Part shown: in pieces, positions 1-64,000 of the stretch
Layout: every line of letters begins with the position of its first letter
Position numbering within the stretch: the first letter of the stretch is position 1
Translations under genes and position numbers: made by a program
DNA from: Synchiropus picturatus
Lineage: Eukaryota
Length of the DNA: 64,000 bases
Assembly: GCA_044231675.1 (NCBI GenBank)
Contig: CM094669.1
Span: forward strand, 3,057,643 to 3,121,642
Direction: 5' to 3'
Notes under the pieces: generated by a model
Database searches by the model: none
What the model was told of the DNA's origin: nothing
What the model saw: the letters and a program-made list of their open reading frames with translations, nothing else

Positions 1-2
1 AG

Positions 3-239
3 GTGTTGCCCTGGTGCATGTTTCTGTTGCTCGGTTTTGTTCATCGCTGTTCTGCCACAGGTGGAGTTCATCTGCTACGTGTTCCATGGGGAGCAGTCTC
101 GCTGGCGCCCCCTGAACCTGGAGCTGGTACTGCAGCGCTGCAGCGAGGTCCAGCACTGGGTCGCCACGGAGATCCTGCAGTGCCACTCACTGCCCAAGAG
201 GATCCAGCTGCTCCGCAAGTTCATCAAGATCGCCGCTCT
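3..239 (+). CDS. rapgefl1: Penultimate-region exon of an Epac-family RasGEF gene. The exon may begin at an AG acceptor at 58-60. It encodes ...VEFICYVFHGEQSRW...LLRKFIKIAAL(split). The gene's 5' part lies upstream of the window.
   Basis: The ORF 37..243 frame matches the Epac/RAPGEFL1 RasGEF domain (LLRKFIKIAA motif). A GTGAGT donor sits at 240-245, and its phase matches the next exon. Confidence 0.55.
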
Positions 240-297
240 GTGAGTGGACGACGCTGACGCTTCCCGAGAGCCGGGTCAACATGCGTTTGGGTTTCAG

Positions 298-439
298 GTG
301 CAAGCAGCAGCAGGACCTGCTGTCCTTCCTGGCCGTGGTGCTGGGTCTGGACAACCCTGCGGTCAACCGCCTGCGACTCACCTGGGAGGGTCTTCCTGGG
401 AAGTTCAGGAAGCAGTTCCAGCAGTTTGAGAGCATCGCG
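298..439 (+). CDS. rapgefl1: RasGEF-domain exon encoding CKQQQDLLSFLAVVLGLDNPAVNRLRLTWEGLPGKFRKQFQQFESIA.
   Basis: Acceptor ttcag at 293-297 and donor gtgagt at 440. The sequence is similar to the Epac NLNSFFAIVMGL...LTWEKLPSKFKK segment. Confidence 0.6.
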
Positions 440-517
440 GTGAGTTCTGGTTTGGTTCTGCTGCGGCACAGACGCTGAAATACTGACTGTTGACGCTTGG
501 TTGTTGGCGAAAATCAG

Positions 518-605
518 GATCCATCCAGGAACCACAAGTCCTACAGAGACCTGGTGTCCAGCCTCAGACCCCCGCTGATCCCCTTCACACCTCTGCTGCT
601 CAAAG
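518..605 (+). CDS. rapgefl1: RasGEF-domain exon encoding [29 protein letters not shown], ending in phase 1.
   Basis: Acceptor cag at 515-517 and donor gtaac at 606. It matches the Epac motif DPSRNH(R/K)xYR...PPLIPFMPLL(I/L)KD. Confidence 0.65.
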
Positions 606-640
606 GTAACAGAACCAGACGCTGACCTGGAACCCACCAG

Positions 641-905
641 GTGGTGATGGTGTTGGTGTGTCAGAAGATGAGGGCACTGATGATGATGATGATGAAGATG
701 AGGCCACTGATGATGTTGATGAAGATGACGATGATGAAGATGATGGTGTTGGTGTGTCAGAAGATGAGGGCACTGATGATGATGATGATGAAGATGAGGC
801 CACTGATGATGTTGATGAAGATGATGATGATGATGCTGATGAAGATGATGATGTTGATGATGAAGATGAGGACACTGATGAGGATGGTGTGGTGAAGTTG
901 ATGAA
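641..905. repeat. Intronic GATGATG-rich minisatellite: two ~96-bp units plus a partial unit. It is open in-frame with the downstream exon and encodes a poly-Asp/Glu stretch in that frame.
   Basis: Direct repeat visible at 658-753 versus 754-850. The forward ORF 658..1050 gives DDDDEDE, and the reverse-strand ORF 600..926 gives poly-Ser. Confidence 0.85.
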
Positions 906-928
906 GATGATCTTGCTCTTCCTCACAG

Positions 929-993
929 ACTTGACGTTTCTCCATGAGAGCTGTAAATCCTTTCACGGTGACCTTGTCAACTTTGAGAAGATG
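929..993 (+). CDS. rapgefl1: RasGEF-domain exon encoding (D)LTFLHESCKSFHGDLVNFEKM.
   Basis: Acceptor cag at 926-928 and donor gtgagt at 994. It matches Epac [22 protein letters not shown]. Confidence 0.65.
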
Positions 994-1325
994 GTGAGTT
1001 CACGCACGCACACACACACTTGCATTTCTATCCTTGTGGGGACATTGTGACGTTTCTCATTGCCATAGCCCTTTCCCCAGCCCCGCCCCCTAAACCATCT
1101 AAAACACATGGCTAACCTTCACCAGGACTCTGAACCAAGCAGGAACCCAGTTAAAATGACCCATTTCATATTCTGAAATTTCCATCCTTAAATTCATGCT
1201 CAACCTCGTGGGGTCCAGTCAAACGTGCCCACCAAGTCACACAGTCCTCACAAGGATAGTGTTTTGTACCCAGAAAGTAGGACAAACCACCCCGATACAC
1301 ACACTCATACACTATTCCTCTCCAG

Positions 1326-1380
1326 CACAAAGTGGCAGAGATGGTCAGAACCGTCCGGCGGTACCGCAGTGGCCAGTTAG
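1326..1380 (+). CDS. rapgefl1: Exon encoding HKVAEMVRTVRRYRSGQL.
   Basis: Acceptor tccag at 1321-1325 and donor gtgagt at 1381. It is similar to Epac RMIANTARTVRYYRSQPF. Confidence 0.55.
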
Positions 1381-1457
1381 GTGAGTCAGCTGGCCTGAAG
1401 CAAGGCGTTGATTTGTCGCCCTCTGGTGGTCACATGTGAGCCCCCGTCTGCCCTCAG

Positions 1458-1585
1458 CCCTGGACCAGGACCAGGCCCCGTCTCCGGCCCTGCAGACCAA
1501 AGCCTACGTCCGGCAGCTGCAGGTCATTGACAACCAGAACCTGCTCTTCGACCTGTCCGTGAAACTGGAGCCCCGAGACACGTAG
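1458..1585 (+). CDS. rapgefl1: Terminal coding exon encoding ALDQDQAPSPALQTKAYVRQLQVIDNQNLLFDLSVKLEPRDT*.
   Basis: Acceptor at 1451-1457 and stop TAG at 1583-1585. The C-terminal ...VIDNQ...LEP motif is shared by Epac family members. Confidence 0.6.
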
Positions 1586-3039
1586 ACCTCAGGACCAGAA
1601 CCAGAACCTGCTCTTTCCTCCTCCATCCTCCTCTTCTCTATCCTCTCCTTCGTCCTCAACACCTTCCTCTTTCTTTTCAACTAGAATATTTGTGATTGTT
1701 TTGTTTTGGCGTGACAAACGCAGACAACTTTTCTTGACAAATATTAAGTTCTTTGACGTTGTGTTTCTATTTCAGCTATCGTATAATTGCCGAACTTCTA
1801 TGGCAACAATTGTCTGAATGCTAACCTTGCTATAGTAACTATGACGACGTGTGTGTGTTCAGACACTGATCTTCTTTTTTTTTTTAATGGCCGACGTTTG
1901 TCTCGCGCGATGTTGCATTGTCGCTCTTGGACCTTAGCGCTCATGCAGTCACAGTGCAGACAGTGACTCTGAACTGCCGGATGACTGACATCCATCCAGT
2001 TTCTGTATCGCAGAATCGTGGCTCACAAACATTCCACCGAGTTTGACGCTGTAGGACTCTCACCTGAAACTGTGGTAAATAGGAAATGACACGGCACTTT
2101 GGAGAACCTCAGGGCTCAAAGATGTTTACTTTCCTCTTCCTGTTTCACTTCAGCTTTAGAACTGAGTCGCGTTTCACGCACAGAATGACAAGCGTCGGCC
2201 TGAAACCTTTTCTTCTGGCTTTCCATTGTGTTTTTCCGAAGCTGCGGCATGTGATGTCGCAGCTTCCCCCTCAAGCAGCCACATCTGGTTTACTTTCATC
2301 TGCTGTGAAAACTCTGTTCACTTTTCTACACGAATACTTGGTTTGTTTTAAAAACTCAGGACAGTGAACTCGCAACGATCGACCATTTTAAACGTAGGAT
2401 TCTGGCTGTAGGCTGAAATTGCGTGTTTGGGGAAGCCATCGCAGAAAAGCGTCGCTGAATAAATATATTATTTCATGACGGAGGCGAGAAAGATGTGAAT
2501 TTTGCAAGTTTGTAAATAAAATACTATTTTATGTAAACGTGAATCAAACTGACGAAATATTCGTAATGAATTCATAAACGAAGACTTTAGTTTGTTTCTT
2601 CACTTTAAATGTCGATGTTCTAAAAATATATTTAATTTTCGGTATTTCTTTTTGTAAAGAAGTGGATGTTTACATGTTTGCACTTCATCTCATGGTCGGA
2701 GTCGAGTGTTGGGAGGAGGCGGGCCTCGAAGTCGAGTGGGTGTGGCCGAGGAGGTGGAGCCTCCGACGTCTGTCAGTTTGAAGCAATGTTTCAATTAGGT
2801 AGGAAAATAAATGTTTATAATTAAAATATCTAATTTTACAAAGAAGCTTTTTTAATTTTATGTGCAATTTTACAGGAAGTGTCGCACCTAACGATCACGC
2901 TACTGTGTGAACAAACAAAGTTGTAATTTTGGAATAAAACAATCAGTGTAAATGTTAAATTTAAGAAAATAAAGTTATTTTGCAAAAGGGGTGGATTTCT
3001 CATGCATTGTTATTTGCTTAATTGGCACATGCTACGTTA

Positions 3040-3340
3040 GCATGTAGCATTCACACTTGAGTGTTTCCTGTTGTCACATTAGCACCTAGCATTCATGCTG
3101 TTGCGTTAACTGCCACCACATTAGCACCTAGCATTCACACTCATGTGTTTACGTTCACCAGGTTAGCACCTAGCCTCCACCTTGCTAGCATCTAGCTGAA
3201 TTTACACGGCTATGTTGACTCTCACTACATTAGCATCTAGCTTTCACGCTGCTGTGTTGACCTGACGTCCTGCTGCGTTAGCATCCAGCATTTTGGTTGC
3301 TGGGTCAACTTCCACTACGTTAGCACCTAGCATCTGCGCT
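3040..3340. repeat. Tandem satellite with a ~60-bp unit (ttagcacctagcattcac...) in about 5 copies.
   Basis: Direct visual periodicity: cacattagcacctagcattca / ...ttagcatctagctttcacgctg... recurs every ~60 bp. Confidence 0.8.
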
Positions 3341-3941
3341 GTCTTGCCTCCACATGTTTTGCATCTTTTGTCCCAGAACCAGAACCTCTTGGGAACGACA
3401 GGTTTCCAGACCTGATTTGGAGAAAGTTTATATATAGAGGCAACAAGATAATGTGTGCTCCTAAGTGCGTGTGTTGGTGTGTGTCCTTCAGGGGTCACTT
3501 TACACTTCACCTTGTGGCCACATGATTAACTGTGAATTTATATTCTATATTTAGAAAATAATCTTGAAACTTGCCATTCATCAAAATACAGTTTTACCCT
3601 TATCAACTTCTGAAGTGTTAATCACATGACAAGCTTCTTCTTTCTGGAATAACATGTGATTTGTGTTGAAATAATTCAAATTTTCCAAAACAAAATTCAA
3701 CATCAGAGTCACAGGTTTTAATAGTCTGAAAGACCTGTTTACAAAATAAAAGCATAATGAAGCTCTATTTCAAAATAATATTCACCAAAGGTTCAATGAG
3801 GTCAGAAGAAAAATTGCAACGAGTTGGAAAGAAAAAACACACACTCACTTGCACACACAGCAGCTGTCACCCACACTCTGCTGTCCAGCCCCCCGCCCCT
3901 CACACCGCAGCTGTCACCCCCCCCCCCAGACCCGCTGACTG

Positions 3942-3948
3942 TATAAAA
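3942..3948 (+). promoter_or_regulatory. nme2: TATA box (TATAAAA) of the nme2 promoter.
   Basis: gactgtataaaaacagg lies ~25 bp upstream of the putative non-coding exon 1. Confidence 0.6.
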
Positions 3949-3969
3949 ACAGGACCCTCCTCTGGTTCG

Positions 3970-4029
3970 GCCCGGTTTCGCTCCCTCCTTCGCTTGTCGT
4001 CCTCCACCTCTTGAACTCTCAAACTTCAG
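3970..4029 (+). other. nme2: Putative non-coding first exon (5' UTR) of nme2. Its donor cag|gtac at 4029/4030 splices to the acceptor at 4477-4478.
   Basis: A TATA box sits upstream, a GT donor follows, and an AG acceptor lies immediately before the ATG exon (cacag at 4474-4478). Confidence 0.45.
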
Positions 4030-4486
4030 GTACTTTCTTCTTCTTCCTTTTTATTTCAACTTACTCTTTTTTTGGACTTTTCTCTTCTGAACAGAACAAA
4101 AGTACTGCAGAGATACTGCTGTATTACTACAGAAGTAACTGGAGTACCAGCAGCAGTACTGTAGATACCTAAATAGTACTGCCGTAGCTTAGATTTATTA
4201 CTAGCTGACATACAGTAGCACTTCAGGTTGCCATGTATAACAGTGACACAGATGAGCCAATCAGACAGCTGCAGGTCACGTGCTGCAGACGCTCCTGTCT
4301 CTCAAGAGAGTTTCAGGCTTAAAACTTATAACCTTTTATTTGACGTGGTTGTGTCGCCCTCTGCTGCCTTATTTCTGTCACCGTCTTTTCTCACTTCTGT
4401 GTGGCTCCCTAATTTTACAGTTGTGTCGCCCTCTAATGTCGCGGTTTTGGCGCCCCCTAACGACTGTTTCGTTCACAGCCGCAGAC

Positions 4487-4603
4487 ATGGAGAGAACTTT
4501 CATCGCAGTGAAGCCCGACGGCGTGCAGCGCGGCCTCTGTGGCGAGATCATCAAGCGCTTCGAGCAGAGAGGCTTCCGACTGGTGGCCGCCAAGTTCATG
4601 CAG
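4487..4603 (+). CDS. nme2: nme2 exon encoding [39 protein letters not shown].
   Basis: Near-identical to human NME1/NME2 ([32 protein letters not shown]). Donor gtaacc at 4604. Confidence 0.9.
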
Positions 4604-4668
4604 GTAACCACGGCAACACGGTCAGTTGACCCGCGGGTTTCACTCAACCAGATGTGGTTCTGGTCCAG

Positions 4669-4770
4669 GCCTCTGAGGACCACATGAAGAACCACTACCT
4701 GGACCTGAAAGACATGCCTTTCTACGCCGGACTCTGCAAGTACATGTCTGCAGGGCCCATCCTCGCCATG
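4669..4770 (+). CDS. nme2: nme2 exon encoding [34 protein letters not shown].
   Basis: Matches NME2 [34 protein letters not shown]. Acceptor at 4666-4668 and donor gtgagg at 4771. Confidence 0.9.
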
Positions 4771-4839
4771 GTGAGGAAAGCTCCGGACCGCAGGTCGAGT
4801 CAGGTGACTCCAGGCTGACGGCTGTGTGTGATGTCACAG

Positions 4840-4952
4840 GTGTGGGAGGGGCAGAGCATCGTCAAGCTGGCCAGGATGATGCTGGGGGAGACGAACCCGG
4901 CCGACTCCAAACCTGGAAGCATCCGTGGTGACCTGTGCATCAACATCGGCAG
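4840..4952 (+). CDS. nme2: nme2 exon encoding [37 protein letters not shown](R), ending in phase 2.
   Basis: Matches NME2 [38 protein letters not shown]. Donor gtgagg at 4953. Confidence 0.9.
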
Positions 4953-5014
4953 GTGAGGCCGGGACGTGCCCCCTCACCCGGGAACCCGCCAACCCTCTGT
5001 CTGCTTCCCTGCAG

Positions 5015-5132
5015 GAACATCATCCACGGCAGCGACACCCTGGAGAACGCCAAGAGAGAGATCGACCTGTGGTTCAAGGCTGAGGAGTTTGTGTCCTACA
5101 CGTCCTGCGCCCAGGCCTGGCTCTACGAGTGA
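5015..5132 (+). CDS. nme2: nme2 terminal exon encoding [38 protein letters not shown].
   Basis: Matches NME2 [38 protein letters not shown]. Stop at 5130-5132. Confidence 0.9.
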
Positions 5133-5171
5133 GAGGCCCAACTGGACCCACCCGCCACATCTCTCCCTGAA

Positions 5172-5177
5172 AATAAA
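5172..5177 (+). terminator. nme2: AATAAA polyadenylation signal of nme2.
   Basis: Hexamer 40 bp downstream of the stop codon. Confidence 0.7.
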
Positions 5178-7977
5178 CCACTGAACTCAAAGAGTCGTAG
5201 CGTGTCTAACTGACAGCATGTGTTCGGCCAAGTGTGGTGAAATATGTAAACCAGACACCGCCTTCGCCACAGTTGAGAAGTTGGCGAGGTGACAGGGAGA
5301 GGAGGTTTGTCGGGCGGTTCCGGCACCATGTTGGACCCAAGAGTGCATCAGAGTCAGCGATGGATGGAAGGAAGGAACTGCTTTCCGCTGCTGGCCACAC
5401 ACTCAGGTTGGAGGTCAGATGATGGGGTGCTGAGCCTCAGCAGCGTGGGAGGAACAGCGCCCCCTTGCGGAGGAAAAGGCCAACCCAAATTTAGAAGGTT
5501 GAAAATGAGGTGCAACACAATGTTCACCGCTGCAGCACAAGCTCCAGACCCCTCCATAAGTTCCTTATAAACATGCAGACCTCCAGTGACCTTTGCATGG
5601 AAGGTCTTTGAGATGAATCCAAGAAACCTTTTCTCCATCAAAGCCGCAGTTTCTCCTATGTTAAATAAGATCTTCAGGGGCGTGGCCACACCCACTCCGC
5701 CTCGCTGTTCTCATTTGCAACAACATGTGTTCGTGGTTTGGCAGAGACAGGAGCAACTGTTTTTCTACAGTCTGTGAAGTTTTTATAGTTTCAGATGAAT
5801 TATGACTTGCACCGTACTCACACAGGGCAGCTCAGGACACACCTGGGTTAGGCTACGCCTCCTCCAGCCTGATGTAACTCTCTGGACAGATTCATGAGGT
5901 GGGAGCGGTGGAGCCCTCGGGCAGCTGCCGATCACAAGGAATGCCTGGCGTGACACAAACACAAACAATTACTTACACACACACCCAAACTTTTCCCACC
6001 GAGTTGGGGTCAACACATCCAGGCCTCTTGGGACACATCCCTGTGGTTTCTACTGGACCATGTGGGTTCTGAGTCAGGTCTCAGCACCACAGAACCGGAG
6101 CCTGTCTCCAGAGCACCACTGAAATCAATCTCATCTCTGAAAGTGTTGAGAGACCTTTACAAATGGATAGAAGGAGACCCAGAACACATCACCCGCAGAT
6201 CCGACCGTTCAAGATTAAGCCGCCGAGCCCCGTTGTGTCATCATCTCCCAGGTTTACATACATAGTAGCAGTTCACCTCCCTGACGGTGGGTGGCGCCTA
6301 AAGCTCTTCACTCCGTCCAGTTCTGCTGTCAGTAGAAGAAGAGCAGACACAGTCGACAGGTAGCGCAGAGCAGCGTCAGACTGTTGAATGTTGTTCACAG
6401 CGATGGCGCTGACTGATCAACGAGTTTAACCTAAGAGCCAGAATCAGCGCTTCAGAGCCACGGTTGGCCACCATCATGTCAACAGGCTTCCTCCTTAAAC
6501 TCGCACGTTTCTGAATAAAATTGTTGTTGTCTTTGTATAGGAAGGATGATAAATGTCAGGTAACTGAAGTACAGAGTCACGCTTTTACCGGAGTGAGTCT
6601 GGACTCACTTAGCAACAATGCTAACAGTTGCTAAAACTGTGGTAATGTCTCTCAAAACCAACAAACCATGTCTTTTTTATCATGTGGGAAAGATCGAAAC
6701 AACGGAATTTGCACATCTACAGATCATTGTCGATTATCGATCATCTGCTCCAGAACACAGCTGATATCAGGTTAGTCATGTGTCAAGACCGAGTTTGTTT
6801 ACTTCCGCTGCGTAGCTGAAGCTTGCACAGCCGCACATCACCCAGTCCGTCATCGTCCAGCTACTCGGCTACATACTCTACCAGCTTAGTCCAGGTCGTA
6901 CAGAGACATTCCAGTTTTCTCTCCAGTGGTCGGACTAATTTTAAAATATGGAGCTTAGACTGCAATAATTCGGTTCAAGTGCAAAGTGACGTCACATTGC
7001 GTTGGATTTACTCCAGAGGTGAGGGAGACACAGACCTGAGCCAACGTTCATGGTCGATCTTTGTCATTTTCACTGAGCCCAAGAAGAATGGCTGCCGTCA
7101 TGCATCCTCCTGTCCAATCAGCAGTGCCTGTGGGCGGGCACAGATGAGGCGTACCAAAACAACGGTCCGCGTGAGGTGGGTATTTCAGACCCGTCCTGGA
7201 CTGGATCCCAGACCAAGCTCCGCGGATCATCACTGGCCCTCATCTACCCTGGGCTGCTCTTTCATGTCACCTGAATTCGACTAACCTAGTTCAGAGACTC
7301 ACCTAGATCTTGGCAAGGGAGACCTGCTGACCTGGGACTTGGCTGTGACGCAGCAGCAGGTGCCGGCCCCGCCCTGCTGGAGCATGAATAACGGGAAACA
7401 AACAAGTGAAAGGTTAATTGTAGATGAGAACAAGCCCGCGGCAACATTCCTCCGCCGCGCCCACGACATCAACGCTCTGATCTTAATCGCGTAATTATTT
7501 TCTGACATGGCTGAAAAGCAGTTCTCACCACTGCCACCAACGCTTACACAGAGCACTTAATCCCCCATCACAGCATGACACGGCAGCCGAAGCCATTAGC
7601 AAACGTCGCTGCTGCACTACCACGAGTCTTGTCAGCGGTCGAAACTGTCAACATTTGCTGATCGGAGCAAACAGGAAGTCACCAAGGGCAATGAGTCACC
7701 ATTTCGTCGAGGGGGTCCGGGTCTTGGGCGGTCCTTGACCTGCGTGGTCCAGGTCCGTGCAGCTCAGTCGGTGTCACTCAATGCGCCAGGAGTCTTTGCC
7801 GTGATCCAACTCAACCTGTGTGGCAGCCAGGAACCTTACATTCTCTCAAATGTCAGTCCCGTCCAAACTCGCCTTACAGCTCTTTGATCTTTTATTCCTT
7901 GCCCTGGCAGCGACACGCCTGCTTCACCCTCGCCCGCGGGGACAAGGCGTGCAGGTAAGCCCCCAACAATCCCATGA

Positions 7978-7984
7978 TATAAAA
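7978..7984 (+). promoter_or_regulatory. TATA box (TATAAAA) of type I keratin gene A.
   Basis: gatataaaagagggtcgg lies ~80 bp upstream of the ATG at 8060. Confidence 0.6.
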
Positions 7985-8059
7985 GAGGGTCGGCGCTCAT
8001 CTCTTTCACTTCTCGTCTCCGAACCAGTCAGCCACTCGCCTCACCTGCAGAACACCATC

Positions 8060-8491
8060 ATGTCCAGGATGAGCTTCATGACCAGCAGCAGCAGTGCCGG
8101 CGGACGCCCCTTTGGTAGCAGGGCATCCATGACCGGAGGGGCTGGAGGCGGCCGTGTCATGATCTCAACAGCTTCTTCAGGTGGAGTCGGTGGGGGTGCC
8201 GGCGGCACTACCTTCTCCTACGGGTACAGCGGCTTCAGCAGCGGAGGTGGATTTGCCAGCAGTGGCGGGTTCGGCGCTGGCGGTGGAGAAGCGGATTTCT
8301 CCACCAACGAGAAGGTAGTCATGCAGAACCTGAATGACCGTCTGGCGTCGTACCTCGCTAAGGTGCGTAAGCTGGAGGCGGCCAACGCCGAGCTGGAGCT
8401 CAAGATTCGGAACTTCCTTGAAAGCAAAACTTCACCATCCAGCAGAGACTACAGCGCCTACTACGCTACCATCGCAGATCTGCAGGTCAAG
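8060..8491 (+). CDS. Type I keratin A exon 1: Gly/Ser-rich head plus coil 1A ([12 protein letters not shown]...[39 protein letters not shown]...DLQVK).
   Basis: Canonical type I intermediate-filament helix-initiation motif. Donor gtaagg at 8492. Confidence 0.85.
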
Positions 8492-8553
8492 GTAAGGAGG
8501 AGGGAGAGATCCGCTGCTGGTGGCGGTGGTGAAAAGCTTCTGGGTCTCTGCAG

Positions 8554-8636
8554 ATCCTCAAGGCCACCACAATCAACGGCGGCATCTACCTGTCCATCGA
8601 CAACGCGAAGCTGGCGGCAGACGACTTCCGAATCAA
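8554..8636 (+). CDS. Keratin A exon 2 ([28 protein letters not shown]).
   Basis: Acceptor cag at 8551-8553 and donor gtgagt at 8637. Conserved ...IDNA(R/K)LAADDFR(V/I)K keratin motif. Confidence 0.85.
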
Positions 8637-8707
8637 GTGAGTGAGCTTTTGTCATTGATCCCTCCCCAACAAAGACCCGGGTAGAGACACCAACTCACCG
8701 TCCGCAG

Positions 8708-8864
8708 GTACGAGAATGAGCTGGCCATGCGGCAGTCGGTGGAGGCAGACATCGCTGGACTCAGGAGAGTTCTGGATGAGCTCACCATGGCCAGAAGCGA
8801 CCTGGAGATGCAGATCGAGGGTCTGACGGAGGAGCTGGCCTTCCTTAAGAAGAACCACGAGGAG
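8708..8864 (+). CDS. Keratin A exon 3 ([52 protein letters not shown]).
   Basis: YE(N/T)ELAMRQSVE motif. Donor gtgagg at 8865. Confidence 0.85.
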
Positions 8865-8936
8865 GTGAGGCGGGGCCCGGCTGGAGGCCCGGCTGGAGAC
8901 CGGGGGCAATGCCTGACCAGTGTGTTTCTGCTGCAG

Positions 8937-9098
8937 GAAATGATGCAGATGCGGACTCAGATGTCCGGACAGGTCAGCGTTGAAGTGGATGCCCCACAAC
9001 AAGAAGATCTAACCAAAATCATGGAAGAGATGCGTGAATACTACAAGAACATTGCTGATAAGAACCGTCGGGAACTGGAGGCGTGGTTTAGCTCTAAA
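8937..9098 (+). CDS. Keratin A exon 4 ([54 protein letters not shown]).
   Basis: Acceptor cag at 8934-8936 and donor gtagga at 9099. Confidence 0.85.
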
Positions 9099-9171
9099 GT
9101 AGGACCCTCACTCCTCACTCGCTACACTGATGCCACATTCAACCAGCTCATGTGACCACCTTCTCCTACAG

Positions 9172-9297
9172 ACAGAAGAGCTGAACCAGGAGGTGGCAGT
9201 CAGTACGGAAACGTTGAGCACATCCAAGTCTGAAATCTCCACACTCAAACAGACGCTGCAGGGCCTGCAGATCGAGCTACAGTCTCAGCTAAGCATG
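9172..9297 (+). CDS. Keratin A exon 5 ([42 protein letters not shown]).
   Basis: Acceptor cag at 9169-9171. Weak donor gtgatg at 9298. Confidence 0.8.
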
Positions 9298-9368
9298 GTG
9301 ATGCCTCCTGCTGCTCCTCCTCCTGCTTGCTGCGCTTCGTCTCCTCTGACCTCCAGCTTCCTCCTCAG

Positions 9369-9592
9369 AAAGCCTCGCTGGAAACCACTCTGGCGGACAC
9401 GCAGAGCCGGTACACCATGATGATGCAGCGATTCCAGTCCCAGGTCACCATGCTGGAGGAGCAGATCTGCCAGCTGCAGGCAGACCTGAAGCGCCAGTCT
9501 CAGGAGTACCAAGACCTGCTGGACATCAAGACCCGCCTGGAGATGGAGATTTCCGAGTACCGCCGCCTGTTGGAGGGAGAAGCCGGAACTGG
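9369..9592 (+). CDS. Keratin A exon 6: coil 2B end ([15 protein letters not shown]...[29 protein letters not shown](G)).
   Basis: IF helix-termination motif (IKTRLEMEI(S/A)EYRRLLEGE). Donor gtgagt at 9593. Confidence 0.85.
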
Positions 9593-9669
9593 GTGAGTGG
9601 CGCTCCAGACAGGGCAGGATGTGCCATGACATGGCATCGACCAAACTCACATCTCCAACTCTCCCCCAG

Positions 9670-9937
9670 CATCTCCTCCTCCAGCAGCATGTCTATGTCC
9701 ATGTCCTCCAAATCGTTCTCGTCTGCCGGAGGCTCCTCGTCTGCTGGAGGCTCCTTGTCTGCCGGAGGCTCCTTGTCCGCCGGAGGCTCCTTGTCTACCG
9801 GAGGCTCCTTGTCTACCGGAGGCTCCTCCTCCACTACCACAAAAACCACCAGGCAGAAGGTGGTCACTGTCGAGGAAGTGATCGTCGATGGAAAGGTGGT
9901 CAGCTCCACCGCCACCGAGACCTTCAACACCAACTAA
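9670..9937 (+). CDS. Keratin A exon 7: Gly/Ser-rich tail ([29 protein letters not shown]...[25 protein letters not shown]).
   Basis: Acceptor cag at 9667-9669. ORF 9593..9937 is in frame. Stop at 9935-9937. Confidence 0.8.
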
Positions 9938-9957
9938 CACCTCACATGAGACCACCA

Positions 9958-9963
9958 AATAAA
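9958..9963 (+). terminator. AATAAA polyadenylation signal of keratin gene A.
   Basis: Hexamer 21 bp after the stop codon. Confidence 0.65.
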
Positions 9964-10429
9964 GTCTGCAGAGGTGCTTGAAAATAAAAGGTCATCTTGT
10001 GGTTTTATGATGTCAGAGGTCAAAGGTGCTTTGTTGGGGAATGTGCTTGACCTGCAAACACAAGTCTGATTTCACACAAGAGAACACACACACACACACA
10101 CAGATATACAAGGCCTCACACGAAAAACTGCATATTCACTTACACACTCCCAGAAGAATATACATAAAAAAAAGTATATTCCAGCATACAGCGAGAGAAA
10201 CTACTGTCAATAAGCATCAGGAACAGCTGGGATGAAACCATGACTTGTTCAGGTTTGGACCATGAACAAATACATGTTTCTTTGTTCCATGATGAGTGTT
10301 GGTACAAGCTAGGACCTGCTCTGGAATGATGGCGGGGTCGTGGGCTTCCGCTTAAAATTCCTGCGGCGTTCGTCCACTGGCTGTTCCTCAGGGTGGCCCC
10401 CTCCTCCCAGATACTTTCAGGAACGCTCC

Positions 10430-10436
10430 ATAAAAG
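10430..10436 (+). promoter_or_regulatory. TATA-like box (ccATAAAAGcc) of type I keratin gene B.
   Basis: Lies ~55 bp upstream of the ATG at 10488. Confidence 0.5.
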
Positions 10437-10487
10437 CCGGAGCACCCCCAGCCCGGCCACTCCAGCTCTGACTCCAGCGCCGCCGCC

Positions 10488-10850
10488 ATGACCTCCTTCA
10501 CTCGCTCATCCTTCTCCGGCCGCGTTGCTTCCATCAGGGCCCCCAGCGTGTACGGGGGAGCTGGGGGCTCCGGGGTCCGCATCTCCAGCACCAGCGTCCC
10601 GAGGACATTTTCCTCGGCGGGAGCCGGGTTCAACCTGATGGATGCGCTCGACGGGCCGGACAGCAACAAGAAGACCACCATGCAAAACTTGAACGACCGC
10701 CTGGCGTCGTACCTGGAGAAGGTGCGGCAGCTAGAGGCCGCCAACACTGACCTGGAGCTCAAGATCCGAACCTTTCTGGAGAGCAAGGCCACGCCCGAGG
10801 GTCAGGACCGCTCCGCGTACCATAGTGTGATCAGTGACCTGCAGAACCAG
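10488..10850 (+). CDS. Type I keratin B exon 1: K18-like head [34 protein letters not shown]...[36 protein letters not shown]...DLQNQ.
   Basis: The head resembles KRT18 (MSFTTRSTFS...SVYAGAGGSGSRIS). Donor gtgggt at 10851. Confidence 0.85.
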
Positions 10851-11007
10851 GTGGGTGATGCTCGGAGGCGTGATTTCATAACATGTGTATGTGTTTGATC
10901 TCAGAAAGTTGGTTCACATCAGCGGGCGTGGCCTGGGGGTCTCAGGTCCCTTATCTAATCTCTAATCTAACCAATCGCCATGACAATGTCATCTCTTTCT
11001 CTTAAAG

Positions 11008-11090
11008 ATCCAGGACGCCCGCTCTACCAACGGCTCCATTTACCTGGCCATCGACAACGCCAAGCTGGCGGCTGACGACTTCCGGCTCAA
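11008..11090 (+). CDS. Keratin B exon 2 ([28 protein letters not shown]).
   Basis: Acceptor aaag at 11004-11007 and donor gtgagt at 11091. Confidence 0.85.
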
Positions 11091-11185
11091 GTGAGTCCTG
11101 CGCATGCTGAAGGCGGGCGGAGCTCAGGCTCCTTCCTCTGTGATGGACCTGAACATGGTTTACATCTTGCTGCTCACACGACCAG

Positions 11186-11342
11186 GTACGAGAACGAGCT
11201 GGCTCTGCGTCAGTCGGTGGAGGGTGACAGCGCCGGGTTGAAGAGGGCTCTGGACGAGCTGACCCTTGGTCGCTCCGACCTGGAGATGCAGATCGAGTCA
11301 CTGCGCGAGGAGCTCATCCACCTGAAGAAAAACCATGAGGAG
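11186..11342 (+). CDS. Keratin B exon 3 ([52 protein letters not shown]).
   Basis: Same 157-nt length and phase as keratin A exon 3. Donor gtgagt at 11343. Confidence 0.85.
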
Positions 11343-11399
11343 GTGAGTCTTAACCTTGTTGCACGGGACTTGAAATGGGCTAACGTGATCCTCCTGCAG

Positions 11400-11561
11400 G
11401 ACCTGCTGGCTCTGCGGGACCAGATGGGGGGTCAGGTCAACGTGGAGGTGGACGCGGCGCCACAGCAAGACCTGTCTGCCATCATGGCTGAGATCAGAGC
11501 ACAGTACGAGAATGTTGCCGCGAAAAACCGCAAAGATCTGGAGAACTGGTTCCAGGCGAAG
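11400..11561 (+). CDS. Keratin B exon 4 ([54 protein letters not shown]).
   Basis: 162 nt, as in gene A. Donor gtgggt at 11562. Confidence 0.85.
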
Positions 11562-11620
11562 GTGGGTGTGAGCGTCCAGAACTATAGTAGACTGAGAAGC
11601 TAACACATGTGCTCCTGCAG

Positions 11621-11746
11621 ACCGAGGGTCTTAACAAGGAGACGGCTGAGTTCTCAGAGTCGCTGCAGTCGTGCCGCTCCGAGGTGACGGAGGTCAAGCG
11701 CACCCTGCAGGGTCTGGAGATCGAGCTGCAGGCCCAGCTCAGCATG
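11621..11746 (+). CDS. Keratin B exon 5 ([42 protein letters not shown]).
   Basis: 126 nt, as in gene A. Donor gtaggt at 11747. Confidence 0.85.
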
Positions 11747-11807
11747 GTAGGTTCCCGCTCACGTGCACAAGTCCAACATGTCCTCACCACACCCGCACCG
11801 TGCCCAG

Positions 11808-12028
11808 AAATCCTCCCTGGAGGGGACTCTGGCCGACACGCAGAGCCGCTACGCTTGCATGCTGGCCGGCTACCAGAGAGAGGTGAGCGCTCTGGAGGAG
11901 CAGTTGGCCCTGATGAGAGCAGACATGGAGCGGCAGGGGCACGAGTACCAGGCGCTGCTGGACATCAAGACCCGGCTGGAGATGGAGATCGCAGAATACC
12001 GCCGCCTGCTGGATGGAGAGCTCTCACT
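11808..12028 (+). CDS. Keratin B exon 6 ([73 protein letters not shown](L)).
   Basis: Helix-termination motif present. Donor gtgagt at 12029. Confidence 0.85.
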
Positions 12029-12087
12029 GTGAGTGTTGGCCTGTTTGTCTCGGCACACCTGTGACACTGACCCGCTCGCCCCCCCAG

Positions 12088-12166
12088 GCCGTCCACAGTC
12101 GAGTCCACCTCCAAGTCAAAGGTTCTGATCATCACCCGGGAAAGCGACGACGAGTCCGAGTCCTGA
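12088..12166 (+). CDS. Keratin B exon 7: short tail (PSTVESTSKSKVLIITRESDDESES*).
   Basis: Acceptor cag at 12085-12087. Stop TGA at 12164-12166. AATAAA at 12192-12197. Confidence 0.7.
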
Positions 12167-12349
12167 GACCAAGACCAAAGCCTGTAACTGAAATAAAGAA
12201 AGATTCATGCACCTTTGTGTTTGTCCTGCTCATTGACTGCTTCTGTGTGTGGACCAGTTCGTGACTTTATAGTATAAAACCAGGTAGAAATGAGAAGAAC
12301 GTTAACCGGGCCGTGTTATTGTGTTATTTGCTTACTTTACTTAAATACT

Positions 12350-12422
12350 TTTCATTTTCTTTTCAGTGTCTTTTAATTCCTTTTGGAATTAAAAGGGTCT
12401 TTTAATTCCTTTTGGAATTAAA
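12350..12422. repeat. Direct duplication of a 33-bp unit (tcttttaattccttttggaattaaaag). Each copy contains an inverted repeat (ttaattcc/ggaattaa) that could form a hairpin.
   Basis: Seen directly. It lies ~160 bp downstream of the keratin B poly(A) signal. Confidence 0.8.
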
Positions 12423-12839
12423 AGACACTGTGGGGGGCCACAAGTGGCCACACTCCGCCCACCTCTGCTCTAAATGAATACGTGAATTCATGAGAGGAGA
12501 AACGGTGTAGTGAGTCAAACTCACGTCACGTCTTCAGAGCTCCTGTGCACTGACTGCGCCGCCCTGTGGAAGACGAGAGTCACTTCAGCTGCAGTTGAAC
12601 CGTCATCTTCAGTATCACACTTCATGATGGACTTGAGCCTGGAACAGGCAGGTGTTCGACAGGTGAATGAGGTGAAACACGTGGCACACTTTCTGCTTCT
12701 GTCTCACCCCGTGAAGTGATGAACGAACCCAAGAAAATGAAGGTTTGAACTCTCACTCAGTACTGGAATGAAATGTTTCCAGATTCCACAGACACGTGAT
12801 ACAGCGCTCCTCTGGATGACAGCTGAGCTGAAGATCGGT

Positions 12840-13762
12840 TCGGACCCATCAACCGGGACAACAGCGCTTTCTTCGCTACCATCAGTGACGTCACAGCCAA
12901 GGTAAAAACCTTAATGCCGATTCTCACAGACACGCTCTTGACGTCACTGTGGTTGCGGCTCCAACTGGGTCTCCGGGTGACGTCATCGCGCTCTCTGACT
13001 GCAGGAGATGGTCACCATGCGCCCGCAGATGAGCGGGCAGGACCACGTGGAGGTGGACGCGGCTCCGATCCAGAACCTGAAGAAGGTCATCGCGAATGTC
13101 CGACACCACTACGAGGGCATCGCGGCGAAGAACCAGCGAGACCTGGACTCCTGGTTCAACACCAAGGTACCGCTGTGACGTCATGCACGCGGTCCCTCCC
13201 CCGCCTCGTTAATGTGCGCGTGCGTGTTTGCACAGACCGAAGCTCTGAACGCGGAGGTCGTCACCCAGACGTAAACTCTGCAGACGTCGAGGTCAGAGGT
13301 CACCGAGGTCAAAAGGACGTTGCAGTTGCTGGAGACTGAAGGGGAGACTGAAGAGACTCAGGGTCGGTACTCCATGACGCTGGGCGGGTACCAGGCGCAG
13401 GTGAGTCAGCAGACCCGCTTCGGTGACGCATGACGCACCGAGTTCGACTGGCCCTTCTCTCCTCCCCACCAGGTGTCGTCTCTGGAGGAGCAGCTGTTGC
13501 AGCTGTGGCCTGATCTGGAGTGCCAGGGTCAGGAGTACCAGACGCTGCTGGACATCAAGACCCGACTGGAGCTGGAGATCGCAGAATATCGCTGCCTGCT
13601 GGACGGAGAGTTTGTCAGATGACGACCCCAGGACGACGTTCAAGTGCGCATAATGCCTGCTCTTGCAGCTCTTCTACCACGGCCACCACCAGGCGAGTGG
13701 TGACGGTGGTGGAGAAGGTGGTTGATGGGGTCGTGACGTCCAAAAGCTCCTCATCCCATTAA
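12840..13762 (+). pseudogene. Truncated type I keratin pseudogene. It keeps an exon-1 3' fragment (DNSAFFATISDVTAK) plus homologues of exons 4-7. Exons 2-3 and the head are missing, and an in-frame TAA sits inside the exon-5 homologue ([13 protein letters not shown]).
   Basis: The exon 4-6 segments are readily alignable to keratins A and B ([25 protein letters not shown]..., [25 protein letters not shown]). The exon-5 homologue keeps the [14 protein letters not shown] core but is heavily diverged and carries the TAA at 13273-13275. There is no head or coil-1A exon. Confidence 0.75.
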
Positions 13763-15226
13763 ACACCAGCCATAGAGCTCAAACCCGGATCCAGAAGGGA
13801 TTCATCAATCAAACACATGAGAGCGGTTCCCCAGACCAGGTCTAGTTACTGACCAGTCTCCTGTACGTTGTCAAGTGAAATTGAAACAAACAGAAAAGGA
13901 AATACCTGTAACGTCCAGGTGCTGTAGACTGACAGTAGGTGGGGCTACAGGCAAGGCTCTGAGCGCATGCGCACCCCGTGCCATACGGTCTTCCCGGTGA
14001 ACGGTGTCCTGAGGCAGCTCAGTGGTCTTCATCTTGGCTTGCTGGTCCTGCTGGTGGCCAAGACCTGGGTGGAGCTTGGGCTTTTCAAGCACCGCCGCCT
14101 GCTGGATACAGAGGAAACTAGCTGCACCTGGTGGATGGTCAGGTGACCTCGATTGAAGAAGCATGCAAATACAATTCAGTTTTCAGTTTCTTTAATAAAA
14201 GTTTGTTGTTACAAGAAATCTTTTTTTGACATTTTTTTTTCTAAAAAGACTGTATGAGGACACGATGGCACATGGCGGGTCACCTGGACAGGTGCCTTTG
14301 GCTCGACTGGACTGCACGAGCAGCGCTGGAATGACTGAAGTAAACGGCGGCCTGCTCTTTTTAAACTAGAGACTTCTGGTTCAAGATCACACCAGGAAAG
14401 AGATCAGGAAGTTTGGTCACAGACGGATCACGGCTGTGGCATGTTGGCATACAAAACCAGGAATCTCTCAAGCACATGAAGTCCATGTGGTGACTGAAAA
14501 AATGAAGGAATGTTTCAGACAATATAGAAGTTAAAAGCGGTTAGCATGCTAACTGCAGATACGAGGCTCCTTACATCCTGAAAACCCCGAGTTGAGAGTT
14601 CAGCGTCCGGTGTTTGGGTTCCCTCTACAACCAGGGACCTTTGAGTGTCTGGGTTTTGCTGTGAGCTAATGCCTACAGGATTCTGAACGTTTGTCAGCAT
14701 CGCAGAGAAGAACATGTCCGACACGGACATTAACATTAAGAACAGAGCAAAGCAAGTGGCACCATGCTCCAGCAGCGCTAGTGCTGCTGAGTCAGCAGGA
14801 GGAGGTCTGCGACCCTGGTAAATTGCTCACATTAGCAACAAAACATTCTGCTTACTTCATCATCCACAGGGTCACAGCAACATTCCGACTGAAGATTCCC
14901 AAAAAGGCTTATTGTTTCAACCGTACATTAAAACCTGCTCGCTCCGTCTCTGCACAGGTGGACTCTGTGCATCGCGGGAAACACTCCAGTCACTTGCTTC
15001 TGTCCGTGAAAACCCCACATCTTCCGCAGACCTCAAAGAACGGCAACGGCACACGGCAACCAGGAAGTTGCCGTTTCCATGGAAACATCTTTGACTCTGC
15101 AGTTCTTATCAGAATGGAGGGGTAAGTGCTCCGGATCAGAACCAACCACACATCCAATGTTAACAGACTTGGACACGCACTCACATTTACAAAAAGGTGA
15201 GAAAAATACGAAAGGTAAGAAAGCTC

Positions 15227-15227
15227 A

Positions 15228-15258
<31 letters not shown>

Positions 15259-15262
15259 TTAT
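15227..15262. repeat. (TA)n microsatellite in the 3' UTR of the ZNF gene.
   Basis: atatatatatatatatatatatatgtatat. Confidence 0.9.
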
Positions 15263-15311
15263 AAAAAGGAATAATACTTTTGTTACGCAGGAGGTTAAAG
15301 GTTCCGGACTC

Positions 15312-16466
15312 TCAGCTGCTGTCGCTGCCCGCCGTTCCCACGTCACTGGATGGCGTGCAGCCCCCCGACATGCTGGAGTCACTGACTGGCGTGCTGCTGG
15401 TGCTGGCCGTGTTCCCTTGCTCCCGCTTGTGGATCTGCTCGTGTGCTTTGAGGTGACCCGACTGGCTGAAAGTCTTGCCGCACTGCGGGCAAGCGTACGG
15501 TCGCTCACCGGTGTGGATCTGTTGGTGGGCCTTCAGGTGCCCGAGACGACCGAAGCTCTTGCCGCACTGAGTGCAGCCGAAAGGTCTCTCGCCCGAGTGG
15601 ATCTTCTCATGGGTTTTAAGAACTCCAGAGTTGCTGAAAGTCTTGCCGCACTGGGAGCAGGTGAAGGGCTTCTCGCCCGTGTGGATCTGCACGTGATTCC
15701 GGTAGCTGGTCTCCTTGGTGAAGCTCTTGCCGCAGTGCTGGCAGCAGTACGGCCGCTCACCCGTGTGGCTCAGCTGGTGGGCCTTCAGCTCTTTGGACTG
15801 GCCGAAGCTCTTCCCACAGGTGCCGCAAATGAAGGGCCGCTCGCCCGTGTGCAGGCGCTGGTGCGAGCGCAGGTCGTCCGCCTTGGTGAAACCTTTGGGG
15901 CAGTGCGCGCACACGTAGGGCTTCTGGCCAGTGTGGATGAGCTGGTGGCGCTTGAGGTTGCCGGCCTGGCCAAAGCTCTTGCCGCACTGCGAGCAGGAGT
16001 ACGGCCGCTCGCCGGTGTGGATGCGCTGGTGGGTCTTCAGGTTTCCCAGAGTGCTGAAGTTCTTGCCACACTGTGTGCAGGAGAAGGGCTTCTCCCCCTG
16101 CATGTTGCGAGGTTTCCTGGCTGTTGGGTTCTGGGATTTAGTGGTGAGAGGAAGGCTGGCTGCCCCGCGCCCGCCCCCCCCGGAGGCCGCCTTGCCCTGC
16201 TGGGCCGGCTGCAGCTCATACAGAGACCCTCCTCCAAACTCAGGGTCGCCTTTCCCCAGCCCATCCACCAGCAGCGAGTCGGGCCGAAGCTTGTTCAGTT
16301 CCGTCCGGAGTTCGGCCATGTGGATGGACTCCAGGCCGTTGTGGTGCAGGCCCGACAGAGGGCTGGGTTCCGGGAACTCTGACTTGAGCACCGTGAGGTC
16401 CGTGGTGTAGTAACACTGCAGGTCCACGTGGTGGTCCGACTTGATGTACTCGAGTGTGTCAGTGAC
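15312..16466 (-). CDS. C2H2 zinc-finger protein, terminal coding exon: [20 protein letters not shown]... followed by 8 tandem C2H2 fingers, then stop.
   Basis: ORF 15312..16427 (the ORF track labels a GTG start as M). Eight C-x2-C-x12-H-x3-H units joined by TGE(R/K)P linkers. Acceptor tttcag lies just upstream at 16467-16472 on the minus strand. Confidence 0.85.
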
Positions 16467-17088
16467 CTGAAACAGAGGAGCCCAGGAGTGAGGCGATGAT
16501 GGAGACGTGGTGGGTCCACCTGTGAACTGGCAGACCTCACGTGGAGATCAACCTGTGCTCCTGAACGTACACACTCAGGTGCAATAGTCATAAGAGAACC
16601 ACCACGAACCACAGGAGTCTCGACAGTTCTGATGTCACGTGATTGGCTCACGAGTGAAGAACAGCACTGATAAAGCAACAAGAGTGCAGCTTCTCACGAG
16701 GAGCATCAGGATCAGCCTCACTTCTGTGCAGTGCTGCAGGACTGGTGACTTCTGTCAGTCCTCTTGCTGAGAAACACTCATGATGTCATCAGGTGGTGAC
16801 CACCTCCCTCCAAGTCACAAGTCAGTAAGGACCGGTTGACCTTTTTTTGAAAAAGGATTTTAATTGAATCCAAATAGGAATTATAGCACATTACTTCATA
16901 TTCTACAGATGCTGATGAACTTTGACCTCACTTTCATCAATGTCTGATGAACTGTTATGGGATCAGCTGGTCCAAGAAGTGGGTCACATGACGCACCTAT
17001 GAGGTTTGAACCTTGACAGCACTTCGGCGAGAAGCAATTGAAAAGCAGAGGGTAGTGGGAGGAGTCTATAAGAAAAAGAGGCACTGAC

Positions 17089-17535
17089 CTGGGTGATGTA
17101 GTCGAACACTGAGCCGGGCTGGTAATGGTTCTTGTAGTCCAGCTCGTGGCAGTGCTGGAAGGCTTCCAGCTGGTCGTCATCGTGGCCGTGATGCTCGGAC
17201 TTTATGTAGTCCAGCCCGCTGATCTCCATTTTGATCTGATCATGGCCTAACTCGGCCGTGGACAGCGGCTGGATCTCAGACAGGTCCACAGTGTGAATGG
17301 GCTCCAGGTCCGGGTCCTCCGGCTCGCTCTTCACACAGGGCAGCATCACAAGAGGCTCTGCCACCTCAGCGGCCAGCGAGCTCAGCGTCGGGGTGGAGCA
17401 GTCCGAGGAAAGAAGCGCCATGGCGGCAGAGCCCGTGGCGCAGTGCACCTGCAGGGCCGAGTCCAGGGGCAGCGGAGGCGACCCGCACTCGGGTGGCAGG
17501 CCCAGACCCAAACACTCGGCCTCCAAGTCTGTCAT
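17089..17535 (-). CDS. First coding exon of the same ZNF gene ([21 protein letters not shown]...[45 protein letters not shown]).
   Basis: ATG at 17535-17533 in good context (caccATGa). Donor gtcagt lies immediately after ...ITQ, and phase 0 matches the downstream exon. The exon holds an internal repeat (DYIKSEHH / EYIKSDHH). Confidence 0.7.
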
Positions 17536-17939
17536 GGTGAGGCAGGATGCTTCACCTTCTGAGGTCACTGTCCTCCTTTGTCCAAGTATCCACTGAGAGG
17601 TGCCGGGTGTGGGTTCAAGACTGAGGGGGCGTGTCCTTGTCACCAGTCACGCCCAACTGGGTCCAGCCTGCAAAACAGGCACACACACACACACATACAT
17701 ACAGGTAATGCTGTAAGTTTATGTAACATCATTATTTAGAGCTCATAGACGATCCTCTCTGCGGCTGTCAGAGCCGCATCGTTCTCCAGCGCCAGGACAA
17801 AACACTTATAACGGGCTCTGCGGACTCAAGCGGTGGCTTCAAAACCGCTTCGCCGATGTACAAAGAGGGCAGGCTGCCATGTTCAGCTAGGTAGCTAGCA
17901 TTAGCCAGTAGCCATCTTGTTTATCAAAGGGTTGCTAAG

Positions 17940-18500
17940 CTAACTATCGGGGCTGGCTGGAATTGAGGGGGGCAAGTGGTTTGGGGGGCAGGGGGTGTCG
18001 CGGACCAGGCGCCGCAGCTGGGACCGCTGGCGACGCCGAGCGCGTGCAGCGAGGAGCGGCTGCCTGCCGCGGCCGAGTACCGGCAGTGGAGCGGTGAAAA
18101 TGAGCGGTACACGACCCTCGGCACGAGCCTGACAGCTAGCGGTACCGACGCGAGACCGCGACCGGAGAAGGGAAGGAGTAGACGACGCGGTGCCTACCTG
18201 GTAGTGATTCGCTTCATGGCTAGTTGGGCTCCGCTGGCCGTCGCTTCTCGCTGACTCCACTGGACCCGCCACGTCCACCTCAGAGAACAACCCGCCACCT
18301 CTCCTCCTCCTTTCCTCCTTCCTCTTCTCTCCCCCTCCCTCCTTTCCTCCGCCGTCAATCACCACCTCCTGCTCGGCTCCTCCTTCTGGATCTCGCTCCT
18401 CCTGGTCCGGGCGGGTTTGGAGGTTTCCATGGTAACTTGAGGAGCAGTGAACTGTGGCGCGCTGTTCTAACCACAGTCACGTGTTTCATGTGTTTTGGCC
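17940..18500 (-). promoter_or_regulatory. CpG-island promoter and 5' UTR exon of the minus-strand ZNF gene. A donor cag|gtaggc sits at ~18198 on the minus strand.
   Basis: CpG-dense, GC-rich block. A GT donor on the reverse strand is followed ~530 bp downstream by an AG acceptor at ~17667. Confidence 0.5.
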
Positions 18501-19959
18501 CCGCCTCTTCAGAGTTCCGCACGCACGTTTGAACTGGTCAGTGTGACGTCACAATCAACCTGAAGTTACAATCGCGAGAGGAAAAGGTAGGGAAAACAAA
18601 TAATTACCTGTGCATGAGACCAGATCTGGTTCCGGCGTCCGGCACTCAGGCAACCGCCTGACCGGAACCAGACCTACAATCTGCACAGAACTTCGACTGC
18701 ACGACTGAAATTAGAAAGTTTGTGGCCTCAACGATTAGTTTTAGTGGTTAAACTGCAGCACGTCTCAACTGCACATTTGACGGCGTTGAGGGTTCAAACC
18801 CACATCCAGAATACCAACAATGATTGAAGTGGTAGAACATTTACTTCCTTTTATTTTTAACGGACACTTGAAAGTACCCACAACATCAAGACACCTTCAT
18901 CATCAAGTGATGGCTCGGCGTAAACTGGCAGATGTTGCACTAAACAAGTCTTAAAGAAGGTCGAATCGCATCAACAGACATCCAAAATGTCACTGACTCA
19001 GCACTTTCATTTTTGGCGGATTGAGTTTAGAGTGCTGAAGTACAAAAAGGCTTTAAATATCAAAAGTATTGCATCCTAGCAGGAATACTTGAGAAATACT
19101 TGGGGAAACATTATACAGGGTATTTCAAACATTTTTTTCAATCTTAGATTCAATTTCCCCTGTTGGTAAAAACATCCAAAAAAACCAAAACAAAACACTG
19201 GACAGTCCCTTTGGGCCTAACTGAGGGGAGTGCCATCCTAAAGCAACTGCAGCCAGGAGCCACCAGCTCAACTCCCTTTTTTTTGGACACAGGAACTGGA
19301 GCCTTCAGAAATGGTCCATTTGGTTCCGCAAAACCTATACACCAGTACGAGTCTCATCAGATTATTGCGGACAAACGACAAGTGTGATGACAATTTCGGG
19401 TTCACGTGGCCCAGACTGTGACCGAGGTAATGAGGTCAGAGCGTGGAAAAGACAAAAAGTGGAAATGTTTCACGAGGTCAAAGTTCATCAGTACAAGAAT
19501 ATAAAAACATGTCAAGACGACACTTCTGCACCTCAGTGGTCGCATGTTAACATGGTAAAATCTAACTTAAAAAAACGAGGTAAAAAAAAATCCTTACTTG
19601 ACTGCTGTTTACAAGAGGGGAGGTCATCACCACCTGATGACATCACTTCCTGTCGGCTGACTGTGTCTCTCTTTCCTAAAGCCCCTAAACGTCAAATGTG
19701 TTTAGCTGTCAATCACTAAGCAGGTTATGACATCATTGACTTGAAGTCATCTTCACTGTTGATACTTTCAATATGGTAACCCAAAACATGGTGTGTGCGC
19801 CGAGTACCTGGAGGAGAGACAACACGAGGAACCGCTGCGACACCGTCCAGCCAATTCAACACTAACACACGTTCTAGAGTCAGAAGCGCTGTAAACAAAA
19901 GTTGCCGTCCTGCGGATGAGCTGAGTCGACTGTGGCAGAGTCCTGATCAGCTTTCAGGT

Positions 19960-20196
19960 TCAGTTCCCGTCTCCAGGGTGCATGGTCGTCATGTGGCTCT
20001 GGAGGCGGGTCGCTGAGGAGAACCTCTTCCCGCATTTGGAACACTGAAGAGGGGGGCCGCTGCTCGGAGGAGCCGGAGGTGACGGGACCCAGTCCGTGGC
20101 AGCGGCGTGAGTCAGGCGGTGGGATTTCAGCTGCGACACACGACTGAACCTGCGACCGCACTCCTCGCACTCCGACCAAACCCTCCTCCTCTTCCT
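19960..20196 (-). CDS. Terminal exon of an unnamed gene: RKRRR basic patch plus two C2H2 fingers (CEECGRRFSRVSQLKSHRLTH; CSKCGKRFSSATRLQSHMTTMH), then stop.
   Basis: ORF 19960..20262. Acceptor gtgtgcag lies on the minus strand at 20197-20204. Phase is continuous with the upstream exon. Confidence 0.75.
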   Translation of the reverse strand, partial: RKRRRVWSECEECGRRFSRVSQLKSHRLTHAAATDWVPSPPAPPSSGPPLQCSKCGKRFSSATRLQSHMTTMHPGDGN

Positions 20197-20308
20197 CTGC
20201 ACACACAAGCGGCCGAGGTTTGTCAATAACAGGTGGTGCATGGATAGGTGGCGCAATAGCAAACATTTCAGTAGTTGTCACTACACACTTCACTTCTGAA
20301 GGACTTAC

Positions 20309-20526
20309 CTTGGTCCCTTTCTCCTCTTCCTCCACCTCCCCTCCGTCGTCCATGTCCTCTTCCAACTCCTTAGTGGTAGGGAGGGATGCAGGTGCCAGAC
20401 CAGGAGGTTCGTTGCTCGAGTCCATTGCCAGAGGAACCGTCTCCTTGGAGGCATCTTCCTCCAGCAGCTGTGACGGCAGGGTGAGAAGACGGTGTAACAT
20501 GGATGCGGAGGACAGCTGGACACTTC
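20309..20526 (-). CDS. Exon 4 of the unnamed ZNF gene (acidic stretch: ...LLEEDASKETVPLAMDSSNEPPGLAPASLPTTKELEEDMDDGGEVEEEEKGTK).
   Basis: Donor AAG|gtaagt and acceptor aaacag on the minus strand. Phases match. Confidence 0.7.
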
Positions 20527-20588
20527 CTGTTTGAGGGGAGGGAGAGCTGTTATGTGATATCAGATGATGGTGAATGGCAGTGTCATAC

Positions 20589-20918
20589 CTGAGGAGCCAG
20601 GCAGAGGTCCAATCTGTTGTTCACCAGCAGTGTGAGCTCGCCCTGTGGAGTTCAGATGACCAATTTCCACGTCCGGTGAGAAGACTTCCATGTCCTCCAG
20701 AGGGGTCCAACGAGGGTCCTGCTGCGGGGAGTACGGAGCTGGCTCCAGGGATAGAGGCAGTGGCTTGTGCTGGGACGTCCTGGACTCTTTTGGGACATGC
20801 CCACTCCCCTCCTTCTCTTCTACGGACCATGAGTCATCAGACCACTTCTCACCAAAGACCTTGTCCAAGATGGGACCCCAGTCCTGGGCGTTGGACTGGA
20901 CGCGGGGAGGCTTTGGAT
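20589..20918 (-). CDS. Exon 3 of the unnamed ZNF gene (DPKPPRVQSNAQDWGPILDKVFGEKWSDDSWSVEEKEG...GEQQIGPLPGSS).
   Basis: ORF 20560..20970. Acceptor tttttttctgcag and donor TCAG|gtatga on the minus strand. Confidence 0.7.
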
Positions 20919-21064
20919 CTGCAGAAAAAAACATGGCGCTAGATGGCACTGCCTTGACTGTATGGCGCACTTTTTCATGATTTTCGAACCATAGGTACTA
21001 TGAAACCGTTCAACATCAACGGCGCGATGCGTTCACAATCCTCGTCACGTGACTGACGGCTCAC

Positions 21065-21331
21065 CTGTAAGCAGCATCTTGGACACCGTAACATCACAAG
21101 CATCGTCCCGAGTCTCCTCTGAACCACTCAGTGAGGCAGAGTCATTCTCGGAGCCGCGGCGCTGGCCCCCGCTGCGTTGTTCTCCTCTCTCCAGCCGCTC
21201 CTCCAGGTGCTGGTGCTCATGCTCCAGCTTGGTGACTTCCAGCAGCAAGTCATCATATGAAGCTTCTACGATCTTGGTCAGCTCGCAGACTGCAAAGTCC
21301 AGAACTGTCTCCATCACAGACTTGAGCTGGT
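21065..21331 (-). CDS. Exon 2 of the unnamed ZNF gene (DQLKSVMETVLDFAVCELTKIVEASYDDLLLEVTKLEHEHQHLEERLE...). This is the second copy of the N-terminal helical motif.
   Basis: ORF 21045..21341. Acceptor cactcag and donor TTACAG|gtgagc on the minus strand. Confidence 0.7.
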
Positions 21332-21814
21332 CTGAGTGCACACAAACAGCATTTACACTATTAGCAATAAAGCAGAAGTCTACACATGGACTAATGCAGA
21401 TGACGTGGAAATCACACTTGAAAGAACAGATCTATCTGCAGACAAACAAAATGTACAGGTAGACCAGCAGCAATTTGAATCTTCACAGAATAAACAGAGA
21501 GTGACACAGGGAGGTGCCACACCCCCGCCAGAGCGACCAACAACTCGCTCTCAAACGTCTGGACTCCTCGGGCTTCAGGTGTGAGGCTCAGACAAGCGCC
21601 TTCTAACCTCATTCCGCTCTGCTGGAGGTCTTCGTTCTACTTCCTGGACCGAGTAGATTCGACCCCAAAATCCGCTCTTTCATTCATGTTCGACTAATGG
21701 CGGACTTTCTGAGCCCCTTCAGCTCGGTTGGTCTCCATCAAAGGTCCAGTAATTCACTTATTCACAGAAGCACGGAGCATTTATGCAAGAGGGCGAGAGT
21801 GGGCGGGGGTGGGT

Positions 21815-21816
21815 GG

Positions 21817-21852
<36 letters not shown>
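21815..21852. repeat. (GT)n microsatellite.
   Basis: gtgtgtgtgtgtgtgtgtgtgtgtgtgtgtcc. Confidence 0.9.
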
Positions 21853-21862
21853 GTGTTCCTAC

Positions 21863-22256
21863 CAACGACTCGCCCTTTGTGCTCCAAGCGGCGCGTGTCG
21901 GTGGCTCCTCCGGACTCCGTGCCCGGTCCCCCGGGGCCACGTAGCTCCGACTGCTGCTGCTGCTGCTGCTGCTGTTGTTGTTGTTGTTGTTGTTGATGAT
22001 GATGTTGGGCCTTTGTCCTGCTGCTGTCTGCTCGCGCGGCCCCACCGGCAGAACCGTCCATAGCCCGCTTTTCCCACGACTGCAGCTGAAGCCGAAGCCG
22101 GTGGTTCTCCCGCTCCTTGACAGCCGTCTCCAGCAGCAGGGCGTTCAGACTGGAGCCCACCGTCTTGCTGATTTCCTGGACGGCGAGCTGAACGACCTGC
22201 TCCAGCACGGACTCCAGCTGGCCCTGGAAGAAGGAGATGAACACGGCTCCGTCCAT
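21863..22256 (-). CDS. Exon 1 of the unnamed ZNF gene (MDGAVFISFFQGQLESVLEQVVQLAVQEISKTVGSSLNALLLETAVKERENHRLRLQLQ... then a polyQ tract). This is the first copy of the motif.
   Basis: ATG at 22256-22254 inside ORF 21762..23015. The polyQ is encoded by a (CAG/CAA)n tract. The 3' boundary is placed at a GTAGGA donor and is only tentative. Confidence 0.55.
21945..22015. repeat. (CTG/TTG)n on the plus strand, equal to a (CAG/CAA)n polyglutamine-coding tract on the minus strand, lying inside exon 1 of the unnamed ZNF gene.
   Basis: ctgctgctgctgctgctgttgttgttgttgttgttg. Confidence 0.9.
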
Positions 22257-22299
22257 GTTCGCTGTCTCATCCTCGGCTGCTCGAGCCCGCAGGCCTCCA

Positions 22300-22750
22300 C
22301 ACACCCGCGCGGTCGCTCGTAGGACTCGGGGCCGGTCGCACGGCTCGTCTCGTCCGTGAGATGTCGCTTCCCCTCCAGCGTGCTTCCAGCGCCGACAGTC
22401 GGCGATGGAACCGTAGTGGAGCGAGTAGAAGCGCACGAGGCTTTCCCCGCCCACATGTCTTGGCCAACACGCGTTCACGGTCGCTCCCGCGCAGCATCCG
22501 CCATTTTGTCTTGAGCTCACCGGCTGCTCGCCGACAGAGGGCGGCAGCGAGCGGCAGGGTGCAGAACTACAGCCAACTTTCTCCATCATTAGACGCCGAA
22601 CGCCAACGTGACTGGGACAGGCTGGTTGTGTATCGACCCGCCGCCGACAGGGGTTCTGTCTCGCTTCACACAACGCGCACCAGACTTTATTTTTTTTCTC
22701 GCTGAGGTAGAGGTTTTGCACAATCACCATTTTAAAAATCTCCTGAAGCT
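22300..22750 (-). promoter_or_regulatory. CpG-rich promoter/5' UTR of the unnamed ZNF gene. It may be bidirectional with stx1b.
   Basis: High CpG density immediately upstream of the ATG at 22256. Confidence 0.45.
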
Positions 22751-23149
22751 GGTTAATTAAGTTTGGTGTGACTAACGTCTCTCTTTGCGCCCCTGTTGGG
22801 GGTGGGGGAGCTGAGTCCGCATCGAACGGCATGCCGCAGGACACGGACACTCCCCCTGAACGTGCTTGCGCGTATACGTGGGGGTTTACGGTACTCTGAG
22901 GAGTCGGAACGTTTACGTCACACAACTGCCGACTCGGCCTTTTGTTGCAGGGAAACGTAGACGCGAATAGACTCGAGTGGAGCCGAATATAGCCGAAGGA
23001 GAAGAGGAACGCCAACTCGAAAATATATATATAACATAGCCTGCTTTCCGTGTCGAGATTCTACACACTTGCCCTGAGAAGTCTCGTGGCTGAACACTCA
23101 CGAACAAACGTCAAATATTGCCCTTATAGGATTCGCGCGTTTCAGAACA

Positions 23150-23880
23150 TTATTAAAAAAAGCTTATATTTCAGGTGGCGGGGCCTGTCACGTGTCAAAG
23201 AGGCGGGCCGAGCGCATACGTCACGTGTCAATCACACAACGTAAACCTCCACATCCATGACTCATTAGCCTCCATATTTTTACTTTAATTTCTCCCCAAC
23301 TGTCAGAGTCACGTGACGTGGTCATAATGGACTGTGTGACGTCCGCCTCTCCCCTCCAGCAGCGCACCTTTAAACCAGTTATACCTTGTATTTGATGGGG
23401 GGGGCGGCAGTCATGGAGGGGGAGGTGGTTACGACGCTTGCGCGATAACTCCACATCCCCTCTGCATCCCTCCCCCCTCCCCCCTTCTTTTTCTGCAGCA
23501 TCAGTACCACACTCCCCCTCCCCCGCCCCTCTCGCTCCCTCCCTCCCCCACTCTCTCTCGCCGTCGGTCGGTTCTCCTGCCGGGCTGCTGCTTTGCGCTG
23601 CGGGGCCACACTGACCGCAACAAGGAGGAAGAGGAGACTGCTGGGCCGCAGGAGCCGAACACAGCGACCCAAGAGAGCGCAGAACCTGCGGGTGGCTTCA
23701 ATCAGCCACGAGATCCAGGAGAATCAGAAGGCGGAGACTTCATCATCATCATCATCATCCTCCATCTCTGCCGCGGTGAGGAGGAACTGAAGCTGCGAGG
23801 AGCGGAGACCATTTGGACCGAGCTTCTCCCCCGGACCAGGACCCGAACTCAGTGTTTTAAAAGCTCAGCTCGGACACACC
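23150..23880 (+). promoter_or_regulatory. stx1b: stx1b promoter/5' UTR region. It holds three CACGTG E-boxes (two as cacgtgtcaa, one as tcacgtgacgtgg) overlapping TGACG CRE half-sites, followed by C-rich tracts.
   Basis: cacgtgtcaaagagg..., tacgtcacgtgtcaatcac, and tcacgtgacgtggtc were seen directly. The ATG is at 23881. Confidence 0.5.
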
Positions 23881-23910
23881 ATGAAGGACCGTACAGCGGA
23901 ACTGCGAAGC
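23881..23910 (+). CDS. stx1b: stx1b exon 1 (MKDRTAELRS).
   Basis: Canonical syntaxin-1 N-terminus (MKDRTQELR). Donor gtaagt at 23911. Confidence 0.9.
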
Positions 23911-25299
23911 GTAAGTGGATCTTCACCTCATCATGTCTTCCCCGTGCCCCCCCACCCCACCCCCTTCGCCTCTGGTCGCTCGGCCTTGCCGCTCCTCCGC
24001 CGCAGCGGCGGACCCTTCACGCTGTGCATACAGAGCGGGGCATCCGCCGCAGTCCTACAACACCGAGTAAAACGACGTTGTGACTGACGAGTAATTCATC
24101 GAGCGATTGTCAACGGCGGGTCTGCGGTTGGAGGTCACCATTCCCCGCTTCTGGTTTCGTGGCTTCGCACCGCTTGTTCGACAGTCAGAGCGCGTTTCTG
24201 TGAGCTTCGTCGCAGAGGCCCGAACCTCGACCAGAACCTGACCGCTCTCATCCGTGTGCGCGTGCTCGCTCTTGGTAATGGAGGAGGAGAGATGTGGGAG
24301 GAAGGATGGAGGAGGAAAGATGGAAGCGATGAGAGTCAGAGAAAGATATTTTCTCGAGGCCGCAGTACGCCGCCTCCCTTCAGGAGCTGCGGTGAAGCGG
24401 TGAGACGTGTGCGCGACCTGCCGTTTCTTCTTGTAGTGGAAGCCAGTGTGTTGGGGGAGTGGGGTGGGGAGGGGGTCATTTTAGCCTCACCCATTTTTAT
24501 GACCATTTGCCTCTGATGAGTAACCAGGTCCAGTGTGAGTGTAGCAATGTGGCTTCAGTTCAGCCCGGCCTCCTTCAGCTGGTCCAGCCCTTCAGATATG
24601 CTGGAGGATCGAAGGCAGATCAATAAATCGATGCCCAAGTGAGGGAGATATGTGTTTATTGCACCAAAAACGACTTCCAGGAAAATTCAGCCTCCGTCCA
24701 TGTTCATTCATACATCTCGCTTTTCATTTGTTCACTCAGCGCTCCATCGATTTATTCATTCATTCATCCTGATGGACTTCGGGGTCTTTGATCCGGACTG
24801 ATGGCATCTAGCTGTGGAGCCAGTGAACTCTGAGTCATGTGACTCGCCGGCCCAGCTGCAGACGCTTCTTCACCTGTGTTGCTCTCACACGATCATGTCC
24901 AAGGGAGCTGAAGTCTGAGTGTTGTTGCCAGCTGTGTCAGATGAGGGTGTGTTTGTGTGAGTGAAGGACGTGTGTGTGCGCAGGAGGTCACTCTCCTCTG
25001 CACACACAAACTGGGCTCCAGGTCTGGTCTGAGCCTTCAGTCACTCGTGTCGCAGATGTGGACGGTTCAATGGAGTGTTTAGGCTCTCAAGTGAGCACCA
25101 CACGACAGGCAGGTCAGCGACCAGCCCCAGCCCCAAAACACACACCTGTGTGGACCCTGAGCCGCCACACACGCTCCACCTGGGCTCCGCTTGCATGAAG
25201 TGAAACTGGACTCATCACTTCGCAAGAGAGACAGATGGGCTTTATGCACCGCCAGAGACCCTGGTGGATTGTGGGTAACACAGCTTGCTTTTGGCATAA

Positions 25300-26450
25300 C
25301 ACACACACACTTTCCAGCCAGGACTGGTTGTGGATCTGGCTGTTGGTCTTGTCTTAGGTTCTACTGCTGGTCCGCTTCTGCTGGAACTCACAGGTCCCGC
25401 TCTCTTGCTCTGCCCCCCACACTTTGCACTTCCTCACTCACTTCCTCCCTGACTTTCTTACTTCTTTCCTCAGTTCATCACAGATTTCCTCACTCCTCTC
25501 CTTCCCTCACCCCCGTCTGCACTTCTCACTCACCTACCATATAGCTTCCTAACTCGCATCCTGGATTCACATCTTGCTTCCTCTTCCTCTCTCCTTCCTC
25601 CTCCACATCATCCCTCACTTCCTCCATCACATCCTTCCTTCCTCCTTCCGTTCCTCCCTCACTTCCTTTCTTTACTTCATGCCTGACTTTCTCTCCTTTC
25701 CTCCGTCATTTCCATTCTCACATCTTCCCTCCCTTCCTCCCTTGCTTCCTCCTTCACACTTTCTCGAATTTCCATTCTCACATTTTCCTTCCCTTCCTCT
25801 CTCCCTTACTTTCTTATATCCTAATCCATCCTCCCTCATTTCCATTGTTCTCCCTCTCATCTTCCTTCCTCTTCCTCACTCCTCTCCTTCCCTCACCCCC
25901 GTCTGCACTTCTCACTCACCTACCATATAGCTTCCTAACTCGCATCCTGGATTCACATCTTGCTTCCTCTTCCTCTCTCCTTCCTCCTTCATATCATCCC
26001 TCACTTCCTCCGTTATGTCCTTCCTTCCTCCTTTCCTTCCTCCCTCACTTCCTTTCTTTACTTCATGCCCCACTTTCTCTCCTTTTCTCCCTCATTTCCA
26101 TTCTCATATCTTCCCTTAATACCTCCCTCACATCCTCCTTCCCTTCCTCCCTCACTTCCTTCCTCCTTCCCTCCCTCTCTCACTGCTTTCCTTGCTTCAC
26201 GTCTCACGTCATCACTCCCTTCCTAACTGAGATGGCATCGTAACAAAGCCACTGTGACACGACCCAACTCATTCTCTACTTCCTGTTGTCTCCTGACTCT
26301 CTGTCATCCTCCTCTTCACTTTCGTCTCAGGCCTCACCGCCCGACTCTTTTTGTGTTCCTATCATATCATAGCGCCTCATACTTCTCTGTGGTCCCTCCC
26401 TCCCTGACTCCTCTTCATCTCATCAGCTCATCGGTTCACATGATCTTCCT
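25300..26450. repeat. CT-rich low-complexity block in stx1b intron 1 with a ~385-bp unit tandemly duplicated (copies start near 25490 and 25875, with a third partial copy).
   Basis: Long identical strings recur, e.g. cactcctctccttccctcacccccgtctgcacttctcactcacctaccatatagcttcctaactcgcatcctggattcacatcttgc at ~25490 and ~25870. Confidence 0.85.
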
Positions 26451-26471
26451 TCATGGTAACAACCGAACTGA

Positions 26472-26761
<290 letters not shown>

Positions 26762-27239
26762 TAGCTGATGGCCTCCACCGTGGGAGGCGCTGCAGCTGTG
26801 CATGACCGTCAGCTCTGCTCTTCTTGTTTCGCCTCACCGACCCTTGTCCTCCTCTTCCTGCTTCACCTTCTTCTTCACCATCTGAACTTCTTCCTCTTTC
26901 CGCATGTCCACCTCTTCCTCCTTCTCTCCTTCCTCTCCTTCCATGTTGCATGCTGACGTTCTTCTGGTGTTAAACTGAAGTGACTGATGACACGTGAGTT
27001 TTTTTAAAATCTCTCTATGATTTCTACTTCTTCCTCTTCTGCTTTTGTTTCTTCTTGTTCATCCTTTTCTTATTTTTCTTCTTGCTCTTCATCCTGTGGT
27101 TGCATCGTGTGTGTGACACTATGCAGAGTCACCACTAGCTGGCGTCCTCTGTTGGCTGTCATTATAGGGATAAGATGAATGCTGCTTGTTTCAAAACAGC
27201 TGGCTATCGTCGGCATGACAACCAAGTTTTTGTTTTCAG

Positions 27240-27314
27240 AGACCAAACAGGAGTTGGAGGACCTGACGGCCGACATCAAGAAGACAGCCAATAAAGTCCG
27301 CTCCAAGTTAAAAG
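27240..27314 (+). CDS. stx1b: stx1b exon 4 ([24 protein letters not shown]).
   Basis: Identical to human STX1B. Donor gtgagg at 27315. Confidence 0.9.
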
Positions 27315-27318
27315 GTGA

Positions 27319-27474
<156 letters not shown>

Positions 27475-27539
27475 TGACTCTAGTCCCTCACTTTGGCTTG
27501 ATAGTGTCTTCGTCTCCCTAAATGTCTCTAGTCCTGGCG

Positions 27540-27880
27540 TGCCTCTCCAGTCCCCCAGTCACACTCTAGTCTTGCTATAGTCTCCTAGTACCTCTCCCAA
27601 GTCTCTTAGTGTCTCCCCCTAGTCTCCTGGTGTCTCCCTCTAGTCTCTTAGTGTCTCCCCCTAGTCTCTTATTGTCTCCCTCTGGTCTCCTAGTGTTTCT
27701 ACCTAGTCTCCTCGTGTCTCTCCCTAGTCTCCTGGTGTCTCACTCTAGTCTCCTAGTGTTTCTACCTAGTCTCTTATTGTCTCCCTCTAGTCTCCTAGTG
27801 CCTCTCCCATGTCTGTTAGTGTCTCCCCCCTAGTCTCCTGGTATCTTCTTCTAGTCTCCTAGTGCCTCCAAGTGCGTCTC
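27540..27880. repeat. Minisatellite with a ~20-21-bp unit (ctagtctcctagtgtctccc) in about 15 copies, in stx1b intron 5.
   Basis: Seen directly. It is contiguous and has no spacers, so it is not CRISPR-like. Confidence 0.9.
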
Positions 27881-27933
27881 TCTCATCCCTCCAACTGTCG
27901 ACATGTTTTGACCCAGACGCTCTTTCCCCTCAG

Positions 27934-28042
27934 CACTCAACTCTGTCCCGTAAGTTTGTGGAGGTGATGACCGAGTACAACACCACGCAGTCCAAGTACC
28001 GGGACAGATGCAAGGACCGGATCCAGAGACAGCTGGAGATCA
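27934..28042 (+). CDS. stx1b: stx1b exon 6 ([36 protein letters not shown]).
   Basis: Matches human STX1B. Donor gtgagg at 28043. Confidence 0.9.
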
Positions 28043-28096
28043 GTGAGGAACTCACACACACACACACACTCAAGCGCACACACAGTCACACACTGA

Positions 28097-28270
<174 letters not shown>

Positions 28271-28429
28271 TAACAGGGGGCGCTGACACATCCAGTGAAT
28301 ACGGCCGTTAGTCACATGGTCGTCCAATATGCTGTGCTCTTACTGTGAAGGAGCGCTCACTGTTATTTGCTCCTTCACAATAAAAGCACCCATGCTCTCT
28401 TTCGTACCTCTTCTCTTTCTCTTCCACTT

Positions 28430-28953
<524 letters not shown>

Positions 28954-29038
28954 GTGCGTGTCCTCGGAGCGTCTCCAGACTGCTCTTCTGTCTCCAGGTG
29001 GTGCTCAATCACAAACATGTTTCTCTGGTCCTCTGCAG

Positions 29039-29119
29039 AAGAAGATCATGATCATCATCTGCTGTGTCATCCTGGGCGTCGTGCTAGCATCGACCATTGG
29101 CGGAACGCTGGGCTTCTGA
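29039..29119 (+). CDS. stx1b: stx1b exon 10: transmembrane anchor ([26 protein letters not shown]).
   Basis: Matches the human STX1B C-terminal TM helix. Stop at 29117-29119. The ten exons together give 288 aa, the same as human STX1B. Confidence 0.9.
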
Positions 29120-29399
29120 GAGGCTCCGCCCATCCGCCTTGACGCCGACGCGACCGACAGCCAGCAGATAAACACGACGACGATGACACAAAAAACTTGA
29201 AATCCAAATGCAAGACAGACAAAAATCCACCAGGCAGAAATAATCGATCCAGAGCCTCCGCGGGGTTGCCGAGGTCCCGAAACAAAAAACGTACGAAACA
29301 CGATCACAGTTGACAAAACGTGATGACATCAATAGTCTTAAACGATTCCCCACACTTCCACGTTGTTTTTGATTACTTTAAAGGTTTTATGTGTTGGGA

Positions 29400-29655
29400 C
29401 TCGTGAGCTCATCAGAGGGGCGGAGTTCAAGTAGGGCGATAATTCCGAAGGGACGTGACCCCAACCTGGCTAGAATATCTATTGGGCCCGGTGGAGGGGC
29501 GGACCAACATTCATTTCAGTCGGCCAATTCGATCGGGTAGACCAGCTCACACGGCCACGTCTGAGGACAGCGAAGAGACCTTTTCACGACGCCCCTTATC
29601 ATCACAACCGTGCAACCAAAGAGCAGGGGGAGGGGCCTCGCAGTCAGACAGGTGA
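29400..29655 (+). promoter_or_regulatory. Orphan promoter-like element. It has two CCAAT boxes (attgggcccgg on the reverse strand, cggccaattcg on the forward strand) and GC-rich sequence, ending in a cagacag|gtgagg splice donor at ~29652.
   Basis: Motifs seen directly. No recognisable coding exon follows within 29.7-34.6 kb. Confidence 0.3.
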
Positions 29656-31042
29656 GGCGAACTGTCAATCTATGCAGCTTAGATCAGAGGTCATCAAGCC
29701 CCACCCCTCATGCGAGACTACCGATGGTGTCGGTCGCCGTGGCGGAACGGTCGTAGATTATAGCCGTCGCCTAAATTTGGCAAATCCAACAAAGAATGAT
29801 GACATCATCACTTTTCAAACCGACCGTGAGCGTGACTTGTCATTCGGGCCAACGTCTTATCATGTTTGTGTGCGTCATATCATGCTAGCTCTCACATTAG
29901 CTACATCAACTCAGCACTTTGTTAGTTATGGAGAAGCGGCTGTTGGCTGGTGATTCGTCAGGAAACAATTGCTCATTTTTGACCGATGACCTCCAAGTCA
30001 CGTACAAGGCTTTGACACCGCACCCGTGCTAGCAGACGTTAGTAAACAGGTGATTTGTGAATTGAACCAGCAAGTTTCAATCAATACTTGAAATTGCAAA
30101 AGTGTTAGCATCACGGGGAACCGTCGGAAGCACAGAGCTTCGGTATGTTGGTGGCGAGGCGTGTTAGCGTTAAGCATCACATGAGAGAGAACATTGTTTG
30201 TTGGCTCGATGATACGGAGTTCAGTCGCCTCGGTTGAGAGCCACGCTAGCAACACCAGAGTTGTTAGCTGCAAACGAAGACTTTTGTCGTCACTTCAGCA
30301 ATAAAGTCTGTTTATTAAAATAGAGTTTGGCTAGCAGTAGGTAGTGTTAGCTAACAGATGGACAGTTGTGGCTTTTTCATGCCGCCGTGTAAATATAGGA
30401 AATCATCCTGGAAGTGTTTGTTGGATCAATGTGACTGACTTGAAAAGCAATGCTAATGCTAGTCACAAGCTAACACGCAGCTCTGAGGCATCCTGAAGTC
30501 GCGCTAATATCGCTGTTGCAATTGAGCCAGATTTCTCTGAACCGTCGTCGTTAGCGCTGTTAGCTGTTGATGTCACCTACAAAAGACATTCATGTCTTTC
30601 TCCATTTTTCCTGAGAACCAAAACAAGTGTTTGTTGGCCATACTCAGTCTCCTTACACTCCCCAATTTTTCGCAACACTTGTTTTCTACTGAGTTATAAT
30701 TAGCGCTTCACGTGTTCTTAGATTCTTGTACAAACTTATTGTCTTCTTGCCCGCGTGCTTGCGTCAGGACTTCCGTTCCCAGAGTGCTTCACCTTTTACA
30801 TGAATATTAAGATTGACGTGTGTAGGAAAAGTGTGTGTCGTCAGTTATGAAACTGTTCCGATCGTTCATCCGATCCTGCGCTGCCGCTCTGGCGGCGTAG
30901 CCCCAGCACCAGCCATTTTGTCCCCTAGTCACCATCAAACTATTGTGAATCATGTGACCAATGTGAGCCTAATGATTCGCTCCTGTCCTGATGTTGTCGT
31001 TTAGTTTGTGATGGTGAGCAGGCCCCGCCCCCTGTGGACTGT

Positions 31043-31068
31043 AATAATAATAATAATAATAATAACGG
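31043..31068. repeat. (TAA)n microsatellite.
   Basis: gtaataataataataataataataac. Confidence 0.9.
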
Positions 31069-34000
31069 CATGCAGAAGTTTGCATGAAGGTGTTTCGTCT
31101 GACCCCGCCCACATCCTGCACTTTACTGTCCACAAGTGTTAGCATGTTCGCTAACAAACTATTTTTTTAAGAAACCGTTTCCGGAGTAAATGAGGTTCCC
31201 CTTCCCCCAAACCCGCACCATCGACCTCTGACGCTCGCGCTAAGTTAGCCATCGCTAATATCCGTTATATTTAGCATCCATGGTTTGTTTGTGTTGTTAG
31301 TGTTGCTCCGCCCCTCGACACCTAATCCACCTGATAGTGCGAAGCATATGTTGACAGCTTTTTTTGTGCATCACCTTCCCGACATCCCGTTCAAGCCAAA
31401 GCGTTTTAGCCCCTCCCCTCCACTGTCTGCCGCTAAAACGACAAAAGAGCACAACACAGTTTCTGTTTACACTGATGTGGACCCCCCCCCCTTCCCCACT
31501 GCATGCTGGTCAATATCTGACTCCGCCTCTGCCCGACGGCCCCTCCCCCACTGACCAACGTTTCCAAATAAGTGGCATCCGATTCATTTTCCGCAGTCAT
31601 TCCAAAGGATGTCCTCACATGAAAACAACTCCAATTTCAGACAGACAAACACGAGGAGGCAGATGTGACGCTCACTAGCTGTGAGCTTTAAACCGACAAA
31701 GGTCATTTTGGTCCATAAAACATTGGAGAAAAACACTGACTGAGAGATGTTGCGTGCAACCGAGTGTCCCGCGCAGTTTGGGGCCGAAGTGAAATAAAAA
31801 ATAATTTTTCTTTTTTTGATAAAGTGGCAGCAACATCAGCAGAAGAGCGTCGGTCTTCCTCGTTTGTTCGTCCTGGTCTTCCGCACGATCCTCAAAAATA
31901 CCAAAACCTGTTCAGGTCCCTGCTGACAACCATTCCGACGCTACTCCGTGGACGCTTTTCTGTTCGAATCAGTATTTGGTTTACATCAGTGTTTTTGGGC
32001 TGTTGGGAGGAGTTAGGGGAGGGGCCGAGTGGTCTCAGCCAATCAGAGAGTCTGTATCATTATTGTTATTATTATTAGCATCAGCGGAAATGCAGTTACA
32101 AAATTTGCAGAAATTGCGATGGAGGACTGATGATCAGACGATAATAGCAATGATTTCATGACATAGTAATGGTTAATATCGATGCTCGCAATTTTGTCAA
32201 AACTGAAACTTTGTGTTTGTAATTATTGTAAATAACCCAGAGAAAAAAAATGACTTGCATGTCTACGTATAAATCTACTGAGATATCGGATCCCGTCAAA
32301 GTTTCCCCCGCAGGAACTGGTCCTCGTCAGACTCCTCCCGGCCTGGGCGAGACTCCGCCCCCACGGTTCCGTCCACAGAGAGAAAGAGAAACCTAGCTGC
32401 TCGCGTCTTTGTCCGTCATTATCCGACCAACGCTCAAGCGCCGAAACAAAAAGCCGCTCAGTTTGTTTTTATGTTTCGGAAGCTAGTGGAGTCAACGCCA
32501 CCAGCACGCTGCCGCCCATCACCTCCGTCCCAGAGGTGCCACCCACTGGTCCTCTGAAGAAAGTGCTTCCCTCCATCTTAGGATAACTGGCGTCACGCCA
32601 GGCCACGCCCACTATCTGTCAGTTTCTTCTCTCTCTGTCGGACTCAAACCATCTCATGCCTAGCTGCTAACGTGTTAGCACGACCCAAATTTCGGTCACA
32701 GATTGTGGGAAATCAAAGCACACGGGATCTGATCCTGGAGCGCGCTCCAACCCCTCACTTCCTGTGACATCATCACCTGTACAGTCCCCACTGACGGGCC
32801 GGCCCGGACTGCCTGGCTCCCCGTGCCGTCTGGACCTGGCCGAATTTTGGAAATAGGTCGTGAACTTCGCCGGAGTCTGACGAGGACGTCGTTCTGCCGA
32901 CGCGACTTTGACCGGAAATGCAACTTGTGTCCCGTTTCTTTTGTGTGTGTGTATGTGTGTGTGTAGCGTAATGTAAAAGCGATCTGTCCCCCCCCCTCGC
33001 CCCACACTCTTAAACAGCGCCCCCTCTCTGCCCCCCCTCGTACTGCTGTTGGCTGTTCTGTTTAGTTCATGTGACGTGCCAGTATTCCCCCCCGCCCCCC
33101 GGATCTTTAAGATGACAACTCTATGCAGATGCGTCTTTTATAAATGTGTCGAGATTTTATTTCAATAAAAACTTGGAAAAAAACAAACCCTGACAGACAT
33201 AACGAAATGATAAAAAATGAATAAAGAAGCGGATTGTTCAGTGTAAGACGACTCTGTTCTTCACATGCGTTGGGAGCAAAACTGCTGAGTCATGGTGCGT
33301 CTACGAGTGAAAGACGAGTCTGCAGTTTCACTGTCTGTTTTAAGAGACATTTCAGTGGGACGTTGGGGTCAAAGGTCATGGCTCACTGTCAGCACAAAAA
33401 CGCCTTCTGAGACGAAGCAGGACTGTACCACGAAGAAGCGGTGGAGGCGCTGAACAGGACTGTGAAGGCTCCAACAGTCGACACTCAAACCTGACCGACC
33501 CAGACGGAGCTCATCTGACCTGCACATGCCACTTGGACTCACAGGACAGCTACAGGTCGGAACCAAAATTCACTGGAGAAAAAAATGTTGCTGCGGATGC
33601 TAAGTCCAGGTCAATCCAGACACAAACCTGTCGCGGGCGGGCGGCAGGACAGGAATCAAAAGTCTGAGTGGAGCATCAGCCGTTTATTTTCAGGTTAAAT
33701 GATCAAGTTTAGAAACAAATTATCAAAACAGAGTTTATAAAAGTGAGCAGCGTTACAGGACGCAAACAAACTGTTGTTACACTTTTTTTCTCTAAAAGCT
33801 ACTTGAAATGCAGAGGGGGCGGAGTCAGAGCTCGACACGTTCTAGATCACATGACTGCTACGTGACATCACTGCACGCCGATAAAGTCGCTCGGATATGG
33901 ACAAAGTCACGAGAAGAACGTTAAATAAATAGAAGAGGTAACTAGAGGGGGACAGAGGGGTCGGGTGCGCCATCAGGGGGTCACGTGGGGGGGGGCGACA

Positions 34001-34671
34001 TCAACACACCTACACGTCGCCATGACGACAGTCTTTTCTAGGATGAGGATGATTGCTCTCTTACAAAACAGGAAGAGGATAGGATACAGACCAAACCATT
34101 TACATGTGATGACATCATCTGAGGAGTGGCAGATCACATGTACACACTCGGCAGTCAGTCTAGCTGCACCAGGAGGCCGGACACTGAGCCCCGGCTGTCT
34201 GGCAGGTGGAGGTCTGAAGTGGAACAACACGCTGGCGGAACTGTCATACATCATTTTACTGTCGACCCCGAGCATTTCCAATTTTCAGGAACACTGTGTA
34301 GTGCGAGTGTCTGTGAGAGTCACTAAGGTCCATCGGGTCTCGAGGGACGAGGTTTGAAATGTAAACTTTGAAAGAAGCTGCAGCCGAGTCTGTATGTGTG
34401 ACACACACTCACTGTGAAAGTTAAATAAAAGATTACAGACATGGCGAAGGCCACGACAGTACTGGTGTGAGTGAAGGCGACACAGCCATCATCAGGTCCC
34501 GCACAAGAACCTGGGTGTGGACCACTGCAGAAGCGCTGAGTTCATGTGGCTCTCAAAGTCTATGCTTGACTTTCGTAGCTTACTCCATGACCGGTTACGG
34601 TTCTATTGACTCAGGTTCATAGGTGAGCAGGGTAGTTTGGCCTCTGTCCTGCCCTGTTCCTGATGTTGCTC

Positions 34672-35539
34672 TCATACAAAAGGTCCGCCTGACATGCTAA
34701 GAAAGGTAGGTCCAGCCATGCTGAGTGCTGGGGGCCTGGCGGAGCCGCTCCAGTGCACCTTCATGTGGTGACGCAGGTTGGACCGCGAGGAGAAGCGCTT
34801 GTCGCACTGCGGGCAGGTGAAGGGCTTCTCTTTGGTATGGATGCGGCGATGGCAGATCAGCTGCGTGGAGACCCGGAAGGACTTCCCACATTCTGGACAC
34901 TGGTAGCGTTTCGGCTCTGTATGGATGCGACGGTGGTTCTTCAGGGACATCAGGTTGGGGAACTCCTTCTGACAGGTGCTGCAGAAGAACGTGCCGGTCT
35001 TGTGGCTGTTCTTGTGGTTGAGCAGGGAGCTGGCGTGGCGGTAGGTCCGGCCGCACTGGTCGCACACGTGGGACTTCACCACTGCCTCGCGCCCTCCTTT
35101 GACCAAATCTCCAGGCTGGAGTCCCTGCTCCTGCATCAAAGTGAGGTCCAAGCCTGAGCCCCAGCCCAGCTCGTGGGAGCTCCCTGACCGGGCCTGCAGG
35201 GCTCTGGGCTGCGGGGCCTCGCCGTGGCTGATTTCCATGTGAAGTCTGAAGCTCGCTTGTGTGGGAAACGAGCGCTGGCAGGAGCGGCACGTCAGCTCCC
35301 GCTGCTTCTGGTGCACCCGCCGATGGTTGTACAGCTGTGATGCCACACGGAAGGCCTTCCCGCAGTCGTGGCACCTGTGGCGCCGCGTCTCTGAGTGAAT
35401 CCGACGGTGGTTCTTGAGGGCGAGCAGGTTGGAGTAGGTCTTGAGGCACACGGCGCAGTGGTAGATGCCGACAGTGTGTGTGTTCTTGTGGTTGAGAAGG
35501 GAGCTGGCGTGGCGATAGGAGCGACCGCACTGGTCACAC
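34672..35539 (-). CDS. znf646: ZNF646-like gene, terminal coding exon: 6 C2H2 fingers of the C-x2-CGR(S/T)YRHASSLLNHK type. The RYT|CDQC finger is split by the intron.
   Basis: ORF 34672..35595. Acceptor ctctgcacag lies on the minus strand, and phase 2 matches the GTGAGT donor at 36095. Confidence 0.65.
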
Positions 35540-36095
35540 CTGTGCAGAGGCGACAGCAAGAGGGAAGCAACGTTAACACCTGAGGAGCAGACCACACCGG
35601 GATCAGATTCCGCTCGGTATCAGGACTTTTCATCTGGTACAGGTATATGATCTTGAATCCGGCTCAAGTTGAAGACATTTAAAACCAGCAGGGGGCGCAT
35701 CTCCTACTGACTGACACTGCACCCACCAGTCACATCCTCAACTGAGTTCAAGAGAGTTGAGGGTGTTATCCAGGTGTGCAGCGCAGCAGGTGACGGGTAC
35801 TGAACCCCCCCTGACCTGGACAAACAAGGGAGGAACAACAAACATGACACATCCTGTGCGTGCGTGCGTGTGTGTGAGTGTAATGCGGGCGGACGGGAAG
35901 CAAACAGGGAGGACTTATCTGATCTCGCCACTAATTCAATTTGTCCAAACTTCAGAAAAATCCGAATTCCGGCACGCGTATGGTCCCAAGGAAGCCGGAT
36001 TGGAGATCATATACCTGGAATAGACATGAGACTAAATTGATCTCCTCCAGTTTGACATTGTCCAAAAGAAGAAAAAAAAAAGGGAGTGGACTCAC

Positions 36096-37202
36096 GTGTA
36101 CCGACACTCATCGCCCTCTACTGGACCAGCTGGAGTTTTTCTCCTCACCTCCATGCCCACCTGATTCTCCCCACAGCGGTGGCGGGCCAAGCCAGACCTG
36201 CCCTGGAAGCTCTTCCCACAGGTGGGGCAGCCGAAGGGTGTGGCACCCTCTTCGTGCACCTTCTGGTGATTTCGTAGGAATCGGGCGAGGCGGAAGGCTT
36301 TGCCGCAGGTGTGGCATATGTGCTTCTTACGCTGCGTGTGGATGCGCATGTGGTTGCGCAGCGCCATGTAGTTGGTGTACGGTTTATCGCAGAAGTTACA
36401 GCGGAAGTTTCCAGTCTTGTGTGTGTGTTTGTGGTTCAAGAGCGAGCTAGCATGTTTGTAGGCACAGCTGCAGAGATCGCAGGCGTAGGGACGCTCATCT
36501 GAGTCCAGGTCCACTGAGCTCCGCTCCATGTTAATGGTGGTGGAGCTGCTGGTGGTTGAGGACGACGGCAGATGCTGTGCAGGGCAGTCATGACTGGCCA
36601 GTTCATCTGCTGTCGCAAAGCCTTCACAGCAACCGTCGCACTCGAAGTCCATCTGGGCCCCGGGACCCTGAGGCCCCTTGCAGAGGCCAGCTGTGGTGTG
36701 AGTGGCAAGCTGGCGCTGCGTGCGGAAGCCCTTCCCGCACTCTTGGCAGTTGTGCTTCTTTTGGGCAAAGTGCAGCCGCAGGTGGTTCTTCATGGCCAGC
36801 CGGTTGGGGTAGGTGGAGTTGCACACATTGCAGTGGTACTCACCTATTTTGTGCAGGTTCTTATGGTTGGCCAGGCTGCCAGCATGACGGTACGTCTTGC
36901 CACATTCCTCACAGGCGAAGGGTCGCCGGCCGGATTCCGCCGGGTCAAACTTCTGCGGTCTGGATGTGCCAGCAGAAGAGTAGGGTTTCTTGAACCCTTG
37001 CTGGTACTTGACGCCCATCATTGGACCCTTTGAGGACTCTCCCCTCATGGTTTGCATTTGCGACGGGCCGGGCTGCTGGAAGCGTGCGCCATTAGCGCCG
37101 GTCCGGACAAGACCTTTGGCACGGTGTTCCTCATGCAGCCGCAGATGGTTGATCAGTTGTTTCTGGATCTTGAAGGCTTTTCCACATTCTTCACATTTGT
37201 GC
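36096..37202 (-). CDS. znf646: ZNF646-like gene, middle coding exon (…HKCEECGKAFKIQKQLINHLRLHEE…CEECGKTYRHAGSLANHKNLH… multiple fingers).
   Basis: ORF 36092..37057 plus an in-frame upstream extension. Acceptor tttttctgcag is at 37203-37213 on the minus strand. The ORF's apparent stop codon is part of the GTGAGT donor. Confidence 0.65.
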
Positions 37203-37898
37203 CTGCAGAAAAACCCAAGCAGGTCAGTCCGGATGACCGGGCTATGTGGGCAGCCTGGCCAGGGAAAAACTGTGCTGAATTATGACAGAACGTAGCAGCT
37301 AGCTACCACCATCGTACACCAAGACTGAAGTCATACAAAAACAAGACCCCCCCCCCCCCCCCCCGAGATACCTGGTGACATTTACCCATTTGTCTCATCA
37401 CAAAATTATGGAGCACTTCCACTTCCACTCAGTCCAGCAGAGAAGTCCAGAATCTCAACACTGGACAGTCAATTGAGGTTTCCACCACGGACAAATATCT
37501 AAAAAGAAACTATCATCTGACGAAGAGTTAAGCGAAAATATATTTCTCACACTATGAATGGATTACTGCAAAACTGTTCACATGTCTAACAGCAACAAAT
37601 CAGTAACATGACTAAGGCAAGGACTTGAACGAGAAACCACATCACGGCCTCAACTGATTGCAGAACTGACTCTACAGTCATTTAAGATGCTCTTTGTGCT
37701 CAATTGTAAAACACATTCTCTTCATTCTCATCAGTCATCTCAGCACCTGGTACTTTGCTAGTTATTACATAATATCTTTTCCCAGTGACAGAACGTAAGG
37801 AGAATCTTTTTTTGGCTATTACGGCCCAGACCTGAGAAAATACCAGTTAAAAAAAGCAACACATGAAACCAGAAGGGATACGAATAGGAGAGGCTCAC

Positions 37899-40405
37899 CG
37901 TTTCAGGTCAAAGTGGGTCCTCTGGTGATTCTTGAGGGCCAGAAGGTTGTAGTAACGCTTCTGACATACAAGGCAGCGGAACACACCAGTCTTGTGGGAC
38001 TTCTTGTGGTTGAGGAGGGAGCAGGGGTGTCGATAGCCTCGGCCACACTGGTCACACTTGTGTGGTTTGTCACTCTGGTCCGCCATTTGCCTCCGCGAAT
38101 CTCCACTTAGATCACGGCTTCCTCCACCAATGCCCCCAATGACACCGTCTCCGGCGGACATGCCTTTGGAGCCATTCAGGTTCTGTTTGCCCACCGATTC
38201 CGCTCGGTTCTTGCCAGGACACAAGTGAGTGACCAGGTGGTGACGGTCAGCAAAGAACATCCCGCAGTCCACGCAGATGTGGCTCCGCCCATCCACCTTT
38301 TCACTGCCGTTCGTCGAGGCACCGCCGATGCTCTGCTGGCCATCCTGTCTCTGTGGTCCATGGACCAACTGGTGATTCAGAAGGTCTTGTTTCCTGGAGA
38401 AGCTCTGTCCGCATGTCGAGCAGATGATCCGCCACTCCTGTCCCTGGTTGGAGGGTCCTGGTGCGGTGGGGTTATTGGCATGACTGCGCAGATGGCTACG
38501 GAGCGCTCGAAGGCTGGCATAGTGGTTGCCACAAACAGAGCACTGGTAAACCTCCCCATCATCCTCTTCCTTGTCGTTGCTGCTGCCCATCCTCTTGGCT
38601 CCACTCTGAGAAAACTGCCGCTGGCTGGTGCCCTCTTTCAGACTGCTGGAATTGCTTGCCGGAAGAGGGGAAGGGCCAGAGCCGTGGTAGTTCATGTTTC
38701 CTATGAATCCGTTGGACATGTTTCCCTGCTGTTGCCCCCGGCGAGGGCACAAGTGGGACTTTATCCCAGACACGTCAGAGTACATCTCACCACAGTCGGC
38801 ACACATGTGTCGGTCAGCCTGCCGATGAGCCGAATTGCTCTGGGAAAGCGAACTGCCGTCGAAACGATCATGGAACTCAAGGGAATCCAACCCACTGCTG
38901 TGGCCTCCATCTTGACTAAAGTGAGAGTCGCCCATATTTCCCTGCAGAGAGATGGGTGTCGCAGCACCGTTGCCTTCTTGCACATAGTTCTGCTGGGAGT
39001 CCATAGTCAAAGGTTCTGGTGAGAGCCAATCATTACTCTCATTCATTGAGGAGTTGCCGTGGCGTCCCTTGTGGCTACGAAGATGGCTGTGCAGTGCGGC
39101 AAGGTGTGGGTACTGCTTGCAGCAAATGGTGCACTGGAAGTGGCCTGTCTGGTGGCAGCGTTTGTGGTTCACCAGGCTGCCGGCGTGCCTGTAACTTTTG
39201 CCACATTCTCCACACTTAAAGCGCCTCTCCCCGTCGTCTGGAGAGTTGGTTTGCTGTACACGCCCACCAGAGGGGGACGACACAGAACCCTGGGAACCAG
39301 TGCTGAGTGAGTCCGAGTTAAGGATTGAATTTTCTTGGCTATGAGCCGCAGGATGAGGGTCATGAGTCAGGTAGTGGACCTTCAAGCTCTCGAGATCCGG
39401 GTGCCCAGCCCCACAATACGCACACGTGTAGATGGGGTTGTTGACAGCTGGGCCCATGATTGGATCATATGGACCTCGCTTGTCACTGGACAATGGCGGG
39501 AGAGGCAGGGGGTCACCCAGAGTTGGGGTGTAGGTGGGAGATCGAACAGTGCTTAGATTATGAGGCATGATGCCAGGGAAGCTGCGAGGAAGCCCCAGAG
39601 AAGGCGATGCAGAGTTGTGAAGGAGGATGTGGTCCTGGAATTCCGCCTTGCTGGGCAGTGCAATTTGGCAGAGGTGGCAGAAACATGAGGTGGCGTCGTT
39701 TGCTGGAGCCGACTGTGTGCTGCTGCCACCACTGCTCACCATGGAGGCTCCAGGCGCCTTGTACTTTGAGTGGGTTCTCTCGTGGCTGTTGAGTGACGCC
39801 AGGTTGCTGAACTGTTTTGAACAGACAGAACACTTAAAAGTCCCTTGCTGGTGACACTTCTTGTGATTTACCAGGCTACCGTGGTGGCGGTAGGTTCGGT
39901 CACACAGGTCACACTTAAAAGGTCTGTCCCACGCGTCGTCTGATCCTTGGGAGTTTTTCTTTGAGGTGTCAACCGACTGGTGGTCTTGTAAGACGCTGTT
40001 ATTCAAATGAGGGCGTCCGAACCCCTCAGCATGGTCCTGCGTGAGACTGTAGTCCCTCTCGTCGGTGGCGCCCTCTTCTGGTACTTCCTCAGTCTCCTCC
40101 TCTGGGTGGGCACTACTGGGGGACAGAGTATGGATACGTAGGTGGTTCTTCAGAGCGACTGCATTTGGAAGTGTGCGGGTACAAACTGGACACTGGAATG
40201 AACCCACCTCGTGAGATTTCTTGTGATTGGCAAGGCTGGCTGCGTGCTTGTAGATCCGCCCACACTGTTCGCACTCGAATCTTCCGCTGTCTTCCTGCTG
40301 GTAGTGTGCTTTCATGTGCTCTAGTAGACTTGGAGTACTTGGACAGACCATATCACACTGTTTACAGGGGACTCCCTTCGCTCGACTCATATCATGCATT
40401 GCCAT
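37899..40405 (-). CDS. znf646: ZNF646-like gene, large first coding exon (MAMHDMSRAKGVPCKQCDMVC... about 835 aa, many paired fingers with CxxCGRxYRH(A/P)(G/A/C)SL(A/V/L)NHK(K/R)xH).
   Basis: ORF 37895..40438 (the tool starts at GTG; the first ATG is at 40405). The exon ends at donor CG|gtgagc at 37898. The finger signature is characteristic of ZNF646, and the human orthologue neighbours STX1B and FBXL19 on 16p11.2. Confidence 0.65.
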
Positions 40406-43299
40406 AGTACTCGGGCTGAGACTTGGGCTGGGAATCACAGTTCACAAGGACTGAGAGGTGAGGTGTCATGGGGGTGCCTTGGTTGTTTTCTACTGAAGAA
40501 CCGCCCGTCAAATTAAGGCCCACCATGAGAAGGTGAAAGATGGGCCACACCAGCCGAGGAGGATGTACTGCGGACAGAGAAAGAGAAGAAACTTGACCAA
40601 CGTGCTTGGCGTGCCGAGTGTCACAAACACATCTGAGCTTTTCATCGCCAGACATGAGAGCAGCAGAAGTTTTTCAGAGTTTTTATTTTATTAAAAAAAG
40701 CTGTCATTCCATTTCTCATGTTGATGGAAACATCAACGCAGTAACTTCTGAGTCTGGTTCTCTAAAGCTTTCTGCCACTGGCTGAAGTTGCAGAAATTGA
40801 GCTGGAAACTTGTTCCATTGTTAAAATTAATAAGCAACAACTATGTAAATATAATCCATACAGTAAAACATACAAGTCAGCGAGGGGGACGTAGCTCAGG
40901 AACAGCCAGTCTGTTTCACTGCATCAAGCATTTGTTACTGGTTGGATCAACCAGGTAACCTCATTATTGAAAAAAAGCAAGAGATCTACTGGCTCTGTTT
41001 AACTCATGCAAAGTTTACAAAAGAGTGTCAAGAAAGTGTTTAAACAAGATTGGTCTTTAATGGGTTTCATTCATAAACCAATTCATGGCACTACTGTGCT
41101 GCCTCCATCTCTGATTAAAGAATAAAACATCTCATTATTTGCATCATTTCATTATGGTCCTAAGATTCATATCCCGGCATATTTTAGATGAACGGAGACT
41201 TCTGACAGAAAACAATACAATATTTTAACTACAAAAACGCCTCACAACCTGTTGCCTTTCCTGAAGGTAAAAGGAGCAGCCGATGCTTCATCGCTAATAA
41301 CCAGAGCAGCAGCACAATCAGTGATCATGGAAACATAAACTGTGTCTGCGTCAAACAGGTGATGCATTGAAATGATTGAAAAAAAATCTAAGTAATAAAT
41401 GTTGATCTACATATGGAAGGGGTGCACATCCGAACCATGCGTGTACAACGTTGCAAACAGATGTTAGGTTTAGAGCATTATTTTGATACAGCCTGGGTGG
41501 CCGGAGGTTTTGAGGCTGCAAAACTGTTGGGTTTGTTTTTCTTCAGAATGAGCTCCCTGCCCTGTGGTCCATTGAGTCGGCCATGTTTTTGAATTGTGTC
41601 GACGCGTCATACAAGCTAGCACATACATGTAAGGAGCGAAGCTAGCAAGCACACGTGAATCTGAAAACTGTCCACATTGCCCGGGCTTCATCTCCAAGTC
41701 TCAATACCGGTAATACTGGCAATACCAGCACATCGCCCGGCTCGAGTCAGGTCAATAATTCATACAGCAACAGAAGCCACTCCGAATAAAATATTGACAC
41801 CTCAGAGAAATGTGATGCGGATTGAAGCCCTTTGAAAGGTGCGAGTGTCCCACTGCATTCCAGTCAGAACCAGCAGGATCCCTAACTTCAGAACCACGCT
41901 ACAGATCCCTGAGCTATAGTCCATGATACCGGACCACTTGTCAGGACAAGTGATGGCGCCAAGTTAACTGATATGGAACAAGTCCCTGCTTATTAAAAAA
42001 ACCCACATGGCAGTTCAAAGATCAAAGCCAACTTCAGCAGAACACAATTGACCCACGCCATTGATCAGAAATGAACCATGACGTGTCGCCGACTTCAACT
42101 GGCCAACCACAGACAAGCAATGGATAACCGTGCTCCCTAATATCGCCCAACAACATCATGCACATTCTATATAAGAAAGGGCCGAGGAGACTGTTCCTCC
42201 TCAAGAGACTAAGGTCTGAGTGTCTGTGGTGTGCAGCAGCATCACTAACACTGGGAGACGGGGGATGATAGCAAAGCTCTCATTCATGACTTGAACACCA
42301 CGGAGCAGCTCATTCTGTTGCAGATCATTACACCCATGACACCGCAGGTCTTTCCTTCCTGCTTCAATCAGACTTGACACTCAGCTGTTCAGTGAAGCAC
42401 CTGGAGTCTTCAGAGTGTTTCGACACAGTGTTGTGTGTTAAACAATAGTCGACAAATGTCAATATCTTTTGTCACTTTTCACTGCGCTTTGGAGCATGGT
42501 TTGCAGGGGAGAGTCAACTTTTTCATTTTTCATTTTGCCCTTATTTGGTTTAGTCACAAAAATCAGCTTTGAGTTTTGTCCCTCAGTTGCTTGCCTTTAA
42601 TCCGTTATGCTGTAATGTTGACATTCGTCCGAGTACCGGCTGACAGTAGGAAGACCAATCTTTAAAGGAATAAATATTTGAAGATGTTTACATGTCTGTT
42701 GAATTCAAATATTTGTGTGACGCTTCTGATTATTCCAAGTCAGCCGCGGCTAGACCCGAGCACGGTCATCGGGGCCGGGCTCCTGACCTTGGCCCGTCTC
42801 CCCTCAGGGGGATCCACCGGGACAAAGCTGCATCTTCCAGCACCGATGTGTCCCCCGTCACACCTGAGCGCAGTGACACTCCAGCCCGGCAGCAGCAGAG
42901 CGACCAAGCCTCGGCAATAAAACTCCAGCAGAGCCTCACGGGGGGACCGGACGGGTGTCGGTGGACCGGGTGACCACCAGACACTTTCACTCGCCGTCGG
43001 AAAATGGCCATTTTCCGCTAACTAGCCTCGCGTTCACCCCCAAACACTCGCCCTGCTGAACGCACACATCACAAAATGTTCCGGGGCTTTGAACCAGAGC
43101 TGTAAACCTGCATCACAACACTATAGCGTTTTCATTCATGCATTATTGGTCTTGTGTTTGAGAAAACGGGGAGCTAATGCTAACGTTAGCGGTTAGCACC
43201 ACCCCCCGCGATGACAGAAAAGGGGGTAGCCCGAGTAAAAAAAACACGAAAACAAACAACAGAGCGCAAGACGTTTATTCCTTGTTTTCCACAGTAACG

Positions 43300-43700
43300 T
43301 CATTACAGTGAAGTGGCGGTCCAGCAGTGGGACGGGAAATGGGAAGCTAGCCGCCCCGGGTTAGCCCGCAGCTACACAAAGATCGACGAACACACCGCGG
43401 ACCGTCCGCGGCCCCGTGGATGGAAAAAAAAAAACATTTAGCGTGATCTTGCGCTATAGACTCACCCTCCGCTCGGCCTCTGCGCCCAGAGGGTGATGGC
43501 TGCACAGCCGGACGGTGCAGGCGCGCCACTTTCACGGATTAGACATGCTGATTGTTCGGCCGATGATCAACAACCCACTTTTGGCTGCTCCGCCGCTCCG
43601 ACAACACGCTTCCTGCCGCTGCCGCTGCCGCAGCTGCGGCGCGGTGCGCGCAGCCTCACGCGTCACCACCACTGCCTATATAAACACATTTTTCCCGAAG
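43300..43700. promoter_or_regulatory. CpG island with a TATA-like tatataaa at ~43676. This is a candidate promoter or non-coding first exon for the znf646-like gene on the minus strand. Orientation is uncertain.
   Basis: Dense CpG and (GCC)n-like tracts. It lies 2.9 kb upstream of the znf646 ATG on the minus strand and ~0.9 kb upstream of the thoc6 ATG on the plus strand. Confidence 0.35.
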
Positions 43701-44149
43701 ACGCACCATTCCAATTTCATGTTGCCAGATGGATGGAGTCCTGGTCCTAAATGCTCTTGAATTATTCCAACCAGAACTGAGGTGCATGTATTCCAGACTG
43801 GTAGGACGAGCGATCAGATGAATTACAAACCTCTCTTGCCTTGAAAATGATCATAAAAAAACTGGGGTCATTCGTTGAGAAGGAGGATCAAGAAGGGCAG
43901 AAAAGAAACCACGTCTGTCCAGGAATCAGAATCAGAAAACTTTATTAATCCCGAGGGAAATTTAATTTGTAACTTAACATGTTCTGTAAACAACAAAAAG
44001 ATAAATATGAAATGTAAAATATAAAATGCAAAATAGGAAGGCTATGTACATAGTGCTTAAAAGAGATTGAGATGAAGAAAGGGCCTCATGTGGCGCTCAG
44101 TCTTAGATATGACATGGGTACTCTCAGTCTATCAGTCTGTGTGCTTCTG

Positions 44150-44470
44150 TGTTGGACCATGAGCTGATGGGAAAACTCTGGGACAGACTGACATTACCAT
44201 CGGTTCTGTGTCCTGACAACAGTGAGACCATTCTTGTGTGGGGTCACTTCTCAGCGGAGGGACTGGAGCCTCAGAACGCAGTCATGAACAATGAATGGTA
44301 CCGAAACATCTACAGACTACTCTCATCCATCCAAGGACAGTTTGGTGACAAACAGAGCCTCTTCCAGACAGAACACAGTATGGGTACGTGGCCAGGAAAC
44401 TCCCCGGATCATCATCAGAGACATAAAAAAGGAGACACAATGGTGTGAGGTCACAAGTGTCGAGCAGTTC
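44150..44470 (+). mobile_element. Degraded Tc1/mariner-like transposase fragment (...ILVWGHFSAEGLEP...SLFQTEHS...).
   Basis: ORF 44149..44448 resembles the Tc1 transposase C-terminal catalytic region (VMVWGCFS...GxGxL...QQDNDP). It is interrupted and carries no intact DDE motif. Confidence 0.5.
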
Positions 44471-44514
44471 TTCCTTGCCTCCACTGGGCGACGCTGTCGC
44501 GTCAGAGGCCAAAG

Positions 44515-44530
44515 CCAGCCGGAAGTGACA
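44515..44530 (+). promoter_or_regulatory. thoc6: ETS/GABP-type CCGGAAGTG motif in the thoc6 core promoter.
   Basis: agccggaagtgacagg lies ~75 bp upstream of the thoc6 ATG, consistent with a TATA-less housekeeping promoter. Confidence 0.45.
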
Positions 44531-44596
44531 GGGGAAACTTCCTCCCAGTATTTCGGATCAGAACCGCGGCTGCTCGTTGCGGGACCTGAGCTCATA

Positions 44597-44659
44597 ATGG
44601 GACCAGTAGAGGTAACACTCGCGTCAGAACCGCGGGGATTTTGTACTGTCTTCTCACGT
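44597..44659 (+). CDS. thoc6: thoc6 exon 1 (MGPVEVTLASEPRGFCTVFSR).
   Basis: ATG at 44597. Donor gtgagc at 44660. The exon joins in frame to exon 2, giving ...[11 protein letters not shown], which matches human THOC6 ...RLHMTIFSQS. Confidence 0.75.
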
Positions 44660-44780
44660 GTGAGCGGTTGAAGCGGGGCGTCTTTGAGTTCCGTGTGTGG
44701 CGGGTCGAGCTGCCTGTGTTTCTATGAGAGGTGATTCACGGACACAGTTCTCCTCCAGTCTTGGTTGTCCTCTGTCTGCA

Positions 44781-44872
44781 GCACCTGCACATGTCCATCT
44801 TCTCTCAGAGCTTCTCACCGTGTGGAAAATTCCTTGCTGCGGGAAACAACTACGGAGAGATCGCAATATTCA
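44781..44872 (+). CDS. thoc6: thoc6 exon 2 ([30 protein letters not shown]).
   Basis: Matches human THOC6 [29 protein letters not shown]. Confidence 0.9.
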
Positions 44873-44940
44873 GGTGAAGATGACGGAGGTGATGACGGAC
44901 GCGGCGACAGCCATCATGAACCGCTTCTGTCTCCTCTCAG

Positions 44941-45005
44941 TCTCTCCGCAGCTCTGAGTCCTGAAGCGACTGAGTCGAACCTGAAACCGTTTCTCACCTT
45001 CTCGG
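44941..45005 (+). CDS. thoc6: thoc6 exon 3 (SLSAALSPEATESNLKPFLTFS).
   Basis: Matches human [22 protein letters not shown]. Confidence 0.85.
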
Positions 45006-45069
45006 GTGAGTCCTCAGTCTGTGTGTTGACTATTGTGCAGTGATGTAAACTGGAAATGGCCGGTCCTAG

Positions 45070-45173
45070 CCCACGATGGACCGGTCTACTGTCTTCTCTC
45101 CACGGAGTCGCAGCTGCTGAGTTCTGGAAACGGAGAGATCCGAGCATGGACCTGGAGCGAGCTCATCAAAAAG
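45070..45173 (+). CDS. thoc6: thoc6 exon 4 ([35 protein letters not shown]).
   Basis: Matches human [35 protein letters not shown]. Uses a TAG acceptor at 45067-45069. Confidence 0.85.
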
Positions 45174-45237
45174 GTACCGACCTCCGGTGCAGCCTCCTAA
45201 AGTCCTGCACCGCAAACATTCTGCTGTGTCTGTGCAG

Positions 45238-45275
45238 ACGGTGAAGCCTGTTTGGACCAAGAGACCTGACTACAA
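45238..45275 (+). CDS. thoc6: thoc6 exon 5 (TVKPVWTKRPDY(K)).
   Basis: Matches human GCKELWRRQPPYR. Donor gtgaga at 45276. Confidence 0.75.
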
Positions 45276-45343
45276 GTGAGACCGACGCACTGTCTACATG
45301 CATTCATGCCTTTTTAAACGCTCTGGGACACCACTGTGTTCAG

Positions 45344-45392
45344 GTCGAGCTTGGAGATTCCAGAAATCAATGCCATGGTCATCTACCCTCGA
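45344..45392 (+). CDS. thoc6: thoc6 exon 6 (SSLEIPEINAMVIYPR).
   Basis: Matches human TSLEVPEINALLLVPK. Donor gtgaga at 45393. Confidence 0.8.
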
Positions 45393-45462
45393 GTGAGACC
45401 TGCGTTCTCAGCGGCAAAGGTTTCCTTATATGGCGCCGACTCACAATGAAACTTGTTGCCAG

Positions 45463-45534
45463 GACGACACGTTGGTGGTCGGAGGTGGGGACAACAACAT
45501 CCACGTGCTGGACATGCAACGTGGCTCTTTCAAG
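45463..45534 (+). CDS. thoc6: thoc6 exon 7 (DDTLVVGGGDNNIHVLDMQRGSFK).
   Basis: Matches human [25 protein letters not shown]. Confidence 0.85.
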
Positions 45535-45612
45535 GTCAGTACTTGTGGGCGGCTCCCTGGCCAGACCTGGGTCTTCTAAGCTGCCGTCTGCACTTCTCAG
45601 TCTGTCCTGCAG

Positions 45613-45703
45613 GGCCACGCTGACTATGTCCACTGCCTGAACGTGCGGCCGCAGGAGGCCCAGCTGCTGTCCGGGAGTGAGGATGGCAGTGTCAGAATCT
45701 GGG
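45613..45703 (+). CDS. thoc6: thoc6 exon 8: WD40 repeat (GHADYVHCLNVRPQEAQLLSGSEDGSVRIW).
   Basis: Matches human [30 protein letters not shown]. Confidence 0.9.
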
Positions 45704-45773
45704 GTTTGTCTGTTGCCATGGAGACCGTTTGTTGGCCCATCATCCTGCTTCAGTGTCATGTGATCATTTTCAG

Positions 45774-45823
45774 ACATGCGAACCAACCAGAGCGTCCACG
45801 TCGTCGAGGCTCACAAGTACGAG
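45774..45823 (+). CDS. thoc6: thoc6 exon 9 (DMRTNQSVHVVEAHKYE).
   Basis: Matches human DLRTAKEVQTIEVYKHEE. Confidence 0.8.
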
Positions 45824-45919
45824 GTGAGTTCACATGGCGAGTGCTGCTCTGGAGATCAAATTTGATCCTCACAACACATTTGGGGCTTCATATGGACAGT
45901 CTGACTTCCTGTTTCCCAG

Positions 45920-45982
45920 AGTTGTGCGCGGCCGCAGTTCGGAAAGTGGATCAGCTGTCTGACCAGCGACTGTGACTGGATG
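45920..45982 (+). CDS. thoc6: thoc6 exon 10 (SCARPQFGKWISCLTSDCDWM).
   Basis: Matches human [20 protein letters not shown]. Confidence 0.85.
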
Positions 45983-46041
45983 GTGAGTGAAGGAGCCTTT
46001 GTTGTTGGACCAGTCAGCGGCAGTGTCCGTGTCGGCCTCAG

Positions 46042-46152
46042 GTGTGTGGCGGGGGTCCGTCCCTGTCGGTGTGGCACCTCCGCTCCATGTCTCCCACATC
46101 TGTGTTCGACCTCCCCGGCTGTCAGCGGCGCGCTGCCTTCTACCAGGACATG
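46042..46152 (+). CDS. thoc6: thoc6 exon 11 (VCGGGPSLSVWHLRSMSPTSVFDLPGCQRRAAFYQDM).
   Basis: Matches human [37 protein letters not shown]. Confidence 0.9.
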
Positions 46153-46214
46153 GTGAGTGTTCCGCTTGTCGCCGCGGCTGCTGGTGATTGACAGTTCCCT
46201 GGTCCGCCTCTCAG

Positions 46215-46337
46215 ATTCTGGCGGTGGGCGACGGCGCCTACGTGTCTCACTGCCTGCTTGGCGGCGAGGTGAAAGCTCAGATTCCAGTGACACCGCAGAG
46301 TCTCAACACGCTGGAGCTGAACAGCACGGAGCTGCAG
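46215..46337 (+). CDS. thoc6: thoc6 exon 12 (ILAVGDGAYVSHCLLGGEVKAQIPVTPQSLNTLELNSTELQ).
   Basis: Matches human [38 protein letters not shown]. Confidence 0.85.
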
Positions 46338-46397
46338 GTAAGCTGGTGCTACCTGCTGGTGTCTGGGCTCGCTGCTGAAGTGTCGGTGTGTCCACAG

Positions 46398-46478
46398 GTG
46401 CTGACCGTCGCTGGGAGCAGCAGCCATATCGATGTCTTCACCAACCCCTCGTACAGAGCCTTCTCCCTGTCTTTCTGA
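46398..46478 (+). CDS. thoc6: thoc6 exon 13 ([26 protein letters not shown]).
   Basis: Matches the human THOC6 C-terminus [26 protein letters not shown]. Stop at 46476-46478. The thirteen exons total 333 aa. Confidence 0.9.
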   Translation: [26 protein letters not shown]

Positions 46479-46498
46479 CCTGTCAATCACCTCACCAC

Positions 46499-46504
46499 AA
46501 TAAA
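46499..46504 (+). terminator. thoc6: thoc6 AATAAA polyadenylation signal.
   Basis: Hexamer 21 bp after the stop codon. Confidence 0.65.
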
Positions 46505-46518
46505 AGCTTTTTTTTTAA

Positions 46519-46524
46519 CTTCAA
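46519..46524 (-). terminator. med15: med15 AATAAA polyadenylation signal on the minus strand (tttatt on the plus strand).
   Basis: Hexamer ~57 bp downstream of the med15 stop codon on the minus strand. Predicted cleavage sites put the two 3' UTRs about 20 bp into each other. Confidence 0.55.
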
Positions 46525-46580
46525 GTCTTTTATTTAACTGACAATACATCAAACGCACAAACGGGGAGTGGGGCGTGGCC

Positions 46581-46717
46581 TCAGGCAGCCGACAGACAGG
46601 CCTGCCTCACGCTGCGGACCCAGGTGTTCAGGACCTCAGTCAGCGAGTGCTTGTTGGGCAGCTGCAGCAGTTTGGACGCCATGTTGTCATGAACCGTCTG
46701 CAGGAAACCATTTGCAC
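46581..46717 (-). CDS. med15: med15 terminal coding exon (...ANGFLQTVHDNMASKLLQLPNKHSLTEVLNTWVRSVRQACLSAA*). The acceptor is either at 46718-46723 or 46698-46703.
   Basis: In-frame translation of the reverse strand. Stop TGA at 46583-46581. Confidence 0.6.
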
Positions 46718-49174
46718 CTGCAGCACATGAAAGGTCAGGTGACCGTGAGGTCATGAGGTCAAGGGCACCACAGGCAACTCACTGTAGTCATCCGTCTCGT
46801 GGTTCCAGTGGGGACTCTGGTCCGGGTAGTCAGCCGGGATGCTGAGCTGCAGTGGCGGGACGCTGGGCAGGTCCCGGTCATCTGAAACACACGGATGCGG
46901 TTCTCCATCTGTGCGAGCGCTCAGTCCCACCCAGGATAGAAACCACTTCTGGACCCACCTAACTTGCACAGCAGATGCACTGCTCCAGTGTTGCTGCAGT
47001 GCGACGGGTCCAGGTTGACCAGGAACTTGACGTCCAGACGCGCCACTTCTCCCTGCAGCACGTTAGGAATCGTCTGACGCTCGTCTTCCTCCAGTTTCCT
47101 CTTTCGGCCTGTGACACTGGGACCGCTGAAAGCAAACCCCACATTAACGTGGTCCAGCGTGTGGGTGTGTGTGTAGTCATTACGTGATTGGCGGCCCATG
47201 AATGGCGCTCATGGCAGGCGAGAAGGTCCTGAAGAGCGAGTGGTTGAAGACCGGAGAGCGGATGTTGGCCATGACGGCGTCCAACAGCGGCTGACAGAGG
47301 TACTGCTGCTTGGGTACCGGCAGGGGAGGAGGGGTGGGCTGCGGAGAGAGCCAGCGTTACCATGGTGACCAATCACTCTCACTCAAGCGACCCCTGCTGG
47401 AGAGCAGAGGAGGTGCACCTACCACTGCCATGTCGTTTTTCAACTTCTCCAGAGCAATCTCACACTTCTGCAGAGTCTTCAGAGGACACCTGACACGACG
47501 GAGAACAGAAGTGAGTTTACACCCATTGCAACTAGTATAATTTCAAACTCAACCTCAAACTTCATTACACCTATAGCAGCAGGAATGTCATGCTGATAAT
47601 AGACTCCACCTACAGACCCATGGGCCAACACTGCGAGTGTAACACACCCACTGAACAACACTTGACTCCGTGAAGCCTGGTCGTGATGGCCTCTTTAACA
47701 CGAGAAATGGATGAGGTGACCCAAAATGCATTTCATACTATTAAAATAGTCACAACATATGGTTGTCCAATAAAGACAGTACAGAGCCTTCACTGGTCAA
47801 ACTCTAAACTATCAGTCTCAATGCAACGTGTGACAGATGTCGCCTGATTTTTGCTACTCTGTTCCGCACGTTTAACTCATGTTAAAAACACACTGAATTC
47901 TGTGACTCGATATTCAAGACATTTTCAAAAACATTTGGGAACCCAAGCCTCACCTCACCTCACCTCACCCCCGAAAAAAATAAAAAAATAGAAGCAACAC
48001 AAATACGTTACTCAAAAAAACCAAAAAGTCACCTGATATTTGGATCCGTCAGAATGTTTAGAAGGCTCTTCATCTTGCTCAGATCTTTCTTCCTATCTGA
48101 AAACATGCACACATATTAATGACAAAATCCCACACACATACATACTTGTATCTCTATCCTTATGGGGAGCTCTCATTGACATAACCCCCATACTCCCCAG
48201 CCTCTCCCTTAACTTAACCATCCATAACACATGGCGAACCTGAACCAGAACCCAGTATTAATGACCAAGTTATTGTGACGTTTTCACCCTCAAAACTTGA
48301 CGTGGACCTGCCAAAATGTCCACACAAAGCAAAATGTGTCTTGTCAAAGATTGGTCCCCACAAGAATATTAACACATGTACAAACACACACACCTTCGTT
48401 CTTGTCGATCTTGTTGATCATGCGGCTCAGAGGCTCGATGTACTTGGAAAGCTGTTTGAGTTTCTCCATGTATTGTTGGTCCTCCAGGGACGAGCCCGAG
48501 GGGCTCAGGACTGACCCGGGATTTCCTGCACAGAACGTAGGGTTCAGGCTGCGGCGAACCCCTCTGGAGGAGACCACCAGCGGCTTACCAGGTGTGTTGA
48601 GCGGGCCTGGGGAGGGCACGCCATAGTTCTGCGGGGTCCGGGCGGTGATGGGGCTCTGTGCGGGCTGGGGGGACGGGCTCGGCTGGAAGCCTCCTGGCGA
48701 AGGGGCGGGGCCAGAGCTGTGGGAACAACACAACAGTGTTCACCTGGTTGAAGAGAAGGTGGCCCTTCATTACGGTCAACCTAACTACCTGACTGAGTTA
48801 GGCTGCGAGCCTGGAGGCTGCGGAGATGGTTGGGGGGGGTGGCGGCATCGAGGGCGTGGTCTGCACCGGCGAGGGCGATGACAGCATTTGGTGCTGCTGT
48901 TGCACCTGCGGTCATGACTGATTGAGAGTGGCCGCTTTGCAGAGTCAGCAATAATAACTGGTCGTACCTGCTGGGGGATGGGTGGAGCCCCCGGGGCAGA
49001 CGCGGCGCCAGTGTTCGGCATGGCGGGGCGGGGCATCCGGGCAGAAACATGCACATGGCGCACCATCTGACAGAAGAAGAGAACAGCACGTGGTCATAGT
49101 GTTTTGATCAGCCAGCAGAGTGTGGCTGAACATGCTCACCTGTCCAGGACCAGCAGCTGCACTGAGCTGGGCAG

Positions 49175-49206
<32 letters not shown>

Positions 49207-49457
49207 AGCGCTGCCCGGGCCTGAGCCTGTTAACACACACACACACACACACGTTATTCCAACCACAACATGATGGAGAAATGAAGGAGCAGAAGAGAGG
49301 AGGAGGAGGGACCTGCAGGTTGAGGTGCTGCTGCTGTTGCTGCTGACTGAGGGAAAGTATGGGAACATGTGGCGCAGCCGTCATTTGCTGCTGCTGCTGC
49401 TGAGAGTGAGGAGGCATCTGACCAGACTGTTGCTGCTGGACCAGGTGCTGGAGGGAC

Positions 49458-49490
<33 letters not shown>

Positions 49491-51025
49491 AGCTGGAGCT
49501 GGACCATCTGCTGCTGTTGCAGCCTGGACTGATGCATCTGTGGAGACACAACATGATCACCATCAGACAGAGTTTCCAAATAATCCGCATTGACCAGTCA
49601 AGTTGTCCTCATGAGGCAAACACTATATCTGGAAATGCTTTAACATAGATGCATCTATTCCAAGAATGGTGGCCAGGATCTTCAGAATTCTTGTACCTGG
49701 TTCTGCTGCTGCTGGTTCTGCAGTTGTTGATTCTGCAGCTGCTGGTTCTGCAGCTGTTGGTTCTGCAGTTGCTGGTTCTGCAGCTGCTGGTTGGGGTGAT
49801 GCTGCTGCATCTGCTGCTGTTGTTGTTGTGCTCTCATCTGTTGTTGGAATTGCTGCTGCTGTTGCTGCTGCTGGAAATGCTGGAACTGGATGGACTGCTG
49901 CGGGACCATTTGCTGCATGGGCATCTGACCCCCGACTGGAGAGAAAATAGGTTGAATGCTCAACCAACAGCCGTATAGTAACTGAAACACTCAACATGCT
50001 CAGGCAGCTGCAGTCAGTAGGGCGTGAAAACAGCAGAAAACCCACAGCGAGAAAAAAACACTCACTGGCTTGCGGGTTTCCAGATACCCCAGCCATGGCA
50101 TGCTGACCTATCTGCATTGGACCCATGGCCCCCATACCTCCCACAGGAGCACCGGTGGGGCGAGGCCCCATGCCGATGGCGCCTGGGCCCCCCCCGACCC
50201 CAGTCAGGTTAGTCAGGGCATTCATTGGATCTAGCAGAAGAGGGACAGACCAGGTTATCAGCCTCACACATGCAACGCTTCAGTCACCTGAGCACAGACA
50301 AGGAACACACACTGACCTGGACCACTGAGCGGCTTCTTGTCTGCAGGGACAGGTAGAGACCCATTAAACATCGGATGACATGTCAAAACAAATGAAAACT
50401 CAAGCTATAACTCACGGATGTCTCTAAAGTGGATGATGAGTCTTGCCACCAGAGATAAATACTCCTCCTGGAAAAACATAAAGAAGTCAGTCACCTCCCT
50501 CTGAAGCCACCGAGGTCAGTCACTCACTCTGGACTTGGCTTTCATGTAGACGTGGTTCTCCATCTCTGTACTGGATTTCGTGTGCGGGGTCCCAGCCTTC
50601 CTCATGGCTTCTTCGCTGGTTTGACAAAGAAGATCCCGAAATCGGGAGGTTTCAGTGAACATTTGATCACTTTATCTGACACCCTCACTTTTCTAAGCAG
50701 GACGCTTTACTGGCTGAACCGTGGAACCATACCGACTCCGTTAGGTTAAAAGACGAACAGTTTTAACAGACAAGTGCTTATAACAGTCAATATTTCTTTG
50801 CTCCGCGTCTGATAACTTGGTTTGCAACGCATTGATTCAATCAGAACTGACCAAATCAAAACGTTAGCCTAGCCGCAAAAGCTAACAGCAGCGGTGTTTA
50901 GCTTAGCTGCAGAAGCTACACTGCTACAACACAATGACTACATCAAATACTTCTCACATCTGTGCGACGACCTTCTGTCGGAACTGTGGACTCCGCCAGT
51001 CGCTATCAGCTCCCGGTACCTCCAT
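46581..51025 (-). CDS. med15: Mediator subunit 15 (med15), a multi-exon gene on the minus strand. Only the first, KIX, several polyQ, and last exons are anchored. The span is given from stop to ATG.
   Basis: Anchors: the N-terminus MEVPGADSDWRSPQFRQKVVAQ matches the MED15 KIX motif (TDWRSTAFRQKLVSQI). The KIX exon EEYLSLVARLIIHFRDI is present. Exons at 49136-50270 are extremely Q-rich. The exon at 48344-48733 has ...LSPSGSSLEDQQYMEKLKQLSKYIEPLSRMINKIDKNE. The C-terminus is ...NTWVRSVRQACLSAA*. Confidence 0.8.
49140..49990. repeat. med15: CAG/CAA (CTG/TTG) trinucleotide-rich tracts encoding the med15 polyglutamine regions.
   Basis: Long (ctgctg)n and (ttgctg)n runs on the plus strand. The minus-strand ORFs are dominated by Q. 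Confidence 0.9.
50416..50467 (-). CDS. med15: med15 KIX-domain exon (EEYLSLVARLIIHFRDI).
   Basis: Acceptor tttttccag and donor gtgagt on the minus strand. Confidence 0.7.
50958..51025 (-). CDS. med15: med15 exon 1 (MEVPGADSDWRSPQFRQKVVAQ + 2 nt).
   Basis: ATG at 51025-51023 on the minus strand. Donor AT|gtgaga on the minus strand at 50957. Confidence 0.75.
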
Positions 51026-51260
51026 TTCAGAACCGAACCTTTAAGAAACTAGACTTTTTTTAAACAAACTCCTCCTGCGCCCAGCGAAATGGCGGATGTT
51101 TGTTTACAAATACCGCCCCTGTCTGGCGGAACCGGGTACTGGTCCTGCAGCGGAAATGACGCTTTGGTTCACGTTGCGTATTATTTCATTTGCTATCGAG
51201 TCGTACGCTCGTTTTCTGGTTGGCAGGGGACGTGGTGAGGGTTTCGAAAGGCTAAAATTT
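51026..51260 (-). promoter_or_regulatory. med15: med15 proximal promoter/5' UTR. It is GC-rich and contains ccgcccc.
   Basis: Immediately upstream of the ATG. CpG-rich. Confidence 0.4.
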
Positions 51261-51566
51261 TAATTGTGACTGCACACAAATTGTCAAAATGAATGAGATA
51301 AAGTTCAGGCCGTCACTCTCCCACCAAAGCGGATCAACGTCTGACCATGGTTCGATGGTCCTCAGTTCAACTCACTTCCGGTCAAACGTTTTCGCCATGT
51401 ACGTAGGGTCAATAAGTTCCGCTTGTCCTATGCTGATGAGGTCGTGTTTGCAAATTCGACTGGGGGACTTTTTCAAGGTGCATTCTGCTCCACACTTGCA
51501 GAGTCATGATATGTAGTCTGGTGAACAGAGTTTTTTTTTTAACTTTTATTTTACAAAGAAAAGTTT

Positions 51567-53702
51567 ATTGTAAATAGAACAAGCGAGACAATATCAATTA
51601 GATCCATGCGGTGAAGGAGCTGCGATCAGGCCAGGTGACTGCTGAGCATCAACAGCCACCGCGTCAGCGAGAGAGGCGTATCTGGGGGCTGAAAGAGTCA
51701 CACGCACGTCAGTGATGACAAGGAGGAAGACGTGGAGGTCACATCATGCCAACCTCCATCAGTTTGGAGCTTGAATTCAACAACTGACCTGTAGTCCACT
51801 CGTGTCCACCGGGTGGCCATCTCTGCTGACTGACAGCAGGTGGGCGTGGCCACTAACAGGGTAACCCTCATCAACTGACAGTTGGCAAAGCAGGGAAGAT
51901 GACATCAGGCAGACAAGACGGCGCTGAGTCGGACACCAGTCGATGGCAAAGCTGAGAAAAGCATGCACTTAGCCTAAATGTCTTAGTGGTGGGGTTCTGA
52001 GACCAGATGAGAGGCTCACCTGGATCGGAGTGCCTGGATCTCTGCCAGCAAATCAGCTTGACTCAGGTAAGTCTGCTTCACCTCCAGGAGGGCAGCACTT
52101 AGCTCATCGTGACCTCCTGTCAGAACTTCCTCCAGCAGCCCAGCGCTTCGCTCCACCCGCAGCTGGAAGTGGTCATCTTGGCTCCAAGTGATGGACAGTC
52201 TCAGCGGCTCCAACTGGTCTGAGGACCTGTTGCAGTCAGGTGTAGAGTAGGGCAACAGCTGCAGAGAGTGCTCCGACTGGTTGACGGACATCAGTTGTAT
52301 CTGCAGCGTTTCCTGATTGGCTGATACCTGCTCTTGCAGACTGAAAGGAGAGTAAGTATTTGAAACCAATGATGTTGCTGTTCCACCAGGAACTAAGATC
52401 AGACGCCACTTACGAGTTTCTGAGTCGCTGCCAAGCCATCATGTGACCTTGTACAACTTCTGACTTTTCCTGCAGCTTCTTTAGCTGATCATCACACACC
52501 TGCAGAGCAGTCCGGGTCTTTAGAAGAGACTCGTGTAGCTGCTCACTCAGATCCTTCTGTGGGAAAAGATGTTAATGATGAGTGACTGAGATGGTGATAA
52601 ATAAGACCAGAAATCATTATGTCAGAATCTTCATTTACTTCTCAGGTCACTCATTCACCATAGACAAGAAGAAACGTCCGAACTGTCTCTTCACTAGGTT
52701 GACAAAAACAACTCAACAATACTTCACATCTTCATGTCGCACCAGTCAGTCAAGGCAGTTTTCATTAATTCACTCAGATTTGCCACAGAGGGCTGCGAGT
52801 TTGTACCTTTGCATTCAGCTGTTGCAGCAGTTGTTTGAGAGTGTGTTGCTGCTCCTCCATTCGTGCCGTTTGCTGGTATAGAGCCATCAGGAGACCCTCT
52901 GTCTCCTCTGTCTTTTTAACACAGGCCAGTTTGAGAGACTTCCATCTGTCACGAGCTCCACCTAGCACAGACACACACACCAGTAAGCAATTTACAGCAA
53001 TATTTTTGCCTATGGTGAGTACAAGTTATCTATAGATGGCAGAGTACTTCAGAAAAAAATGCAGATGGAGTTGAACCTGGTATGACAGGGCAGGATGATG
53101 AAAGTAGCTCCCGGGCAGATTTCAGACTGTCGAGCAGAGACACCATGGAGTCCAAAACAAACAACTGACACCACAGAACCTTGTTGACCCGGAAATTGTC
53201 CTACATGGATGAACACATGACTTTATTAGTACGTGTCTGCACATACATGTGTTTCGATGTCTGACCAACCTTGAGAAAGAGCAACATGCCACCTGCATTG
53301 CTGGCGTCCACCATCTCTGAGACTCCATTATTCAAGAGAAACTGATCACATCTCTGCAACATACTGATGCTAACTCACATAGACAGAAAACACACACATC
53401 AGTTAACCTGGCTGTTCATGTCGCAATATCCACATGCAACTTATTTATTCCAGAACATGGCTCATTGTCAACATGAACAGTTTTGTTTATTCGTCGACAG
53501 CTACTTCTTATATTTACGTCATAACATCCATACAACTGTAAGTACGGTCGATATCGATGGTAACCAGAACCTAGTTTGACACTTAAAAGACAGTAAATGA
53601 GACTAAAACTGACTGCTCGTGTAAAAAAAGTCACGAAATGTCGAATTCCGACGCGTTACAATTGAAAAGAAAAAAGACACTTACGCGTCGAGTGCAGCCA
53701 TT
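51567..53702 (-). CDS. Unidentified multi-exon coiled-coil gene on the minus strand. Boundaries are approximate. Exon 1 is MAALDA with the ATG at 53702-53700. Later exons encode heptad-rich segments such as ...QKDLSEQLHESLLKTRTALQVCDDQLKKLQEK... and ...LLEEVLTGGHDELSAALLEVKQTYLSQADLLAEIQALRSR.
   Basis: Minus-strand ORFs 52016..52369, 52774..52980 and 53681..53920 have splice-site-flanked exons. An AATAAA signal (tttatt on the plus strand) sits at ~51567. No family was recognised. Confidence 0.35.
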
Positions 53703-54230
53703 TTGATTTTCAAATACACCCGCGCGCATCGACGGTCGAGCCAATCGGGTGTCACCTCCCCCACCACATGACGTAAACAGTGTTGGCTATGCATCATGGG
53801 AGTTTGAATGTCCGCGGATGTCGCTGTTGTTATCCAGCCCCACTGGAGCTGCTGCTCCGACTTTCCAGCTGCATCCGTTTGACGTACGCCTTCTCCAGCG
53901 CATGTGTTGTTTCCGGACATTTATCAAGTTTATCTTGTCAATCGTCGTCAAGGTCCTTGTGATGAAACTTTATCGATTTCTGTTGCAATGTTCACCAATT
54001 ATCACGTGACTTTGGAGCCTCTATTGACTTGCTCTTATCATAAGTGAGTGTCTTTAAGCGGGTTTACTGGATGTATTTGAGCAGGAATGGATGACTTTTA
54101 AAGGGCTAATGACATTTCAGACAAGCAACTCTGATGATGACTATTTATTGAAAGTGAATATCCTGAAAAAGTTGATCCAAGACCTTCAGGATGATTGGGC
54201 TCTGGTCAGGATGGACCCTGCAAGTGTTGC

Positions 54231-54357
54231 TCAAGGGCATGGTGGGGCGTTGAGGCACGGTTGTGACTCAATTTCTTGACCGTTAGGAGGATCCCCACAG
54301 TCCGCGTTTGGTATCCCGCTGAATGTTGCTTTCAAATTTTGAATTCCTATGGTGGGA
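54231..54357 (-). CDS. cfp: cfp terminal exon (SPTIGIQNLKATFSGIPNADCGDPPNGQEIESQPCLNAPPCP*).
   Basis: Resembles the human properdin C-terminus ...NVTFWGRPLPRCEEL...KRPCLHVPAC. Stop at 54233-54231. Confidence 0.7.
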
Positions 54358-56451
54358 CTGGACACACACACACACAGAGTTAACAGAGTACTGACTGATG
54401 AATGACTGACAGATGTCACTGACCTATACTCAGAGTAGTCAGGGGAACATATCATCTGTCTCTTTCGAGTGGACTTCGGGCCACAGGTGGGTCTACACGA
54501 GGTCCAGGACCCCCAGCCCTCCCAGTTCCCCTTCACTGAAAAATCACACACCATATCAGCTTGTGTCTGTTTGTGTGAAATGACTCTCCACCACTCACAA
54601 TCACAACCGGTGACATCGTAGCACACTTGACTCTGGACCATGTCCTCTCCTTTACAAGCCAAACCACCATGACTCCGGTGCAAACATTTCCGGGTCTGCC
54701 ACTGCAGGCCACCAGTGGTGGAGCATGTGATGTCCTGGTCTTCGTCATGTGCATACGTACACGGACCCCAGGATGACCACGCTGACCACTGCCCATCCAC
54801 TAGAGGGAGACATGTCAGTCGCAAAATCTGTCTCGGTGTATGGAGGGGTGTCTACCTGGACAGGGGACTTTGGTATTGCAGGTTCTGCTGCGGCTGGCAT
54901 CACCAGGACACTGTCGTCCTCCGTGTTTGGGGGAGGGGTTTTTACATTTCCTGGATGACAGCTGAATCCCTAACCCACATGTAACTGGACAAGGCGTAAA
55001 GGAGGACCAGGACCCCCACGCCCCGTCCACTGATGAAACAGAGAGATGAGTACTGGGGGGGCTGTGGACACAGACATCAGGATGGGAGGAAGAGTACCTG
55101 AGCAGGGAGGCACATTAAGGCAAGGCTGCACTTCTGTGGGGTCACCATGGCAACTCCTACCAGGTGGGTGGGTGGAGGGGGCGGGGTTAGAGCAGAAGCG
55201 GTGGCGTCTCCTGGCCACAGCACCCCCTTGTGGGACGCAGGAGGCGGAGCACTCGCCCCAATTTGACCATCCAGACCAAAAGCCATCCACTGAAACCAAC
55301 ACACATTTTTACCGTCCCGTTTGTTTGTGCGCATGTGAGTGTGTTACCTGGACATTTGTTCTTGCAGACACTGGTTTTGGTAGTTGGACCTTCACAGACT
55401 TTCCCACCGTATTTCGGGGCAGGGCTATCACACTGTCGGATTGATAGCTGTAGTCCTTCCTCGCAGGTGGTTGAGCAGGGTCCAGGTGGAGACCACGCAC
55501 CCCAGTTGCCGTCCACTGAAGTGAAGGTTGTTGAGTTTCCATCTTCAGGATCAGAGCCATGTACAGCGACTCACCAGGACAGTTGTTGATCTCGGTGCAG
55601 AGCTGGACCTGCTCCGATTCTCCTTGACAGTCCTGTCCGGGGGGCACCGTGTGAGGGGATGGAGCGGGGTCAGAGCAGGAACGATGACGTCGTCTGACTG
55701 GGATCATGCTGTCAGTGATACAAGTGCCAGAACACTGAGACCAACTGGCCCATTCGGACCAGCTGCCATGGACTGTGAGAGAGACAGTGGTCAGACGGGA
55801 CACAGGCAAGCTGCAGCTTCCAGGCACACAGCTCACCTGGACAGGCCTTGTTTTGCTGACAAGGCTCCCTCTCATCTGATGGACCACTGCAGAGCGAGTG
55901 ACAGTGGGGAGGACCAGTACAAACCCTCGCTCTCCTCCTGACTCCCTGTACTCCACAGCTAACTGAACATGGTGACCAGGGGTTCCACGAGCCCCACCCC
56001 TTTGCTGCACACACACAAGTGTTTGAGGAGCTCGATTGAAGGGTGATGTGTGTAGGCTGTACCATCACAGCAGGTTCCCGTACACGGTTCCATCTGCAGC
56101 TTGATGTTTGGGCCATCACACTGGCCGACACCGAAACATGTCCGTGTCCTCTGCCTTACTCCGTCCCCGCACTGGACGCTACATGGCGACCAAGGAGTCC
56201 AGGAAGTCCACATGGGATAGCTGAGACACACCCACAGTCACAGACTATCATTGTGTGTTTTCGTGTGTGTGAATATATATACTGTTTTTACGGACCCACA
56301 GGACTGACACTCTTCCAGGGCTGAAAGCTGGAAGCCATTGTTGATGTTCAAACAACAGTCATCTTTGTCCACCTCACCCAGCCTGGCATCACACTGACCT
56401 GAGGTTCTGTTGACACTGGAGAAACAGAGCACGCTCACTTCAAACACACAC

Positions 56452-56492
<41 letters not shown>

Positions 56493-56591
56493 TGTTGCCA
56501 GATGCTCTTTGAGCAGATGAACATAAACAAATAGCAAAAATGAAAGAACAACCATGATATGAAAGTTTTGGACCACATAGAGCAAGGTATC

Positions 56592-56658
<67 letters not shown>

Positions 56659-57048
56659 AGGTATCAAAACACATCACAACTGCAGCAGGAAAAACTTCAC
56701 TACGGTTGTAGTGAGAGTAGGTGTAATTGAGTAATGCAAACATTCCGTAACTTGCGGGAAGAGTCAGCGGCTGATGATCACCACATCATCCAAGTCGAGA
56801 TTCTGTCAAGCAACCACAACTGTAAATCTAAGTCCCTGTTGGCGTGATGGCCTTCGGAACTGTCTTGAGGAGACGAGGTCGAAGATTGACAGATTGGCCA
56901 CCAGGTAGCGCTGCTGTCTACCACTCCTGACCACTGATAGAGTTTTCATATTAGCGAGGCCTCACGTTAAACCTCAAAACTTACCTGAAGGTTTTACGCT
57001 CACCAGGACCTGAACCAGAACCAAAACCAGGCGCAGCTCTGCCGTCAT
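54231..57048 (-). CDS. cfp: Complement factor properdin (cfp): signal peptide, N-terminal Cys-rich domain, and about 8 thrombospondin type 1 repeats. The span is from stop to ATG and is multi-exon.
   Basis: Each TSR has the W-S-x-W-S...C-S-x-T-C-G motif. One TSR (MDGAWGSWSSFTPCPVTCGLGIQLSSRKCKNPSPKHGGRQCPGDASRSRTCNTKVPCP) is near-identical to human properdin TSR4. The N-terminal domain CDARLGEVDKDDCCLN resembles properdin CKGLLGGGVSVEDCCLN. Confidence 0.75.
54424..54535 (-). CDS. cfp: cfp penultimate exon: TSR6 (...KGNWEGWGSWTSCRPTCGPKSTRKRQMICSPDYSEY).
   Basis: Matches human [36 protein letters not shown]. Confidence 0.75.
56440..56500. repeat. (CA)n microsatellite in a cfp intron.
   Basis: acacacacgcacacacacacacacacacacacacacacac. 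Confidence 0.9.
56590..56660. repeat. (TA)n microsatellite in a cfp intron.
   Basis: About 35 TA units. Confidence 0.9.
56985..57048 (-). CDS. cfp: cfp exon 1: signal peptide (MTAELRLVLVLVQVLVSVKPS).
   Basis: Hydrophobic leader. Donor G|gtaagt on the minus strand at 56984. Confidence 0.7.
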
Positions 57049-57649
57049 CCTGTCGCACATACGGAGCCTTCGAGCGTTTCCGATACACTGACCTCCGCTG
57101 AGTTTCACCAGAAATCGTTGACCTTATACACATACAGGCGCGGGCGCGCGCGCATTCACGCATACTCGTGGAGTTTACGTCATAGGCAGGGATACGCACC
57201 CAGAAAGGTCAGCGAGGATGCGTGACAGCATTATTTTTAAATACAGGTTTAAATCGCGGGGTCCAGGGTCAATGTTGATGATAATGATGAAAAACAAAGT
57301 TGTGCCTCCACAAAGCGGCAGCGCCCGAGCACTGGCGGAAAGTGCCGGGAATATCCGAATTAATGTCGTGTTCTGCCTTAAGTTGGAACTTGTAAACACC
57401 GTTTCTCTCCTGTATGGGTGGGAAAAAATGGCATTATAAATAACTTGAATAATAACTAGACTACACCACTGCGCATGCTCATTGTTGATTTAATATTATA
57501 AAATGAAGAAAATTTTCCGGCTTCGTATGATTCTGTCACATGGATCAGGGCCACTATGCTTGAAGATGACGTCATAAGCGAGTGCGATGATCGCCCTGAG
57601 GCGAGAAACTACAACTCCCGTCACACCACTCTACTTCCGGTCCGCTTTG

Positions 57650-58080
57650 ACGCATGTGCAAGGAGGCGGGGTTTGTAATTATCGCCCCCGTCGCTTATTT
57701 ACGATATTTATTTATTTATTTTTTTGTCTTCGACCACCGTAGGAGCGCTGGCAGTTTTGGTGCTGCTGATCTACCGGGACCGTGTGTCGGACTGTGGTCT
57801 CCAAAGCAGCTCTCGCGCGCTGCCTCCGCATTAAGCCACACAATAGAAGCGAGAACAATAGCCGCGCTGCAGGCGCCACCGCTCAGCGAGTCAAGGAGGG
57901 ACCCGAACGGCCGAGCTCGGGGCCGCCTCCCGGGAGAGACAGCGAGAGGAGAAGCCGCTGCAGTGAGGGAACCGAGGGGGAGGGAGCGCGAGAGAGGGGG
58001 AGGGACAGAGGGGTGTGAATGGGCACGACTCAACCAGCAGCTCTGCGCCCTTCAGCTCCTCGATATCGATTTATTATCAG
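57650..58080 (+). promoter_or_regulatory. fbxl19: fbxl19 CpG-island promoter and non-coding exon 1 (donor atcag|gtaaat at 58080/58081). It sits head-to-head with cfp, whose ATG is at 57048 on the minus strand.
   Basis: CpG-dense. The GT donor is followed by an acceptor at 58807-58809 just before the ATG. Confidence 0.55.
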
Positions 58081-58329
58081 GTAAATTCATCCCGAAGCGA
58101 CACCCGGGGTGCAGGCGAGAAGTGGCCGGGACAGTGGAGCATCGCAGCATGGGCCGCAGGTGAAGCAGCCCGGCGGGGAAATAACGAGGAAGCGGAGGGC
58201 TAGCTGCGCTGAACCGAAGCTAACTGTGGCCAACGGAGAGCGTTTCTGATGAGCGAGACGGGAGTATGCGCCCTGGATCACAGAGGTGGGTGTCCCGGGA
58301 GTCTGCACGAGCCGCCGGAACCGTGAACT

Positions 58330-58365
58330 CCCTCTGCTGCTGCTGCTGCTGCTGCTGCTGCCTAG
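58330..58365. repeat. (CTG)n microsatellite in fbxl19 intron 1.
   Basis: ctgctgctgctgctgctgctgctgc. Confidence 0.9.
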
Positions 58366-58824
58366 TGTCCAGCGCTCCAGCCACCACAGCCGTGTGCTAG
58401 CATGCTAGGTAGTGTTACCTGCTCACGCTCCCCGAGGGCGGGGGTACTTCTAGTCTTCCGATCCCATAAATATCCAGTCAATAGATCGATTAGACTGTTT
58501 GTGCAACGGGCTGGTTGTTAGCTTCATTATTTCAGCAGGCTGGCGAGTTGGCTAGCAGTTAGCTTTTGTGACGTCACTATGTTGGTCCGAGTTGTGTTGA
58601 TAATGCATCAATGGATGCGGTCAGGTCGATGATGCTGGTCGTTGAGTCCCATTCGCCACGATTAAATGTTCGGTCCTGTCGTGGGTAGCTGATCGCTGGC
58701 GCCGAGAGTTTTTGGTGATCATTGGTTGTTGATCAGTCACTGAATGTCAGCGATTCCTCCCATTCATGTTTGAAGTGTAGAACTATAATTGGCTGTTGTT
58801 TTCCTCTAGCTGACTCGTTGGGTG

Positions 58825-58998
58825 ATGTCGGGCAGTAAGGCGCTGGCCGGGGGGGCTCGGCGCAGGCGGACCCGCTGCCGGCGCTGCCAGGCCTGCATGA
58901 GAAGCGAGTGTGGAGAGTGTCACTTCTGCAAAGACATGAAGAAGTTCGGAGGACCTGGACGCATGAAGCAGTCGTGTCTGCTGCGACAGTGCACTGCG
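58825..58998 (+). CDS. fbxl19: fbxl19 exon 2: CXXC zinc finger ([58 protein letters not shown]).
   Basis: Near-identical to the human FBXL19 CXXC domain ([48 protein letters not shown]). Confidence 0.9.
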
Positions 58999-59066
58999 GT
59001 AAGTCCTGCACACATCCATGCGAAACACTGGACGTTTGGTGATGAGTGTCGTCGTGTGGCCATCAG

Positions 59067-59210
59067 CCGGTGCTGCCGCACACCGCTGTGTGTTTCGCGT
59101 GTGGGGAGGCTGGGAAGGAGGACACGGTGGACTCAGAGGAGGAGAAGTTCAGCTGGTCCTTGATGGAATGTACCATCTGCAACGAGATCATCCACCCGAG
59201 CTGCCTGAAG
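59067..59210 (+). CDS. fbxl19: fbxl19 exon 3: PHD part ([48 protein letters not shown]).
   Basis: Matches human [48 protein letters not shown]. Confidence 0.9.
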
Positions 59211-59275
59211 GTGAGTTTTGCCGTGGATCAGGTGCAAAGTCTTGACCGGAACTCAGACATTCCTTTTTTCTTCAG

Positions 59276-59362
59276 ATGAACCGGACTGATGGGATCATCA
59301 ACGAAGAGATTCCAAACTGCTGGGAATGTCCAAAGTGCCACAAGGAAGGGAAAACCAGTAAG
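59276..59362 (+). CDS. fbxl19: fbxl19 exon 4 ([29 protein letters not shown]).
   Basis: Matches human [29 protein letters not shown]. Confidence 0.9.
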
Positions 59363-59490
59363 GTATGAGATGCTGCTGGCAGTCCAGATGTTTTCCTCTA
59401 TGCCTGCTCCAGACTCTCCGATTGGGGTACCAGTTCCAGGGGAGTGAGTTTGTCACATTTTTATCCAAAACAATACTCATTTTGATTCAG

Positions 59491-59691
59491 GACCCTGTGG
59501 ATGGATTTGGCAAACGACGGCTGGATAATGGGGAGGTTGGCCGCTGGAAGCTAACGGACGACCCACCTCCAAAAAAGAAGGCCCCACCCTCAGAAGAAGG
59601 GGGTAGGTCTGATGGGGGCCACAAGAGGAAGAAGGAGAAGGAAGGCCCCACTGATATCGGCACCACCAAGAAGAAGGTGAACTCCGTCAGG
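59491..59691 (+). CDS. fbxl19: fbxl19 exon 5 (DPVDGFGKRRLDNGEVGRWKLTDDPPPKKKAPPSEEGGRSDGGHKRKKEKEGPTDIGTTKKKVNSVR). An alternative donor sits at 59676.
   Basis: Matches the human RRADNGEEG...WKLTEEPP segment. Donor gtaaat at 59692. Confidence 0.7.
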
Positions 59692-59740
59692 GTAAATGCT
59701 CAGCTTTGTTTTGAAACTGACTGTGTGGTTCTGTTCCCAG

Positions 59741-59773
59741 ATGAAGGCAGCCCACGAGAAACGCCCTAAAAAG
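59741..59773 (+). CDS. fbxl19: fbxl19 exon 6 (MKAAHEKRPKK).
   Basis: Short basic exon flanked by cag and gtactg. Confidence 0.6.
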
Positions 59774-59842
59774 GTACTGGCTCTTAATCCCTTTATTGTG
59801 GTGACTTCTGGGTACCTGTAGTGACTGGGTTCTTCCTTTCAG

Positions 59843-61002
59843 AAGCCCAAGCAAGAGGAGTCCAATGGTCCAGTGCCCATGGCAGGAGCGGGAGCGCCCC
59901 CTAGCTCCGCATCACAGAGCGCCGGAGGTGCAACCAGCATGGACCAGCGCTCTCACCACAGAGAGAAGCTTGAGAGGTTCAAGAGGATGTGCATGCTGGA
60001 GCGGCGGCCCGAGTCCTCGTCCTCATCATCCTCGAGCTCCGAGTCAGATTCTGAGTCTGACTCTGAAGAGTCCCTGCAAGATGGCGGCTCCTCCCCATCC
60101 TCACCTGCTCTTCCTCCACCTGTCGACTACGGGACCAGCAGTGGGGTGCGTGGCGAGAAGAGCCACAGCGAGCTGGAGCGCGAACGAGAGCGTGATCGCA
60201 GACTCGCAGAGCTTGGCTTCAGTGCCAGCGAGGAGTCTGAGGGCGAGGGAGGCGCTGAGGAAGAGGAGGAGGAGGAGCCTGACAAAATGCGTCGGCGAAT
60301 GGACCTTGGGCCGCTGCGCGGCAGGAAGGGACCTATGTTGGACAGAGACGAGGACATCACTCCCCACACAGACAGAAACAGGAAACATTCCCTCCCACCA
60401 CACCCTCCCCTCTCCTCCAATCAAATGCCGCCTCCGTCACAGCAGGATGACTCAATGGGGAAACGTAGCAACGGTCAGGAGGCGCGTAACGGACGGACTC
60501 GTGGCGGGGTAGGAGGAGGTGGGTCAAGAGAAGGAGGGGAGAAGGAGAACAGTGGCACTGTTCTGACAAATCACAGGCACGGGGTAGTGGGTGGGATCAA
60601 AGGCAGCCGTGGCAACAAGGTGCGAAGCAACACCAAGAGTCAGACGTCCGTCTCCAGACCCAGCTCCTCGCTCCCATCCTCGAATGGGGGAGCTGAGGGA
60701 GGCGGGAGCGGCTCGTTGATGTCCGCCATGGCGGCGTCGCCCTGCTCACAGCCGTCCCGCCTTACGCCGCGCTCACAGATGATGAAGCGAAGTCCGCCAG
60801 CTGTGCCATCTCCACCGCGACCCGTCCAGATGGAGCGCCACCTGGTGAGACCGCCGCCTACCTGCCCAGAGCCCAGCTGCCTCCCACTGGACTCCGGTTC
60901 TGCCCATGTCATGTCCCGGGACACTTGGCTGAGGGTGTTCCAGTACTTGAGCCAGAAGGAGCTCTGTGTGTGCATGAGGGTGTGTCGCACCTGGAGCCGC
61001 TG
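59843..61002 (+). CDS. fbxl19: fbxl19 exon 7: large Ser/Pro/acidic linker plus F-box start (...[34 protein letters not shown]...[20 protein letters not shown]...[25 protein letters not shown](W)).
   Basis: ORF 59873..61006. Matches human [33 protein letters not shown] and ...[20 protein letters not shown]...[27 protein letters not shown]. Confidence 0.85.
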
Positions 61003-61097
61003 GTGAGTACACGCGTTCCTGCCTGTGCATGTGGGGACCCGTCAGGTGATGCGCAGTCATTGCAAGTTGAATGATGATGTCATGCTCACCTGCACAG

Positions 61098-61261
61098 GTG
61101 TTGTGACAAACGTCTGTGGACTCGGATCGATCTGAGCCGCCAGCGCTCGATCACCCCACCAATGCTGAGCGGCATCATTCGGCGGCAGCCGGTGTCCCTG
61201 AACCTCGGCTACACAAACATCTCCAAGAAGCAGCTGATGTGGCTCATTAACCGTTTGCAGG
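61098..61261 (+). CDS. fbxl19: fbxl19 exon 8 ((W)[54 protein letters not shown]).
   Basis: Matches human [54 protein letters not shown]. Confidence 0.9.
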
Positions 61262-61330
61262 GTGCGCGTGCCTGAGTGTCCAGCGGTCTGACGTGCGACC
61301 GTCTCACTGTGTTGTTTCCCCCCGCCCCAG

Positions 61331-61492
61331 GTCTGGAGGAGCTGGTGGTGGCGGGCTGCGGCTGGTCGGTGGTCTCGGGTCTTTGTCAGGTGGTCTGTCC
61401 CTGTCTGAAGCTGCTGGACTTGAGTCGCGTGGAGGAGCTGAAGGACTCTCACCTGAGGGAGCTGCTGGCGCCTCCTGCTGATGGGCGGACAG
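61331..61492 (+). CDS. fbxl19: fbxl19 exon 9: LRR (GLEELVVAGCGWSVVSGLCQVVCPCLKLLDLSRVEELKDSHLRELLAPPADGRT).
   Basis: Matches human [51 protein letters not shown]. Confidence 0.85.
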
Positions 61493-61558
61493 GTGAGTCC
61501 GCGTGGCATCTCTTGCGACGCCCGCAGTTGAGTGACTGTGTCCTGTGTTCTTGATCAG

Positions 61559-61783
61559 CTGCCCAAGGAGAGACTCGGGTTGGACGCTTCCAAAACGTCA
61601 GCGAGCTGCGCCTGGCAGGGCTGGAACTGACGGACGCATCCTCTCGCCTCCTGGTCCGCTTCGTCCCCCAGCTGCTCAAGCTGGACCTCAGCCAGTGTGT
61701 CCTGTTGACCGACCAGGCCGTCCTCACCATCACCTCCCCCTTGTCTCCCCTGAGAGAGAGTCTCACCCACCTGAACCTGGCAG
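61559..61783 (+). CDS. fbxl19: fbxl19 exon 10: LRR ([75 protein letters not shown]).
   Basis: Matches human ...[65 protein letters not shown]. Confidence 0.85.
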
Positions 61784-61848
61784 GTAATTCCAGTGCTCCC
61801 ACTCAGTCCTGCTGCTGCTCTTCACCTCCTCCTCTCTCTGCGCTCTAG

Positions 61849-62045
61849 GGTGTGTGAAGGTGACGGAGCAGAGCGTCCCACTGCTCCGGCGCTGCTCCTC
61901 CCTGCAGACGGTTGACCTGCGTTCCTGCTCCCTGCTCTCCTCTGACAACAGCGGGTTGCTCTCCTTCCCCACCTCCTCCTGCGCCGCCTCCACAGCTGCT
62001 GCTCCGTGTCCTCCTGAAGACAGAACGCTGCTCAAGAACAGTTAA
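61849..62045 (+). CDS. fbxl19: fbxl19 terminal exon (GCVKVTEQSVPLLRRCSSLQTVDLRSCSLLSSDNSGLLSFPTSSCAASTAAAPCPPEDRTLLKNS*).
   Basis: Matches human [59 protein letters not shown]. Stop at 62043-62045. Confidence 0.85.
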
Positions 62046-63072
62046 CTCCTTGCTGCAGCACCCCTCTTCCTTTGTCCCCTCAATCACCACGCCGGCGTGC
62101 AACTGTTTGTCTGATCATGTGGCCCCGGAGGTCAGAGTTCAAATGTGATGGGCTATGCTAATGTTTGTCCCCTTTCCAGGCTAGTTTATCATCATGTGAC
62201 CTCAACATATCTGTAAATAACGTAGAAATGTTCGTCCAACACTGGAACCATCACCAAGGTCTGCGCCTCTTCAGCAGCTCCACCTCCATCTCAGCTCCTT
62301 CTTTCCCCTCCACTTCTTCTTCATCTCGATTCCTCCTCCTCCACCTCTGGGTGTATGAAGGTGACAGAGGAGAGTGGTTGCGTGAGCCTCGGTTGTCTCA
62401 GGTTCGCCTTTTTTTTCACTCATCCTCCTTTTGCATGATGCATCATGGGTGCTGGTGTGGCGCAGGAATCGGCTGCTCTGAATGTGACGTGACTTTTGTT
62501 TCTGTGAAATCAGAAGTTCTGAATGGGTCGAGACATAGGTGGTCATCGCACGCCCCAATGTTGTGGACTAGAACCACTTGGGCCTCTGACATCACTTCCT
62601 CTGGAGGGCGGGAACACTAATTAGCTCGACGGAGCTAATATGACTGTAAAACATGAAGAGACACTTGATGTGAGCTACCCACAGGAAATGATGTCACAGA
62701 TGATTGTTGCTTTGGGGTGCAACTTTTATTTTTTTACTATTGGATGATCATACTTTGCTGTGATGCTGAGCCCCGCCCCTTTATCTCACTGCCTCAATGA
62801 TAGCCGGCGACGCTCGAGGGCCGAGAGTCTGGTTGGAGGAAAAAGTCTGAGTTATGTGACGTGTTACTGATGTTTTCCAGATGCACTGAATCCAAGTCAT
62901 CCTCCTCATTCGCCAAATCTAGTGTTGTTGTTTACCGGGTGTTTTCCTGTATTTGACTTTTTGTTTACATGTTTGTCTTCAGTTCTTCCATTGTGTTGAT
63001 GAAATTAAAAGGAAGTTTGGAGCAGAGACGTTCAGGCAGCTACGTACGAGTGAACACTGTTACATACTGACT

Positions 63073-63078
63073 AATAAA
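63073..63078 (+). terminator. fbxl19: AATAAA signal, a candidate fbxl19 poly(A) site at the end of a ~1 kb 3' UTR.
   Basis: ctaataaacaaacatttttt. Confidence 0.4.
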
Positions 63079-63499
63079 CAAACATTTTTTACCCCGTGTC
63101 CATCCCTTTTCCTTCTCGGGCTGAAATACTTCAACTGATGTCACATGATCCAGTGTTGCCCAACTGTGTTTAAAACTAATGGAGCAACTCCAGGGTGAGC
63201 TGTGACAGGAAACGTAGGTATCTTTACTTCCTGATATCTTAGCATGATCTCTTGATCTGTTCCACTCCAGCAGGCCGTCAGTCATGCATGCTGTGTTTAT
63301 GTTCACACAACACTGGCATGACGGAAATGGTTCACCTGTGAGTTTCCTGCAACAATAGTAGAGCAGGAGTTCGTGGAAACTAACGTCAGGAATGGAGCTA
63401 ACAAACTGAAACTTTGTCAGAGACTGAAGGCTTGATGACGAAGAGCCTCAAGGCAGAGATCAGATGAATTAAACTATGCAGAAGTCTGATAGTCGCGTT

Positions 63500-63870
63500 C
63501 ATTGGAGAATATTTAGGTTGAACGTTTTCCCGCGCAACGAAGTGTCCAAAGGTCCCTGAACGCAACACACCGCCTCCCCGGCGGAGCGTCGTATCCTTCC
63601 GCCGCAAAGAAGCGCGGAGCTCTGACACACAGGATGTGACCGGGCGGCGGTGAAACTGCGATCACTCCGCGCCATCGACAGCTTACATTCCACACAACAT
63701 CCGAGAAGACCAGCCAAGCTAGTCCCGGGGATCCACCTCAACTATACCCGGGTCTCTGCACTGAACCCGCCGTGTGGTGGCACCAAGCGAGCACCGTGGA
63801 AGAACTATAGTGCAAAGTTATCGCGGAGAGAAAGGGAAACTGTGAGGGCGAGTGCTTGTTGGCGGACGGG
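63500..63870 (+). promoter_or_regulatory. kpnb1: kpnb1 CpG-rich promoter/5' UTR.
   Basis: GC/CpG-rich segment immediately upstream of the importin-beta ATG. Confidence 0.45.
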
Positions 63871-63910
63871 ATGGAGCTCATTACGATTCTTGAGAAAACG
63901 GTCTCTCCAG
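63871..63910 (+). CDS. kpnb1: kpnb1 (importin subunit beta-1) exon 1 (MELITILEKTVSP + 1 nt). The rest of the gene lies beyond the window.
   Basis: Identical to the human KPNB1 N-terminus MELITILEKTVSPD. Donor gtgagt at 63911. Confidence 0.75.
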
Positions 63911-64000
63911 GTGAGTTTACACCCACGGAGCCTTCGGGTAGCGAGGCAGCGGTGGTTGTCCTTCTCCAGCTGTGAAAGTTTGAAATCTAGTAGCTACGAG

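Follow-up and report, generated by a model that had tools for sequence, protein, structure and literature searches.

The closest described relatives of the genes analyzed here are the teleost epidermal ('E') type I keratins, also named 'type I cytoskeletal 13-like', 'enveloping layer' or krt1-19e proteins, an example of which is Solea senegalensis sseKer2, a skin- and gill-expressed member of the E clade. Teleost K18 belongs to a separate clade, and its gene adjoins that of K8. The type I keratin cluster of tetrapods is flanked by smarce1 and eif1, not by rapgefl1, and published work reports the absence of tetrapod-type synteny at the type I cluster of teleosts. Lineage-specific loss of keratins is documented, and krt222 has become a pseudogene in gar, shark and coelacanth. 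We have analyzed a 64 kb stretch of Synchiropus picturatus DNA (the window), in which a preliminary description had recognized three type I keratin genes in a tandem array. Searches with tblastn and gene models rebuilt by hand bear this out: the window holds exactly three keratin-like loci, A, B and C, arranged head to tail and all of type I, and the database names of their matches are type I throughout. An Rfam scan over the entire window found nothing. With the E keratins the locus shares the intermediate filament rod domain, the 83/157/162/126/221 exon pattern, the head and termination motifs, and 66–79% identity to many percomorph E-type proteins. The three differ from the E keratins, however, in the unusual length of the Gly/Ser tail of A, which includes a hexapeptide repeat, in the short, acidic tail of B, which is without VVDG, and in the ruined state of C. 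The region very probably consists of three old, paralogous 'K13-like' genes of the teleost epidermal type. The features of A and B, and of the spacer after B, are as follows.

7978–7985, + strand: TATAAAAG box, read from the sequence, 75 nt 5' of the ATG of keratin A
8060–9937, + strand: coding region of keratin A (hand-built model, Pfam Filament), seven exons, 483 aa, Gly/Ser-rich head and tail
9721–9827, + strand: 18-nt tandem repeat, 5.9 copies (Tandem Repeats Finder), encoding the SAGGSL repeats of the A tail
10488–12166, + strand: coding region of keratin B (Pfam Filament), seven exons, 396 aa, short acidic tail
12350–12516, unstranded: 167-nt insertion relative to Synchiropus splendidus, with a 29-nt palindromic repeat present twice; no second copy in the window

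Keratins A and B are intact, as first described, and under purifying selection. Their seven exons (A: 8060–8491, 8554–8636, 8708–8864, 8937–9098, 9172–9297, 9369–9592 and 9670–9937; B: 10488–10850, 11008–11090, 11186–11342, 11400–11561, 11621–11746, 11808–12028 and 12088–12166) are separated by introns that are all GT-AG, and the internal exons (83/157/162/126/224 nt in A, 83/157/162/126/221 nt in B) conform to the conserved type I pattern. Both proteins carry the helix-initiation (LNDRLASYL) and helix-termination (EYRRLL[ED]GE) motifs, and the Pfam Filament profile (PF00038) matches A over positions 1–310 of 313 (E=8e-104) and B likewise (E=6e-103). Against the PDB, B scores far better with the type I keratins K14 (E=8e-40) and K10 (E=4e-35) than with the type II keratins K5 (E=1e-15) and K1 (E=1e-10). 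Between the window and S. splendidus, dN/dS (NG86) is 0.42 for A and 0.115 for B. The A orthologue has 469 aa in S. splendidus and is P0011 in Neosynchiropus ocellatus; the copy number of the 18-nt repeat differs from that in both species. The TATAAAAG box may have a promoter role for A. B is 98% identical to XP_053707591.1 of S. splendidus and is followed by a poly(A) signal (AATAAA) at 12192.

The preliminary description had likened B to KRT18, with which it shares the seven-exon type I structure and a head that is not Gly-rich. B is instead a teleost 'K13-like' epidermal keratin. Its best matches are 'keratin, type I cytoskeletal 13-like', 'type I cytokeratin, enveloping layer' and sole sseKer2; the best 120 are K13-like, 50 kDa, enveloping-layer or keratin 92 proteins, none of them named K18. 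Moreover, no type II (K8) gene adjoins B, the keratin loci of the window being of type I only.

The window is collinear with the genomes of N. ocellatus (80–89% nucleotide identity) and S. splendidus (95–97%), and the gene order in N. ocellatus is RasGEF, NDK, A, B, C, zinc finger. A RasGEF-domain (rapgefl1-like) gene does lie upstream of the array in the window, as had been proposed, with an NDK gene between it and the keratins. The synteny with human 17q21 drawn from this neighbor is only loose: the array is flanked by the RasGEF and NDK genes and by zinc-finger genes, and the 17q21-type flanks smarce1 and eif1 were not found at the window array. The comparison holds only as a loose linkage of the keratin cluster to RAPGEFL1 and CASC3.

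Keratin C (12825–13762), truncated and interrupted by an in-frame TAA, is very probably an unprocessed pseudogene of an old, conserved keratin gene that was inactivated in an ancestor of S. picturatus and S. splendidus and has since drifted neutrally. Its parts are listed below.

12825–12901, + strand: remnant of the 3' end of exon 1 (end of coil 1A and linker L1: ELKI..GPINRDNSAFFATISDVTAK), aligned to N. ocellatus L002 12688–12698 and 12718–12783
12959–12975, + strand: first 17 nt of exon 2, acceptor mutated to GG, with the junction of a 316-bp deletion directly after
13005–13166, + strand: exon 4 homologue, 162 nt, open frame, AG and GT sites kept
13236–13400, + strand: fusion of exon 5 with the first part of exon 6 (165 nt in place of 126+75)
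13272–13274, + strand: in-frame TAA, GAG in N. ocellatus, common to S. splendidus
13401–13472, + strand: extra GT-AG intron, 72 nt, splitting the canonical 221-nt exon 6 into 75+146, a genuine lineage feature
13473–13618, + strand: exon 7, the second part of canonical exon 6, 146 nt, with LRADL>LWPDL, R>C and EYRRLL>EYRCLL
13619–13620, + strand: splice donor GT>AT, common to the window and S. splendidus
13669–13762, + strand: tail exon, 94 nt, SSTTATTRRVVTVVEKVVDGVVTSKSSSSH, frame still open, stop at 13760–13762

The decay of C, and the TAA in its exon 5 homologue, had been recognized before, and its lesions and substitution pattern support the view that it is non-functional. A deletion of about 460 bp removed the promoter, ATG, head and coil 1A (junction GATGACAGCTGA|GCTGAAGATC), and one of 316 bp runs from exon 2, of which it took the remainder, through intron 2 and exon 3 into intron 3 (junction CTCCGGG|TGACGTCATCGCG); both junctions are identical in S. 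splendidus. The loss of the head exon and of exons 2 and 3 had been noted before, although 17 nt of exon 2 survive. The exon lengths of 157, 162 and 126 nt, ascribed to all three copies, hold for A and B, but only the 162-nt exon is common to the three. The earlier account of the damage was also incomplete, in that it overlooked the GT>AT donor and a 97-nt deletion, with a junction at about 13340–13352, that removed 36 coding nucleotides and intron 5 and fused exons 5 and 6; this deletion is seen in one assembly only, by alignment to N. ocellatus and S. splendidus. In the C copy of S. splendidus, intron 5 still separates exon 5 (126 nt) from exon 6a (75 nt). A 19-nt deletion at 12835|12836, which shifts the frame of the exon 1 remnant, is likewise specific to the window, as are the three changes in exon 7. 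The Filament profile detects the remnant only at positions 141–310 of 313 (E=2e-37), as an incomplete member. A cryptic donor (GA|GTTTGT) may lie at 13609/13610 and would preserve the frame of C, which is irrelevant given the remaining lesions. A global MAFFT alignment of the C region with N. ocellatus misaligned the 5' part, and block-wise alignment was used instead.

Four lesions are common to C in the two species (the deletions of about 460 and 316 bp, the TAA and the GT>AT donor), and three are private to the window (the 97-nt and 19-nt deletions and the R>C change). An assembly artefact is ruled out for the common lesions, because the junctions are identical in the independent S. splendidus assembly. 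'Radical substitutions' had been reported in the termination motif of C, but the motif, EYRCLLDGE, has acquired a single new change, R>C, one CpG transition at a position where R is retained in S. splendidus and N. ocellatus. LELEIAEY, which the intact orthologues share, is ancestral.

Could C nonetheless be a divergent gene at work, with an unrecognized upstream first exon and with the TAA-bearing exon skipped? Exons 4–8 form one continuous frame save for the TAA, and the donor of the exon 1 remnant and the acceptor of exon 4 are intact and phase-compatible. Yet no in-frame upstream ATG was found, the frame of the exon 1 remnant is shifted, the last donor reads AT, the helix-initiation motif and coils 1A and 1B are gone, two further donors are mutated in S. 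splendidus, and the substitutions are those of a neutral sequence. We consider this reading extremely improbable. C would be unable to make a keratin or to pair with a type II keratin into filaments, since the start codon, the helix-initiation motif and coil 1B are all missing; it presumably yields no product of its own, although the remnant may be transcribed.

The substitution pattern was examined by NG86 between the window and S. splendidus. For C, dN/dS is 1.32, from a small count of 30 changes (24 nonsynonymous and 6 synonymous), and differs from that of B (Fisher test, p=6e-5); the synonymous fraction is compatible with neutrality (p=0.67). Changes on the window branch are spread over the three codon positions (8:7:7), and, of 11 changes at sites that do not vary among the other seven keratins, 9 belong to the C branch of the window. 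Against N. ocellatus, the pairwise dN/dS of C is only 0.43–0.46, because most of that branch predates the inactivation. A test with pipefish or mudskipper as outgroup gave 38 changes in the window against 17 in N. ocellatus, only a moderate signal. A and B too show an excess on the window branch, so that the decisive comparison is that with S. splendidus.

Comparison with orthologous clusters shows what was lost. In N. ocellatus the C orthologue is intact, with 392 aa, exons of 83/157/162/126/75/146/94 nt after exon 1 and canonical splice sites, and in pipefish an intact orthologue of 417 aa adjoins the same zinc-finger neighbor. These positional orthologues argue that C represents the loss of an old paralogue and not a failed young duplicate. 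Tandem position, common exon phases and a tail like that of A would suit a recent copy of A or B that was never functional, the 'birth and death' proposed earlier, but rod identity to A and B is 54–57% for C and 65–67% for its intact orthologue, against 84–94% for orthologue pairs, and C has an intron missing from A and B. Thus, the death of C stands and its recent birth does not, the three paralogues being only 65–70% identical in the rod; we regard a young origin as most improbable. Ancestral C would have been a conserved gene of eight exons, including the extra intron of its lineage. That intron, which had been overlooked, is shared by the intact orthologues in N. ocellatus, pipefish and mudskipper; A, B, an Astyanax relative and a Seriola B-like gene lack it. 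Its presence in pipefish and mudskipper led us to reject the view that the 72-nt insert is damage, or an intron gained very recently through duplication. No mention of an 'additional intron' in type I keratins of fish came up in a search of the literature.

We favor, then, the loss of an old gene, in which one inactivating deletion would have taken the promoter together with the start codon, head and coil 1A and another exons 2 and 3, with the nonsense and splice-donor mutations also acquired, all probably in the common ancestor of S. picturatus and S. splendidus; later, C would have drifted neutrally, each species adding lesions of its own. Introns 4, 6 (the extra intron) and 7 are retained, and C keeps the same place between B and the zinc-finger gene as in N. 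ocellatus. In keeping its introns, in sitting among functional paralogues and in owing its inactivation to deletions, a nonsense change and mutated splice sites, C resembles the unprocessed or unitary keratin pseudogenes of vertebrates (for example, human type I KRT). What sets it apart is that its loss can be placed in time between two dragonet genera and that its ancestral lesions are distinguishable from the private ones.

Part of C may not be 'dead' at the transcript level, since its tail exon is intact and is annotated within gene B in S. splendidus, a splicing from B to the C tail that the preliminary description had missed. Two NCBI models, XP_053707592.1 (X2) and XP_053707593.1 (X3), splice B exons 1–6 into the C tail exon, for X3 with an extension:

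13645–13668, + strand: extends the terminal exon on its 5' side in the X3-type model; acceptor CAAG| at 13643–13644

As modeled, these transcripts would be likened to chimeric or read-through transcripts that use exons of a neighboring pseudogene, with the last exon of a dead neighbor joined to B. The C tail exon would then serve as an alternative last exon of B: exon 6 of B (donors 12019/12028) would be spliced to 13645 or 13669, bypassing the last exon and poly(A) site of B, and a canonical RRVVTVVEKVVDG tail would replace the short acidic one. The X2 and X3 models match this structure exactly; the NCBI pipeline issues alternative isoforms only when there is alignment support. The window keeps both donors, both acceptors and the open frame, with predicted products of 398 and 409 aa, and the VVDG motif missing from B's own tail is kept by a Seriola B-like keratin. 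However, X2 requires a weak GC donor (GA|GCTCTC), the X3 acceptor is missing in N. ocellatus, the tail exon has three nonsynonymous differences and one synonymous difference between the two species, with no sign of constraint, no transcript contigs with these products are on record, and the junctions could be low-level read-through noise. We hold such use of the exon to be possible but on balance unlikely. That B adopted it after the death of C as a regulated alternative last exon, regaining the canonical RVVTVVEKVVDG tail lost from its own last exon, seems doubtful. Annotations of this region call for care: an N. ocellatus model merges B and C into one 787-aa protein, and the S. splendidus models join the C tail exon to B.

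Since keratin arrays are well known to gain and lose genes, this is an ordinary kind of finding, valuable for its detail. The loss of a conserved epidermal keratin of teleosts, dead in the Synchiropus lineage but intact in Neosynchiropus, is here cleanly resolved and can be dated, and ancestral lesions can be separated from species-specific ones. This keratin subfamily can usefully be recognized by the extra intron, which splits an otherwise very conserved 221-nt intermediate filament exon. The splicing of B to C, if real and regulated, would be a small, neat example of the salvage of a pseudogene exon, and adoption by B, if true, would make it a clean, datable case in which a structural protein obtained a new C-terminus from a dying tandem paralogue.

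We show that C, the third of the head-to-tail type I keratin copies, is strongly supported as a pseudogene by both its lesions and its substitution pattern, as the preliminary description had proposed. The array itself also stands as described, with A and B intact: tblastn with A and B as queries finds exactly three keratin-like loci in the whole window, and A and B both contain the entire Pfam Filament domain. The match in C is limited to profile positions 141-310 of 313. All introns of A, rebuilt by hand from the sequence, are canonical GT-AG, and A and B have in common the exon lengths 83/157/162/126, typical of type I keratins. The stretch originally singled out runs from the TATAAAAG box of keratin A (7978) to the stop codon of C (13762).

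Exons of the intact keratins (hand-built models)
8060-8491, 8554-8636, 8708-8864, 8937-9098, 9172-9297, 9369-9592, 9670-9937: keratin A, 483 aa
10488-10850, 11008-11090, 11186-11342, 11400-11561, 11621-11746, 11808-12028, 12088-12166: keratin B, 396 aa

The nearest full-length match to A is a protein of the dragonet Neosynchiropus ocellatus, and B is 98% identical to Synchiropus splendidus XP_053707591.1. B had been called KRT18-like, a label we abandon, since its named top matches are all K13-like, 50 kDa or enveloping-layer keratins, including sole sseKer2, a keratin of the epidermal clade; no type II keratin gene was found near B by tblastn of the window. Keratin A varies in length (483 aa in the window, 469 aa in S. 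splendidus, 471 aa in N. ocellatus), and the SAGGSL repeats of its tail are encoded by an 18-nt tandem repeat (5.9 copies, 9721-9827). The deposited N. ocellatus model of A, P0011, starts with 126 spurious residues translated out of the promoter region.

Comparison with related fish clusters, which the preliminary description had called for, reveals an intact C orthologue in N. ocellatus and in pipefish, and C lesions partly common to S. splendidus. The window is collinear with the N. ocellatus locus at 80-89% nucleotide identity and with that of S. splendidus at 95-97% across 23 kb; the window species is thus closely related to S. splendidus. The N. ocellatus locus is annotated in the order RasGEF, NDK, keratin, keratin, zinc finger (minus strand), with a 787-aa product that merges two genes: residues 1-395 are the B orthologue, and the last 392 are a complete third keratin beginning MRSSRSV. 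This model (P0005, at 10001-14086 of the N. ocellatus locus, L002) joins the B and intact C orthologues by skipping the stop codon of B. Mapped onto the DNA, the third keratin has, after exon 1, exons of 83/157/162/126/75/146/94 nt, with all sites canonical. The pipefish keratin (417 aa) adjoins the same minus-strand zinc-finger neighbour as C and is thus its positional orthologue; no A or B orthologue was seen in the 10 kb examined around it. A distant intermediate filament-like fragment (pipefish locus L003, 3181-3774), spanning head to coil 1B at 33-40% identity and apparently intron-less, lies 6 kb upstream of the pipefish C orthologue. Scored relative to N. ocellatus, C in the window has accumulated the following lesions.

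Lesions and remnants of C in the window
Deletion of ~460 bp at the 5' end: promoter region, 5'UTR, ATG, head and most of coil 1A lost
12825-12901: exon 1 remnant, only the last ~77 nt left
Between 12835 and 12836: 19-nt deletion within the exon 1 remnant, frame shifted
12959-12975: exon 2 remnant, 17 nt left
Deletion of 316 bp: begins at nt 18 of exon 2 and ends within intron 3
13272-13274: nonsense change GAG>TAA, in frame
Deletion of 97 nt: exon 5 joined to exon 6a, 36 coding nt and intron 5 gone
13619: splice donor GT>AT
Missense changes: including R>W, R>C, and R>C within EYRRLL

The in-frame TAA and the EYRCLL motif are both as first reported. Of the radical substitutions claimed for the helix-termination motif, R>C (CGC>TGC) alone is new; LELEIAEY is an ancestral state of the C lineage.

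Four lesions are common to the window and S. splendidus: the deletions at the 5' end and across exons 2-3, the TAA, and the donor change GT>AT. The junctions of both deletions are identical in these two independent assemblies, which rules out an assembly artefact as the source of the shared lesions. With C intact in Neosynchiropus, these shared lesions place inactivation in the interval between the split from Neosynchiropus and the later divergence of the window species from S. splendidus. Decay has continued in both lineages since: S. splendidus C retains exon 5, intron 5 and exon 6a, with R at all three positions, and bears private lesions (exon 4 donor GT>AT, intron 5 donor GT>GC, exon 1 remnant replaced). 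Moreover, the N. ocellatus C protein, though intact, is unusually divergent, with LVRLGMDNAQLAANDF vs AVHLSIDNARLAADDF of other keratins (exon 2, L002 12841-12923) and a rod identity of 76% to both pipefish and mudskipper; between those two it is 82%. This divergence suggests that constraint on C was relaxed in dragonets already before the gene died in Synchiropus.

The substitution pattern was examined by NG86 between the window and S. splendidus. The C remnant has a dN/dS of 1.32 (24 nonsynonymous and 6 synonymous changes), B of 0.115 (7.5 and 19.5) and A of 0.42 (24 and 17). C differs significantly from B (Fisher p=6e-5), the synonymous fraction of C is consistent with the neutral expectation (p=0.67), and changes in C along the window branch are distributed 8:7:7 among the codon positions. 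Relative to N. ocellatus the ratio is 0.43-0.46 for C and about 0.2 for A and B, the value for C being what a loss of constraint confined to the later part of the branch would produce. In line with expectation, the ancestral stem of C, polarised with pipefish, is intermediate (8 synonymous, 9 nonsynonymous changes). Between the intact genes, the ratio against S. splendidus is clearly higher for A than for B.

NCBI models of S. splendidus gene B raise the possibility that the tail exon of C (13669-13762) has been captured by B as an alternative last exon. X1 is the ordinary B protein of 396 aa. X2 (XP_053707592.1, 398 aa) exits B exon 6 through a GC donor (GA/GCTCTC) and joins the C tail exon, and X3 (XP_053707593.1, 409 aa) runs from the normal exon 6 donor to an acceptor 24 nt upstream of that exon. 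The window retains every splice site of these models with open frames, one of the two predicted products reading ...LLDGDSSTTATTRRVVTVVEKVVDGVVTSKSSSSH. However, the tail exon differs between the species by 3 nonsynonymous and 1 synonymous changes, no sign of constraint, and we regard capture as a possibility, rather unlikely, and not as a finding; the splice models are a modestly interesting lead.

One feature of the pseudogene C is not damage. A 72-nt GT-AG intron divides the canonical 221-nt exon into 75+146 nt, and N. ocellatus, pipefish and mudskipper have the same intron in their intact orthologues.

Positions of the intron between the 75- and 146-nt exons
13401-13472: window
13712-13777: N. 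ocellatus, L002
11503-11574: pipefish, L003
12854-13568: mudskipper, L004

A, B, an Astyanax K13-like gene and a Seriola B-like gene lack this intron, which looks like an intron gain marking a percomorph keratin subfamily; the flanks CAG/GTGAGT ... CAG/GTGTCG hint at origin by a small duplication. A search of the literature turned up no report of this intron.

The gene upstream of A, rapgefl1-like, gives a RasGEF match below the Pfam threshold because only its last exons lie inside the window; the domain is present in both dragonet relatives. Its last coding part contains a 96-nt/TGA-rich tandem repeat (645-911) encoding a long Asp/Glu-rich run directly before the C-terminal end of the RasGEF domain. 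A small NDK/nme-like gene (~4480-5160) follows, in a position conserved in both relatives. In mudskipper, a C-like keratin adjoins a Btz-domain (CASC3-like) gene (L004 16674-24019); CASC3 directly adjoins RAPGEFL1 on human 17q21, so these fish keratins do belong to a linkage group related to 17q21. The 17q21 synteny initially proposed is loose linkage at best, since the NDK gene separates the RasGEF gene from A, and published work, which reports no comparable synteny in teleosts, places the tetrapod type I cluster edges at smarce1 and eif1, not rapgefl1. Compared with S. splendidus, the window has 167 nt inserted between B and the C remnant (12350-12516). The insertion holds a perfect 29-nt x2 palindromic repeat (12368-12424) and is possibly a small foldback element; no second copy was found in the window. 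The GC and AT skews are strongly negative at 24-28 kb, as a result of CT-rich tandem repeats with periods 12/28 and 21/63 (25969-26192 and 27551-27869). The window also contains several C2H2 zinc-finger ORFs, one of 847 aa in a single ORF, and ORFs with thrombospondin type-1 repeats; in Seriola, the B-like keratin is followed by a TSP1/properdin-like gene (L007).

C2H2 zinc-finger and thrombospondin type-1 ORFs
15312-16427, 34672-35595, 36092-37057, 37895-40438: all minus strand
54231-56016: minus strand

The three paralogues share 65-70% rod identity with one another, against 84-94% between orthologues. They are thus old, and what the locus documents is an established gene dying and not, as the preliminary description also held, a keratin birth. 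The loss of a keratin paralogue in one lineage is nothing out of the ordinary, though here it is resolved unusually well.

What the first reader, a model, noticed from the sequence alone, without database searches (positions are those of the whole stretch)
46398..46717. Convergent thoc6 (+) and med15 (-) genes with overlapping 3' ends
The two stop codons are only ~100 bp apart (thoc6 TGA at 46478, med15 TGA at 46581). The two AATAAA hexamers (46499-46504 on the plus strand, 46519-46524 on the minus strand) predict cleavage sites that put each 3' UTR about 20 bp into the other. This means obligate antisense overlap of two housekeeping transcripts, with potential for transcriptional interference or cis-natural-antisense regulation.
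Basis: partly seen in the sequence, partly recalled or inferred. Interest (0 to 1): 0.55.

Follow-up and report, generated by a model that had tools for sequence, protein, structure and literature searches.

The report
Convergent thoc6/med15 sharing one poly(A) region
Two ordinary housekeeping genes (thoc6 and med15) face each other tail-to-tail in a very compact fish genome, with stop codons 102 bases apart and poly(A) signals 24 bases apart, so their mRNAs probably touch or overlap by about a dozen bases; this looks like a by-product of genome compaction, not a special regulatory device.

Summary
The gene calls are correct. The + gene is thoc6 and the - gene is med15. Both align with the human proteins to the last residue. 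The stops are at 46476-46478 (+) and 46583..46581 (-), 102 nt apart.

One coordinate is wrong. The minus-strand AATAAA lies at 46534..46529, not 46519-46524. These two hexamers are the only canonical signals available to either gene for over 1 kb. They face each other 24 nt apart, inside a perfect 8-bp inverted repeat (AATAAAAG/CTTTTATT).

The mature-mRNA overlap therefore equals d(+) + d(-) - 24. With cleavage at A residues 10-30 nt after each hexamer, that gives 2-32 nt, median 12. It is not "about 20 bp each", and the overlap is not strictly obligate. No RNA data could be reached.

The convergent adjacency also occurs in Seriola, Champsocephalus and Gambusia, but their stop-to-stop gaps are 923-2704 nt. 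It is absent within 10 kb in carp, Arapaima, Gymnothorax and Gadus. thoc6 introns here have a median of about 66 nt.

The tight apposition is best read as lineage-specific compaction of a percomorph gene pair. Tail-to-tail pairs with shared poly(A) regions are well known. Interest is low.

The parts
44597..46478 (+). thoc6 coding region: 13 exons, 321 aa. Introns are 59-170 nt, median about 66 nt.
   Evidence: Every intron has GT-AG and the reading frame is intact. The C-terminal 175 aa match human THOC6 7apk_F at E 1.7e-62, to the last residue. Pfam finds a WD40 repeat above its cut-off.
46398..46478 (+). Last thoc6 exon ([26 protein letters not shown]), with stop TGA at 46476-46478.
46479..46524 (+). 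Predicted thoc6 3'UTR, about 39-46 nt. Likely cleavage is after A 46517/46518 or after the CA at 46522-46523/46524.
   Evidence: Inferred from the hexamer position and the 10-30 nt rule (PMC12243911). No RNA data.
46499..46504 (+). thoc6 poly(A) signal AATAAA, 20 nt after the stop.
   Evidence: It is the only canonical + signal between the stop and 47740.
46508..46516 (.). T9 run on +, A9 on -, in the middle of the spacer. This is the probable med15 cleavage zone. An encoded A-run would blur the exact site.
46499..46534 (.). 36-bp bidirectional poly(A) module AATAAAAG-N20-CTTTTATT, with perfect 8-bp inverted-repeat arms at 46499-46506 and 46527-46534.
   Evidence: I2, 100% complementary. The fold is not significant.
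46529..46534 (-). med15 poly(A) signal AATAAA (TTTATT on +), 46 nt after the med15 stop.
   Evidence: It is the only canonical minus-strand signal in 44500-49000.
46478..46507 (-). GU-rich downstream element of the med15 poly(A) site (GCUUUUAUUGUGGUGAGGUGAUUGACAGGU, G+U 0.77). It is the complement of the thoc6 3'UTR up to and including its hexamer.
46525..46554 (+). U-rich stretch downstream of the thoc6 cleavage zone (GUCUUUUAUUU...). It includes the complement of the med15 hexamer.
   Evidence: T 0.37 against 0.24 window-wide
46545..46548 (-). UGUA motif 11 nt upstream of the med15 hexamer. The thoc6 side has none.
46561..46580 (-). C-rich motif GGCCACGCCCCACUCCCCG at the start of the med15 3'UTR. 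It is conserved in one to three copies in three other percomorphs.
46581..46717 (-). Last med15 exon (..ANGFLQTVHDNMASKLLQLPNKHSLTEVLNTWVRSVRQACLSAA*), with stop at 46583..46581.
   Evidence: Med15_C 123.7 bits, cut-off 23.9

Best explanation
thoc6 (+) and med15 (-) form a tail-to-tail gene pair. The adjacency arose within spiny-rayed (percomorph) fishes. In this compact genome the spacer has shrunk to 102 nt.

Each gene ends at its own canonical AAUAAA. The two hexamers face each other 24 nt apart within one 36-bp AT-rich module. Each gene's downstream U/GU-rich element is the complement of the other gene's hexamer and 3'UTR.

The mature mRNAs are predicted to have very short 3'UTRs, about 40-45 nt for thoc6 and about 65-75 nt for med15. 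They should abut or overlap by roughly 2-17 nt, with an extreme range from none to about 32-36 nt.

Shown: the gene identities, the stops, the hexamers and their uniqueness, the geometry, and the synteny and gap sizes in other fishes.

Inferred: that these hexamers are the ones used, where cleavage occurs, and that the arrangement results from compaction and was not selected as a regulatory overlap. Pol II normally reads well past a poly(A) site (established knowledge). Nascent read-through from each gene must therefore enter the other gene, as it does at any close convergent pair.
For: - Identity and orthologous stops.
- Coordinates.
- The two hexamers are the only canonical signals available. 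There is no other minus-strand AATAAA or ATTAAA in 44500-49000, and the next + signal is 1.2 kb away inside med15.
- Co-occurrence of both hexamers in a 102-nt window is rare in this sequence, at 0.48%.
- The flanks fit poly(A) site anatomy. The element downstream of the med15 site has G+U 0.77. A U-rich stretch follows the thoc6 site. UGUA lies upstream of the med15 hexamer. The rules are from PMC12243911.
- Overlap arithmetic gives 2-32 nt, median 12.
- Compaction: thoc6 spans 1.9 kb with introns of 59-170 nt. The same gene spans 3.3-17 kb in the other fishes.
- The same convergent pair exists in Seriola (1805 nt between stops), Champsocephalus (2704 nt) and Gambusia (923 nt).
- The gap sequence cannot be aligned with the window apart from a short motif next to the med15 stop.
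- Overlapping and closely apposed convergent genes are common and mostly lineage-specific in vertebrates, including Fugu (PMC2151771).
Against: - No transcript 3'-end data for this species could be reached. No same-species protein appeared in either homology search. The one fish RNA-seq contig retrieved ends 15 nt after the med15 stop.
- Cleavage positions are therefore predictions.
- The thoc6 site lacks UGUA, and its hexamer is followed directly by a U9 run, which is an unusual context.
- Absence of regulation cannot be shown from sequence alone.
Confidence: 0.75

Rival explanations
1. One reading: the overlap is a functional cis-natural-antisense or transcriptional-interference device. It would couple or oppose expression of thoc6 (mRNA export) and med15 (Mediator) through dsRNA formation or polymerase collision.
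For: - The 3' ends are as close as they can be, and the two processing sites share one 36-bp module.
- Read-through from each gene must invade the other (inference from established knowledge).
- In yeast, convergent genes with short intergenic distances form mRNA duplexes with post-transcriptional effects (PMC6993858, abstract seen).
- The convergent adjacency itself is kept in four percomorph lineages.
Against: - The predicted duplex is only about 2-17 nt and AU-rich. From my own knowledge, that is too short for Dicer-, ADAR- or PKR-type recognition.
- The tight spacing is not conserved. The gaps are 923-2704 nt in Seriola, Champsocephalus and Gambusia, and their stop-proximal signals would leave several hundred nt between the transcripts.
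- The adjacency is absent in carp, Arapaima, Gymnothorax and Gadus.
- In Arabidopsis, shared poly(A) regions were found not to depend on the antisense partner (PMC3032780).
Confidence: 0.08
2. The hexamers are used, but cleavage falls at the short end of the spacing range, or at other residues. The mRNAs then do not overlap at all and merely abut, with a gap of up to about 14 nt.
For: Overlap = d(+) + d(-) - 24, so any pair with d(+) + d(-) of 24 or less gives no overlap. The accepted range starts at 10 nt (PMC12243911; arithmetic).
Against: A residues, the preferred cleavage residues (my own knowledge), lie at d = 13, 14, 19, 20 on + and d = 13-21 on -. Every such combination gives at least 2 nt of overlap.
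Confidence: 0.12
3. One or both genes mainly use other signals, such as non-canonical hexamers or distal sites. That would give much longer 3'UTRs and an overlap of hundreds of nucleotides covering the partner's coding exons.
For: - Alternative polyadenylation is widespread (PMC12243911).
- The + strand has AATACA at 46543, and ATTAAA/AATAAA at 47740, 47769 and 47979.
- The thoc6 site lacks UGUA.
Against: - Canonical AATAAA with a matching downstream element is present on both strands at the expected place.
- There is no canonical minus-strand signal anywhere in the thoc6 gene.
- The thoc6 hexamer lies close to the stop in all four fishes, at 20-115 nt.
Confidence: 0.05

Closest known systems
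Tail-to-tail (convergent) overlapping gene pairs, or cis-natural antisense pairs, of vertebrates
   Same: Two protein-coding genes on opposite strands have facing 3' ends, and the transcripts are predicted to share sequence at their tips. Such overlaps are common: 4.8% of Fugu genes and 13% of human genes are in overlaps. Most are lineage-specific (PMC2151771). The close spacing here is likewise lineage-specific.
   Different: The predicted overlap is tiny, about a dozen nt, and contains only the spacer between the two hexamers. Typical catalogued pairs overlap by tens to thousands of nt of 3'UTR or exon. The overlap here is predicted, not observed.
Shared or bidirectional polyadenylation and termination regions of convergent genes (Arabidopsis pairs, PMC3032780; yeast bidirectional termination zones, bioRxiv 10.1101/2022.11.02.514956)
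   Same: One short AT-rich region serves 3'-end formation on both strands. The signals of one strand are the complement of the flanking elements of the other.
   Different: Those cases were mapped experimentally, and plants and yeast use different signal grammars. Here the system is the vertebrate AAUAAA plus U/GU-rich one, and it rests on sequence alone.
The SV40 early/late bidirectional poly(A) region (recalled from my own knowledge, not tested here)
   Same: Two AAUAAA signals on opposite strands sit within a short segment that ends convergent transcription units in a very compact genome.
   Different: SV40 is viral, and its early and late 3' ends overlap by more and have documented antisense consequences. 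Here the pair is cellular and no function has been shown.

Membership tests
THOC6 orthologue | Full-length similarity to THOC6, including the C-terminal end, and a WD40 beta-propeller | tested here: met
   Human THOC6 7apk_F matches at E 1.7e-62, with query 1-175 aligned to 163-341 of 341. Fish THOC6 hits reach 77% identity. The Pfam WD40 repeat scores 72.9 bits against a cut-off of 27. The 13-exon model has an intact frame.
MED15 orthologue | Med15 central and C-terminal domains, with the alignment reaching the end of MED15 | tested here: met
   8t1i_J matches at E 4e-115, ending at 789 of 789. Med15_M scores 172 bits and Med15_C 123.7 bits, both above their cut-offs.
Canonical vertebrate poly(A) site (each strand) | AAUAAA or AUUAAA hexamer downstream of the stop | tested here: met
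   + hexamer at 46499-46504 and - hexamer at 46534..46529
Canonical vertebrate poly(A) site (each strand) | U- or GU-rich element downstream of the cleavage zone | tested here: met
   On the minus strand, 46507..46478 has G+U 0.77. On the plus strand, GUCUUUUAUUU starts at 46525, and U is 0.37 over 30 nt against 0.24 background.
Canonical vertebrate poly(A) site (each strand) | Upstream UGUA (auxiliary, not obligatory) | tested here: inconclusive
   Present for med15 at 46548..46545. Absent within 60 nt upstream of the thoc6 hexamer.
Canonical vertebrate poly(A) site (each strand) | Observed cleavage and polyadenylation 10-30 nt downstream | not testable with these tools
   No transcript data for this species.
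Tail-to-tail cis-natural antisense pair | Genes on opposite strands with facing 3' ends | tested here: met
Tail-to-tail cis-natural antisense pair | Mature transcripts share complementary sequence | not testable with these tools
   Only a prediction is available: 2-32 nt, median 12, with zero possible at minimal spacing.
Tail-to-tail cis-natural antisense pair | Overlap conserved in related species, as expected if functional | tested here: not met
   Stop-to-stop gaps are 1805, 2704 and 923 nt in Seriola, Champsocephalus and Gambusia. The stop-proximal signals leave several hundred nt between the ends. There is no adjacency in carp, Arapaima, Gymnothorax or Gadus.

The most novel reading that the evidence does not exclude
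The 36-bp palindromic module (AATAAAAG-N20-CTTTTATT) may be a truly shared bidirectional 3'-processing site. Only one cleavage complex could then occupy it at a time, or polymerases would collide over it. Output of an mRNA-export factor (thoc6) and a Mediator subunit (med15) would become mechanically coupled in this compact genome. That would give a natural minimal system for studying how vertebrate Pol II terminates between convergent genes with essentially no spacer.
Probability: 0.06. Interest if true: 0.4.

Novelty: new member of a known kind. Interest (0 to 1): 0.14.

Why it matters
If the prediction holds, this locus is a neat extreme case of how far a vertebrate intergenic spacer can shrink. 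Two complete poly(A) sites are packed into 36 bp, and each strand's signal doubles as the other's flanking element. That is a useful illustration for annotators, because the 3'UTRs would be about 40-70 nt and the two genes could be wrongly merged in unstranded RNA-seq assemblies. It is also relevant to studies of termination in compact genomes. It does not open a new question, because convergent pairs with shared poly(A) regions are well documented in vertebrates, plants, yeasts and viruses.

Tried and rejected
2. Neither homology search returned a same-species protein. The best thoc6 hit was 77% identical. The best med15 hits were 78% at full query coverage and 86% over 87% of the query. The species stays unidentified and no transcript evidence was obtained.
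3. The Logan RNA-seq contig for a percomorph med15 (L004) stops 15 nt after the stop codon, so it says nothing about 3' ends.
4. Four look-ups of THOC6 proteins found nothing on record: P0041, P0052, P0037 and P0029. All four are named isoform X2, and only the longest product of a gene is indexed, which probably explains the misses.
5. The tblastn output mixed three loci held in one file. It was redone per locus. The apparent thoc6 duplication in Seriola was that artefact.
6. An RNA structure or known RNA family in the gap was rejected. There is no Rfam match at E up to 1 in 44000-49000. Fold z-scores are -1.55 and -0.06. The 8-bp inverted repeat amounts to the two hexamers plus 2 nt.
7. Sequence conservation of the gap across percomorphs was rejected. 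Only chance 8-10-mers align, apart from the C-rich motif beside the med15 stop.
8. The other face-to-face AATAAA/TTTATT pairs in the window, at 24622/24655 and 30300/30311, were read. They were not pursued as convergent gene ends.

Full report
**Observation**

I read 45800-47300 and checked every coordinate by script.
- The + strand stop TGA is at 46476-46478.
- The minus-strand stop is at 46583..46581 (TCA on +).
- 102 nt separate the stops (46479-46580).
- The minus-strand AATAAA is at 46534..46529 (TTTATT on +).
- The only other signal-like hexamers in 46300-46800 are a + AATACA at 46543 and a minus AAAAAG at 46512.

**Gene identity**

The last five + strand exons (175 aa) match human THOC6 (7apk_F) at E 1.7e-62. 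The alignment runs to residue 341 of 341.

The minus-strand C-terminal exons match human MED15 (8t1i_J, 7emf_O) at E about 1e-114. That alignment runs to the final ...ACLSAA.

I built a 13-exon, 321-aa thoc6 model at 44597-46478. Every intron has GT-AG and the frame is intact. Pfam finds a WD40 repeat in it, and finds Med15_M and Med15_C in the med15 C-terminus well above their cut-offs. Fish THOC6 and MED15 are the best database hits. Neither terminal exon nor stop is misassigned, so that refutation route is closed.

**Are the hexamers meaningful?**

- Between 44500 and 49000 the minus strand has exactly one canonical AATAAA or ATTAAA, the one in the gap.
- On the + strand the gap hexamer is the only one between the thoc6 stop and 47740, which lies deep inside med15.
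- AATAAA occurs about 0.5 times per kb per strand in this window. Only 0.48% of 102-nt windows carry it on both strands.

The flanks fit the textbook anatomy of AAUAAA 10-30 nt upstream of cleavage, UGUA upstream and U/GU-rich sequence downstream (PMC12243911).
- On the med15 side, UGUA sits at 46548, and a downstream stretch at 46507..46478 has G+U 0.77.
- On the thoc6 side, a U-rich run GUCUUUUAUUU starts at 46525, but there is no UGUA.

I conclude that these are very probably the functional signals. This is an inference, because no RNA data were available.

**Geometry**

The hexamers face each other 24 nt apart. They extend to a perfect 8-bp inverted repeat, AATAAAAG (46499-46506) and CTTTTATT (46527-46534). 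A T9/A9 run at 46508-46516 lies between them.

Each strand's downstream element is the complement of the other gene's hexamer. For med15 it is also the complement of the thoc6 3'UTR up to that hexamer.

The overlap of the mature mRNAs equals d(+) + d(-) - 24, where d is the distance from the 3' end of a hexamer to its cleavage site.
- A residues lie at d = 13, 14, 19, 20 and 28 on the + strand.
- A residues lie at d = 13-21 and 28 on the minus strand.
- All such combinations give an overlap of 2-32 nt, with a median of 12.
- Leaving out the two d = 28 positions, the range is 2-17 nt.
- If both sites cleaved at d of about 10-12, the mRNAs would not overlap at all.

The sound statement is that both 3'-processing sites share one 36-bp module, and the mRNAs abut or overlap by about a dozen AU-rich bases.

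The module shows no significant RNA structure. Fold z-scores are -1.55 and -0.06. No Rfam family matches in 44000-49000.

**Conservation**

I fetched the thoc6 or med15 locus, with 10-kb flanks, from other fishes.

| Species (locus) | Arrangement | Stop-to-stop gap |
|---|---|---|
| This window | med15 convergent downstream of thoc6 | 102 nt |
| Seriola lalandi (L001) | med15 convergent downstream of thoc6 | 1805 nt |
| Champsocephalus esox (L005) | med15 convergent downstream of thoc6 | 2704 nt |
| Gambusia affinis (L006) | med15 convergent downstream of thoc6 | 923 nt |
| Common carp (L007) | thoc6 followed by an Arf-like gene, then an RWD/RING gene, same strand | no med15 within 10 kb |
| Arapaima (L002, L003) | thoc6 followed by an Arf-like gene, then an RWD/RING gene, same strand | no med15 within 10 kb |
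| Gymnothorax (L008) | no med15 found | no med15 within 10 kb |
| Gadus chalcogrammus (L009) | med15 followed by a same-strand Btz-domain gene | no thoc6 within 10 kb |

Sources are for the three convergent species, for carp, Arapaima and Gymnothorax, and for Gadus.

Among the fishes sampled, the adjacency appears only in percomorphs. This window shows the same gene order as Gambusia and Champsocephalus, with a large C2H2 zinc-finger gene on the minus strand, then thoc6, then med15.

In those three species the first thoc6 hexamer lies 80-115 nt after the stop. The first med15 hexamer lies 100-950 nt after its stop. If those signals are used, several hundred to about 2000 nt separate the transcripts. 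The gap sequences do not align with the window.

The convergent arrangement is therefore conserved, but the close apposition is not.

**Compaction**

thoc6 here spans 1.9 kb, with introns of 59-170 nt and a median of about 66 nt. The gene spans about 3.3 kb in Gambusia, 3.9 kb in Seriola, 13 kb in Champsocephalus and 17 kb in Gymnothorax. Shrinkage of the spacer from roughly 1-3 kb to 102 nt matches the general compaction of this genome.

**Mechanism and rivals**

*Best explanation (confidence 0.75).* This is an ordinary convergent pair whose spacer has been squeezed to the minimum that still holds two complete poly(A) sites. Each strand reuses the other's AT-rich signal as its own flanking element. 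Pol II reads past poly(A) sites (established knowledge). Nascent read-through must therefore enter the partner gene, as it does at any close convergent pair.

*Rival 1 (0.08): a selected antisense or interference device.* The predicted duplex is very short, the spacing is not conserved, and Arabidopsis shared poly(A) regions did not depend on the antisense partner (PMC3032780). Yeast work does show that short-spacer convergent genes can form mRNA duplexes (PMC6993858), so the idea cannot be excluded.

*Rival 2 (0.12): the mRNAs merely abut without overlapping.*

*Rival 3 (0.05): distal or non-canonical sites give long overlaps.*

**Comparison with what is known**

Overlapping and closely apposed convergent genes are common in vertebrates and are mostly lineage-specific. 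In Fugu, 4.8% of genes (993 of 20,796) take part in overlaps (PMC2151771).

Shared or bidirectional poly(A) and termination regions are described in Arabidopsis (PMC3032780) and yeast (bioRxiv 10.1101/2022.11.02.514956). From my own knowledge, the SV40 early/late region is another example.

This locus is a new instance of a known kind, and its overlap is predicted, not observed.

**Verdict**

Novelty is low and interest is about 0.14.

The decisive experiment is 3'-end or long-read RNA sequencing in this species. It should use a method robust to the genomic A9 run.

Noticed in passing
window 46561-46580 (-); L001 15640-15657, L005 about 25850-25904, L006 about 11550-11601: The med15 3'UTR starts, immediately after the stop, with a conserved C-rich motif GCC(C/A)CGCCC(C)AC. 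There is one copy in the window and in Seriola, and three tandem-like copies each in Champsocephalus and Gambusia. Gadus lacks it. It fits a CACCC/GC-box (KLF/Sp) at the DNA level, or a poly(C)-binding-protein type element at the RNA level. It is the only alignable part of the gap.
   Followed up: partly
L001 13853-13990; L005 23201-23345: In Seriola and Champsocephalus the thoc6 3'UTR begins with a long (CA)n microsatellite. It ends at a conserved signal context (..ATAATAAAATAT..CATTTTATACA) about 108-115 nt after the stop. The window species has neither the microsatellite nor that context. Seriola also has a minus-strand AATAAA at 13951, just 9 nt from the + one at 13960. A long med15 3'UTR isoform could therefore also end next to thoc6 there.
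   Followed up: partly
window 34675-40441 (-): Several long open segments on the minus strand carry many C2H2 zinc fingers, the largest being 848 aa without a stop. They lie upstream of thoc6, matching the large zf-C2H2 gene in the same position in Gambusia and Champsocephalus.
   Followed up: partly
window 49139-49990 (-): The poly-glutamine region of med15 is built from CAG/CAA repeats. It includes a 15-nt tandem unit repeated 6.4 times (QQLQN repeats) at 49697-49792.
   Followed up: no
window 54234-56064 (-); 58810-61003 (+); 8685-12261 (+): Other genes in the window are a properdin-like gene with thrombospondin type-1 repeats (TSP1_CFP_C), a gene with CXXC zinc-finger and F-box-like domains (kdm2-like), and at least two intermediate-filament (keratin-like) genes.
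   Followed up: no
window 24000-28000: This stretch has strongly negative GC skew and AT skew (GC skew down to -0.27, AT skew down to -0.29). It coincides with C/T-rich tandem repeats: a CTTCCTCCCTCA unit at 25969-26192 and a 21-nt unit repeated 14 times at 27578-27869.
   Followed up: no
window 24622-24660 and 30300-30316: These are the only other places in the window where a + AATAAA is followed within 60 nt by TTTATT (spacers of 27 and 5 nt). I did not check whether they mark other convergent 3' ends.
   Followed up: no
L002/L003 and L007 (Arapaima, carp); L009 (Gadus): Outside percomorphs, thoc6 is followed on the same strand by an Arf-like GTPase gene and an RWD/RING gene, then a MYST acetyltransferase gene in Arapaima. 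Gadus med15 is followed by a Btz-domain (casc3-like) gene. The thoc6/med15 adjacency therefore arose by rearrangement within acanthomorph fishes.
   Followed up: partly
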